From assembly GCF_036365525.1 (NCBI RefSeq), contig NC_090399.1:59180430-59244429 (forward strand): DNA of 64,000 nt, read 5' to 3'. Made by a program: the position numbers and the translations under genes. This DNA comes from Heterodontus francisci. Its lineage: Eukaryota. Below, piece after piece: positions 1-64,000 of this stretch. The notes under the pieces are model-generated. The model was not told the DNA's origin and made no database searches. It saw nothing but the letters and a program-made list of their open reading frames with translations. Numbering within the stretch: the stretch's first letter is position 1; each line of letters starts with the position of its first letter.

Positions 1-500
1 TTTCTTTTGGGCCTCCTTATCTCGAGAGACAATGGATACGCGCCTGGAGGTGGTCAGTGGTTTGTGAAGCAGCGCCTGGAGTGGCTATAAAGGCCAATTC
101 TGGAGTGACAGGCTCTGCCACAGGTGCTGCAGAGAAATTTGTGCCCAGTTTCTACGCCAATTTATCTGGACTTATAACCCGTAACTGCTGCCTTCCGTGT
201 TGTTTCAGTCGCTGTGAGGCAACTATGGAGTGACCTCTCCATGGCGCATGCCTGGGCAAATTTATGGAGGTTGAGAGTTGCCCAGTCGTCAAAACCCCCC
301 TCTCGGCCTTTCTGGTGGGGTCCAAAGGAGTGCAGGACACGACGTTTGGCACCAGTATGGCTGCAGGAACTGCCGGAAACATGCCAAAGGTGACACATGA
401 CCGCCTACGGGGTTCCGCTCCGGCTTTTCTGTTAGGGTTTACTCCCTTAGCCTTGGTCTCTCCCGAGACGCCCACAAGGCAGTGGGGTTGTTGGGGCCCC
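1..500 (-). mobile_element. RTE-clade non-LTR retrotransposon, internally deleted
   Basis: Minus strand 140-54 reads KFLCSTCGRACHSRIGLYSHSRRCFTNH-stop, the RTE C-terminal zinc motif. Upstream sequence is not RT-coding and resembles a 5' UTR. Confidence 0.65.
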
Positions 501-529
501 TACACAGGTGTAGGATGGTGCCGGTGGGA

Positions 530-725
530 GGAGGGGATGCAAGGGGGAGGGGTAGAGGGAGGGGGTGGGGGGGGGGTGCAGGGGAAGGGGGTGCGGGGTG
601 AAGATGGTGCGGGGGGGGGCGGGCTGGGACGGGGTTGTGAGGGGGTGAGCTGAGAGGGTGGAGCAGGGAAGGTGGGGGGTGGGGGGGGTGGAAGGGGGGT
701 AAAGGGGGGGGGGGAGGGGGGTGGA
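530..725. repeat. G-rich low-complexity tract
   Basis: Multiple G runs of 5-14 nt. Confidence 0.8.
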
Positions 726-1004
726 ATCTGGTGCAGGTAATAAGCCAATTCCTCAGTGCCCACCATCGACGTCCGGAAAGCTCATCTACGTCCTTCGGGA
801 GGTGAAGCATCATTTGGCAGACTTAGAGGTGGTTACATTTGCTAAGGGTTTTTTTTTGCAGTGGTTTAAATAAAGGCATGCAGCATTGCCGACAGTGCGC
901 TGCAGATGCTCTCCGAGCCATCTCCCGCGGGCGCTTTGAAGTTGCGGCCGGGGGGATAGTATACCCATTGAATGCCATGTAGATAATCGTTCCTTTTGGG
1001 ATAA

Positions 1005-1570
1005 TGTACACTCTATGAAACATGTGAGTGAGAAAAGGATATGGATTGACTTTACTGGCTTAAAACAAATGTTGGAGAGAAATGAAATCTCTAAAATTAA
1101 ATGGGTAGCTGCAAGTCACCAACAATCTGAATTGTTTTACAAAAAGAAATGCTTGTACAAAGAACTTGTTAGGGGTCTTTGGGCCGAAGGGCCTGTTTCG
1201 GTGCTGTATCTCTCTCTCTCTCTCTTTGACTCTCCATGTCCTCGAGGAGGAGCATCTGGCAATATAACGCTCTGTACTGAATATGGAAATTGTTTCTGAT
1301 TTTCTTTTGAAATGTTATTTGTGCATATTAACTCTTAAGATTTATTTAAAAAGAAAGAAGGGAATCTGTTAATTGTATATCAATTGTGTTTATTTATATG
1401 CAGGTGAAGGGCATTAATTGGAGTTTTATTTTAGCACATATAAAGTGACACTTACTGAAACTGTGTGGTCAAGTTAGGAGGTATATGCTTGTAATGTTTC
1501 ACACTGTAAAGACTGAGTAAAGTTTGGGTCCCATATCATCCTTCATCAGTTGGTTTTCTGCAATAGAACA
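1005..1570 (+). mobile_element. Ty1/copia-like remnant: RNase H C-terminus, polypurine tract and probable 3' LTR
   Basis: ORF 1015-1299 KRIWIDFTGLKQMLERNEISKIKWVAASHQ resembles the end of copia RNase H (K-x-I-D-I...I-x-W-V-xxxx-Q-x-A-D). Purine run at ~1348-1364, then TGTT at 1367. A SINE tail interrupts at ~1182-1225. Confidence 0.55.
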
Positions 1571-1659
1571 AGAGAGACAGACACTGCATTAAGATTGTAC
1601 AGTAAGCACCAGTTATAAAGTTCCAGTTGAAGGCCATTGAAGGATCTGTTTTTTTTTAA

Positions 1660-4600
1660 ATTCATTCATGAGGTGTGACAGTCACTGGCAAGGCCACAGC
1701 ATTTATTTCCCATCCCTTATTGCCCATGAGAAGGTAGTAATGAGCTGCCTTCTTGAACCGCTGCTGCCCGTGTGGTGTAGGTACACCCACAGTGCTGTTA
1801 GGGAGGGAAACCAGGATTTTGTCCCAGCGACAGTGAAAGAACAGTGATATACTTTCAAGTCGCATGATGTGTGACTTGGAGGAGAATTTACAGGTGATGG
1901 TGTTCCCATATGTCTGCTGTCCTTGTCCTTGTAGGTGGTAAAGGTTGAGGATTTGGAGAATGCTGTTGAAGGAGGCTTGGTAAGTTGTTGCAATGGATCT
2001 TGTAGATGGTACACACTGCTACACTGTGCACTGGTGGTGGATGGGTGCAGATCAAGAGGTTGATTTTTCCTGGATGGTGTCGAGCTTCTTGAATGTTGTT
2101 GGAGCTGCACTCATCCAGGCAAGTGGAGAGTATTTCATCACACACCTGACTTAAGCTTTCCAAATATTGAGCAGAATTTGGGGAATTACTCACATCAGAA
2201 TTCCCAGATGCTGACCTGCTCTTGTAGGTACAGTATATAGCTGCTTCAGCTAATTTTCTGGTCAATGGTAAACCCCACTGCCTTCCTCCAAATGTTGAAC
2301 GTGGTATTTCAGTGACGGTAATGTTGTTGAATGTCAAAGGGAGATGGTTAGATTCTCTCTTGTTGGAGATGGTCATTGCCTGGCATTGTGTGGCATGAAT
2401 ATTACTTACCACTTATCAGCATAAGCCTGAAGGTTAAATGTTGTCCAGATCTTGCTACAGGTGGGCATGGACTGCTTCAGTATCTGAGGAGTGGCACACG
2501 GTACTGAACACTGTGCCATCCTCAGTGAATATGCAATATCCTTGGGAGAGATGATTGGCCTCCTAACCACAACCATCTTCCCTTTGTGCTGGGTATGATT
2601 CCAACCAGTGGAGAGTTTTCCCCCGATTCCCATTGACTTCCAATTTTGTGAGTGCTCCTTGATGTCATACTCGGTCAAAGGCTGCCTTGATGTCAAGGGC
2701 AGTCACTCTCACCTCACTTCTTGAATTCATCTCTTTTGTCCAAGTTTGATCCAAGCTGTAGTGAGGTCTGGAGCCGAGTGCCCTGGTGGAACCCAAACTG
2801 AGCATTGGTTAGCAGGTTGCTGCTGAGTAAGTGCCGCTTGACAGCGCTGTCGACAACACCTTCTCTCACTTTGCTGATGATTAGAGTAGACTGATGGGGC
2901 GGTAATTGTCTGGATTGAATTGGGCTGCTATATGTGGACAGGACACACCTGGGCAATGTTCCACATTGTCGAGTAGATGCCAGTGTTGTAGCTGTACTGG
3001 AACTGCTTGGCGAGGGGTGCAGCTAGTTCTGGAGCACGAATTTTCAGTACTACAACTTGGATGTTTTCAGGGCCCATAGCCTTTGCTGTATCCACAGTGC
3101 GCTGCTATTTCTCAGAGTCATAGAGTTAAACAGCACAGAAACAGGCCCTTTGGCCCACTGTGGTCTGCGCCGGCCATCAAGCCTATCTATTCTAATCCCA
3201 TTTTCCAGCACTTGGCCCGTAGCCTTGTATGCTATGGCATTTCAAGTGCACATCTAAATACTTCTTAAATGTTGTGAGGGTTCCTGCCTCTACCACCCCT
3301 TCAGGCAGTGTGTTCCAGATTCCAACCACCTGCTGGGTGAAATTTATTTTCCTCAAATCCCCTCTAAACCTCCTCCCCTTAAATCTATGCCCCCTGGTTA
3401 TTGACCCCTCTGCTAAGGGAAAAAGTTTCTTCCTATCTACCCAATCTATGCCCCTCATAATTTTGTATTCCTCTGTCAGATCTCCCGTCAGCCTTCTCTG
3501 CTCTAAGGAAAACAATCCTAGCCTATCCAGTCTCTCTTCATAGCTGAAATGCTCCAGCCCAGGCAATTTCCTCTGCACCCTCTGCAGTGCAATCACATCC
3601 TTCCTATAATGTGGCGACCAGAACTGTACACAGTACTCCAGCTGTGGCCTAACTAGCATTTTATACAGCTCCATCATAACCTCCCTGCTCTTATATTCTA
3701 TGCCTTGGCTAATAAATGCAAGTATCTCATATACCTTCCTCGCCACCTTATCTACCTATCTTGATATCATGTGGAGTGAAACTGGCTGAAGACTGGCATC
3801 TATGATGCTGGGGTCCTCAGTAGGAGGCCAAGATGGATCATGCACTCCACACATATGGCTGGAGATGGTTGAAAATATTTCAAACTTGTCTTTTGCACTG
3901 ACATCCTGGGCTCCCCCATCATTGAGGATGGGGTTGTTTGTGAAGCCTCCTCCTCCTGTTAGTTGTTTAATTGTTCTCCACCATTCCTGACTGGATGTGA
4001 CAGGACTGCAGAGCCTGGATCTGATTCGTTGGTTGTGGGATCGATTAGCTCTCTCTATCCCATGCTGCTTCTTCTGCTTATCATACATGTAGTCCTGTGT
4101 TGTAGCTTCACCAGGTTGGCACCTCATTTTTAGGTATGCCTGGTGCTGCTCCTGGCATGCTCTCCTGCACTCCTCATAGAACCAGGATAGGTCCTCTGGC
4201 TTGATGCTAATGGTAGAGTGGAGGATATGAAAGGCCATGAGGTTACAGATTGTGGTTGAATATAATTCTGCTGCTGCTGATGGCCCACAGTGTCTCATGG
4301 ATTCCCAGCTTTGAGCTGCCACACCTGTTTTGAATCTATCCCATTTATCATGGTGATAGTGCCATGCAACATGATGGAGGGTCTCCTCAGTGTGAAGATG
4401 GAACTTCATCTGCTCAAGAACTAGCCACTCCTACCAAGACTGACATGGGCAGTTGGTGAGGTAAAGTATGTTTTTCCCTCTTGTTGGTTCTCTCATCACC
4501 TGCTGCAGGCCCAGTCTGGCAGATATGCCCTTCAGGACTTGGGCAGCTTGGTCAGTAATGGTGCTGCCAAACTGCTGTTGGTGATGGACATTGAAGTCCC

Positions 4601-5280
4601 CTACCCAGAGTACATTCTGTACCCTTGCTGCCCTCAGTGCTTCTTCCAAGTGATGTTTATCATGGATGAGTGATTCAACAGCTGAGGGGGAGCTGTAGGT
4701 GGTATTCAGCAGGAGGTTTCCTTGTTTATTTTTGACCTGATGACATGAGACATCATGGGGTCTGGAGTCGATGTTGAGGACTTCCAGGACAACTACCTCC
4801 CAACTGTATACCACTGTGCTGCCACCAATGGTGGTTCTGTCCTGTCGGTGGGACAGGACATACCCAGGGATGGTGATGGAGGAGTCTAGGACATTGGCTG
4901 TAAGGTATGATTCTGTGAGTATGACTATGTCAGGCTCTTTTTTGACTGGTCTGTGGCGCAGCTCTCCCAATTTCGGCACAAGTCCCCAGATGTTAGCGAC
5001 GAGAGCTTTGCAGGGTCGACTGGGCAGGGTGGAGCCTTTGTTTTTTTCGCTGTCTAGGTCAATGCCGGGTGGTCTATCTATTTTTATTCTTTGACTTTTC
5101 TGTCATGGTTTGATACAATTGAGTGGCTTGCTAGGCCATTTCAGAGGGCAGTTAAGAGTCAACCAAATTACAGTCAGTCTGAAGTCACATGTAGGTCAGA
5201 TCAGGGAAGGACAGCAGTGAACCAGATGGGTTTTTATGACAATCTGGTAACTTGATGATTCCAATTTCTGAGACATACTT
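1660..5280 (-). mobile_element. Degenerate near-full-length LINE ORF2 (AP endonuclease + RT, CR1/L2-group)
   Basis: ORF 4431-4979 PDIVILTESYL...VGDFNVHH (APE); ORF 2714-2956 ISKV...QFGF (RT); many stops and frameshifts. Confidence 0.85.
3113..3755 (-). mobile_element. 5'-truncated CR1 LINE nested inside the older LINE
   Basis: ORF 3192-3746 LYKMLVRPQLEYCVQFWSP...LEQRRLTGDL...RGHRFK, plus a CR1 3' tail. Confidence 0.9.
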
Positions 5281-5629
5281 TTTATTTTATTTTATTTATG
5301 AAATAATTGAATTTAAACTGCACCAGCTTTAATTGAGGGATTTGAACTCATGCCTATGGAGTATTAGTCTGAGCTTCTGGATTAGTTGTCCAGTAACATT
5401 ACTACTATACTATTGATCCGTTGAGACAGAAGATGAGCCATGATCATAGTGAATGGTGGGGAAGGTTCGATGGGCCTTATCATCGACTCCTCCTATTTCT
5501 TCTGTGCTTAGAATCCTATTTTTACAACATATCTGCAAATGAGTCAGTAAAACAAATATGAATAAATTAATCCATGATAATCTTATTCAACATCAGGAAT
5601 AACAACTTTTTCCACATTACGTGACATTT

Positions 5630-6360
5630 AAAAGAATATAAGAAATAGGAGCAGCAGTAGACCATACGGTTCGTCAAGCCTGCTCCACTTTTCAATTTGA
5701 TCATGGCTGACCTTCTGCCTCAATTCCACTTTCCATCCCATTCCCCATATCCCTTGATTCCCTGAGTGACCTGTCTCTCTCAGCCTTAAATATATTCAAC
5801 GATGGAGCATCCACAACCCTCTGGGGTAGAGAATTCCAAAGATTCACAACGCTTGGAGTGAAGTAATTTCTCCTCATCTCATTCCTAAATGATCGGTCCT
5901 GTATCCTGACACTGTGCCCCCGGATTCTAGATTCCCTGATCAGTGGAAACAATCTCTCAGTATCTACCCTATCCAGCATCTTCAGAATGCTATATGTTTC
6001 AATGAGATCACCTCTCATTCTTCTAAACTCCAGAGAACATGAACCCAATTTACTCAGCCTCTTATCATAGGACAATTCTCTCATCCTAGGAACCAATCTA
6101 GTGAACCTTTAAAGTACAGCCTCCAATGCAAATAGATCTTTCCTTCAGTATAGTGATTGGAATTGCACAAAGCATTCCAGATGTGGTCTCACCAAAGCCC
6201 TGTACAATTGTGGCAAGATTTCCTTATTCCTGGACTCCAATTCCCTTGCATTTGCCTTCCTAATTGCTTGCTGTACCTACATGTTAACTTTCTATGAGTA
6301 CACCTAAGCACTGCTGAACACCAATGTTTGGAAGTTTCACACCTTTTAAAAAATAATCTG
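5630..6360 (-). mobile_element. CR1 LINE 3' fragment
   Basis: ORF 5701-6096 SLEFRRMRGDLIETY...RGHS...VVNLWNSLP. Confidence 0.88.
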
Positions 6361-6919
6361 CTTTTCTATTTTTTCACACTAGGTCACAACAGGATGCATC
6401 TGTCCTGAGCTCAGCATTTCAAGGCATCAACAGTTTAGCTAATATTTACATATCCTTTCACACCTTATGTGACAATTTGCATACTGCAATTTATTCTTAC
6501 ACATCTTGTTAAATACTTGTTATTAAAAATGGAGAAGAGAAAGTTTATCCCATGTATACTCTTCACCTTGAAGAGAAGGAATCCTATCCAACTCCTCACA
6601 TTTAGACAATTAGTTTTTAATTAATGCAGCCAATTTAAAACTCAAATATTTTGTCAAACATTTCATTAAGCATCACAAATAACATACATCATGATTATTA
6701 GTACAGTGATTACAATTCTCTGAGCACAAATTATAATCATAGACCAAATCCCTCTCCATGGGTGCTGACTGACATTATACCCTACTTTGCACCATTTATT
6801 ATTGCCTAACATTACTGTGCCCCTTTCCATGGTAGTTTATATGACAGTGACTACAAACATCAGTTATATTACAGCTTGGTGGCATAGTGACATTCAGACA
6901 CATTTTATCTGTCTCACTC

Positions 6920-7250
6920 TAGACAAGGACAAACTGTACCGATTAACTAATGGTACAAGGACTAGGGGACACAGATTGAAGGTTTTGGGCAAGAGAAGCG
7001 TGGGAATATGAGAAAGAACTTGTTCCACAGCGGGTGGTAAGGATCTGGAACTCGCTGCCCACAAGGGTGGTGGAAGTGGAGGCAATCAATGACTTCAAAA
7101 GGAAATTAGATGGCCAGTTGAAGGAAATATATCTTCAGGAGATTGAGTGGGGGAGTAGGACTGATTAGGGAGCTCCGTGGAGAACTGGCATGGACTTGAT
7201 GGGCCGAATGGCCTCCTTCTGTGCTGGATATGACTCTATGACTCTCCATA
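6920..7250 (+). mobile_element. CR1 3' fragment
   Basis: TRTRGHRLKV, WNSLP-type coding and the gggccgaatggcctccttctgtg tail. Confidence 0.8.
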
Positions 7251-7419
7251 CGATCTCTGTAGTAGTAGGTAGCCTCTCAAGGTAGGTAACCAGACCTAGA
7301 ACAATTAATACTCTAAGAAACACATTCCACCTGCCGGCAAGGTGTAGTATTTATTCCTTGACAGTTTTGAGCTGATTAATGTGATACTATTTGATATAAC
7401 TCAGACATTTCTTACTTAA

Positions 7420-8210
7420 AAACTGAACTATATACATGGCAGGACTGGCCTGATCAGTGATAGGGTATAGTCCTGCCGTTTTTGTTCTAACAAAATGGTC
7501 CTTTTTACCATAATTTAGGACCATTACAGAGTCTCCAATTTGATACTCAAATGGATGATCCTATTTGTCAAAGTACTTTTAGACCTGATTCTTGGATTCT
7601 CCCAAATTCCATGTTACGAATTGATTCGTCTGATCGATGTAATGGATCATCTGCTTCAACCACTCAGTGGTACAACTGCTTTAAAGCAAAGGACCTGCTG
7701 TGGGCACCAGTAGGTGTCCAGGCATACACATCAGACATCCTGTCATTACCCGATAGGGGTAAATTCATGTAGTACGACACTGTCTAGATCACATCACCAG
7801 TAAATACATTGGTAACATGCTCACCCATTGAAAGGGGTGATCTGCACAGAACTTTTTAAACATTGTTTGAAGTCCTATTCTCTCTTTCCACTACTCCAGA
7901 TCATTGAGGATGGTGACATATGGGCAATTTGTATTTAATCCTCATCAATTTCTGTCGTTCAGTCAAAACGTTTCCTGTAAGATGTGATCCTTGATCACTA
8001 GCTACCTGTATGTGCACTCCCCACCTGCAGATCACCTCAATCAATGGTATTTTAGCCTCAACAAAAGCACGATTATTATGGTAAGGAAAAGCCTCTGTCC
8101 ATTTGATCAACTTGTCTAATATAAGTAGCACATGTTACTGGTTAACTGGAGGAGTTGGCAATGAACTGATAACATCGAGCTGAAGGTGCATCCAGGGTCC
8201 TGCAGGAGGT
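7420..8210 (-). mobile_element. Decayed retroviral/LTR-element integrase
   Basis: GPWMHLQLD, then ORF 7901-8131 ILDKLIKWTEAFP...RWG...SDQGSH...HHPQ, an in-frame stop, then SGVVERENRT (D,D35E core). Confidence 0.85.
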
Positions 8211-9680
8211 CATAGAGTCATTACAACACAGATTGAAGCCATTTGGCCCATTGTGTCCATGCCAGCTCCCTATACAGAGTCAGTCCCATTCCCTCGCCCT
8301 ACCCCCGTAGGCCGGAAAGTTTCTTTCTCTCAAGTGTCGATCCAATTTCCTTTTGAAATCATTGATCGGCCCTGCTTCCATCACCCTCGTAGGCAGCGAG
8401 TTACAGGTCATTACCACTCGCTGCATATAAAAATTCTTCTTCATATTTCCCCTGCATCTTTTGTCCAAAACCTTAAATCTGTGTCCCCTCGTCCTTGCAC
8501 CATCAGCCAATGGGAACAGATTTTCTTTGTCTACCTTATCTAAATCTGACATAAATGTGTACCTCTCTGTTAAATCTCCCCTCAACTTCCTTTGCTCCAA
8601 GAAGAATAACCCCAGTTTCTCCAACCTAACCATGTAACTAAAATCCTGCAGCTGGAATTTTACACCCCCTGCAGGAGCGGGCTGGAGGTGGAGGAGGGAG
8701 GTTGTAAAACTGAGTGGGAGGTGGGGGGGTGCCGTTCCCGTCGCCTTCCAGCACTCGCTGCAGTTTCACGTGCGGTGGTGGCGGCAAGAAACGGCCCACC
8801 CGCCTCAGGCCAATTAAAGCCCTTAAGTAGCCAATTAACAGCCACTTCAGGGCCTCCTCCCATCACTGCCAGTCCATTACCAGCAGCATGTGGGCAGCTC
8901 AAGACCTTAAGAGGCCACTCGGCAAAACCTAGCAGCCACCACTGCAGCACATTCCTCCCCTCTGCCCCCACAACTGACTCCGCTTGCCTTGACAGGGCCC
9001 AGCCGATTGTCCCCGGTGAGGCCCCGCACACTTAGCTTCATTCTAAGGCCAGCATCCATGCTGCACCTCTCGCCGGGTGCAGTACCAGTCGTGCCACCGC
9101 TCCTGGTGGCACTGCTGGGACTGAGAGCTGACAGCCCGCTGATTGGCAGCTCCTGGAGGTTGGAGTTCCTGCCTCAGAGGGGTTGAACTCCTGCCCGAGG
9201 ACAATTAACGGCCAGGGGCCCGTAAAATCTCTGCATGGCTTCCAGGTGGGATGGAGGCGGGCTCGCCCCCGAATTCTTGGCCATTGGGTGGGGCCTCCAG
9301 CCCAACGTACGATTCCAGCCTGCATCCCTGGAACCATTCTGGTAAATCTCCTCTGCACCCTCTCAAAGACTCTCACAACCTTCCTAAAGTGTGATGTTCA
9401 GAACTGGATGCAATACTTTAGTTGTGGCCTAACCAGAGCTTCAAAATGGTAAAGCATAATTTCTATTCAATTATTTATCTATTTATGCAGTACAAGTTCC
9501 CACATGCTCTGCTAATTATTCTCTCAACATGTTCTGCCACCTTCAAAGGTCTACGCACATGAATACCCTGGTCCCTCTGTTCCTGCAAACTGTGTTGTTA
9601 AGTCTCTATTGCTTCTTCCTATTTCTTCTGCCAAAATGCAACATCTCACATTGCTCTGTAGTAAATTCCATCTGCTACTT
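8210..9680 (-). mobile_element. CR1 3' fragment split by a MITE
   Basis: ORF 8280-8633 (LEQRKLRGDL...RGHRFK) and the start of ORF 9038-9376 (ERVQRRFTRMVPG) are contiguous CR1 parts. Confidence 0.85.
8650..9320. mobile_element. GC-rich MITE (PIF/Harbinger-like)
   Basis: Termini agctggaattttac ... gtacgattccagcc are inverted; 3-bp TSD TGC at 8647-8649 and 9321-9323; no coding capacity. Confidence 0.7.
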
Positions 9681-10079
9681 GTACAGGAAAGTGCAGTTGG
9701 TGTTTGTAGGAGGATTGTACTGTGCTTACAGGTAATGTTACTTGTCTTATCTGGCTCCCATACAGTTTGAGCTATTTTCTGGACAGTTAATATCCACAAA
9801 GAAATGTGCTCCCAGGACGACTGTGAAACAGCTCAAAGAGCTCCTCCCCCACCCCTCTTCTCACATCATATCACATTCATTTCTCATCAGTTCATAACAG
9901 GATGCACCTGTCCTGAGCTTTGCATTTTGTCGGCTTTATATTTGACACATATCCTTTTGCACCTCGCATGACCATTTGCATACTGTAATTTATTTTTACA
10001 CACGTATTATTGCTGCATACTTGTAATTAAAAATCGAGAAGAGAAAGCTTATTCCGTGCCCTTACAGTGCCTCATCTCC

Positions 10080-10450
10080 AGGCCGATCCTCCAATGTCAT
10101 CCAACCATCTGTGCTCAGACTGTTTCAACTGGAACAAAGGAGACAAGAGGAGATTTCATTGAGGGATTTTCAAATGATGAAGGGTTTTGATCAAGTGAAT
10201 TGGGAAATACGATTTCCTCTGTTTTAGGGGCCATTGAAGAGGGGGCAATAATTTAAAATGCTCATTGAGTGAGGAGAGAAGATAGGAGACATTCCTTCTG
10301 AGTTGTTTGGAACATGGAATGCCCTACAAACAGGGAGTGGGTGATGGAAAGAGCTTTGCATCTTTTAAAGGGAAATTGGATCAATATTTGAAGGAGTGAA
10401 AGAGACTGGTTGGTCAGATTGCAGAGCTCACAGAGGCTGTCTATAGTGTG
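10080..10450 (+). mobile_element. Old CR1 3' fragment
   Basis: Degenerate LFQLEQRRQxGDFIE...WNALQ pattern. Confidence 0.6.
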
Positions 10451-12308
10451 TGAGTCAGAGTTTGGAGAGTAAGGTCACTGAGTCTGTCATCCCTACCACT
10501 TCCACCTTCGGGATTCTGACATTGATTTCTATTGTTAAATATATAAATTGACCCCGTCTCCCCTTGTGCTGGACCTCCACATCCAGACATCCTGTCCCCA
10601 CATCAGCATCAAGCAGCAAACCTGCTCCAGCTCCAGCTCCACTTCACCATTGCTTGGGGTTAATGACACTGAAACTGGTTAGTGCCAAGTCCATACAGTC
10701 ATCTCCCACTGATGTCAGCTGTGGGTTCACCTTGGGACTGAACAGGACAGGCTCAGGATGGGGAGGCTCCTGTTGTCTTGATGGTTCAGAGTGGGACAGG
10801 ATGCTTATGGCCACTCACCAACCTGTCCCTGATATCCCAGTCCACACCATCAGGTGAAGCCCTGTTAACAGCTTCTATTGAGACCTCCCAGGATGAAGAC
10901 AAATGGTCCTCTTTGGGCACCAGCGTCTCTGAGGTGTCTGTGCACAGACACAATGGGCTGAATGGCCTCCTTCTGTGCTGTAATTGTTCTGTGGGTCTAT
11001 GGTGCCAGAGTCAGGCTGGTTCACCCAGGCAGCACCAGCTACTGTCGGTGAGTCCATCACCCGAGGCATCTACCATCCCCTCTGGTGCCACTAACCCAGC
11101 CCTGGGACATTGGTCTCCAGTTGACACTGGCTCATTTGGGGACATCACCCTCTGAGGACTCAACTATGCTCAGGATCGTCGATGTTGTGGGTGATTTCCA
11201 CCTTGGTGAGGGCAGTCGCAGGTCTCTGTTAACTTTTTATAGATCAGTGCCTCCCCCACCATCACTGTGGAGCCACCTTCAACCTCTCCCTCTAACTGCT
11301 GAGGGACAGCCAGATTGCGAGGGCACCCTCTCCCAGGGAGGGTACATGTGTCTCAGTGCCACTTCCCCCAAGTGGCAGGGGTTCACATCTCGAAGGTTTA
11401 ACCAATGACTTGTATTCATCAGTTGATAGCTGCCTTGATCCCTGCTCCCAGGACTCCCTATCAACCTTCCCTGTCGGCTCAGCCTGTGGAAGCTTCCTGG
11501 AATTGGGAGCCAGAGTCGGAACACAACCAGCATCTGCTGAGGCCTTTTCATGAGAGAGAGAGAGAGTCAGAGACCAGGAGCAGGTTGGTATCTGCCATCC
11601 CACACTGCTGCCACAGAGGGATTGGGCCAGTAGTTAACAGGGACGTCTCCAAAGGCCATTCCTAATTTACTGCTGGGTTGGAGAGAGCTCTTGGTTGTGG
11701 CTTTCTGTTCCTTCAAGGAATATTATACCTACATTCCCTCCGTTCAGGGGTAGTGCCAGGAGCCAGTGGACAGTCAGTTCCTCAGGGAGCCAGTAATTGT
11801 CCAGTCTTTGGTTGGCAGGGTAAGTGAGAACACTGTCCGGTCAATGCAAATACAGGCAAACGGCAGACTGTGGTAGTGGGGCTAAGCTGCTCGTGATGGA
11901 GGTGGAATGAAAGGCTGGTCTGTCCAAAGACACAGGGAACTGTCTCAAACTGTTCATAGTGTAACCAGTCCACTGGCCTACTCTAGATAGTAGAGCAGGA
12001 GGGACAGGCAAGATTTCCCTGAGAGGCAGCAGAGAGGGAAGGAGGGTAATGGGAAAGCAGTAACTGAGCTCTGGATAGACATGGAACTTTCATCCAGGTA
12101 GGATGGTGAAGGCCAGTGAGAATTACTGGCTGCTCTGGGAATTCCCTGTCTAGTATTGTACTGGTCATGGGGCAGGGGGAAGGGATGGTCAGGGTGATGG
12201 TTTCAAAGTCAACCCTGATCAAATGATTCTTAGTGATCCTGGTTCTTTGTGTCAGGGTCTGGGACTGGACAGAGTGAACACACAGATACAGTTTGTGGAA
12301 CAAGTGTT

Positions 12309-12314
12309 TTTATT
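12309..12314 (-). terminator. Polyadenylation signal AATAAA (possible alternative ATTAAA at ~12463-12458)
   Basis: Plus-strand tttatt; GU-rich tract about 20-40 nt downstream on the minus strand. Confidence 0.55.
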
Positions 12315-12589
12315 ATTCAATAGGTACAAATGTAAACTTTAATCCAGTACGTAGAGTGGTACAGAGTGCAATCCCAAACATTTTACATTCCCCACCCTCG
12401 GCTCACACAACAGGCCAGTGACAGACTGAGTTTAGGGAAGTGAAGCTGTTCATTTCATTTAATAAACCACATTCCCGGGAAACACAGGATCCAACCTCAG
12501 GCACCAATGAAGACGGACAGTTAAAAAACAGAAACTTAAACTGATCAGAGAATTAAAACGTCGAACCTCCCAGAGGGAAGAGATAGAAA

Positions 12590-13815
12590 CATAGTCAGTG
12601 ATCTGTGATTGGTCAATGGCCTGTTGATCCCTCCCTATAATCAGTGATTTGTGATTGGTCAGTGGCCTGTCGATCCCTCCCTATGCTCAGTGATTTGTGA
12701 TTGGTCAGTGGCCTGTCGATCCCTCCCTGTGCTCAGTGATCTATGACCGGTCACCGGCCTGTCGATCCCTCCCTGTGTTCAGTGATCTGTGATTAGTTAC
12801 GGCCTGTCGATCCCTCCCTGTGCTCAGTGATCTGTGATTGTTCATCTGCCTGTCGATCCCTCCCTGTGCTCAGTGATTCGTCACCAGCCTGTCGATCCCT
12901 CCCTGTGCTCAGTGATCTATGATTGGTCACCGGCCTGTCGATCCCTCCCTGTGCTCAGTGATCTATGATTGGTCACCGGCCTGTCGATCCCTCCCTGTGC
13001 TCAGTGATCTATGATTGGTCACCTGCCTGTCGATCCCTCCCTGTGCTCAGTGATCTCTGATTGGTCACTGGCCTGTCGATCCCTCCCTGTGCTCAGTGAT
13101 CTATGATTGGTCACCTGCCTGTCGATCCCTCCCTGTGTTCAGTGATCTGTGATTAGTTACGGCCTGTCGATCCCTCCCTGTGCTCAGTGATCTGTGATTG
13201 TTCATCTGCCTGTCGATCCCTCCCTGTGCTCAGTGATCTCTGATTGGTCACTGGCCTGTCGATCCCTCCCTGTGCTCAGTGATCTGTGATTGTTCACCTG
13301 CCTGTCGATCCCTCCCTGTGCTCAGTGATCTGTGATTGTTCACCTGCCTGTCGATCCCTCCCTGTGCTCAGTGATCTCTGATTGGTCACTGGCCTGTCGA
13401 TCCCTCCCTGTGCTCAGTGATCTATGATTGGTCACCTGCCTGTCGATCCCTCCCTGTGCTCAGTGATCTGTGATTGTTCATCTGCCTGTCGATCCCTCCC
13501 TGTGCTCAGTGATTCGTCACCAGCCTGTCGATCCCTCCCTGTGCTCAGTGATCTATGATTGGTCACCGGCCTGTCGATCCCTCCCTGTGCTCAGTGATCT
13601 ATGATTGGTCACCGGCCTGTCGATCCCTCCCTGTGCTCAGTGATCTATGATTGGTCACCTGCCTGTCGATCCCTCCCTGTGCTCAGTGATCTCTGATTGG
13701 TCACTGGCCTGTCGATCCCTCCCTGTGCTCAGTGATCTGTGATTGGTCACGGCCTGTCGATCCCTCCCTGTGCTCAGTGATCTGTGATTGGTCACGGCCT
13801 GTCGATCCCTTCCCT
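12590..13815. repeat. 45-46-bp minisatellite, ~27 copies (gcctgtcgatccctccctgtgctcagtgatctatgattggtcaccg)
   Basis: Period read directly (12901 to 12947). Confidence 0.95.
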
Positions 13816-14209
13816 TTACTGGTTTAAATGAACATTTCTCAGATGCAGGAATGCAAGCAACAACAGCAATTAGAAACATCTCAATATTAAACTCCAAAAT
13901 ATTCAACTGGAGATTTCTACCAAATTACCAAGCAGAAAATAAACTCAGAATTCCAATAAATGATAGATGTATTGTTTCACTATATAAAACACAGCCAAAT
14001 AAAGATAAAACATCCAGATTGTTTCTAAATGAATCCTCCCAGTGACACAGCCAGTCCAATCTCTAGTTCGAGTAATCTTCAATTCGGAATCAACCTGGCA
14101 AATGAGAGATGGACAGAATCACATGGAGGCTTCACACCCAGTACAGGAGTTGGAACCCAGAAAGATCAATGTGGAAACTCTGTTCCTTAGACACTTACTC
14201 CATCCCTCT

Positions 14210-14720
14210 CCCTGGTCACTGTCAGACTGAACCAGATTGTTCACAACCTCAGTGTCCTATTTATTCCTGAGCTGAGCTTCCAACACCATAACCTCTCCAT
14301 CACCAAGATCCCCTCTTGATCCAGCGCAGTAACACTAACCTACTCCATCTCTGCCTCAGCTCATCTGCTGCTGAAACTCTCATCAATACCTTCATTACCC
14401 CCAGACACTGCTGACCAACCTCTCATATTTCATCCTCCATAAACTTCAGGTCATCCAAAACTCTGCTGCCCGAATCCTAACTCACACCAAGTCCCATTCA
14501 CCATCACCCCTGCGTTCTCTATCCTACATAGGTTCCTGGTCCGGTAATGTCTCAAATGATTTTAAGGTTCTCATCCTCATTGTCAAATCCCTCCATATCT
14601 TCATAACCTCTGTAGCCCCCCAACTTAGAGATCTCTACGCACCTCCAATTCTGACCTCTTTCTTCCCCCCCTCCCCCCCCAATCCCACTCCCTTTAACAC
14701 ATCATTGGCAGCTGTTCCAG
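14210..14720 (+). mobile_element. L2-like LINE 3' fragment
   Basis: NLSVLFIPELSF and IQNSAARILT.TKS..PITP, typical of the L2 ORF2 C-terminus. Confidence 0.75.
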
Positions 14721-15969
14721 GTGTCATGGGACAGGTTCCCTACAGTCACAGGTAAAGAGTGCAGTGATATGACTGAACCCAGACTGACCAGCCTGAACCC
14801 ACAATCCATCCCCTGAAACTTCTCCAGGAGCACCATATCTCAGTGAAGATCGAGTGTCCCAGCACTGGATCACCAGGCTCACTGCACAATCTATCAGTCT
14901 AAGACCCAGGCTCCAAAATGAAGTCTAATCTCTGTCCCCACGTACACAGCACAACTATCTCCCCCTCTCCAGGTGACAGATCCCATCCTCCAGTATATTA
15001 AACAGCTGCAGTGTCTCACTAAACAGCTGACAGCATCCGGAAGTTTGTTGCTCACCAGACCAGCTTTAGAAAGTTCCAGTTCTCCGTGTGATTCATGTCT
15101 TTGCTGCCTGGAATATTAACCTGCACAATCCAGTCACACTCCTGGAATCACCTGCTCCCTTCCCAACATATTGACCTCCCATTGGTCCAAAACAGTTGTA
15201 CGTTTAATTCATTGGCTCAAGGGAACTGGATGCAGGTCAGGCACATTTAACAGAACAAGAGAATCCCAGGAGGTTCGTGTTACACCATCAGTGCAGGACC
15301 AGGGGTACAAAGTAACAAGACAAGTTCAGAACAAGTCAGCAGTACTTAGACTGGTCTCTGGATAGAGACGTGGACAGCAGTTAGACATGGGGGAGTGTGA
15401 GGAATCATAGCAGTCTGAGCAAGGAGGAGCCAGAGAGGCTGAATGGCCTCCCTGTGGTTTGTAATATACAAGTATATCTTTGTGATGGGGAAGAGCAGCA
15501 ATGAATGGTGAAGAGCAGTAGGAGAATGAAAGGAGGTGACTCGAGGTTAAATTGAGGAGGAAAGCTTCATTCTACCTGACCAGACCTGGGCCTGCTCGAT
15601 ACTGATGGTGGGTTAAAAAAACTGCTCCTTGTCACAAAACCAGCTGATATTGATGGAACTCCTGTGTATTAAACCAGAGTTGATCAATGGTAGGCCACGA
15701 CTATCAGAGTTAGTCACTTTACCATTGGAGCTTGTGTCTCTTACAGACTGGCTCATGAAACTCAACTTACACTTTATTTATTTATTTTTATTTCTATTTA
15801 GAGATACAGCACTATGTGAGAAATTTATGTAAACAAGTAAAAACACTGCGAGCCAGTGGTGAAACTCAGTAAAGTCCCTTCCGATACCCTGAGCTCACAG
15901 TTACTGCTGTTTATAAACTGCTTTGATGCTAGTTTAGCTGCTGTTAAACTCCAGTGAGTGATTCATACC

Positions 15970-16016
15970 TCAGGCCAGGGCTGATGAGTTCGAGGATGAT
16001 TCCACTCCTCTTACAG
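15970..16016 (-). CDS. UAA: MHC-I exon 7, cytoplasmic end (PVRGVESSSNSSALA-stop)
   Basis: Acceptor tttctttttcacag|CT; Ser-rich tail typical of class I; TGA at 15972-15970 followed by G|GTATGA donor. Confidence 0.87.
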
Positions 16017-19000
16017 CTGTGAAAAAGAAAGATTTCAGTCACACAGTCACTTTACAACATGGNNNNNNNNNNNNNNNNNNNNNNNNNNNNNNNNNNNNNN
16101 NNNNNNNNNNNNNNNNNNNNNNNNNNNNNNNNNNNNNNNNNNNNNNNNNNNNNNNNNNNNNNNNNNNNNNNNNNNNNNNNNNNNNNNNNNNNNNNNNNNN
16201 NNNNNNNNNNNNNNNNNNNNNNNNNNNNNNNNNNNNNNNNNNNNNNNNNNNNNNNNNNNNAGACAAAGTAATGGAGCTATACTGTCTTAACAGACCAGAA
16301 ATGGCTGTTCAGCCAATCGAGTCCATGCCAGAAAGTTCTGCCTCGAAGACAAGGCAGCTAACAACTGAACCAGACTATTGTAATATTTGCACACTTACGA
16401 TTTGCTGAGCTGTAACTGTGTTTATATTCTCCTCCTACAAAGATCAGAAACAGAACTTCAGTTAACAAAAGCTCCCCCACCCACCCCTCACCCACACAAA
16501 CTTACTGTAGTCATGGGGGGAATGACCAGCTTAACCTGAGCTCACTTACAGGAGACTCTGCTCCTCACTCAACCCTTTACTCTGCATTCAGCCCAGTCCC
16601 TTCATCCCCTGTACAGGCCCCCCAGTCCCCTCACTCCCTGTAGGGGACCTCAGTCCCCTGACTCCCCATATGGGCCCTCAGTCACCTCACACCCTGTACG
16701 GGACCTCAGTCCCCTCACCCCCTGTACGGGATCTCAGTCCCCTCACTCCCTGTAGGGGACCTCAGTCCCCTGACTCCCTATATGGGCCCTCAGTCACCTC
16801 ACACCCTGTACGGGACCTCAGTCACCTCACTCCCTGTACGGGATCTCAGTCCCCTCACTCCCTGTACGGGACCTCAGTCCTCTCACTCCCTGTACGGGAC
16901 CTCAGTCACCTCACTCCATGTAAGGGTCCCTCAGTCCCCTGACTCCCCATATAGGCCCTCAGTCACCTCACTCCCTGTACGGGACCTCAGTCCCCTGACT
17001 CCCGATATGGGCCCTCAGTCACCTCACTCCCTGTACAGGCCCCCAGTCCCCTCACTCCCTGTACAGGCCCTCAGTCACCTCACTCCCTGTACAGGCCCCC
17101 AGTCCCCTCACTCCATGTACGGGACCCCCAGTCCCCTCACTCCGTGTAAGAGTCCCTCAGTCCCAGCTCCCCATATGGGCCCTCGGTCCTCTCACTTCCT
17201 GTTCCTCAGCCCCCTCACGCTCTGTACATCACTGGACTGTGTGTGCATTTCCCACATGTGTAGGAAAGTCTCTAATGCTTTGATATTTGTGCTTTAACAT
17301 TTTAAAACTGCTGATACCAGAGAGTGACAGACCCTGCCCTCACTTCCTACCTCTCCTTTTCAACGCAACTGCACCGATGACAACAGCAATCAGAGCGATG
17401 GCAGCAACAACAATTCCAACAATCAGTCTGATATTTGTTCCCTCTGAAGATCCTACAGTCACTGGGAGCATCCTGGCTGTGGGGGGGGGAGGGGGGAAAT
17501 GAGGAGGAGATCAATGAATAACCACAATCGCTGCTCATTCAGAAGCAAGTGTACCAAAGCGGGGCCTGAGTTTGAATGAGATTCAAGTCTGTGATGTAAT
17601 GGGCAGTCTCTGAGCAGAGCATGTTGTAGGTTAGAAAGGTTCAGCATGACTTGGATTACACTCCTGTGAAGCACTTTGGGATGTTTATCTACATTAAAGG
17701 AGATAAATAAATGCAGACATTGGAATTCCACATCATTCCAAAGACACTTCCAGTCACCCAAACAAGTGATTAATTCCCACATCAATCTCAGAATAGGCTT
17801 GTTGCAGCATAGTGATGGGAGGTAGGGAGTTTCTAGGGAAAGGAAAGAGGGGGTGCCATATTGATCAAAGATACTGTTACAGCACTGGAAAGGGGTGACA
17901 TGCTGGAGGATTCAATGTCAGAATCTATTTGGGTAGAGTTAAGGAACAATAGAGGAGCTATTTCATTGCTGGGTGTAAACTATTGGTCACCCCAAATATA
18001 GGGAAGGAGGTCGAGAAGCAAATCTGCAGGTAGATTGCAGAAAGATGTAAGAACTTTAGAATGGTGATAATGGGGGAGTTCAATCATCCTAATATAGACT
18101 GGGATAGTAACAATGTAAAGGCAAAGGTCAGAAAGGAATTCCTGAAATGTATACAAGAGAACTTTATTGATCATTGTGTTTCCAGTTCAATGTGGAAGGA
18201 GGCAGTGTTGGATCTAGTTCTGGGGAATGAAGTAGGGCAAGTGGAGCATGTTTTAATTGGGGTGCATTTGGGAAACAGTGATCACAATATCATCAGGTTT
18301 ACAGTAGTTATGGAAAATGACATGGAACAATTGAACATGAAATTACTCAACTGGAGGAGGGCTAATTTCAGTGAGTTGAAAAGCAGTCGATTGGTTTGAT
18401 AAACATCACTAAAGAGGGTGCTGCTAATTTCACAGTAGAGGAAGAGGTAGTAGAGAAACTGAATAGAATAAAAATTGATAAAGAGGAGGTAGTTAAAAGG
18501 TTGGCAATGCTGAAAGTAGAAAAGTCACTGAGATTACTGAGGGAATTAAAGGTGGAGATATCGGAGGCTGTGGTCACAATCTTGCAATCCTCCTTCGGTA
18601 GTGGGATGGTGCCAGAGGACTGGANNNNNNNNNNNNNNNNNNNNNNNNNNNNNNNNNNNNNNNNNNNNNNNNNNNNNNNNNNNNNNNNNNNNNNNNNNNN
18701 NNNNNNNNNNNNNNNNNNNNNNNNNNNNNNNNNNNNNNNNNNNNNNNNNNNNNNNNNNNNNNNNNNNNNNNNNNNNNNNNNNNACTTCAGTGGTGCGAGA
18801 ATGTTGAGACAACAGGAATAGGAGTAGACCATTCAATCCTTAGAGCCTGTTCTGCCATTCAGTGATATTGAGGGTGATCTGTGTCCTAACTCCATATACC
18901 TCAATAGATTAGCTAGCAAAAAAATCTATTGACCTCAGATCTGAATTTAATTGAGCTAGCATTTACTGCTTTTTATGGAACAGAGTTACACACTTCTCCC

Positions 19001-22000
19001 ACCATCTGTTTGAAGAAACGCTTCCTAACTTCTCTCCTGAATGGTCTGGGTCTGATTTCAATGTTATATCCCCTTTGTCCGAGACTCCACCACCAGCAGA
19101 AAAGTTTCTTTCCATCTACCTTACCCTCAATTCCTTCCAAAATCCTGAAAACCTCAATCGTCCTTTAACCTTCTCTATCCCAGGGAACACAAGCCTAGTC
19201 TGTGTAATCTCTCCTCATAATTAAACCTTTGTAGCCAAGTAACATTCTGTTGAATCTGTGCTGCACTCCTTCCAAGGCCAGTATATTTATACCTTTCTAA
19301 AGATGAGGTGCCCAGAACTGTACACAGTTCTCCAGGTCTGGTCCGAGACAAGGCTTTCCACCATTTAGAAAATACGCTGATCTACCCTTATTTCATCCAA
19401 AATGGATGACTTCACGTTTGCCTGCACGGAAATACATCTGCCACAATTTTGCCCACCCAAACAATCAATGTCTCTTGTAATTTTATGCTCCTGTCTACTC
19501 TGCTTGCTATGCCACTGAACCTGGTGTCATCAGTAAACTTGGATATGTGTCGCTCTATTGTGCTTTTTAAGACTTTAAATACTGAATGGTTGAGGCCCCA
19601 GCACAGATCCCCGTGAGATAACACTGGTCATTTCCTTCCAATTCATACATACCCATTATCCCTACAGTCTGTCTACTGCCAAATCAATTTCCTAATCAGC
19701 TCAATAATATGCTTTCAATTCCAAGAGCTTTAAGAAATCTCTTATGTGGAACCTTATCGAAAGTCTTCAGCAAGTCCACATAAACTATATCCATAGACAT
19801 TCCCCTATCCACTACTTTAGTTACTTCCTCAAAAAAATTCAATTTGTTTCATTAGACATGACCTCCCCCTTACAAATCCACATTGGCTCTCTTCAATCAG
19901 CTCAAATTTCTCTAAGTACTCAGTCACTCTGTCTTAATGATAGATTCCATAACCTTCCCCACAACAGATGTTAGACTAACAGATTTATAATTTCTTGGTT
20001 TCTCTCTCACCTTTCTTTAATAATGAAGTTATGTATACAATTTTCCAATCGATAGGAATAATTCCTGCATCGAGGGAGCTTTGGAAGATTATGGCGAAAT
20101 TATCTACAATTTCCTCACCTACTTTCTTTAAAACCCAGGGGTGAAACCAACAGGTCCTGGGCATTTCTCAGTCTCTACAGTCATTTTTCTAAATACTATT
20201 TTCCAGCTTACATTGTCATTGGTTCATTATTTGTTTCCCTGCAATGTCAGGTATATTATCCTTTCCCATTCCTATGAAGATTGAAGCCTGGAAAAAGTAA
20301 AGCAGTAACAGAGCAATGGAGAACATTCGGGAAGAGATAGTTCAGACAGAAACATATAAACTAGATATGTTCCTTTGAAGGGGAAAGGGCAGAGCATCCA
20401 AAGCTAATGTGCCCTGGATGACAAAGGAAGTAAAAGTTAAACTAAAGCAGAGAAAAAAGGAGGCTATGACAGATGTCACTAGCAAGATTCAGTTAATAAC
20501 CAGGAAGATTATGAAAAGTACAGGAATGTACAAATACACCAATCACTACAGGTTAGCAAGGCTTTCTTTCTAGAGGAATAGAATTGAAAAGTACTGAAAT
20601 TATGTTAAACCTGTATCAAACCGCGCGACGTCCCAGTTGCCATATTATAAAAAAAGAGATAGAAGCACTCAAGAGAGTGAAAGAAGATTTACAAGGACAA
20701 TACAGGAAATACATGGGTATACATATCAGGAAAGGATGAACAGCTGGGTCTCTTTTCTCTTTAAAAACAAGGATGAATTGTGACTGAAAAGAGGTCTTTA
20801 AAATTTGACAGGATTTCACAGAGTGGATAGAGAGAGAAATTTTCCACTTGTTGGGAAGACCATAACAGGAGGAGATCAATAACAGATAGCTACCATGTGA
20901 ACACAGAATTCGCTATCACAGGGAGTGATTGAAGCAAATAGTATCGATCTATTTAAGGAGAAACTAGACAAGCATATGAGGGAGAAGGGAATACAGAGTT
21001 ACGATGATAGATTTTTTTTAGTTTAGAGATACAGCACTGAAACAGGCCCTTCGGCCCACCGAGTCTGTGCTGACCATCAACCACTCATTTATACTAATCC
21101 AACACTAATTCCATTTTCCTACCACATCCCCACCTGTCCCTATATTTCCCTCCCTATACTAGGAGCAATTGCTAATGGCCAATTCACCTGTCAACCTGCA
21201 AGTCTTTGGCATGTGGGAGGAAACCGGAGCACCCGGAGGAAACCCACGCAGACACAGGGAGAACTTGCAAACTCCACAGAGGCAGTACCCAGAATTGAAC
21301 CCGGGCCGCTGGAGCTGTGAGGCTGTGGTGCTAACCACTGCGCCGCCCTTTAAATGAGGAAAGATGGGAGGAGGCTTGAGTGGTGCATAAACACCAACAT
21401 GGACTGGTTGGGCCGAATGGCCAGTTTCTCTACTATTTATCCTATGTAATCTTTCAATCTTCATTGGATATAGGAGCGCTATTGGAGAACTGGAGGGTTG
21501 CTAATGTTATACCACTATTAAAGAAAGGGGAGAGGGATAAACCAGGAAATCACAGGCCAGTCAGCTGATAATTGGTAGTGGGGAAGTTATTCAAATCCAG
21601 TATCAAGGACAAAATTAACTTTCAATTGGAAAGGCATGGGTTAATTAAGAAGAGCCAGCATGGGTTTGTTAAAGGCAAATTGTGTCTGACCAACTTGATT
21701 GAATTCTTTGATGAGGTAACGAAGAAGATTGATCAACATAGTTCAATAGATATAAAAACAAGAAATGCTGGAACCACTCAGTAGGTCTGACAGCATCTGT
21801 GAAAAGAGAAGCAGAGTTAATGTTTCGGGTCAGTGACCCTTCTTTGGAACTGACAAATAGTTCAATAGATGTTGCACATATGGACTTTTGGAAGGCGTTC
21901 AGCAAAATGCTGCACAGGAGGCTTATTAAGGAGATGTCAGCCCATGGAACCAAGGGGATATGAAACTGGCTCAGTGACTGGAAGCAAAGGATGTTGGTAG

Positions 22001-25000
22001 ATGTTTTTCAGATTGGGAAGTGGGGGGCAGTGTTGTTTCCCAAGGGTCAGTTTTGGGTCCATTACTCTTGGCAACATTTATAAATGGCTTAGGCTTAGGT
22101 GTAGGGAACAGCATTATAAAGTTTGCAAATGATAAAACTTTTGGCAAAGTAGTATGGAGTAATGAGGATAGGATGAACATGGAGAGACAATATAGAATAA
22201 AGGGTACAATTCAGAAGTGGGGGCAGGAGCAGAGGGACCTATGTGTATATGTGCAAAAGTCATTGAAGGTGGCAGGACAGGTTGAAAGAGAGGTTAATAA
22301 AGCATACAGTATCCTGTGCTTTATTAGTAGGGGGATAGAGTACAAGAGCAAGGAAGTTATGTTGAATTTATATAAGACACTAGTTTGGCCTCAGCTGGAG
22401 CATTGCATCCAGTTCTGGTGGCTGCACTTTAGGAAAGATGTGAAGGCATTGGAGAGATTACAGAAAGGATTCATGAGAATGGTTCCAGGGATGAAGAACT
22501 TCAGTTATGAAGATAGATTGGAGAAGTTAAGACTGTTTTCCTTGGAGAAGAGAACGCTGAGAGGTGATTTGATAGAGGTATTCAAAATCATGAGGGGTCT
22601 GAACAGAGTAGAGAGAGAGAAACTGTTCCCACTCGTGAAAGGATCGAGAATGAGAGGGCACAGATTTCAAGTATTTGGTAAAGTTAAGCAAAAGTGACAT
22701 GAGGAAAAGCTGTTTCATGCAGTGAGTGCTTATGGTTTAGAATGCACTGCCTGAGAACGTGGTGGAGGCAGGTTCAATTGAAGCATTCAAAAGGGAATTA
22801 GACAGTTATATGACAAGGAAGAATGTGCAGGGTTACAGGGAGAAGGCAGCTGAATGGAACTGAGGAAATTGCTCTTTCAGAGAGCCAGTGTAGACAAGAT
22901 GGACTGAATGGCCTTCTCCTGCACGGTAACGATTCTGTGATTCAATCATTCTAGGCTTCAGGGTGACAGGATGGTGAAATGGACAAAGACATGGCAGGTG
23001 AAGTTCAATGTAGGGAAGTGTGAAGTGATGCACTTTGGAAGGACTAATGTTGAAAGAATGTAGATGATATTTTGAAAAGTGTAGATGAATAAAGAGACCT
23101 TGGTTTCCATATGCACAAATCCTTAAAGATGGCACAGCAAGTTGATAAGGTGGTTGTAAAAGTATATGGGTTACATGGATTTATAAATCGAGGTACAGAA
23201 TATAAAAGTAAAGAGATCATGCTAGAACTTTATAAATCACTGGTTAGGCCTCGGTTGGAGTATTGTGGACAATTCCGGCCACCACACTTCCGAAAAGATG
23301 TAAAGGCCTTAGAAAGGGCACAGAGGAGGTTTATCAGGATGTTAACAGAGATAACAGACTATAGTTATGAGGAGAGGTTGGAAAAGTTAGGACTGTTCCC
23401 CTTGGAATAGAGAAGGTTAAGAGGTGACCTAATAGATTTTTTTCAAGATGATGAGCAGTTTTGCTAAGGTAGAGAGAGGAAAGTTATTCCCTCCGGTGAG
23501 TGGGTCAATAACCAGAGGTTATAGATTTAAAATCATTGGTAAAAGATAGAGAGGGGAAATGAGGATTTTATTTTACTCAGCTGTCGGGATCTGGAATGTT
23601 CTACCTGAAAAGAAGTGGAAGCTGATTCCAGAAACAATTTTAAACAGGGTGTTGTACAGATATTTGAGGATGATGAGCTGACACATTTAGGGACAAAAAG
23701 CAGACTCATGGGACTAAGAATGACTACTCATCCCAAGAGCCAGCATAGGCTCTATGGGCCAAATGGCCTCCTACTGTGCTGTAGGGTTCTATGATTCAAT
23801 GACACGAAGTTCCAACAAAATAAAACACTGCAGATGCTGGAAATCTGAAATAAAAACATAACATTCTAGAAATACTCAGCAGGTCAGGCAGCATCTATGA
23901 TGTGAGCAACAGAGTTAATGTTTCAGGTCAATACCACTTTGTCAGAATGGAGGTCACTGATCTGAAAGGTTAACACTATTGCTCTCTGTACAGATGCTAC
24001 CTGACCTGCTGAGTATTTCCAACATTGTCTGTTTTTATTGTATTATTCTAAAAGTCCTACCCTTTCCTTATTCACATTTGCAGTATGACCGCAATGATTT
24101 TTAAAGGGCCACATGGGCCTTTTTCTTCTGACATAATTGTAAAAGCTTTGTGTTAATCTTGATACCCTCATAAATGTCTGTTGATATTTCTGCTCTTACT
24201 GTATGTTCTTTCGCTCTCTCCCAGTCCACTCGATCTATACTATGCTTTGCTTTATCCTTTAGTTTTAGGTTACCTTTCACTTCTTCTCGAGTAGACCTCT
24301 CGGCCCTTCTCGTTTCTGTATTAAGCTAAATTCTTTTCTGAACACCTCCCACTGTTCATCTGTAGTTTTACCCAATAACAGTTTTGTTCAGTTTGCGGTC
24401 ATCAGTCTCTGTCTCATCCTATTAAAAGTTAGCCTTACCAAATTCGAGGATCTTCATAACAGTATTATGTTTTTCCTTTTCAAACATGTCAGGCTCGCAG
24501 TTAAGTAAATGTTCCCTTACCGTTAGATTAACTATGTCTGGCTCACTACTAGATCTAGTGTGGCCTGCCTGTTTGTTGGTTCCAGAAAACTATGTTGAAT
24601 GCAGTCAAGAAATTCACAAGCTTTCTGACTTGAGCTACTCTGTTCTTCCCAATCTATATGGGAATTAAAGTCTCCCATTAAAACATCTCTTCATTGACTA
24701 CAAGTCTCTTTGATCTCTGAATTAACAGCTATGCAGTGGAAGAATGTATTATCAGGATGCCTGTAGCCAACTCCCATTAAAATTCTTATCACAGTCTCCA
24801 TTGATTGCTTTCACTTACCTCGATCCTCTCTTGTTAATGTTGTAACAATCTGGGACAAACTTAATGTCAGGTGGAAAAACATGGGTTAATAAATTGAAAG
24901 CGAGCACAGAATTGTCAAAGGCAAACTTGTCAAACTTGATCAAGTTCTCTGATGAATAGACGGACAGTGTTGATGAGGGTAGTGTGCTGTATGTTGTGTA

Positions 25001-28000
25001 TATGGGCTTTCAGAAGGCATTTGATAAAGTGCCACAAAATAGACTTACTAGTAAAATTGAAGCCAATGGGATTAGAGGGACAGTGTCAGAGTGGATATGG
25101 AATTGGATCAGGGACAGAAATCAGAGAGGAATGGTGAATGATTATTTTTCAGACTGGAAGGAAGTAGAAAGTGAAGGATTGGTATGAGGATCACATCTCT
25201 TTTTGATATATATTAATGATCTGGACTTGGGTATAAGGGCATAAATTCAAGGTGTGCAATGACACAAAACTCAGAAATGCAGTAACCAATGAAGAGGATT
25301 AGAACAGATTTCAGGAGGACATAGACAGACTGGTGAAATGGGCAGACACGTGACAAATGCAGTTTAATGCAGAGAAGTGTTAGGTGATTGATTTTGGAAG
25401 GCAGAATGAGGAGAGGTGATTCTAAACAGTCACTGTTCCTCTTACCCCAGTCTAGGATCTCCATTCCTTCTTTTTCGCTTTGCTCATATTGACAGGAATA
25501 GTTGGCACCATTCTCAGGTGCGATCTGAACCCATCTCCTGAGCTGGTAGGTGCCATCGTGGTTGGGTAGGATGCCAGTGGAACATGTGTCTGCAATCGGT
25601 GCGCCATTTCTCAAGAGGGTGACTTCGATATCGCGAGGGTAAAATCCTGTGACGAGGCAGCAGAGTTGTGTCGGTTTAGCAGCTGATGCCTTGTCCGCGG
25701 AAAGAAACACTTGAGGAGCAACTGAGTAAAACAGATCAGAGGCAGGTCAGTGTAAGAGACAGGGAATGGTAAATATCCCTTTAAATTGGGGATTAGACCC
25801 CTGACCCCAGGGAAAGGTACATACCCCTTTAAACTGGGGTTTAGACACCCTGACTCCAGGTAACAGTACGTACCCCTTTAAACTGGGGTTTAGACCACCG
25901 ACTCTCAGTCACCTCTTCTGACTCACCGACTCTCAGTCCCCCCTTTACTCACCAACACTCAGTCCCTTCCCCCTCAATCACCGACTCTCAGTCCCCCCTC
26001 ACTCACCAACTCTCAGTCCCCCCTCACTCAGAGTCTCAGACCCCCTCACTCAGAGTCTCAGTCCCCCCTCACTCAGAGTCTCAGTCCCCCCCTCACTCGC
26101 TGAGTCTCAGTCCCACCTTACTCGCTGACTTTCAGTCCCCCCTCACTCACTGACTCTCAGTCCCCCCCCCCTCACTAACTGACTCTCAGACCCCCCTCAC
26201 TCACTGACTCTCAGTCCCACCTCATTCACTGACTCTCCCCCCTCCCCCCACCCCCACCCACTCACTCACCGTGTCTCAGTTCCTTTTCTCCAAGTTTCAG
26301 GTACTTCTTCAGCCATTCGATGCAGGTCCCCTCCAGGTAACCCTTCCTCTGCTGGTTCCTGGCCTTGTCCTGGTCCCACTTGTTCTTGGTAATCAGTCCC
26401 CAGCTTACCGGTGTTACCCACACCATGTTATCCTTATCAAAGCTGATGTAATCCCGCCCGTCCCAGCCTTCCTGATGGAACCCGCTGGTGCTCCCGTCAT
26501 CCTGCAGCTCACAGCCATACATCACCTGTACTGTGTGGATCCCTGTCAATCAAACACACACAGCCAATCAGAGCCAAATAACAGAGAGCCAACAGTTCTG
26601 ACTGCCTTCCACAACTGTCAGTGAAACACACACAGCCAAACAGATCCAGGAGCAGAGTGAAGGGGAGGTGGGGGAAAGCCGGGAATGATTGGGAGTTGGT
26701 AAAGAGCTGGTCCTGTCTTTCAGCCCCACAACAAAGTGCATCACTCCACCCAATTCCCGGCTTCTGTTTACTATATAGTGGAGAGACCATTACGGTTGGA
26801 GCGTATGAAACAAAAATTGTGTTTGGAAAATATGTTTGAGATTTTTGAAGAAGTAACTGATAAGATGAATAAGGGGTACCAATGGATGTAGTGTATTTGA
26901 ATTTTCAAAAAGCATTCAATGAGGTGCCATCCAAGAGCTTTTTTCCACTAAATTAGGACTCAAGGCTTTGAGGATTAGTTAAAGGACAGAAAACAGAGAG
27001 TAGGAATAAACGGGTCATCTCCGGGATGGCAGGCTGTAATGAGTTGGGTACCACAGGGATCAGTACTTGGGTCTCAGCTATTTAGGCCCAAGACACAAAA
27101 AGTTCCACAGAGGGATAGGGCAGGTTGAGTGAGTAGGCAAGAACATGTCAGATGAAATACAATGTGGTAAGGTGGCCATTTGGTCTGCATCCATTACTTT
27201 GGAAATGTCCAGCCTCTCGTCTTCATTGGCTAATATCAGTGTCATTTAAAATCAGAATTCTATTGGTCCTGTGAGTACCCGCAAAGATCCTATTGGACCT
27301 AACCATGTGCCTGTCTTTTAGACGCCCGAACGCTATATCTGTTGCTTGTACTGTGATGAAAGTGGAGCCATTGTCTTCTTCATCAAAATGCTCAAGCAAA
27401 AGACATTGTTCAACGCAGTATGGTCAAAAGAAAGTGATTTCATAGCAAAAAAAAAATCAGGAAGGGAGAGGATCAAACACTCTGCATTTTGTACCAAGGT
27501 GATACCAATGTCAGCCACCAAGGAAAGGGAGATGTGGATCAACACATTTTGTTGGAAAAACACAAAGTGAGCACCCAATTTGCAAGTACATCATCATTGA
27601 GGTCTTTTTTTCAAATCATCTGCATCACCTCAAAACAATAAAGTAACTGCTGCTGAACTACAAATGTCTGCCACTCGGTGAAGAATCACCAGTCTTATAG
27701 AAATATCGACTGCAGTACAAGGTGACAAAGAAATCTCCTTCATACCAAGAGACCTGACATGTGGGGAAACAAAGGCAAAAACACTGAGCGAGAAGCTTCA
27801 TGCAGAAGTACTTGGATTGCATTAAAGCAGATGATCTTTTTATTTTCTTTGGCAATTGATGCGTCAAACAAGGGTGAAACAAAATGTTTCCCCTTCGGTT
27901 TGGGATATTTTAATTTCGAGAAGGGGATCCCGCATTTACTGTTGGATTTTTATACTGATAGCCAGGAAACCTGGGAAGCAATCGCAACAGAAAAATGATC

Positions 28001-31000
28001 CAAACTCAGTGCCTTTGATCTCATCCCATGAAGACTTTCCGTGTATTCGGCTGACAACACAAGTGTTAATTCTGAAAAGCACAACAGTATTTACCAAGAA
28101 GTAAAAGGCTCTCAAACGGACATAGTTGCAGCCAACTGTTTGGCTCATATTTTGCATAATACAACAAGGTACATCATCTGAAACCTCGCTGTTGATACAA
28201 AAAACCATCATTCTCAAGGTATACGGTCACTTCCACACTTCTGCAATCAGAACAGAGCATTTAAGGGAGTTTTGTGACTTTGTTGGCGTGGAGGAGCGCA
28301 ATCTGTTGAAGCACGTTGTGATCAGGTGGCTTTTTCTACTGCTGGCTATTGACAGATTGTGGAAATGCTGGAAAACTCGAACAAGATCATTTCAGAGTTT
28401 AGGTGAGCAAGAATGCCCCAAAATACGATGGAAATGCTTCAGGGATGAGGAGGTTGCTAATGACGTGGCTGAGCTTTACTTTCTCTTTCTCAGCATTGCT
28501 CAAACTATTCACTTTATCAAAGCTTTAGAGGTCAAGTCGTTCAGCATCCTCTTGGTGTATGAGCTGATTTAATTAAATTAAATCAATCAGATTAGAGAAC
28601 ATAGGAAATTGGAGCAAGAGTAGGCCATTCAGCCCCTTGAGCCTACTCCACCATTTAACTAGATCATGGCTGATTTTCTACCCTAAGGGCATCCTCCTGC
28701 ACTATCCCCATACTCATTGATATCTTCAATATCTAGAGAACTATCAATCTCTCTCTTGAACACACTCAATGACTGAGCCTCCACAGCCCGCTGGGTTAGA
28801 GAATTCCTAAGATTTACTACCCTCTGAGTGAAGAAATTCATCCTCATCTCAGTCCTAAATGGCCTAATCCTTAATCTGAGACTGTGGCCGCTGGTTCGAG
28901 ACTCCCCAGCCAGGGGAAACCTCCATCCTGCATCAACCTTGTCGAGACTTCGAAGAATTTTGTATGCTTCAGAGATCATTCTTCCAAACTCTAGTGCATC
29001 GAGGCCCAGTCTCCTCAATCTCTCCTCATAGGACAATCCCACCATCCCAGGAATCAGTTTAGTGAACCTTTGTTGCACTCCCTCGATGGCAAGTATATCC
29101 TTCCAGAGGCAAGGAGACCAAAACTATACTCGACACTCCAGGTACGGTCTCACCAAGGCTCTATAAAATTGCAGCAAGACATCTTTACTCCTGTACTCAA
29201 ATCCTCTTGCAATATAGGCCAACATACCATTTGCCTTCCTAATTGCTTGCTGCACCTACAGTCATAGAGTTATACAGCACAGAAATAGGCCCTTTGGCCC
29301 ATCGTGTTCGTACTGGCCATCAAGCACCTAACTATTCTAATCCCATTTTCCAGCACTTGGCCCATCGCCTTGTATACTGTGGCGTTTTTTTTTAAACACC
29401 TGCATGTTACTTTTTAGTGACTGATGAACAAGGAGACCCAGGTCCCTTTGGACATCAACACTTCCCATTCTCTCACCATTTAAGAAATACTCTGCATTTC
29501 TGTTTTTCCTACCAAAGTGGATCCACATTATATTCCACCTGTCATGTTCTTGTCCATTCACTTAGCCTATCTAAATCCCCTTGAAGCCTCTTTGTATGCT
29601 CCTCACAACTCACATTGCCTCCTAGTTTTGTGTCATCAGCATAATTGGAAATATTACATTTGGTCCCTATATCCAAATCATTGATATAGATTGTGAATAG
29701 CTGGGATCCAAGCACTGATTCCTGCCATACACCACTAGTCACAGCCTGCCAACCTGAAAATGGCCCATTTATTCCTACTCCATGTTTTCTGGTCATTAAC
29801 CAATTCTCAGTCCATGCCAGTATATTACCCCCAATCCCATGTGCTCTAATTTTGCTTACTTACTCTTGTGTGGGACCTTATCGAATGCCTTCTGACAATC
29901 CAAATACACCACATCCTCCGGTTCCGCCTCATCTATCCTGCTAATTATATCCTCAAAATATTCCAACAGGTTTGTCAAACATAATTTTCCTTTCATAAAT
30001 CCATGGTGACTCTGCCCAATCCTACCATTATTTTCTAAGTGACCAGTTATCACATCCTTTATAATAGATTCTAGCATTTCCCCTACTAATGTCGGGCTAA
30101 CATGTCTGTAGTTACCTATTTTCTCTCTCCCTCCTTTCTTAAATAGTGAGGTTACTTTTTCTACCTTCGATATGATAACTACAATTACACAGGGTATTGT
30201 TGAGGTCACACCTGGAATATTGTGTGCAGTTTAAGGAAAGAACGTACTTGCCCGAGATGGAGTATAACAAAGGTTCTCTAGACTGATTCCAGTTAATTGG
30301 CCTATAAGAAGAAATTGAGTATGGTAGACCTATATTCCCTGGAATTTAGAAGAATGGGAAGTGATCTAATTGGAATATACAAGATTCTGAAGGGGCTTGA
30401 CAGAGTAGACACTGAGAGGTTGATTCCCCTGTTCGGGGAATCTAGAATACGGGGTCACAGTCTCAGAATAAGGTGTTGGTCATTGTAGAATGAGTTGAAA
30501 AAAAAATGTCTTCATGCAGAAGGTTGTGAATCTTTGGAATTCTCCACCCTAAAGAACTGTGGATGCTCACTCATTGAGTAGATTCAAGACAAAGGTTGAT
30601 AGATTTTTGGGTGCAAAGGGAATGAAGGGAGGGGAGGACGGTGCAGGAAGGTGGAATTGAGATAGAAGATCAGCCATGATCTTTTAAATGTTGGAAAAGG
30701 CTCAATAGTCTATTCCTGCTCCTATTTCTTACGTTCTTTTGAGACACAGCAGGGGTAGGGGAACAGAGAGAGACGAGTTGGGGGAGTAGAGAGACACAGG
30801 GGGCTGAAATTTATAGTCCCGTCACCATAATCGGCGGTGGGCGAAAGCAGGGCGGGCTGCACATTGCACAGCCCCCGCGATATTAAGTGCGGCGGCTCAT
30901 TTAAATAGCCGATTCGGACCGCCCACCACGATGACATGGAGAGGGCGGCTGTCCGTCCCCGGCAACAGCGTCAGCTACCTTTGTGCAGGCGCTGAGGCCA

Positions 31001-34000
31001 TTTTTAAAGGGCTTCCAACCCTAGATTTCAATTTAAATATTTAAAGAGCGATTGATTTTTAAAAATTAAATAAATTGATCTTGCCCCTCTCCCACCAACC
31101 CCCCCCAATAACCATCGATTAAATTACCAGCCCTCTCCCCCTACAAAACAGTTACCTTGCGCACCTGACCTTCCCCCCACAATGTGCATCAACTTTACAC
31201 TTCACCCCTTCCCCCCCATCCCCTGCACCAATGAGATAACTGTGACCCAACTCCCTCCTCTCCACACAGAGAAACACACCTGCTCCGCCCTCTCCACCAG
31301 TGTTCCGCCTTTAATCCCTGGACGGGGATCCGAAGGTGTGGGATTGCCGGCCACTGACACAAATATCACACCAGGACAGACGGCGGGAGTGTAAAGGGAA
31401 TTTCTTTGTTTATTTAAATTAATTTATGTATTTAAATTGGGCTCCCGACGCCAAGCGGTGGGAGTGCCGCCATGAGGCCTCGTCACCGCCGGCAATATCG
31501 GGCCGGGCCTTCCCGGCATCATGGTCTGTGGTGAGCCTGTCCCTCAGGCATTTTCCGGACTCCCCACATCACGACCCCTGATGTCAGGGGGTCTGTAAAA
31601 TTCTCCCCAGGGGAACAGAAAGACATGAGGAGTGAAGAGAGAAAGAGAGAGAGAAAAACAGGGTGTGGGAAGAAGAGAAAAACTAGGGAGGGTGGGGGAA
31701 CAGTTAGAAATGGGACGGGAAATAGATATGGAGGGGAATAGTGAGACACAGGAGCGGAATAGATCGAGAGACACAGGAGGGGAATAGATAGAGAGACACA
31801 GGAGGGGAAAAGAGAGACACAGGAGGGGAAAAGAGAGACATGGGGAGGGTTCAGAGAGAGACGGTGGGGGGGGGGGGGGGTGGCGTGCGTGGTGGGATAG
31901 TGACACGGGAGTTGAGAAAAACCAGGGGAGTTGGGGGAATAGAAACATACATAGAAACATAGAAAATTGGAGCAGGAGTAGGACATTCGGCCCTTCGAGC
32001 CTTCTCCACCATTCATTATGATCATAGCTGATCGCAGTGGTTAGCACCGCAGCCTCACAGCTCCAGCGACCTGGGTTCAATTCTGGGTACTGCCTGTGTG
32101 AAGTTTGCAAGTTCTCCCTGTGTCTGCGTGGGTTTTCTCCGGGTGCTCCGGTTTCCTCCCACAGCCAATAGACTTGCAGGTTGATAGGTAAATTGGCCAT
32201 TATAAATTGCCCCTAGTATAGGTAGGTGGTAGGGAAATATAGAGACAGGTGGGGGATGTAGTAGAAATATGTATAGGATTAGTATAAATGGGTGGTTAAT
32301 GGTCGGCACAGACTTGGTGGGCCGAAGGGCCTGTTTCAGTGCTGTATATCTAAATCTAAATCTAAATCCAACTCAGTAACCTGGTCCCGCTTTCGCCCCA
32401 TACCCTTTGATCCCTTTAGACCCAAGAGCTATATCTAACTCCTTCTTGAAAACATACTATGTTTTGGCCTCAACTGCTTTCTGTGGTAGTGAATTCCACA
32501 GGCTCACCATTCTCTGGGTGAAGAAAGTTCTCCACATCTCAGTCCTGAAAGGTTCAAGTCCTATTAGAATTTTATAGGTTTCTATGAGATTCTCCCTCAC
32601 TCTTCTGAACTCCAGCGAATATAATCCTTAGCGAATTAATCTTTCCTCATACCTCAGTCCCGCCATCCCAGGAATCAGTCTGTTAAACCTTCGCTGCACT
32701 CCCTCTATAGCAAGAACATCCTTCCTCAGATAAGGAGACCAAAACTGCTCACAATATTTCAGGTGTGGCCTCACCAAGGCCCTGTATAATTGCAACAAGA
32801 CATCCCTGCTTCTGTACTCGAATCCTCTCACTATGAAGGCATGGAGTGTCAAATAGATATGTGGGGGGAATAGAGAGATATGGGAGGGAGGAATAGAGAG
32901 ACATGGGGGTAGAATAAAGACAGATGGAGGAATAGAGAGACATGGGAGGGGATATAGAGAGTTACTGGGGTGAAAATAGAGCAGCAAAGGGGTGAAATAC
33001 AGAGACACGGGGGGCATAGAGAGAGAGAGAGACGGATGGGTGTATAGAGAAACATTGTGGGGGAGGCAGTTGAGAGACTGGGGTCTAATAGAAAGACACC
33101 ATAGTGGAACAGAGAGACTTGGAGGGAATAGAGAGACATGATGGGGTTTGGGGGGGCGGGGGGGGTGGAGGTGGAGGGGTTGGGGGTTGGGAATAGAGAG
33201 ACACTGGGGTGGAGTAGAGAGGCACAGAGTGGTGTAGAGAGAGATGTGGGGGAGGAGGCAATTGAGAGATGGGGGTCCAATAGGGAGACACCTTGGTGGA
33301 AAAGAGAGACTTGGAGGGGAATAGAGAGAGATGGGGGAATAGAGAGACACGGAGAGAGGAATAGAGAGACAGGGTGGTGGAATAGACAAATATGGGAGGG
33401 GGAAATAGACACAACGGTGGGGAATAGAGAGACACAGTGAGGCTTGAATTTAGGAATATGAGACGGTAAATAGACATGAGGAAAATGTAGAGAGAAACAG
33501 TGGTGCGGGAATAGAGAGCATTGTGGGAGGGCAAGGTCTCACCACCCGTCTGGTTGGTCCGGTTTAAGGCGGTCTGAATATTGGTCTGTCCAATGTGCTC
33601 TGAGCTCCGCAGGATCTGTGTCTGCTGTTCCCAGTACTCAGGGCCCTGACTCTCCGCCATCCACTGCTGCCGAGAGATTACTTCCTGAAGATTGCTGTCG
33701 TAGTAATCAATCGTAGCATCGTCCACATAACCGACGGCCACAAACTCTGGCAGACCAGAAATCGGGGTCATTGCCGTGTAGAAATACCGGAGAGAGTGAG
33801 ATCCTGAAACACAGAAAGACATCAGGCATGAACCCCAAAACACCAACCCAACAGAGAGAAAGAGAGAGAGACATCAGGGCATGAACACTAAAACATCAAC
33901 ACCACAGAGAGAGAGAGAGAGAGAGAGAGAGACATCAGGGCATCAACCCCAAATCACCAACCCCACAGAGCGAGTGAGACATCAGAGCATGAACCCCAAA

Positions 34001-37000
34001 ACACAAACCCAACAGAGAGAGAGAGAGAGAGAGAGAGACATCAGGGCATCAACCCCAAAACACCAACCCCACAGAGCGAGAGAGAGAGAGAGAGACATCA
34101 GGGCATCAACCCCAAATCACCAACCCCACAGAGCGAGTGAGACATCAGAGCATGAACCCCAAAACACCAACCCCACAGAGAGAGAGAGAGAGACATCAGG
34201 GCATGAACCCCAAAACACCAACCCCACAGAGCGAGAGAGAGAGAGAGAGACATCAGGGCATCAACCCCAAATCACCAACCCCACAGAGCGAGTGAGACAT
34301 CAGAGCATGAACCCCAAAACAACAACCCCACAGAGAGAGAGAGATCAGGGCATGAACCCCAAAACATCAACCCCACAGAGAGAGAAAGACATCAGGGCAT
34401 GAACCCCAAAACATCAACCCCACAGAGAGAGAGAGAGAGAGAGAGAGACATCAGGGCATGAACCCCAAAACATCAACCCCACACAGAGAGAGAGAGACAT
34501 CAGGGCATGAACCCCAAAACACCAACCCCACAGAGAGAGAGAGAGACATCAGGGCATGAACCCCAAAACAACAACCCCACAGAGAGAGAGAGAGAGATCA
34601 GGGCATGAACCCCAAAACAACAACCCCACAGAGAGAGAGAGATATGGGCATGAACCCCAAAACATCAACCCCACAGAGAGAGAAAGACATCAGGGCATGA
34701 ACCCCAAAACACCAACCCCAGAGAGAGAGAGAGAGAGATCAGGGCATGAACCCCAAAACATCAACCCCACAGAGAGAGAAAGACATCAGGGCATGAACCC
34801 CAAAACAACAACCCCACAGAGAGAGAGAGAGAGATCAGGGCATGAACCCCAAAACATTAACCCCACAGAGAGAGAAAGACATCAGGGCATGAACCCCAAA
34901 TCACCAAACCCACAGAGAGAGAGAGACATCAGGGCATGAACCCCAAAACACCAACCCCACAAAGAGAGAGAGAGAAAGACATCAGGGCATGAACCCCAAA
35001 ATACCAACCCCACAGAGAAAGAGAGACATCAGGGCATGAACCCCAAAACATCAACCCCACAGAGAGAGAGACATCAGGGCGTGAACCCCAAATCACCAAC
35101 CCCACAGAGAAAGAGAGACATCAGGGCATGAACCCCAAAACATCAACCCAACAGAGAGAGAGACATCAGGGCATGAACCCCAAAACACCAACCCCACAGA
35201 GAGAGAAAGAGACATCAGGGCATGAACCCCAAAATACCAACCCCACAGAGAAAGAGAGACATCAGGGCATGAACCCCAAAACACCAACCCCACAGAGAGA
35301 GAGACATCAGGGCATGAACCCCAAAACACCAACCCCACAGAGAGAGAGACATCAGAGCATGAACCCCAAAACATCAACCCCGCAGAGAGAGAGAGAGACA
35401 TCAGGGCATGAACCCCAAAACACCAACCCCAGAGAGAGAGACATCAGGGCATGAACCCCAAAACATCAACCCCACAGAGAGAGAGAGAGACATCAGGGCA
35501 TGAACCCCAAAACACCAACCCCGCAGAGAGAGAGAGAGAGACATCAGGGCATGAACCCCAAAACACCAACCCCAGAGAGAGAGAGAGAGACATCAGGGCA
35601 TGAACCCCAAAACAACAACCCCACAGAGAGAGAGAGAGACATCAGGGCATGAACCCTAAAACACCAACCCCAGAGAGAGAAAGAGAGACATCAGGGCATG
35701 AACCCCAAAACAACAACCCCACAGAGAGAGAGAGAGACATCAGGGCATGAACCCTAAAACACCAACCCCAGAGAGAGAGATAGACATCAGGGCATGAACC
35801 CCAAAACATCAACCCCACAGAGAGAGAGAGAGACATCAGGGCATGAACCCCAAAACATCAACCCCACAGAGAGAGAGAGACATCAGGGCATGAACCCCAA
35901 ATCAACAACCCCACAGAGAGAGAAAGAAATCAGGGCATGAACCCCAAAACATCAACCCCACAGAGAGAGAGAGACATCAGGGCATGAACCCTAAAACATC
36001 AACCCCACAGAGAGAGAAAGAAATCAGGGCATGAACCCCAAATCAACAACCCCACAGAGAGAGAGACATCAGGGCATGAACCCCAAAACATCAACCCCAC
36101 AGAGAGAGAGAGACATCAGGGCACGAACCCCAAAACATCAACCCCACAGAGAGAGAGAGACATCAGGGCATGAACCCCAAAACACCAACCCCACAAAGAG
36201 AGAGAGAGAAAGACATCAGGGCATGAACCCCAAAATACCAACCCCACAGAGAAAGAGAGACATCAGGGCATGAACCCCAAATCACCAACCCCACAGAGAA
36301 AGAGAGACATCAGGGCATGAACCCCAAAACATCAACCCCACAGAGAAAGAAAGAAATCAGGGCATGAACCCCAAATCAACAACCCCACAGAGAGAGAGAC
36401 ATCAGGGCTGGAACCCCAAAACATCAACCTCACAGAGAGAGAGAGAGACATCAGGGCATGAACCCCAAATCAACAACCCCACAGAGAGAGAGACATCAGG
36501 GCATGAACCCCAAAACATCAACCCCACAGAGAGAGAAAGACATCAGGGCATGAACCCCAAATCAACAACCCCACAGAGAGAGAGACATCAGGGCATGAAC
36601 CCCAAAACATCAACCCCACAGAGAGAGAGAGAGAGAGACATCAGGGCATGAACCCCAAAACATCAACCCCACAGAGAGAGAGAGAGAGAGAGACATCAGG
36701 GCATGAACCCCAAAACACCAACCCCAGAGAGAGAGAGAGAGACATCAGGGCATGAACCCCAAAACACCAACCCCACAGAGAGAGAGAGAGAGAGAGACAT
36801 CAGGGCATGAACCCCAAAACACCAACCCCACAGAGAGAGAGAGAGAGAGACATCAGGGCATGAACCCCAAAACAACAACCCCACAGAGAAAGAGAGATCA
36901 GGGCATGAACCCCAAAACATCAACCCCACAGAGAGAGAAAGACATCAGGGCATGAACCCCAAAACATCAACCCCACACAGAGAGAGAGATCAGGGCATGA

Positions 37001-40000
37001 AACCCAAAACATCAACCCCACAGAGAGAGAGAGAGAGAGACATCAGGGCATGAACCCCAAAACACCAACCCCACAGAGAGAGAGAGAGACATCAGGGCAT
37101 GAACCCCAAAACACCAACCCCAGAGAGAGAGAGAGAGACATCAGGGCATGAACCCCAAAACAACAACCCCACAGAGAGAGAGAGAGAGATCAGGGCATGA
37201 ACCCCAAAACATCAACCCCACAGAGAGAGAAAGACATCAGGGCATGAACCCCAAAACATTAACCCCACAGAGAGAGAAAGACATCAGGGCATGATCCCAA
37301 ATCACCAAACCCACAGAGAGAGAGAGACATCAGGGCATGAACCCCGAAACACCAACCCCACAAAGAGAGAGAGAGAAAGACATCAGGGCATGAACCCCAA
37401 AATACCAACCCCACAGAGAAAGAGAGACATCAGGGCATGAACCCCAAAACATCAACCCCACAGAGAGAGAGACATCAGGGCGTGAACCCCAAATCACCAA
37501 CCCCACAGAGAAAGAGAGACATCAGGGCATGAACCCCAAAACATCAACCCCACAGAGAGAGAGACATCAGGGCATGAACCCCAAAACACCAACCCCACAG
37601 AGAGAAAGAGACATCAGGGCATGAACCCCAAAATACCGACCCCACAGAGAAAGAGAGACATCAGGGCATGAACCCCAAAACATCAACCCCACAGAGAGAG
37701 AGACATCAGGGCATGAACCCCAAAACACCAACCCCACAGAGAGACAGAGAGACATCAGGGCATGAACCCCAAAACACCAACCCCAGAGAGAGAGAGAGAG
37801 ACATCAGGGCATGAACCCCAAAACATCAACCCCACAGAGAGAGAGAGAGACATCAGGGCATGAACCCCAAAACACCAACCCCGCAGAGAGAGAGAGAGAG
37901 AGACATCAGGGCATGAACCCCAAAACACCAACCCCAGAGAGAGAGAGAGAGACATCAGGGCATGAACCCCAAAACAACAACCCCACAGAGAGAGAGAGAG
38001 ACATCAGGGCATGAACCCTAAAACACCAACCCCAGAGAGAGAAAGAGAGACATCAGGGCATGAACCCCAAAACAACAACCCCACAGAGAGAGAGAGAGAC
38101 ATCAGGGCATGAACCCTAAAACACCAACCCCAGAGAGAGAGATAGACATCAGGGCATGAACCCCAAAACATCAACCCCACAGAGAGAGAGAGAGAGAGAT
38201 CAGGGCATGAACCCTAAAACACCAACCCCAGAGAGAGAGATAGACATCAGGGCATGAACCCCAAAACATCAACCCCACAGAGAGAGAGAGAGAGACATCA
38301 GGGCATGAACCCTAAAACACCAACCCCAGAGAGAGAGATAGACATCAGGGCATGAACCCCAAAACATCAACCCCACAGAGAGAGAGAGAGACATCAGGGC
38401 ATGAACCCTAAAACACCAACCCCAGAGAGAGAGAGAGACATCAGGGCATGAACCCCAAAACAACAACCCCACAGAGAGAGAGAGAGATCAGGGCATGAAC
38501 CCCAAAACATCAACCCCACAGAGAGAGAAAGACATCAGGGCATGAACCCCAAAACACCAACCCCACAGAGAGAGAGATAGACATCAGGGCATGAACCCCA
38601 AAACATCAACCCCACAGAGAGAGAGAGACATCAGGGCATGAACCCCAAAACACCAACCCCACAGAGAGAGAGATAGACATCAGGGCATGAACCCCAAAAC
38701 ATCAACCCCACAGAGAGAGAGAGAGACATCAGGGCAGGAACCCCAAAACAACAACCCCACAGAGAGAGAGAGAGAGAGATCAGGGCATGAACCCCAAAAC
38801 ACCAACCCCACAGAGAGAGAGAGAGACATCAGGGCATGAACCCCAAAACATCAACCCCACAGAGAAAGAGAGAGACATCAGGGCATGAACCCCAAATCAC
38901 CAACCCCACAGAGAGAGAGAGAGATCAGGGCATGAACCCCAAAACACCAACCCCACAGAGAGAGACATCAGGGCATGAACCCCAAAACATCAACCCCACA
39001 GAGAGAGAGAGAGAGACATCAGGGCATGATCCCCAAAACACCAACCCCACAGAGAGAGAGAGAGACATCAGGGCATGAACCCCAAAACATCAACCCCACA
39101 GAGAGAGAGAGAGACACATCAGGGCATGAACCCCAAAACATCAACCCCACAGAGAGAGAGAGACATCAGGGCATGAACCCCAAAACATCAACCCCAGAGA
39201 GAGAGAGAGAGAGAGACATCAGGGCATGAACCCCAAAACATCAACCCCACAGAGAGAGAGAGAGACATCAGGGCACGAACCCCAAAACATCAACCCCACA
39301 GAGAGAGAGAGAGAGACATCAGGGCATGAACCCCAAAACATCAACCCCACAGAGAGAGAGAGAGACATCAGGGCATGAACCCTAAAACACCAACCCCAGA
39401 GAGAGAGATAGACATCAGGGCATGAACCCCAAAACATCAACCCCACAGAGAGAGAGAGAGAGACATCAGGGCATGAACCCCAAAACATCAACCCCACAGA
39501 GAGAGAGAGAGACATCAGGGCATGAACCCCAAAACATCAGCCCCACAGAGAGAGAGAGAGAGACATCAGGGCATGAACCCTAAAACACCAACCCCAGAGA
39601 GAGAGAGAGAGACATCAGGGCATGAACCCCAAAACAACAACCCCACAGAGAGAGAGAGATCAGGGCATGAACCCCAAAACATCAACCCCACAGAGAGAGA
39701 GAGAGAGACATCAGGGCATGAACCCCAAAACAACAACCCCACAGAGAGAGAGAGAGAGATCAGGGCATGAACCCCAAAACATCAACCCCACAGAGAGAGA
39801 GACATCAGGGCATGAACCCCAAAACACCAACCCCACAGAGAGAGAGAGAGACATCAGGGCATGAACCCCAAAACATAAACCCCGCAGAGAGAGAGAGAGA
39901 CATCAGGGCATGAACCCCAAAACACCAACCCCAGAGAGAGAGAGACATCAGGGCATGAACCCCAAAACATCAACCCCACAGAGTGAGAGAGAGACATCAG

Positions 40001-43000
40001 GGCATGAACCCCAAAACACCAACCCCGCAGAGAGAGAGAGAGAGAGACATCAGGGCATGAACCCCAAAACACCAACCCCAGAGAGAGAGAGAGAGACATC
40101 AGGGCATGAACCCCAAAACAACAACCCCACAGAGAAAGAGAGACATCAGGGCATGAACCCTAAAACACCAACCCCAGAGAGAGAGATAGACATCAGGGCA
40201 TGAACCCCAAAACATCAACCCCACAGAGAGAGAGAGAGAGAGATCAGGGCATGAACCCTAAAACACCAACCCCAGAGAGAGAGATAGACATCAGGGCATG
40301 AACCCCAAAACATCAACCCCACAGAGAGAGAGAGAGAGAGATCAGGGCATGAACCCTAAAACACCGACCCCAGAGAGAGAGATAGACATCAGGGCATGAA
40401 CCCCAAAACATCAACCCCACAGAGAGAGAGAGAGACATCAGGGCATGAACCCTAAAACACCAACCCCAGAGAGAGAGATAGACATCAGGGCATGAACCCC
40501 AAAACATCAACCCCACAGAGAGAGAGAGAGAGACATCAGGGCATGAACCCCAAAACATCAACCCCACAGAGAGAGAGAGAGACATCAGGGCATGAACCCT
40601 AAAACACCAACCCCAGAGAGAGAGAGAGACATCAGGGCATGAACCCCGAAACACCAACCCCACAAAGAGAGAGAGAGAAAGACATCAGGGCGTGAACCCC
40701 AAATCACCAACCCCACAGAGAAAGAGAGACATCAGGGCATGAACCCCAAAACATCAACCCCACAGAGAGAGAGACATCAGGGCATGAACCCCAAAACACC
40801 AACCCCACAGAGAGAAAGAGACATCAGGGCATGAACCCCAAAATACCAACCCCACAGAGAAAGAGAGACATCAGGGCATGAACCCCAAAACATCAACCCC
40901 ACAGAGAGAGAGACATCAGGGCATGAACCCCAAAACACCAACCCCACAGAGAGAGAGAGAGACATCAGGGCATGAACCCCAAAACACCAACCCCAGAGAG
41001 AGAGAGAGAGACATCAGGGCATGAACCCCAAAACATCAACCCCACAGAGAGAGAGAGAGACATCAGGGCATGAACCCCAAAACACCAACCCCGCAGAGAG
41101 AGAGAGAGAGACATCAGGGCATGAACCCCAAAACACCAACCCCAGAGAGAGAGAGAGAGACATCAGGGCATGAACCCCAAAACAACAACCCCACAGAGAG
41201 AGAGAGAGACATCAGGGCATGAACCCTAAAACACCAACCCCAGAGAGAGAAAGAGAGACATCAGGGCATGAACCCCAAAACAACAACCCCACAGAGAGAG
41301 AGAGAGACATCAGGGCATGAACCCTAAAACACCAACCCCAGAGAGAGAGATAGACATCAGGGCATGAACCCCAAAACATCAACCCCACAGAGAGAGAGAG
41401 AGAGAGATCAGGGCATGAACCCTAAAACACCAACCCCAGAGAGAGAGATAGACATCAGGGCATGAACCCCAAAACATCAACCCCACAGAGAGAGAGAGAG
41501 AGAGACATCAGGGCATGAACCCTAAAACACCAACCCCAGAGAGAGAGATAGACATCAGGGCATGAACCCCAAAACATCAACCCCACAGAGAGAGAGAGAG
41601 ACATCAGGGCATGAACCCTAAAACACCAACCCCAGAGAGAGAGAGAGACATCAGGGCATGAACCCCAAAACAACAACCCCACAGAGAGAGAGAGAGATCA
41701 GGGCATGAACCCCAAAACATCAACCCCACAGAGAGAGAAAGACATCAGGGCATGAACCCCAAAACACCAACCCCACAGAGAGAGAGATAGACATCAGGGC
41801 ATGAACCCCAAAACATCAACCCCACAGAGAGAGAGAGACATCAGGGCATGAACCCCAAAACACCAACCCCACAGAGAGAGAGATAGACATCAGGGCATGA
41901 ACCCCAAAACATCAACCCCACAGAGAGAGAGAGAGACATCAGGGCAGGAACCCCAAAACAACAACCCCACAGAGAGAGAGAGAGAGAGATCAGGGCATGA
42001 ACCCCAAAACACCAACCCCACAGAGAGAGAGAGAGACATCAGGGCATGAACCCCAAAACATCAACCCCACAGAGAAAGAGAGAGACATCAGGGCATGAAC
42101 CCCAAATCACCAACCCCACAGAGAGAGAGAGAGATCAGGGCATGAACCCCAAAACACCAACCCCACAGAGAGAGACATCAGGGCATGAACCCCAAAACAT
42201 CAACCCCACAGAGAGAGAGAGAGAGACATCAGGGCATGATCCCCAAAACACCAACCCCACAGAGAGAGAGAGAGACATCAGGGCATGAACCCCAAAACAT
42301 CAACCCCACAGAGAGAGAGAGAGACACATCAGGGCATGAACCCCAAAACATCAACCCCACAGAGAGAGAGAGACATCAGGGCATGAACCCCAAAACATCA
42401 ACCCCAGAGAGAGAGAGAGAGACATCAGGGCATGAACCCCAAAACATCAACCCCACAGAGAGAGAGAGAGACATCAGGGCACGAACCCCAAAACATCAAC
42501 CCCACAGAGAGAGAGAGAGAGACATCAGGGCATGAACCCCAAAACATCAACCCCACAGAGAGAGAGAGAGACATCAGGGCATGAACCCTAAAACACCAAC
42601 CCCAGAGAGAGAGATAGACATCAGGGCATGAACCCCAAAACATCAACCCCACAGAGAGAGAGAGAGAGACATCAGGGCATGAACCCCAAAACATCAACCC
42701 CACAGAGAGAGAGAGAGACATCAGGGCATGAACCCCAAAACATCAACCCCACAGAGAGAGAGAGAGAGACATCAGGGCATGAACCCTAAAACACCAACCC
42801 CAGAGAGAGAGAGAGAGACATCAGGGCATGAACCCCAAAACAACAACCCCACAGAGAGAGAGAGATCAGGGCATGAACCCCAAAACATCAACCCCACAGA
42901 GAGAGAGAGAGAGACATCAGGGCATGAACCCCAAAACAACAACCCCACAGAGAGAGAGAGAGAGATCAGGGCATGAACCCCAAAACATCAACCCCACAGA

Positions 43001-46000
43001 GAGAGAGACATCAGGGCATGAACCCCAAAACACCAACCCCACAGAGAGAGAGAGAGACATCAGGGCATGAACCCCAAAACATAAACCCCGCAGAGAGAGA
43101 GAGAGACATCAGGGCATGAACCCCAAAACACCAACCCCAGAGAGAGAGAGACATCAGGGCATGAACCCCAAAACATCAACCCCACAGAGTGAGAGAGAGA
43201 CATCAGGGCATGAACCCCAAAACACCAACCCCGCAGAGAGAGAGAGACATCAGGGCATGAACCCCAAAACACCAACCCCAGAGAGAGAGAGAGAGACATC
43301 AGGGCATGAACCCCAAAACAACAACCCCACAGAGAGAGAGAGACATCAGGGCATGAACCCTAAAACACCAACCCCAGAGAGAGAGATAGACATCAGGGCA
43401 TGAACCCCAAAACATCAACCCCACAGAGAGAGAGAGAGAGAGATCAGGGCATGAACCCTAAAACACCAACCCCAGAGAGAGAGATAGACATCAGGGCATG
43501 AACCCCAAAACATCAACCCCACAGAGAGAGAGAGAGAGAGATCAGGGCATGAACCCTAAAACACCGACCCCAGAGAGAGAGATAGACATCAGGGCATGAA
43601 CCCCAAAACATCAACCCCACAGAGAGAGAGAGAGACATCAGGGCATGAACCCTAAAACACCAACCCCAGAGAGAGAGATAGACATCAGGGCATGAACCCC
43701 AAAACATCAACCCCACAGAGAGAGAGAGAGAGACATCAGGGCATGAACCCCAAAACATCAACCCCACAGAGAGAGAGAGAGACATCAGGGCATGAACCCT
43801 AAAACACCAACCCCAGAGAGAGAGAGAGACATCAGGGCATGAACCCCGAAACACCAACCCCACAAAGAGAGAGAGAGAAAGACATCAGGGCATGAACCCC
43901 AAAATACCAACCCCACAGAGAAAGAGAGACATCAGGGCATGAACCCCAAAACATCAACCCCACAGAGAGAGAGACATCAGGGCGTGAACCCCAAATCACC
44001 AACCCCACAGAGAAAGAGAGACATCAGGGCATGAACCCCAAAACATCAACCCCACAGAGAGAGAGACATCAGGGCATGAACCCCAAAACACCAACCCCAC
44101 AGAGAGAGAAAGAGACATCAGGGCATGAACCCCAAAATACCAACCCCACAGAGAAAGAGAGACATCAGGGCATGAACCCCAAAACATCAACCCCACAGAG
44201 AGAGAGACATCAGGGCATGAACCCCAAAACACCAACCCCACAGAGAGAGAGAGAGACATCAGGGCATGAACCCCAAAACACCAACCCCAGAGAGAGAGAG
44301 AGAGACATCAGGGCATGAACCCCAAAACATCAACCCCACAGAGAGAGAGAGAGACATCAGGGCATGAACCCCAAAACACCAACCCCGCAGAGAGAGAGAG
44401 AGAGACATCAGGGCATGAACCCCAAAACACCAACCCCAGAGAGAGAGAGAGAGACATCAGGGCATGAACCCCAAAACAACAACCCCACAGAGAGAGAGAG
44501 AGACATCAGGGCATGAACCCTAAAACACCAACCCCAGAGAGAGAAAGAGAGACATCAGGGCATGAACCCCAAAACAACAACCCCACAGAGAGAGAGAGAG
44601 ACATCAGGGCATGAACCCTAAAACACCAACCCCAGAGAGAGAGATAGACATCAGGGCATGAACCCCAAAACATCAACCCCACAGAGAGAGAGAGAGAGAG
44701 ATCAGGGCATGAACCCTAAAACACCAACCCCAGAGAGAGAGATAGACATCAGGGCATGAACCCCAAAACATCAGCCCCACAGAGAGAGAGAGAGAGACAT
44801 CAGGGCATGAACCCCAAAACATCAACCCCACAGAGAGAGAGAGAGACATCAGGGCATGAACCCTAAAACACCAACCCCAGAGAGAGAGATAGACATCAGG
44901 GCATGAACCCCAAAACATCAACCCCACAGAGAGAGAGAGAGACATCAGGGCATGAACCCTAAAACACCAACCCCAGAGAGAGAGAGAGACATCAGGGCAT
45001 GAACCCCAAAACAACAACCCCACAGAGAGAGAGAGAGATCAGGGCATGAACCCCAAAACATCAACCCCACAGAGAGAGAAAGACATCAGGGCATGAACCC
45101 CAAAACACCAACCCCACAGAGAGAGAGATAGACATCAGGGCATGAACCCCAAAACATCAACCCCACAGAGAGAGAGAGACATCAGGGCATGAACCCCAAA
45201 ACACCAACCCCACAGAGAGAGAGATAGACATCAGGGCATGAACCCCAAAACATCAACCCCACAGAGAGAGAGAGAGACATCAGGGCAGGAACCCCAAAAC
45301 AACAACCCCACAGAGAGAGAGAGAGAGAGATCAGGGCATGAACCCCAAAACACCAACCCCACAGAGAGAGAGAGAGACATCAGGGCATGAACCCCAAAAC
45401 ATCAACCCCACAGAGAGAGAGAGAGACATCAGGGCATGAACCCCAAATCACCAACCCCACAGAGAGAGAGAGAGATCAGGGCATGAACCCCAAAACACCA
45501 ACCCCACAGAGAGAGACATCAGGGCATGAACCCCAAAACATCAACCCCACAGAGAGAGAGAGAGAGACATCAGGGCATGATCCCCAAAACACCAACCCCA
45601 CAGAGAGACAGAGAGACATCAGGGCATGAACCCCAAAACATCAACCCCACAGAGAGAGAGAGAGACACATCAGGGCATGAACCCCAAAACATCAACCCCA
45701 CAGAGAGAGAGAGACATCAGGGCATGAACCCCAAAACATCAACCCCAGAGAGAGAGAGAGAGAGAGACATCAGGGCATGAACCCCAAAACATCAACCCCA
45801 CAGAGAGAGAGAGAGACATCAGGGCACGAACCCCAAAACATCAACCCCACAGAGAGAGAGAGAGAGACATCAGGGCATGAACCCCAAAACATCAACCCCA
45901 CAGAGAGAGAGAGAGACATCAGGGCATGAACCCTAAAACACCAACCCCAGAGAGAGAGATAGACATCAGGGCATGAACCCCAAAACATCAACCCCACAGA

Positions 46001-49000
46001 GAGAGAGAGAGAGACATCAGGGCATGAACCCCAAAACATCAACCCCACAGAGAGAGAGAGAGACATCAGGGCATGAACCCCAAAACATCAACCCCACAGA
46101 GAGAGAGAGAGAGACATCAGGGCATGAACCCTAAAACACCAACCCCAGAGAGAGAGAGAGAGACATCAGGGCATGAACCCCAAAACAACAACCCCACAGA
46201 GAGAGAGAGATCAGGGCATGAACCCCAAAACATCAACCCCACAGAGAGAGAGAGAGAGACATCAGGGCATGAACCCCAAAACAACAACCCCACAGAGAGA
46301 GAGAGAGAGATCAGGGCATGAACCCCAAAACATCAACCCCACAGAGAGAGAGACATCAGGGCATGAACCCCAAAACACCAACCCCACAGAGAGAGAGAGA
46401 GACATCAGGGCATGAACCCCAAAACATAAACCCCGCAGAGAGAGAGAGAGACATCAGGGCATGAACCCCAAAACGCCAACCCCAGAGAGAGAGAGACATC
46501 AGGGCATGAACCCCAAAACATCAACCCCACAGAGTGAGAGAGAGACATCAGGGCATGAACCCCAAAACACCAACCCCGCAGAGAGAGAGAGAGAGAGACA
46601 TCAGGGCATGAACCCCAAAACACCAACCCCAGAGAGAGAGAGAGAGACATCAGGGCATGAACCCCAAAACAACAACCCCACAGAGAGAGAGAGACATCAG
46701 GGCATGAACCCTAAAACACCAACCCCAGAGAGAGAGATAGACATCAGGGCATGAACCCCAAAACATCAACCCCACAGAGAGAGAGAGAGAGAGATCAGGG
46801 CATGAACCCTAAAACACCAACCCCAGAGAGAGAGATAGACATCAGGGCATGAACCCCAAAACATCAACCCCACAGAGAGAGAGAGAGAGAGAGAGATCAG
46901 GGCATGAACCCTAAAACACCGACCCCAGAGAGAGAGATAGACATCAGGGCATGAACCCCAAAACATCAACCCCACAGAGAGAGAGAGAGACATCAGGGCA
47001 TGAACCCTAAAACACCAACCCCAGAGAGAGAGATAGACATCAGGGCATGAACCCCAAAACATCAACCCCACAGAGAGAGAGAGAGAGACATCAGGGCATG
47101 AACCCCAAAACATCAACCCCACAGAGAGAGAGAGAGACATCAGGGCATGAACCCTAAAACACCAACCCCAGAGAGAGAGAGAGACATCAGGGCATGAACC
47201 CCAAAACAACAACCCCACAGAGAGAGAGAGATAGAGATCAGGGCATGAACCCCAAAACATCAACCCCACAGAGAGAGAAAGACATCAGGGCATGAACCCC
47301 AAAACACCAACCCCACAGAGAGAGATAGACATCAGGGCATGAACCCCAAAACATCAACCCCACAGAGAGAGAGAGAGACATCAGGGCATGAACCCCAAAA
47401 CAACAACCCCACAGAGAGAGAGAGAGAGAGAGATCAGGGCATGAACCCCAAAACATCAACCCCACAGAGAGAGAGAGAGACATCAGGGCATGAACCCCAA
47501 ATCACCAACCCCACAGAGAGAGAGAGAGATCAGGGCATGAACCCCAAAACACCAACCCCACAGAGAGAGAGAGAGAGAGATCAGGGCATGAACCCCAAAA
47601 CACCAACCCCACAGAGAGAGACATCAGGGCATGAACCCCAAAACATCAACCCCACAGAGAGAGAGAGAGAGACATCAGGGCATGAACCCCATAACACCAA
47701 CCCCACAGAGAGAGAGAGAGACATCAGGGCATGAACCCCAAAACATCAACCCCACAGAGAGAGAGAGAGACACATCAGGGCATGAACCCCAAAACATCAA
47801 CCCCACAGAGAGAGAGAGACATCAGGGCATGAACCCCAAAACATCAACCCCAGAGAGAGAGAGAGAGAGAGACATCAGGGCATGAACCCCAAAACATCAA
47901 CCCCACAGAGAGAGAGAGAGACATCAGGGCACGAACCCCAAAACATCAACCCCACAGAGAGAGAGAGAGAGACATCAGGACATGAACCCCAAAACATCAA
48001 CCCCAGAGAGAGAGAGACATCAGGGCATGAACCCCAAAACATCAACCCCACAGAGAGAGAGAGAGACATCAGGGCATGAACCTCAAAACACCAACCCCAG
48101 AGAGAGAGAGAGAGAGAGAGAGAGACATCAGGGCATGAACCCCAAAACATCAAGGCCACAGAGAGCGACAGAGGGACATCAGGAGATGAACCCCAAATCC
48201 TCAACTGCGCGCACACACAGACACCCCATCTCCCACAGATATCAGAGCATAAAGCCTAAAACAGCAATGCCATACATATATAGAGAGTGACATCAGGGCA
48301 AGAAGCCCAAACACAAAACCCACAGTGACAGTATATGAACCCAAAGATGCATCCAAGCAACACAAAATAGAGCCCATATGAATAAACACCAACACAACAC
48401 AGAGCCCCTGTAAATAAACCCCAACACAACACCGAGCCCCTGGAAATAAACACCAACACAACACAGAGCCCCTGTAAATAAACCCCAACACAACACAGAG
48501 CCCCTGGAAATAAACACCGACACAACACAACATAGAGGCCCTGTAAATAAACCCCAACACAACACAGAGCCCCTGGAAATAAACACCCACACAACACAAC
48601 ATAGAGCCCCTGTAAATAAACACCAACACAACACAGAGCCCCTGGAAATAAACACCAACACAACACAGAGCCCCTATAAATAAACACCAACACAACACAG
48701 AGCCCCTGTAAATAAACACCAACACAACACAGAGCCCCTGTAAATAAACCCCAATAAAACACAGAGCCCCTATAAATAAACCCCAACATAACACAGAGCC
48801 CCTGGAAATTAACATCAATACAACACAGAGCCCCTGTAAATAAACACCAACACAACACAGAGCCCCTGTAAATAAATCCCAATAAAACACAGAGCCCCTA
48901 TAAATAAACACCAACACAAAACAGAGCCCCTGGAAATAAACCCCAACACAACACAGAGCCCCTATAAATAAACCCCAGCACTACACAGAGCCCCTGTAAT

Positions 49001-52000
49001 TATACCCCAACACAACACAGAGCCCCTATAAATAAACCCCAACATAACACATAGCCCCTGGAAATTAACACCAATGCAACACAGAGCCCCTGTAAATAAA
49101 CACCAACACAACACAGAGCCCCTGGAAATAAACCCCAATAAAACACAGAGCCCCTATAAATAAACACCAACACAAAACAGAGCCCCTGGAAATAAACCCC
49201 AACACAACACAGAGCCCTTATAAATAAACCCCAGCACAACACAGAGCCCCTATAAATAAACCCCAACATAACACAGAGCCCCTGGAAATTAACACCAATA
49301 CAACACAGAGCCCCTGTAAATAAACCCCAACACAACACAGAGCCCCTGTAAATAAACACAACACAACACAGAGCCCCTGTAAATAAACACCAACACAAAA
49401 CAGAGCCCCTGTAAATAAACCCCAGCACAACACAGAGCCCCTATAAATAAACACCAACACAACACAGAGCCCCTGTAAATAAACCCCAGCACAACACAGA
49501 GCCCCTGTAAATAAACCCCAATAAAACACAGAGCCCCTGGAAATTAACACCAATACAACACAGAGCCCCTGTAAATTATCACAACACAACACAGAGCCCC
49601 TGTAAATAAACACAACACAACACAGAGCCCCTGTAAATAAACACCAACACAACACAGAGCCCCTGTAAATAAACCCCAGCACAACACAGAGCCCCTGTAA
49701 ATAAACCCCAATAAAACACAGAGCCCCTATAAATAAACCCCAACACAACACAGAGCCCCTATAAATAAACCCCAGCACAACACAGAGCCCCTGGAAATAA
49801 ACACAACACAACACAGAGCCCCTGTAAATAAACACCAACACAAAACAGAGCCACTGGAAATAAACACCAACACAAAACAGAGCCCCTGGAAATAAACCCC
49901 AACACAACACAGAGCCCCTATAAATAAACACAACACAACACAGAGCCCCTGTAAATAAACACAACACAACACAGAGCCCCTGTAAATAAACACAACACAA
50001 CACACAGCCCCTGTAAATAAACACAACACAACACGGAGCCCCTGTAAATAAACACCAACACAACACAGAGCCCCTGGAAATAAACCCCAGCACAACACAG
50101 AGCCCCTGTAAATAAACCCCAACACAACACAGAGCCTCTGTAAATAAACACCAACACAACACAGAGCCCCTGTAAATAAACCCCAGCACAACACAGAGCC
50201 CCTGTAAATAAACCCCAACACAACACAGAGCCTCTGTAAATAAATCCCAACACAACACAGAGCCCCTGTAAATAAACACCAACATAACAAAGAGCCCCAG
50301 GAAATAAACACCAACACAACACAGAGCCCCTGGAAATAAACCCCAACACAACACAGAGCCCCTATAAATAAACCCCAGCACAACACAGAGCCCCTATAAA
50401 TAAACCCCAACATAACACAGAGCCCCTGGAAATAAACACCAACACAACACAGAGCCCCTGGAAATGAACACCAACACAACACAGAGCCCCTATAAATAAA
50501 CACCAACACAACACAGAGCCCCTGGAAATGAACACCAACACAACACAGAGCCCCTATAAATAAACCCCAACACAACACAGAGCCCCTGTAAATAAACACC
50601 AACACAACACATGGTCCCTGTAACTAAACCTCAACACAACAGAGCATCCTGTAAATAAAACCCAATATAACTCAGAGCCTCTGTAAATAAACCAGTACAC
50701 ATCACAGAGGGCCTGTAAATAAACCCCAACACAACACAACACAACACAATACAGAGCCCCTGTTATCCATAGGGGTGGATTTATGCTCCAGCTGAACAGA
50801 GCTTTGGCTAGAGCACATCTGGAGAGCTGTGTTTAGTTCTGAACACTGCACCTCTGGAATGATCTATTTGTGCTTGGAGTGGGTACAGGGCAGATTGTTT
50901 GGGTTCAGGACAAATTGCTTAGATTTGGCTCATATTCTCTCGAGTTTAGAAGATTAAAGGGTGAATTATTGAAGTGATTAAAATGTTACAAGAATTTGAT
51001 AGAATAGATACAGCAAAACTACTTCCTGATTGGGGGAATGACGAATATGGGGATATAGTCTTCACATTGGAGCTATGCCGTTCAGGGGTGATGTCAAGAA
51101 AGACTTCTTCACACAAAGGCCAGTGGAAATTTGGAAATCGCTCGATCAAAAGGCTCTGGATGCTGGGGATCAATTGGAGTTTTCAAAATGAGAGATATTT
51201 GTTCACTAAGGGTATCAAGGGATAATGGAGCAAAGCTGGGAAACAACAAGAACTTGTATTTATATAGTGCCTGTGACATTACACAATATCCCAAAGTGCT
51301 TCACAGGGGCATTACAAAACAAAATATGACAGAGGGCCACATCAGGAGATATTAGAACAGCGGATCAAAAGCTTGGTTAAAGAGGTAGGTTTTCAGGTGT
51401 GTCTTAAAGGAGGAAAGTGAGTGAGAGAGGTGGAGAGGTGTAGGGAGGGAATTCCAGAGCCTGAGGCCTTGTCAATCAAAGGTAAGGGCACCAATGGTGG
51501 AACGTTTAAAATCAGGGATGTTCCAGAGGCCAGAATTAGAGCAGTACAGATATCTCAGAGGGTTGTGGAACCGGAGGGTGTTACAGAGGTTGGAAGGGAC
51601 GAGGCCATGGAGGGATTTGAAAATATGGATGAGAATTTTCAAATTGATATTTGTTTAACTGGGTGCGAGTGTAGGTCAGTGAGCACAGGGGTGATGGGTG
51701 AATGGGATTTGGTGCAAGTTAGGAAATGGGCAGCAAGGTTTTGGATGACCGCAAGGTTACAGAGGGTAGAATGTGAGAGGCAAGTCAGGAGTGTGTTAGA
51801 ATAGTGATGTCTGAAAGTAACAAAGACATGGATGAGGTTTCAGCAGCAGAAGAGCTGAGAGAGGGTGATATTACAGAGGTGGAAATGGTAAATGAAGTTG
51901 AGGTACAAATCAATTATGATCAAATACAAATGCTGTTGCTATCGTTCTCTCTCTCTATCTCCATTCTGCAATCCCATGTCCCTCACTCCCCCTAAAGTCT

Positions 52001-52242
52001 CTCTCCATTCTCCAGTCCCAGTGCCCAGTCTAGCACTGAAACCCTCTCAGAGCCCATTACTCACTGACCAAGGGTTAATGCCCCAGTACCCAGCCTGGCA
52101 CTGAGTCCTCTCAGAGCCCATTACCCACTGACCAAGGGTTAATGCCCCAGTACCCAGCCTGGCACTGAGACCCTCTCAGTCCCCATTACTCACCTGCAGA
52201 GACTCCTCCACACAGGAGGACCAGTTCTATCACTCCAATCAT
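15970..52242 (-). CDS. UAA: MHC class I heavy chain, shark classical UAA-like; spliced CDS join(52242-52194,33803-33543,26542-26270,25721-25446,17476-17351,16434-16399,16016-15970), 355 aa
   Basis: Exon lengths 49+261+273+276+126+36+47=1068 nt; all junctions GT-AG and phase 1; frame open to TGA at 15972-15970. Leader/alpha1/alpha2/alpha3/TM/cytoplasmic architecture. Peptide-anchoring Y7, Y59, R84, Y123, T143, K146, W147, Y159, Y171 (HLA numbering, aligned by eye) are all present. MHC-I call is firm; the UAA lineage symbol rests on recalled similarity to shark sequences, not on a search. Confidence 0.93.
16063..16260. other. N run (198 nt) inside MHC-I intron 6
   Basis: Seen directly. Confidence 0.99.
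16399..16434 (-). CDS. UAA: MHC-I exon 6, cytoplasmic (GGEYKHSYSSAN)
   Basis: Acceptor tctttgtag|GA, donor C|GTAAGT, 36 nt. Carries the conserved class I YxxA motif (YSSA). Confidence 0.85.
16590..17200. repeat. 28-bp minisatellite (cctgtacgggacctcagtcccctcactc), ~21 copies, intron 5
   Basis: Period read directly (16861 to 16889). Confidence 0.9.
17351..17476 (-). CDS. UAA: MHC-I exon 5, connecting peptide + transmembrane (ARMLPVTVGSSEGTNIRLIVGIVVAAIALIAVVIGAVALKRR)
   Basis: Long pyrimidine tract then cacag|CC acceptor, donor G|GTAGG, 126 nt. ~22 hydrophobic residues followed by KRR, in frame with exon 4. Confidence 0.92.
18625..18783. other. N run (159 nt)
   Basis: Seen directly; lies between oppositely oriented CR1 fragments. 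Confidence 0.99.
21012..21348 (-). mobile_element. tRNA-derived shark SINE (HE1/V-SINE-like)
   Basis: Minus-strand A box gcagtggttag and B box gggttcaattc, core gggtttcctccgggtgctccggtttcctccc, CR1-type tail. Confidence 0.88.
21752..21856. mobile_element. Short interspersed insertion with a 14-bp TSD
   Basis: atagttcaatagat at 21738-21751 and 21857-21870; interrupts a CR1 RT frame. Confidence 0.8.
23815..24040. mobile_element. Palindromic short repeat of the same family as 21752-21856
   Basis: aaatactcagcaggtcaggcagcatct ... agatgctacctgacctgctgagtattt form a long inverted repeat. Confidence 0.75.
25446..25721 (-). CDS. UAA: MHC-I exon 4, alpha3 Ig-C1 domain (VAPQVF...CLVTGFYPRDIEV...PNHDGTYQL...YSC...W)
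   Basis: Acceptor ttttactcag|TT, donor G|GTAAG, 276 nt. Class I alpha3 motifs CxxxGFYP, PNxDGTYQ and YSC. Confidence 0.96.
25770..26265. repeat. Intron-3 tandem repeats: 3 copies of a cccctttaaa(c/t)tgggg block plus ~13 degenerate 23-29-bp units (ctcactcactgactctcagtcccccc)
   Basis: Read directly; abuts the exon 3 donor. Confidence 0.85.
26270..26542 (-). CDS. UAA: MHC-I exon 3, alpha2 domain (GIHTVQVMYGCEL...TKNKW...YLEGTCIEWLKKYL)
   Basis: Acceptor attgacag|GG, donor G|GTGAGT, 273 nt. C101/C164 pair, WDGRDY, TKNKW and Y159/W167/Y171 present. Confidence 0.97.
27168..28590 (+). mobile_element. Decayed hAT DNA transposon (Blackjack-like)
   Basis: FSLAIDASNK, YSADNTSVN, AANCLAHILHN (CxxH) and LLKHVVIRW spread across frameshifted ORFs; 5' end taaggtggccat. 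Confidence 0.8.
28595..30740. mobile_element. CR1 fragments (minus 28595-30170; plus 30190-30740)
   Basis: ORFs 29856-30209 (RT), 29542-29796 (YADDTKL), 28683-29078 and 30297-30488. Confidence 0.88.
30801..31608. mobile_element. GC-rich MITE (PIF/Harbinger-like)
   Basis: TIRs gggctgaaatttatag / ctgtaaaattctcccc; AGG flanks both ends. Confidence 0.65.
31940..32840 (-). mobile_element. CR1 3' fragment carrying a nested SINE
   Basis: LYRALVRPHLKYCEQFWSP...VQRRFNRLIPG and a (catagaaa)n tail. Confidence 0.85.
32033..32368 (+). mobile_element. tRNA-derived shark SINE (HE1/V-SINE-like)
   Basis: A/B boxes, same core as 21012-21348, (taaatc)n tail. Confidence 0.88.
32850..33535. repeat. Degenerate GA-rich repeat (ggggaatagagagacac) at the start of intron 2; also present at 30745-30800 and 31610-31940
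   Basis: Read directly. Confidence 0.75.
33543..33803 (-). CDS. UAA: MHC-I exon 2, alpha1 domain (GSHSLRYFYT...EYWEQQT...NRTNQTG)
   Basis: Acceptor tctgtgtttcag|GA, donor G|GTGAGA, 261 nt. Contains SHSLRYFYT, PEFVAVGYVDD, YW and the NQT (N86) sequon. Confidence 0.97.
33812..48200. repeat. 14.4-kb compound minisatellite gacatcagggcatgaaccccaaaacatcaaccccaca(ga)n, ~45-55-bp unit, roughly 290 copies
   Basis: 37-bp core plus a variable GA microsatellite; directly abuts the exon 2 acceptor. Confidence 0.98.
48360..50760. repeat. 32-bp minisatellite acacagagcccctgtaaataaacaccaacaca, ~75 copies
   Basis: Read directly; ORFs repeat every 32 aa (3 units). Confidence 0.96.
50765..51900. mobile_element. 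CR1 3' fragment (plus, 50765-51240) and L2-like 3' fragment (minus, 51240-51900)
   Basis: LEFRRLKGELLK-type coding; L2 tail aacttgtatttatatagtgcc...cccaaagtgcttcacagg. Confidence 0.7.
52030..52193. repeat. 64-65-bp tandem repeat (~2.5 copies) containing the intron-1 donor
   Basis: cctctcag at 52043, 52107 and 52172. Confidence 0.85.
52194..52242 (-). CDS. UAA: MHC-I exon 1, signal peptide MIGVIELVLLCGGVSA
   Basis: ATG in good context (GCAACAATGA, A at -3); 16 codons + 1 nt, then donor G|GTGAGTAA. Joins exon 2 in frame to give VSA/GSHSLRYF. Confidence 0.9.
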
Positions 52243-52279
52243 TGTTGCTTCCCTCAACAGTCTGGGATGAACAGTTTGT

Positions 52280-52289
52280 GGGGAATCCT
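52280..52289. promoter_or_regulatory. NF-kappaB-like site GGGGAATCCT in the probable 5' UTR
   Basis: First 9 nt match the reverse complement of the class I enhancer-A kB site GGGGATTCCCC. Short motif in an atypical position. Confidence 0.25.
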
Positions 52290-52311
52290 TTTCCCAAATA
52301 CTGTCTCGGGC

Positions 52312-52440
52312 TCTGTGAGCTGTGTCCAGTTCAGACTGTGTGATTCCTCTGCCCCGTGTTCTGGGTCTGTGAGCTGTGTCCAGTTCAGACTGTGTGATTC
52401 CTCTGCCCCGTGTTCTGGGTCTGTGAGCTGTGCCCAGTGC
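52312..52440. repeat. 54-bp tandem duplication in the probable 5' UTR
   Basis: ctgtgagctgtgtccagttcagactgtgtgattcctctgccccgtgttctgggt x~2.3. Confidence 0.9.
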
Positions 52441-52489
52441 TGATTGCATTAAATCAGAAGATGTTGTTGGTTATTCAGACTGCTGCATA

Positions 52490-52600
52490 CTGATTGGTTC
52501 GTTGGCATATTTGTGTCCAATCAGAATAAAACTACAGTAGTCTCTGGGCGAAAAAGATTTAGAAACCAGGAGCTGTGAATTGAAAAAGGGAAAGGTTTGC
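52490..52600 (-). promoter_or_regulatory. MHC promoter: ISRE/IRF-like (52577-52598), X1 box CCCAGAGAC (52548-52540), Y box CTGATTGG (52524-52517), proximal CCAATCAG (52497-52490)
   Basis: Order ISRE-X-Y-CCAAT on the sense strand, ~250-350 nt upstream of the ATG, matches the established class I promoter layout. X1 fits CCYAGNRAC. Confidence 0.7.
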
Positions 52601-52899
52601 AGAGTGAGTCTACCTCCAAGGAAGACCAGTGACACTCCAATGTCAATAAGCAGGATGGCAAATCAGTGTGGAGGGGATATTGGAAACTGTAAGATAAACA
52701 ATGGGTTAAGGGAGAAGGTAGCTGTAAAAGTAACCTAAAGGATACACAGGCAACATTAAAGGCTGCACCACAGACCAAGTCAACCCCAGATACAGGAAAC
52801 CACAAATAGTGTCAACAGGAACTCGTGTTTGCTCAGGTTTAAAGTAGACATGTAGAAGTGTGGTGGAACGGCGAATGGTCCAGGAGGGGCTGGAAGATG

Positions 52900-55800
52900 C
52901 AACCGATTGAGATGTTCCTGCTGACAAGGGCAATACTGACTATCTTAGGGATGGACCCTGCCTAACTATTAGCACAGGCGGGTGGAGTAAGACAAGGAGC
53001 CCTGAAACATTCTAGAGCATCTTTAACATTTATATCTTGGGAGTAGGGGTGACAGGAGGAGAAGGGAAGTGAGCACCAGCCATGACAGACCCCAGATTTA
53101 AATCCTTATTCCTTGTTTGATTATCTCTCATTCTAAAGGAGAAGGTGGGAGTGTCGGTCCACACAGGATTGGACTGGGAACAAGCTATATAAGAGGTGAC
53201 ACCAGGTTGGGATCATCCAGCAGGTGAGTGAGTTTGAGCAGCGGAGACTCAGAAAAGGCAAGTCTCAGCTGTGGACGAGCCTTGTCCCACTAGGGACAGA
53301 GACTGGGACTGAGCCAGTCCACAAGCGAGCCACACACAGTCTGAACTACTCGAACTGTGATAAACCAGGTCATGTGGACAGGAATTGGAGATCTGGGAGA
53401 GAAAGGGGGTCCACACTTTGGACGAGCTCCCTAGGGAGGAGATGGAGGAGAAAGTGATCACATTCACTGCTTTGGACAACAGATTGAGCGATTAGAAACT
53501 CTGCTGAACATGGAGAAGATTACTGAGAGAGTGGCTGCAGCAAGCTGAGGGCCTCCCATTACCCTACAGTCAAGATCAACAGAAGGAGGCATGGCCAACA
53601 GAGAATCCCAATAGAGAAGGAGAGGCCTCCTCATAGTCAGGAGTGAGGGTCCAATGTGATGGGTTAGGGAGGAGGGAGTGGTCTCCCCACAGTTGAGAGT
53701 GAGGGTCCAATGTGATGGGTTAGGGAGGAGGGACTGGTCTTCCCACAGTTGAGAGTGAGGGTCCGATGTGATGGGTTAGGGAGGAGGGAGTGGTCTCCCC
53801 ACAGTTGGAGTGAGGGTCCGATGTGATGGGTTAGGGAGGAGGGAGTGATCTCCCCACAGTTGGAGTGAGGGTCCGATGTGATAGGTTGGGGAGGAGGGAG
53901 TGGGCTCTTCACAGTTGAGAGTGAGGGTCCAATATGATGGGTTAGGGAGGAGGGAGTGGGCTCCCCACAGTTGGAGTGAGTGTCCGATGTGATGGGTTAG
54001 GGAGGAGGGAGTGGTCTCCCCACAGTTGGAGTGAGGGTCCGATGTGATAGGTTGGGGAGGAGGGAGTGGGCTCTTCACAGTTGAGAGTGAGGGTCCAATA
54101 TGATGGGTTAGGGAGGAGGGAGTGGGCTCCCCACAGTTGGAGTGAGTGTCCGATGTGATGGGTTAGGGAGGAGGGAGTGGGCTCCCCACAGTTGAGAGTG
54201 AGGGTCCAATGTGATGGGTTAGGGAGGAGGGACTGGTCTTCCCACAGTTGAGAGTGAGGGTCCGATGTGATGGAGGAGGGAGTGGGCTCCCCACAGTTGA
54301 GAGTGAGGGTCCGATGTGATGGGTTAGGGAGGAGGGAGTGGTCTCCCCACAGTTGGAGTGAGGGTCCGATGTGATAGGTTGGGGAGGAGGGAGTGGGCTC
54401 TTCACAGTTGAGAGTAAGGGTCCAATATGATGGGTTAGGGAGGAGGGAGTGGGCTCCCCACAGTTGGAGTGAGTGTCCGATGTGATGGGTTAGGAAGGAG
54501 GGAGTGGTCTCCCCACAGTTGGAGTGAGGGTCCGATGTGATAGGTTGGGGAGGAGGGAGTGGGCTCTTCACAGTTGAGAGTGAGGGTCCAATATGATGGG
54601 TTAGGGAGGAGGCAGTGGGCTCCCCACAGTTGGAGTGAGTGTCCGATGTGATGGGGTAGGGAGGAGGGAGTGGTCTCCCCACTGTTGAGAGTGAGGGTCC
54701 GATGTGATGGGTTAGGGAGGAGGGAGTGGTCTCCCCACAGTTGGAGTGAGTGTCCGATGTGATGGGTTAGGGAGGAGGGAGTGGGCTCCCTACAGTTGGA
54801 GTGAGGGTCCGATGTGATAGGTTAGGGAGGAGGGAGTGGGCTCCCTACAGTTGGAGTGAGGGTCCGATATGATAGGTTAGGGAGGAGGGAGTGGGCTCCC
54901 CACAGTTGGAGTGAGTGTCCGATGTGATGGGTTAGGGAGGAGGGAGTGGGCTCCCTACAGTTGGAGTGAGGGTCCGATGTGATAGGTTAGGGAGGAGGGA
55001 GTGGGCTCCCTACAGTTGGAGTGAGGGTCCGATGTGATAGGTTAGGGAGGAGGGAGTGGTCTCCCCACAGTTGGAGTGAGTGTCCGATGTGATGGGTTAG
55101 GGAGGAGGGAGTGGGCTCTTCACAGTTGAGAGTGAGGGTCCAATGTGATGGTTTCGGGAGGAGGGAGTGGGCTCTTCACAGTTGGAGTGAGGGTCCGATG
55201 TGATGGGTTAGGGAGGAGGGAGTGGTCTCCCCACAGTTGGAGTGAGTGTCCGATGTGATAGGTTAGGGAGGAGGGAGTGGGCTCCCCACAGTTGGAGTGA
55301 GTGTCCGATGTGATGGGTTAGGGAGGAGGGAGTGGGCTCCCTACAGTTGGAGTGAGGGTCCGATGTGATAGGTTACGGAGGAGGGAGTGGGCTCCCCACA
55401 GTTGGAGTGAGGGTTCGATGTGATAGGTTAGGGAGGAGGGAGTGGGCTCCCTGCGGTTGGAGTGAGGGTCCAATGTGATGGGTTAGGGAGGAGGGAGTGG
55501 GCTCCCTACTGTTGGAGTGAGGGTCCAATGTGATAGGTTAGGGAGGAGGGAGTGGGCTCCCTACTGTTGGAGTGAGGGTCCAATGTGATAGGTTAGGGAG
55601 GAGGGAGTGGGCTCCCTACAGTTGGAGTGAGGGTCCGATGTGATAGGTTAGGGAGGAGGGAGTGGGCTCCCTACGGTTGGAGTGAAGGTCCAATGTGATG
55701 GGTTAGGGAGGAGGGAGTGGTCACCCCACAGTTGAGAGTGAGGGTCCGATGTGATGGGTTAGGGAGGAGGGAGTGGTCTCCCCACAGTTGAGAGTGAGGG

Positions 55801-57480
55801 TCCGATGTGATGGGTTAGGGAGGAGGGAGTGGTCTCCCCACAGTTGGAGTGAGGGTCCGATGTGATAGGTTAGGGAGGAGGGAGTGGTCTCCCCACAGTT
55901 GAGAGTGAGTGTCCGATGTGATCGGTTCGGGAGGAGGGAGTAGTCTCCCCACAGTTGGAGTGAGGGTCCAATGTGATGGGTTAGGGAGGAGGGAGTGGTC
56001 TCCCCACAGTTGAGAGTGAGGGTCCAATGTGATGGGTTAGGGAGGAGGGAGTGGTCTCCCCACAGTTGAGAGTGAGGGTCCAATGTGATAGGTTAGGGAG
56101 GAGAGAGTGGTCTCCCCACAGTTGGAGTGAGGGTCTGATGTGATGGGTTAGGGAGGAGGGAGTGGTCTCCCCACAGTTGAGAGTGAGGGTCCAATGTGAT
56201 TGGTTAGGGAGGAGGGAGTGGTCTCCCCACAGTTGGAGTGAGTGTCCAATCTGATGGAGGAGTGAGGGAGGAGGGAGTGGTCTCCCCACAGTTGGAGTGA
56301 GGGTCCAATGTGATAGGTTAGGGAGGAGGGAGTGGTCTCCCCACACTTGGAGTGAGGGTCTGATGTGATGGGTTAGGGAGGAGGGAGTGGTCTCCCCACA
56401 GTTGGAGTGAGTGTCCAATCTGATGGAGGATTGAGGGAGGAGTGGTGTCCCTACAGCTGGTATAAGGGTCCGATGTGATGGGAGAGTGAGGTGGGGTGTT
56501 CTCCCCACAGCTGGAAGGAGGGTCTGATGTGATAGAGGCGTGAGGAGGGAGTGGTCTTCCCACAGTTGGAGTGAGGGTCCGATGTGATCGATTAGGGAGG
56601 AGGGAGTGGTCTCCCCACAGTTGGAGTGAGTGTCCGATGTGATGGGTTAGGGAGGAGGGAGTGGTCTTCCCACAGTTGGGAGTGAGGGTCCGATGTGATG
56701 GGAGAGTGAGGTGGGGTGTTCTCCCCACAGCTGGAAGGAGGGTCTGATGTGATAGGGGCGTGAGGAGGGAGTGGTCTCCCCACAGTCGGAGTGAGGGTCT
56801 GATGTGATAGGGGCGTGAGGAGGGAGTGGTCTTCCCACAGTCGGAGTGAGGGTCTGATGTGATGGGGTTGCTTTACCCAGTTGTTCTGGTTGGCCACAGA
56901 CAGGATTTATTGATAAACACTGGATCATTATTGACCATCACACATACCTCACAGTGTCAAACCCAGACAATGAGGAAAGGGAAACTTGCTTCACTTTCAG
57001 GCTTTAACAGGCTGGTTATCCCAGAATATGAAGCTCAGTCATGTTACATTGAAATTGTAGACAGTTTATGGTTGTGGGTACAGGAGCCCATCCTGGTGAC
57101 TCTTACAGGAAACTCGGGTAAACTGGGCTCTGATGTGTTCTCTGTGGTGGGGATGTGTGTTGAATATATAATGGATAACTGCATCTACATGTTGTGTCAG
57201 GAAGGAATGTTGAAATGTCAGATGCTTACAAGGTTTGTGCTGTTCAGAAACCTGAGGTCTCTCTGTTCCCAATGCACAGAGACAGAGCCCTATAAGATCA
57301 TTGCAAAATACACCAGCAAGTTTGTTAAACACAAACACAACTGCAGAAAGTTAGCAGGAGTGGAATACATAACAGGGTCACCTCACCAAACCCGAAAGGA
57401 ATGACCGATACCTGAGGAGAGTGAACCTCATTATCAAGACCAAACTTGATCTACTTTTTTCAGTCAAACCCACTGCACTC
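52900..57480 (+). mobile_element. Decayed LTR-retroelement/retrovirus gag-protease-RT start, split by a minisatellite
   Basis: ORF 53224-53457 NYSNCDKPGHVDRNWRS (eroded CCHC knuckle). ORF 56859-57404 LLINTGSLLTI...GKLGSD (eroded DTG aspartic protease), then FVKHKHNC...ITG. Left boundary is approximate. Confidence 0.55.
53640..56865. repeat. 55-56-bp G-rich minisatellite gagtgagggtccgatgtgatgggttagggaggagggagtggtctccccacagttg, ~58 copies
   Basis: Period read directly (53761 to 53816). Confidence 0.96.
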
Positions 57481-57504
57481 TCAGTGGAAATATTCTTTTT
57501 ATGT

Positions 57505-57625
57505 GATGTCAGCTGGGCCTCGATGGTAGCACTCTCACCTCACAATCAGAATTTCCCAATCATTCAGCACAAAATCTAGGCTGATGCTTTAGTGCAGTAC
57601 TGAGGGAGTGCTGCACTGTCGGAGG
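57505..57625 (+). mobile_element. 5' part of a tRNA-derived Deu-domain-type SINE (SacSINE1/AmnSINE-like)
   Basis: gtcagctgggcctcgatggtagcactctc...agcacaaaatctaggctgatgctttagtgcagtactgagggagtgctgcactgtcggagg. Family assignment is from recalled consensus. Confidence 0.6.
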
Positions 57626-60600
57626 GTCAGTACGGAGGGAGTGCGGCACAGTCGGAGGGGCGGTACTGAGAGAGCACAGCACTGTCGGAGGGGCAGTACT
57701 GAGGGAGTGCTGCACTGTCGGTGGGTCAGTACTGAGGGAGTGCTGCACTGTCGGAGGGTCGGTACTGAGAGAGCACAGCACTGTCTGAGGGGCAGTACTG
57801 AGGGAGGGCTGCACTGTCAGAGGGTAAGTACTGAGGGAGGGCTGCACTGTCAGAGCGTAAGTACTGAGGGAGTGCTGTGCTGTCAGAGGGTAAGTACTGA
57901 GGGGCAGCTGCATTGTCGGTGGGTCAGCACTGAGGGGAAGCTGCATTGTCAGAGGCTAAGTACTGAGGGAGGGCTGCACAGTCGGTGGGTCAGTACTGAG
58001 GGAAAGCTGCATTGTCAGAGGGTAAGTACTGAGGGAGGGCTGCACTGTCAGAGGGTAAGTACTGAGGGAGGGCTGCACTGTCAGAGGGTAAGTACTGAGG
58101 GAAGGGCTGCACTGTCAGAGGGTAAGTACTGAGGGACAGCTGCATTGTCGGTGGGTCGGTACTGAGGGAGAGCTGCACTGTCGGTGGGTCAGTACTGAGG
58201 GAGAGCTGCATTGTCGGTGGGTCAGTATTGAGGGAAAGCTGCATTGTCAGAGGGTCAATACTGAGGGAGGGCTGCACTGTCAGAGGGTAAGTACTGAGGG
58301 ACAGCTGCATTGTCGGTGGGTCGGTACTGAGGGAGAGCTGCACTGTTGGTGGATCAGTACTGAGGGAGAGCTGCACTGTCGGTGGGTCGGTACTGAGGGA
58401 GTGCTGCATTGTCAGAGGGTCAGCACTGAGGGAGTGCTGCACTGTCAGAGGGTCAATACTGAGGGAGGGCTGCACTGTCAGAGGGTAAGTACTGAGGGAC
58501 AGCTGCATTGTCGGTGGGTCAGTACTCAGGGAGTGCTGCACTGTCGGTGGGTCAGTACTGAGGGAGTGCTGCATTGTCGGTGGGTCAGTACTGAGGGAGG
58601 GCTGCACTGTCAGAGGGTAAGTACTGAGGGAGTGCTGCATTGTCGGTGGGTCGGTACTGAGGGAGAGCTGCACTGTCGGTGGGTCAGTACTGAGGGAGGC
58701 CTGCACTGTCAGAGGATAAGTACTGAGGGAGTGCTGCACTGTCGGTGGGTCAGTACTGAGGGAGAGCTGCATTGTCAGTGGGTCGGTACTGAGGGAGTGC
58801 TGCATTGTCGGTGGGTCAGTCCTGAGGGAAAGCTGCAGTGTCGTTGGGTCAGTACTGAGGGAGTGCTGCACTGTCAGAGGGGAAGTACTGAGGGACAGCT
58901 GCATTGTCGGTGGGTCGGTACTGAGGGAGAGCTGCACTGTCGGTGGGTCAGTATTGAGGGAGAGCTGCACTGTCGGTGGGTCGGTACTGAGAGAGAGCTG
59001 CATTGTCAGAGGGTCAATACTGAGGGAGGGCTGCACTGTCAGAGGGTAAGTACTGAGGGACAGCTGCATTGTCGGTGGGTCGGTACTGAGGGAGAGCTGC
59101 ACTGTCGGTGGGTCAGTACTGAGGGAGTGCTGCATTGTCGGTGGGTCGGTACTGAGGGAGAGCTGCACTGTCGGTGGGTCAGTACTGAGGGAGGGCTGCA
59201 CTGTCAGAGGATAAGTACTGAGGGAGTGCTGCACTGTCGGTGGGTCAGTACTGAGGGAGAGCTGCATTGTCAGTGGGTCGGTACTGAGGGAGTGCTGCAT
59301 TGTCGGTGGGTCAGTCCTGAGGGAAAGCTGCAGTGTCGTTGGGTCAGTACTGAGGGAGTGCTGCACTGTCGGTGGGTCAGTACTGAGGGAGAGCTGCACT
59401 GTCAGAGGGTCAGTACTGAGGGAGGGCTGCACTGTCAGAGGGGAAGTACTGAGGGACAGCTGCATTGTCGGTGGGTCGGTACTGAGGGAGAGCTGCACTG
59501 TAGGTGGGTCAGTATTGAGGAAGAGCTGCACTGTCGGTGGGTCGGTACTGAGAGAGAGCTGCATTGTCAGAGGGTCAATACTGAGGGAGGGCTGCACTGT
59601 CAGAGGGTAAGTACTGAGGGACAGCTGCATTGTCGGTGGGTCGGTACTGAGGGAGAGCTGCACTGTCGGTGGGTCAGTACTGAGGGAGTGCTGCATTGTC
59701 GGTGGGTCAGTACTGAGGGAGGGCTGCACTGTCAGAGGGTAAGTACTGAGGGAGTGCTGCATTGTCGGTGGGTCGGTACTGAGGGAGAGCTGCACTGTCG
59801 GTGGGTCAGTACTGAGGGAGGGCTGCACTGTCAGAGGATAAGTACTGAGGGAGTGCTGCACTGTCAGTGGGTCAGTACTGAAGGAGAGCTGCATTGTCAG
59901 TGGGTCGGTACTGAGGGAGTGCTGCATTGTCGGTGGGTCAGTCCTGAGGGAAAGCTGCAGTGTCGTTGGGTCAGTACTGAGGGAGTGCTGCACTGTCGGT
60001 GGGTCAGTACTGAGGGAGAGCTGCACTGTCAGAGGGTCAGTACTGAGGGAGGGCTGCACTGTCAGAGGGGAAGTACTGAGGGACAGCTGCATTGTCGGTG
60101 GGTCGGTACTGAGGGAGAGCTGCACTGTCGGTGGGTCAGTATTGAGGGAGAGCTGCACTGTCGGTGGGTCGGTACTGAGAGAGAGCTGCATTGTCAGATG
60201 GTCAATACTGAGGGAGGGCTGCACTGTCAGAGGGTAAGTACTGAGGGACAGCTGCATTGTCGGTGGGTCGGTACTGAGGGAGAGCTGCACTGTCGGTGGT
60301 TCAGTACTGAGGGAGAGCTGCACGGTCAGTGGGTCGGTACTGAGGGAGTGCTGCATTGTCAGAGGGTCAGTACTGAGGGAGTGCTGCACTGTCGGTGGGT
60401 CAGTACTGAGGGAGTGCTGCATTGTCGGTGGGTCAGTACTGAGGGAGGGCTGCACTGTCGGTGGGTCAGTACTGAGGGAGTGCTGCATTGTCGGTGGGTC
60501 AGTACTGAGGGAGGGCTGCACTGTCAGAGGGTAAGTACTGAGGGAGTGCTGCATTGTCGGTGGGTCGGTACTGAGGGAGAGCTGCACTGTCGGTGGGTCA

Positions 60601-62218
60601 GTACTGAGGGAGGGCTGCACTGTCAGAGGATAAGTACTGAGGGAGTGCTGCACTGTCGGTGGGTCAGTACTGAGGGAGAGCTGCATTGTCAGTGGGTCGG
60701 TACTGAGGGAGTGCTGCATTGTCGGTGGGTCAGTACTGAGGGAAAGCTGCACTGTCGGTGGGTCAGTACTGAGGGAGAGCTGCACTGTCGGTGGGTCAGT
60801 ACTGAGGGAGAGCTGCACTGTCGGTGGGTCGGTACAGAGGGTGAGCTGCATTGTCAGAGGGTCAATACTGAGGGAGGGCTGCACTGTCAGAGAGTAAGTA
60901 CTGAGGGACAGCTGCATTGTCGGTGGGTCGGTACTGAGGGAGAGCTGCACTGTCAGAGGGTCAGTACTGAGGGAGTGCTGCACTGTCGGTGGGTCAGTAC
61001 TGAGGGAGTGCTGCACTGTCGGTGGGTCAGTACTGAGGGAGGGCTGCACTGTCGGTGGGTCAGTACTGAGGGAGGGCTGCACTGTCAGAGGGTAAGTACT
61101 GAGGGAGTGCTGCATTGTCGGTGGGTCGGTACTGAGGGAGAGCTGCACTGTCGGTGGGTCAGTACTGAGGGAGGGCTGCACTGTCAGAGGATAAGTACTG
61201 AGGGTGTGCTGCACTGTCGGTGGGTCAGTACTGAGGGAGTGCTGGATTGTCGGTGGGTCAGTACTGAGGGAGGGCTGCACTGTCAGAGGGTAAGTACTGA
61301 GGGAGTGCTGCATTGTCGGTGGGTCGGTACTGAGGGAGAGCTGCACTGTCGGTGGGTCAGTACTGAGGGAGGGCTGCACTGTCAGAGGATAAGTACTGAG
61401 GGAGTGCTGCACTGTCGGTGGGTCAGTACTGAGGGAAAGCTGCATTGTCAGTGGGTCGGTACTGAGGGAGTGCTGCATTGTCGGTGGGTCAGTCCTGAGG
61501 GAAAGCTGCAGTGTCGTTGGGTCAGTACTGAGGGAGTGCTGCACTGTCGGTGGGTCAGTACTGAGGGAGAGCTGCACTGTCGGTGGGTCAGTTCTGAGGG
61601 AGAGCTGCACTGTCAGTGGGTCAGTACTGAGGGAGAGCTGCACTGTCGGTGGGTCAGTACTGAGGGAGAGCTGCATTGTCGGTGGGTCAGTACTGAGGGA
61701 GAGCTGCATTGTCGGTGGGTCAGTACTGAGGGAGAGCTGCATTGTCGGTGGGTCAGTATTGAGGGAAAGCTGCATTGTCAGAGGGTAAGTACTGAGGGAG
61801 GGCTGCACTGTCAGAGGGTAAGTACTGAGGGAGGGCTGCACTGTCAGAGGGTAAGTACTGAGGGACAGCTGCATTGTCGGTGGGTCGGTACTGAGGGAGA
61901 GCTGCACTGTCGGTGGGTCAGTACTGAAGGAGTGCTGCATTGTCAGAGGGTCAGTACTGAGGGAGGGCTGCACTGTCAGAGGGTAAGTACTGAGGGACAG
62001 CTGCATTGTCGGTGGGTCGGTACTGAGGGAGAGCTGCACTGTCGGTGGGTCCGTACTGAGGGAGAGCTGCACTGTCGGTGGGTCGGTACTGAGAGAGAGC
62101 TGCATTGTCAGAGGGTCAATACTGAGGGAGGGCTGCACTGTCAGAGGGTAAGTACTGAGGGACAGCTGCATTGTTGGTGGGTCGGTACTGAGGGAGAGCT
62201 GCAGTGTCGGAGGTGCCA
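57596..62218. repeat. 33-bp minisatellite cagtactgagggagtgctgcactgtcggtgggt, ~140 copies
   Basis: 11-aa periodicity in ORFs on both strands. Confidence 0.98.
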
Positions 62219-63049
62219 TATACAGGTTAAGAGAGTGGATGATGCTGTGGTAAATGGTGTTTAATGTGGGGAAGTGAGTCGTCATCCACTTTGGACGCAA
62301 CAAAGATAAATGGTGAAAAACTCAGGACTGTTGAGAATCAAAGCGATTTGTTTTAAAAAACAGGAAATGCTGGAAATGTTCAGCCGATCAGGCAGCATCA
62401 GTGGTGGGAAAAACCACGTTAATAATCCGGTGTTTACTGAGGTGGGATTTTCTAGCTGGGGAGAAGAGTTCAGACTGGGTAACCCCTGACTCCATATTTA
62501 GATGGCAGCGTGGAGTTTTAACTACACATTGTGCCTTTGTTTTTTTAACAGGTTCCCTGCCCCAATCCCCAGTCTGATTGATAGGCTCAGCTCGCTGGAG
62601 GGAGTGGAACACTGCAGAAAGGCTCGAGCTCAGGAGCAGGAAGTTTCATGCTGCTTTGGGTAAAGATTGCAGGGTCACAGAGGGTGGGGTGGGGGGCGGG
62701 TGAGGGGGGTTACAGCAAGGTGTCGAGGGTCCGGGTGGGATCGTGTGGGGGTTGGGGGTCAGAGAGAGATGGGGCAGAGATGGTGGATCAGAGACAATAC
62801 AGAATGATCAGAGGGGAGGGTGTGTCATATATCAGAGAAAGAGAGGGAAAGGGTCAAGGAGCAATCATAGAGGAATTAGAGGGAATACAGATAGAGATCA
62901 GAGGGAGAAATCTGAGGGAGAGTTTGGTGGGAGAAATTGGTGGGGGGCCTATGGGAGATCAGAGGGAGATTTTGGAGGGGGATCAGGGTGAGATTGGAGC
63001 GGTGGGGGATAAATCTGAGGGAGATTTTGGAGGGAACTGGGTGAGATTG

Positions 63050-64000
63050 GAGGGATGTCACAGAGAGATTGGAGGGTGTGGTCACAGAGAGATCAGAGGG
63101 AGAGATTGGAGGGTGTGGTCACAGAGAGATAAGAGAGAGAGATTGAAGGGTGTGGTCACAGAGAGATCAGAGGGAGAGATTGGAGGGTGTGGTCACAGAG
63201 AGATCAGAGGGAGAGATTGGAGGGTGTGGTCACAGAGAGATCAGAGAGAGTGATTGGAGGGTGTGGTCACAGAGAGATCAGAGGGAGAGATTGGAGGGTG
63301 TGGCACAGAGAGCTCAGAGGGAGAGATTGGAGGGTGTGGTCACAGAGAGATCAGAGAGAGTGATTGGAGGGTGTGGTCACAGAGAGATCAGAGGGAGAGA
63401 TTGGAGGGTGTGGCACAGAGAGCTCAGAGGGAGAGATTGGAGGGTGTGGTCACAGAGAGATCAGAGAGAGACATTGGAGGGTGTGGTCACAGAGAGATCA
63501 GAGGGAGAGATTGGTGGGTGTGGTCACTGAGAGATCAGAGGGAGAGATTGGAGGGTGTGGTCACAGAGAGATCAGAGGGAGAGATTGGAGGGTGTGGTCA
63601 CAGAGAGATCAGAGGGAGAGATTGGTGGGTGTGGTCACTGAGAGATCAGAGGGAGAGATTGGAGGGTGTGGTCACAGAGAGATCAGAGAGAGAGATTCTA
63701 GTGTGTGGTCATAGAGAGATCAGAGGGAAAGATTGGAGTTCGTGGTCACAGAGAGATCAGAGAGAGTGATTGGAGGGTGTGGTCACAGAGAGCTCAGAGG
63801 GAGAGATTGGTGGGTGTGGTCACAGAGAGATCAGAGAGAGAGATTGGAGGGTGTGGTCACATAGAGATCAGATGGAAAGAGTGGAGTGTGTGGTCACAGA
63901 GAGATCAGAGAGAGAGATTGGAGAGTGTGGTCACCGAGAGATCAGAGGGAGAGATTGGTGGGTGTGGTCACTGAGAGATCAGAGGGAGGGATTGGAGGGT
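63050..64000. repeat. 37-bp minisatellite ggagggtgtggtcacagagagatcagagggagagatt, runs off the window
   Basis: Period read directly (63181 to 63218); degenerate precursor units from ~62760. Confidence 0.95.

Follow-up and report, generated by a model that had tools for sequence, protein, structure and literature searches.

The host gene and its repeat-rich first intron

The window, by which we mean the whole stretch of 64,000 nucleotides analysed here, carries an MHC class I gene on the minus strand, recognised by the Pfam families MHC_I and C1-set. Its leader, alpha1, alpha2, C1-set alpha3 and likely transmembrane exons run in frame, which gives it the make-up of an MHC class I alpha chain. 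Intron 1 (33804-52193, 18,390 nt) is bounded by GT and AG, and tandem arrays occupy about 44% of the window. The features are as follows.

52194..52242, minus strand: coding part of exon 1, leader peptide, with the donor GT at 52193 (from sequence; matches the loose contig end at the exon-2 acceptor)
52017..52193, minus strand: 64-bp unit present in 2.7 copies that repeat the donor region of exon 1 (TRF)
48358..50738, minus strand: second intron-1 array, 32-bp unit, 74 copies, with 79 AG and 35 TTTACAG (TRF)
33813..48197, minus strand: minisatellite array of about 295 units, each a G/T-rich core plus a (TC)n tract (TRF and parsing)
35657..47155, minus strand: span of 39 TTTTAGGG variant units, predicted weak AG decoys; one more TTTTAG at 33889
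33804..33846, minus strand: terminal unit, the functional 3' splice site of intron 1, with candidate branch A at 33822, pyrimidine tract and CAG (from sequence; exon 1 is joined here in the X2, X3 and X4 contigs)
33543..33803, minus strand: exon 2, MHC class I alpha1 domain (Pfam PF00129, E=1.7e-21; best PDB match 6lup_A, E=4.8e-29)
26270..26542, minus strand: exon 3, alpha2 domain (Pfam; contigs)
25446..25721, minus strand: exon 4, alpha3 (C1-set) domain (Pfam)
17351..17476, minus strand: likely transmembrane exon, predicted from sequence alone

The classical class Ia gene of sharks (UAA) is a single polymorphic gene beside TAP/PSMB. The gene in the window is one of nine or ten near-identical copies lying about 6 Mb from TAP-like genes, which suggests a non-classical cluster. 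That the 32-bp unit and the 49-bp unit of intron 1 derive from one ancestor was considered and rejected (alignment score 26 against a shuffle mean of 22.8, P=0.27).

The array reiterates the 3' end of intron 1

A preliminary description of this DNA had reported some 290 copies of the intron's own branch-point and pyrimidine-tract sequence, and this was borne out. TRF returned 289 copies of period 49 at 34081-48197, plus 33813-34297, and parsing resolved 14.4 kb of array into about 295 units, 43-61 bp long and comprising 90 distinct unit sequences, the last unit being the real exon-2 acceptor. The unit corresponds to the last ~45 bases of intron 1 and stops short of the AG; compared with the array consensus, the terminal unit has lost one nucleotide and ends in TTTCAG. 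The units are further organised into higher-order repeats, 66-69 units or about 3.2 kb in length, and unit-lag peaks at 66, 69 and 135, together with an exact 934-nt duplication whose copies lie 3,210 nt apart, indicated block duplication.

Counted back from the acceptor, the A of CTGAT at -19 falls at 33822, so the earlier placement of a branch A stood as to position; since the commonest unit contains three yUnAy motifs (P=0.01 in shuffles), we treat this A as a candidate branch point. The G4 runs attributed to the array did not hold up: the canonical pattern of four G3+ runs, with loops of up to 7 or 12 nt, had no match in the window array, on which ground a G-quadruplex array was rejected, and G4Hunter scores peaked at 1.56, 14% of windows scoring at least 1.2.

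Distribution of the unit across the genome and the class I paralogues

Exact matches to a 32-mer, a census that diverged copies elsewhere would escape, numbered 1,743 genome-wide; all were placed, at 15 sites on the MHC chromosome (C29) or three unplaced contigs. This ruled out a genome-wide dispersed satellite, which had been raised beforehand as a reading hostile to a link with splice sites. Class I intron 1 accounted for 914 matches, an unplaced contig consisting wholly of array for 231, and a 98.6-kb array for 598. The last is the largest copy (2,260 units), and it shows that the unit is not confined to class I loci, a point marked earlier for checking: it precedes a TAP-like gene and ends 113 nt before its ATG, a promoter-like site. 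The TAP-like call is based on ABC_membrane exons that follow 20-24 kb downstream in the same orientation and on an apparent likeness to TAP2; the first exon behind the array matched no Pfam family and no PDB entry.

The position of this copy favours a reading in which an MHC-local mobile satellite came first and supplied the acceptor, or influences class I and TAP genes at the level of DNA, through chromatin or recombination, its splice-site likeness being incidental. Genes with 1-2 terminal units point the same way, as they often have a second small upstream cluster or a LINE-like tail adjoining the acceptor, and an ancestral short array is possible. However, all remaining placed copies either end at a class I exon 2 or sit within the preceding intron, and in L010, L017, L018 and L020 a diagnostic C/T site has the same base in the gene's terminal unit as in its array, which makes this reading very unlikely. 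Divergent last units are shared among paralogues.

The terminal acceptor motif was present at 23 of 37 class I alpha1 loci (seven of the 37 inspected across 3 kb only), down to about 40% amino-acid identity, and the unit number at the 23 loci ranged from 1 to over 1,160. Arrays of 50 or more units occurred in three separate class I gene groups. Nine near-identical genes (98-100% alpha1 identity) carried 52, 58, 59, 81, 91, 185, 204, 217 and 296 units. The sister genes L010 and L011 had 1,199 and 14, and L017 and L018 had at least 1,163 and 1,157 against 1-26 elsewhere in their group, the counts of L017, L018 and L025 being lower bounds from arrays that continue beyond the inspected sequence.

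We also surveyed acceptors for arrays extending to within 20 nt of the AG, which were found at 18 of 30 alpha1, 1 of 28 alpha2 and 0 of 28 alpha3 acceptors, and at none of 27 Sushi, 22 ABC and 29 C1-set exons. The 18 alpha1 arrays are related duplicates of two unit types and thus represent few independent events. The survey takes in loci with a called acceptor, leaving aside L115 and L149 (contig end) and L138, L168, L170, L186, L197, 8 of 30 ABC and 1 of 30 C1-set loci (no acceptor called); the Sushi calls L171, L173 and L182 are probably inside one long exon. A 26-32-bp unit and a 71-bp unit also adjoin alpha1 acceptors. In intron 3 of L010, an array with a 48-bp unit extends over at least 17 kb.

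AG content of the array

The canonical unit was described as lacking AG, and the unit consensus agreed. The array region contains 46 AGs, 40 of them in TTTTAG (39 TTTTAGGG and the one at 33889), and the TTTTAG form is the second commonest unit variant, found in 41 of 294 units. AG-carrying units made up 15% of the window array and 8% of the array before the TAP-like gene.

The preliminary description had proposed that AG avoidance shaped the array, as would be expected if continuing selection against AG gain curated a field of AG-less decoys. We counted the substitution types seen in units of 38-65 bp outside the (TC)n tract. The results showed that AG-making types were represented by 5 of 16 in the window, compared with 34 of 83 other types (p=0.58), by 10 of 16 compared with 52 of 83 in the nine-gene group, and by 15 of 18 compared with 72 of 93 in L017/18; in none of these three sets were AG-creating variants depleted. 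The frequency of TTTTAG and the 35 TTTACAG of the 32-bp array in the same intron further argue against such selection, and for the window array it is largely refuted. In its favour are the unit's stop before the AG and the rarity per type of AG-making variants in L010 (one-sided p=0.03, one of six sets tested, uncorrected). L010, L017 and L018 have no YAG unit among their final 40, though the array before the TAP-like gene is alike in this. Finally, L012 and L013 carry 137-bp arrays of complete acceptors, where mutations of the AG fall preferentially on its G, so that splicing-related selection likely acts on strong decoys; yet L013 keeps its AG in 119 of 136 complete copies. We regard a decoy field curated by selection as highly improbable for the window array.

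The TTTTAG decoys themselves appear weak from their sequence: they lie 34-36 nt from the branch motif, have 9-10 rather than 12 pyrimidines and would lead to a stop after 4 codons if used. The variant had been described as having no GTRAG donor downstream. One GTGAG does exist in the array region, at 36433, but the closest TTTTAG upstream of it is 1,586 nt away, so the statement holds in practice, and a pseudo-exon from TTTTAG to an internal donor was rejected on this distance.

Splicing to the terminal acceptor

Contigs of four runs of one sample were used; the runs are not recorded as RNA, and their RNA status was guessed. In contigs of three of the four runs (X2, X3, X4), exon 1 was joined to 33803; those of X2 and X3 read from exon 1 through exon 2 to exon 3 and did not differ from the window's exon 2. 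This exon-2 type occurs only in the genes with 185, 204 and 296 units, and because these three genes are identical in exon 2 and the exon-1 region, the transcript can be assigned to the gene type but not to any one of the three copies. Within 33805-33900, no join to the decoy at 33889 was listed. The contigs report presence and not absence, and they show neither rates nor rare joints, nor which of the three genes is transcribed. In these likely-RNA contigs, then, the gene type with 185-296 units was spliced normally to the terminal acceptor.

These contigs bear on the proposal that the array is a length-tunable brake, whose copies bind SF1/U2AF/PTBP1 or slow the polymerase so that unit number sets splicing efficiency and class I dose. 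A precedent exists in the donor-containing VNTR of human ABCA7, where length, up to about 427 units, tracks mis-splicing and lower expression (PMC5954066), and splicing-associated repeats are common in humans (PMC10078293); the clustering of arrays at alpha1 acceptors and the weak AG-gain deficit of L010 also fit. Nevertheless, clean spliced contigs of the 185-296-unit type were obtained in all runs that bridged the junction, sister genes differ by three orders of magnitude in copy number, and the biggest array sits at a promoter-like site before a TAP-like gene. We consider a brake unlikely. It is quite unlikely, too, that shark class I genes repeatedly amplify the exon-2 acceptor in such a way that unit number tunes otherwise identical paralogues, the TAP-side unit couples transporter and class I dose, and selection wears away the AG solely in the strong complete-acceptor arrays.

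Comparison with known junction minisatellites

The earlier statement that no such arrangement has been described was too strong, since splice-junction minisatellites, acceptor-side ones included, are published (PMC3087553, PMC1557585). In amphioxus, 'mirage' minisatellites are known from Adh3 and from the globin gene BflGb6, the latter on the acceptor side with 3-6 units of 150-160 bp (PMC3087553). The shark array resembles them in consisting of tandem copies of the intron's 3' end with an authentic terminal copy, and in its length instability (52-296 units among nine near-identical paralogues), its homogenised interior with divergent boundary units left out of concerted evolution (higher-order repeats, divergent last units, array-specific diagnostic site) and its normal splicing, seen here in contigs of three of four runs from one sample of guessed RNA status. 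It differs in size, with about 295 units and over 1,100 in paralogues, and in its boundary: mirage units span the junction, mostly with the AG (PMC3087553), whereas the TRF arrays end 2-19 nt before the end of the AG. Only the 137-bp units of L012 and L013 span it, and these arrays fit the mirage definition.

Human junction minisatellites, in F7 intron 7 (37 bp, 5-9 copies), IFI6/6-16, CBS intron 13, LMNB2 and PDGF, likewise reiterate a splice signal and leave the pseudo-sites mostly silent, but they are described as donor-side with 5-25 copies (PMC1557585). The VNTR of ABCA7 intron 18 (25 bp, 12-427 units) is also of kilobase scale, contains a splice signal and adjoins an exon; it is donor-side with a measured effect of length on splicing and expression (PMC5954066), while the acceptor-side shark array is known here from sequence and contigs. 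Like the genes studied here, the class I genes of elasmobranch clusters are multi-copy and share a chromosome with nearby TAP (PMC10751288); in the main text of that paper the word 'intron' is absent and 'repeat' occurs once in an unrelated sense. An AG-less unit and an array of this size were not found in the literature searched. The array is best read as an AG-less, very large variant of the known junction minisatellites, such as amphioxus mirages and human F7.

A probable tolerated expansion

We think it probable that the array is a tolerated, near-neutral minisatellite expansion and not a splicing dial. This alternative had also been offered in the preliminary description, and it fits the copy-number spread, the use of the terminal acceptor and the lack of AG-gain depletion. 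A unit made of the last ~45 bases of intron 1 without its AG would grow and shrink in number, slippage and unequal exchange being the likely mechanisms. Because a strong tract and an AG, with a donor following 261 nt downstream, come together only at the last unit, the array is likely tolerated: exon definition would pick the terminal unit whatever the copy number. That the unit ends just before the AG may reflect survivorship, as arrays including a strong AG would be costlier. The range of 52-296 units across nine near-identical genes and the other array types in the same gene family (26-32-bp, 71-bp and 48-bp) count in favour of tolerance, and published junction minisatellites splice normally (PMC3087553, PMC1557585). 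Counting against it are the preference of arrays for alpha1 acceptors, which is unexplained, the AG-gain deficit of L010, the AG erosion of L012/L013 and the three yUnAy motifs of the commonest unit.

If length did set class I or TAP output, the arrays would represent a novel and rapidly evolving means of regulating antigen presentation, although nothing here shows so. In practice, arrays of this kind can disrupt the assembly of shark MHC genes from short reads as well as their annotation. Even if neutral, they amount to an unusually clean natural experiment on how a 3' splice site is chosen: nine genes that share the acceptor and have near-identical exons differ mainly by 52 to 296 upstream branch/tract copies, their relatives have over 1,100, and two paralogues carry complete copies with the AG. 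This locus family shows how large a load of decoys exon definition is able to withstand.

The array ends in the exon-2 acceptor

The exons of the shark MHC class I gene in the window are as follows:

52242-52194, minus strand: leader exon of the shark MHC class I gene
33803-33543, minus strand: alpha1 exon
26542-26270, minus strand: alpha2 exon
25721-25446, minus strand: alpha3 exon

Intron 1 of this gene is 18,390 nt long, and 14.4 kb at its 3' end is a tandem array of 295 units, each 43-61 bp long and together representing 90 sequence types. The preliminary description of this array as the amplified 3' end of the intron is correct, and the arrangement extends beyond what the window shows. 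We found that the last unit, which has lost 1 nt, carries a shorter tract and ends in TTTCAG, is the functional acceptor. Within it, the A of CTGAT is at -19 (33822); branch distances in a human catalogue are usually 19-37 nt (PMC10078293). Three yUnAy motifs are present in the commonest unit; after shuffling, a unit contains at least one in 55% of cases and three in 1%. The acceptors of diverged paralogues retain CTGAT or TTGAT but not always TTCAT, which favours the A proposed earlier; its position stands, and it is a candidate branch point.

Exon 2 was found in four sequencing runs of one sample, presumed to be RNA, as assembled contigs in which rare cryptic joints, rates and paralogue levels are unreadable. 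The results showed that contigs from three runs (X2, X3 and X4) stop matching the genome at the acceptor, beyond which they carry exon-1 sequence, in agreement with the proposal that the last unit is the real 3' splice site, and that contigs from all four depart at the exon-2 donor into exon 3. A 591-nt contig over exons 1-3, present in X2 and X3, has 0 differences from exon 2 of the window. Since this exon-2 sequence is common only to genes with 185, 204 and 296 units, the terminal unit is used for splicing in at least one of the long-array genes. Unspliced contigs run through exon 2 at its acceptor and at its donor alike.

The unit is local to the MHC

With alpha1 as the query, 37 class I loci were identified in the genome (G000), and 23 of them have a recognisable acceptor motif. 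Nine near-identical genes carry 52, 58, 59, 81, 91, 185, 204, 217 and 296 units. Among other paralogous loci, L010 has 1,199 units (54 kb) and its sister L011 has 14, while L017 and L018 have at least 1,163 and 1,157, respectively, and their relatives 1-26. In the alpha1 tree, whose deep branches are weak, arrays of at least 50 units occur in three distinct groups that have starred support; the tree does not separate repeated growth from repeated loss. Alpha1, alpha2 and alpha3 are 98-100% identical among nine or ten class I genes at G000:C29:57.4-62.8 Mb, on the MHC-bearing chromosome, and on the unplaced contigs C815, C1655 and C1290; the unplaced copies may be haplotype duplicates.

Exact matches to a 32-mer of the unit number 767 forward and 976 reverse across the 6.0-Gb assembly, and the stretches examined account for exactly these numbers: 914 matches in intron-1 regions of class I genes (13 regions), 231 in a 40.7-kb unplaced contig consisting entirely of array, and 598 in the following array at C29:65.68-65.78 Mb:

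G000:C29:65681500-65780200: the unit of the window array in 2,260 copies over 98.6 kb (L079-L081, L090-L097, L107)

The unit is therefore MHC-local, neither a genome-wide satellite nor strictly limited to class I introns. From the end of that array it is 113 nt to the ATG of the downstream gene, which is likely a TAP gene, with ABC_membrane exons 20-24 kb downstream. The array terminates in TTTCAG, which could by its sequence be an acceptor; the sequence can also be taken for an interferon-response element with a GC box next to it. A satellite mobile at the DNA level, for which this second site might speak, is very improbable. Pairs of ABC_membrane exons at G000:C29:65129076-65315466 and 65657677-65661099 point to three TAP-like genes within the class I region.

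Growth of the array and neighbouring repeats

The (TC)n tract makes unit length vary by 2 nt at a time, as expected of slippage. In the window array, unit identity has maxima between units 66, 69 and 135 positions apart, and an exact 934-nt duplicate lies 3,210 nt apart, as expected of unequal exchange; the 39 TTTTAGGG units are largely block-duplication copies rather than 39 mutations. Tandem repeats make up 44% of the window, in line with reports that simple tandem repeats are more abundant on smaller shark chromosomes (PMC10620051; bioRxiv 2025.06.08.657570).

Other repeats were observed nearby. Three more arrays (55-, 33- and 37-bp units; window 53640-64000) occupy the greater part of the 10 kb upstream of the promoter; their lengths differ among the nine paralogues. 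The exon-1 donor region is present in 2.7 copies of 64 bp (52017-52193), and downstream of the exon-3 donor lie 25-bp repeats rich in GTGAGTGAG (25896-26237). A 49-bp unit in 2.8 copies precedes the alpha3 acceptor (25760-25896); in L010 (L088/L109), the copies of this unit in intron 3 reach at least 17 kb, and the alpha3 match lies 44 kb past alpha2. At the paralogous locus L025 and upstream (G000:C29:66994100-67034036), a class I exon-2 acceptor follows at least 40 kb and at least 1,261 TTTACAG-bearing units of 26-32 bp, also the unit of the window array at 48358-50738.

Arrays at other acceptors

We surveyed arrays with a period of at least 15 and a length of at least 100 nt for the distance of their end to the AG, as listed below. 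The alpha1 arrays comprise four unit types, and the majority are duplicates of each other.

Acceptors with an array end within 40 nt and within 20 nt of the AG
alpha1: 20/30; 18/30
alpha3: 7/28; 0/28
alpha2: 2/28; 1/28
Sushi: 0/27; 0/27
ABC: 0/22; 0/22
C1-set: 9/29; 0/29

In one C1-set exon family (L250-L259, G000:C8:117-125 Mb), a 21-bp array ends 36-42 nt from the acceptor AG at 9/10 loci.

AG avoidance and decoys

We counted substitution types outside the tract, AG-making against others. AG-making types seen numbered 5/16 versus 34/83 for others in the window (p=0.58), 10/16 versus 52/83 in the nine-gene group, 11/16 versus 64/83 in L010, 15/18 versus 72/93 in L017/18 and 13/14 versus 68/79 in the array upstream of the TAP-like gene. 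In the window, only one variant is commoner than the change to TTTTAG (41/294 units). These window results argue against the proposal that AG avoidance shaped the array. By abundance, AG gains were deficient in L010 only (one-sided p=0.03; five other sets 0.17-0.99), and a curated AG-less field, to which that deficit would be congenial, appears highly unlikely beside the window counts. The TTTTAG decoys are weak: they lie 34-36 nt from the branch motif, have 9-10 pyrimidines in -20..-4 versus 12, and reading from them meets a stop after four codons. A 32-bp array within the window's intron 1 holds 35 TTTACAG.

Two class I genes near TAP have another unit, of 137 bp, with a complete real acceptor and a degenerate exon-2 piece:

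G000:C29 ~66.35 Mb: L012, 15 copies
G000:C29 66.70-66.72 Mb: L013, 136 copies

The AG is intact in 11/14 (L012) and 119/136 (L013) units; the eroded column is the G, and the A is unchanged in both. All three possible changes at this G occur among the 12 distinct variants over 137 columns in L012 (P ~2e-5 if columns mutate alike), and 17 units of L013 differ there versus 0-3 at ten other AG G's; the two arrays share ancestry. This erosion counts against a purely neutral picture and may reflect selection against strong decoys, although context mutability of the column is another possible cause.

Relation to known repeats and interpretation

The window array behaves like an acceptor-side amphioxus 'mirage', a case of 3-6 units with normal splicing (PMC3087553), but lacks the defining feature, since its unit ends short of the AG. 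Reiterated donors are described for human F7, IFI6, CBS, LMNB2 and PDGF (PMC1557585). The ABCA7 VNTR demonstrates that repeats of this sort can affect splicing (PMC5954066); a length-tuned brake, which this precedent would allow, is improbable for an array whose long versions include a gene spliced at the terminal unit. A literature search over the main texts of mostly open-access papers yielded neither an account of an AG-less acceptor array as large as this one nor one of such arrays in shark class I genes; supplements might list shark MHC intron repeats.

Exon definition and AG scanning are established splicing principles. A minisatellite would have been seeded on the exon-2 acceptor and then tolerated, with exon definition picking the sole unit in which a strong tract and an AG are combined with a nearby donor; we consider this explanation quite probable. 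It is a reasonable synthesis that strong AG decoys are likely counter-selected and weak or AG-less ones tolerated. The window array is most likely a tolerated repeat.
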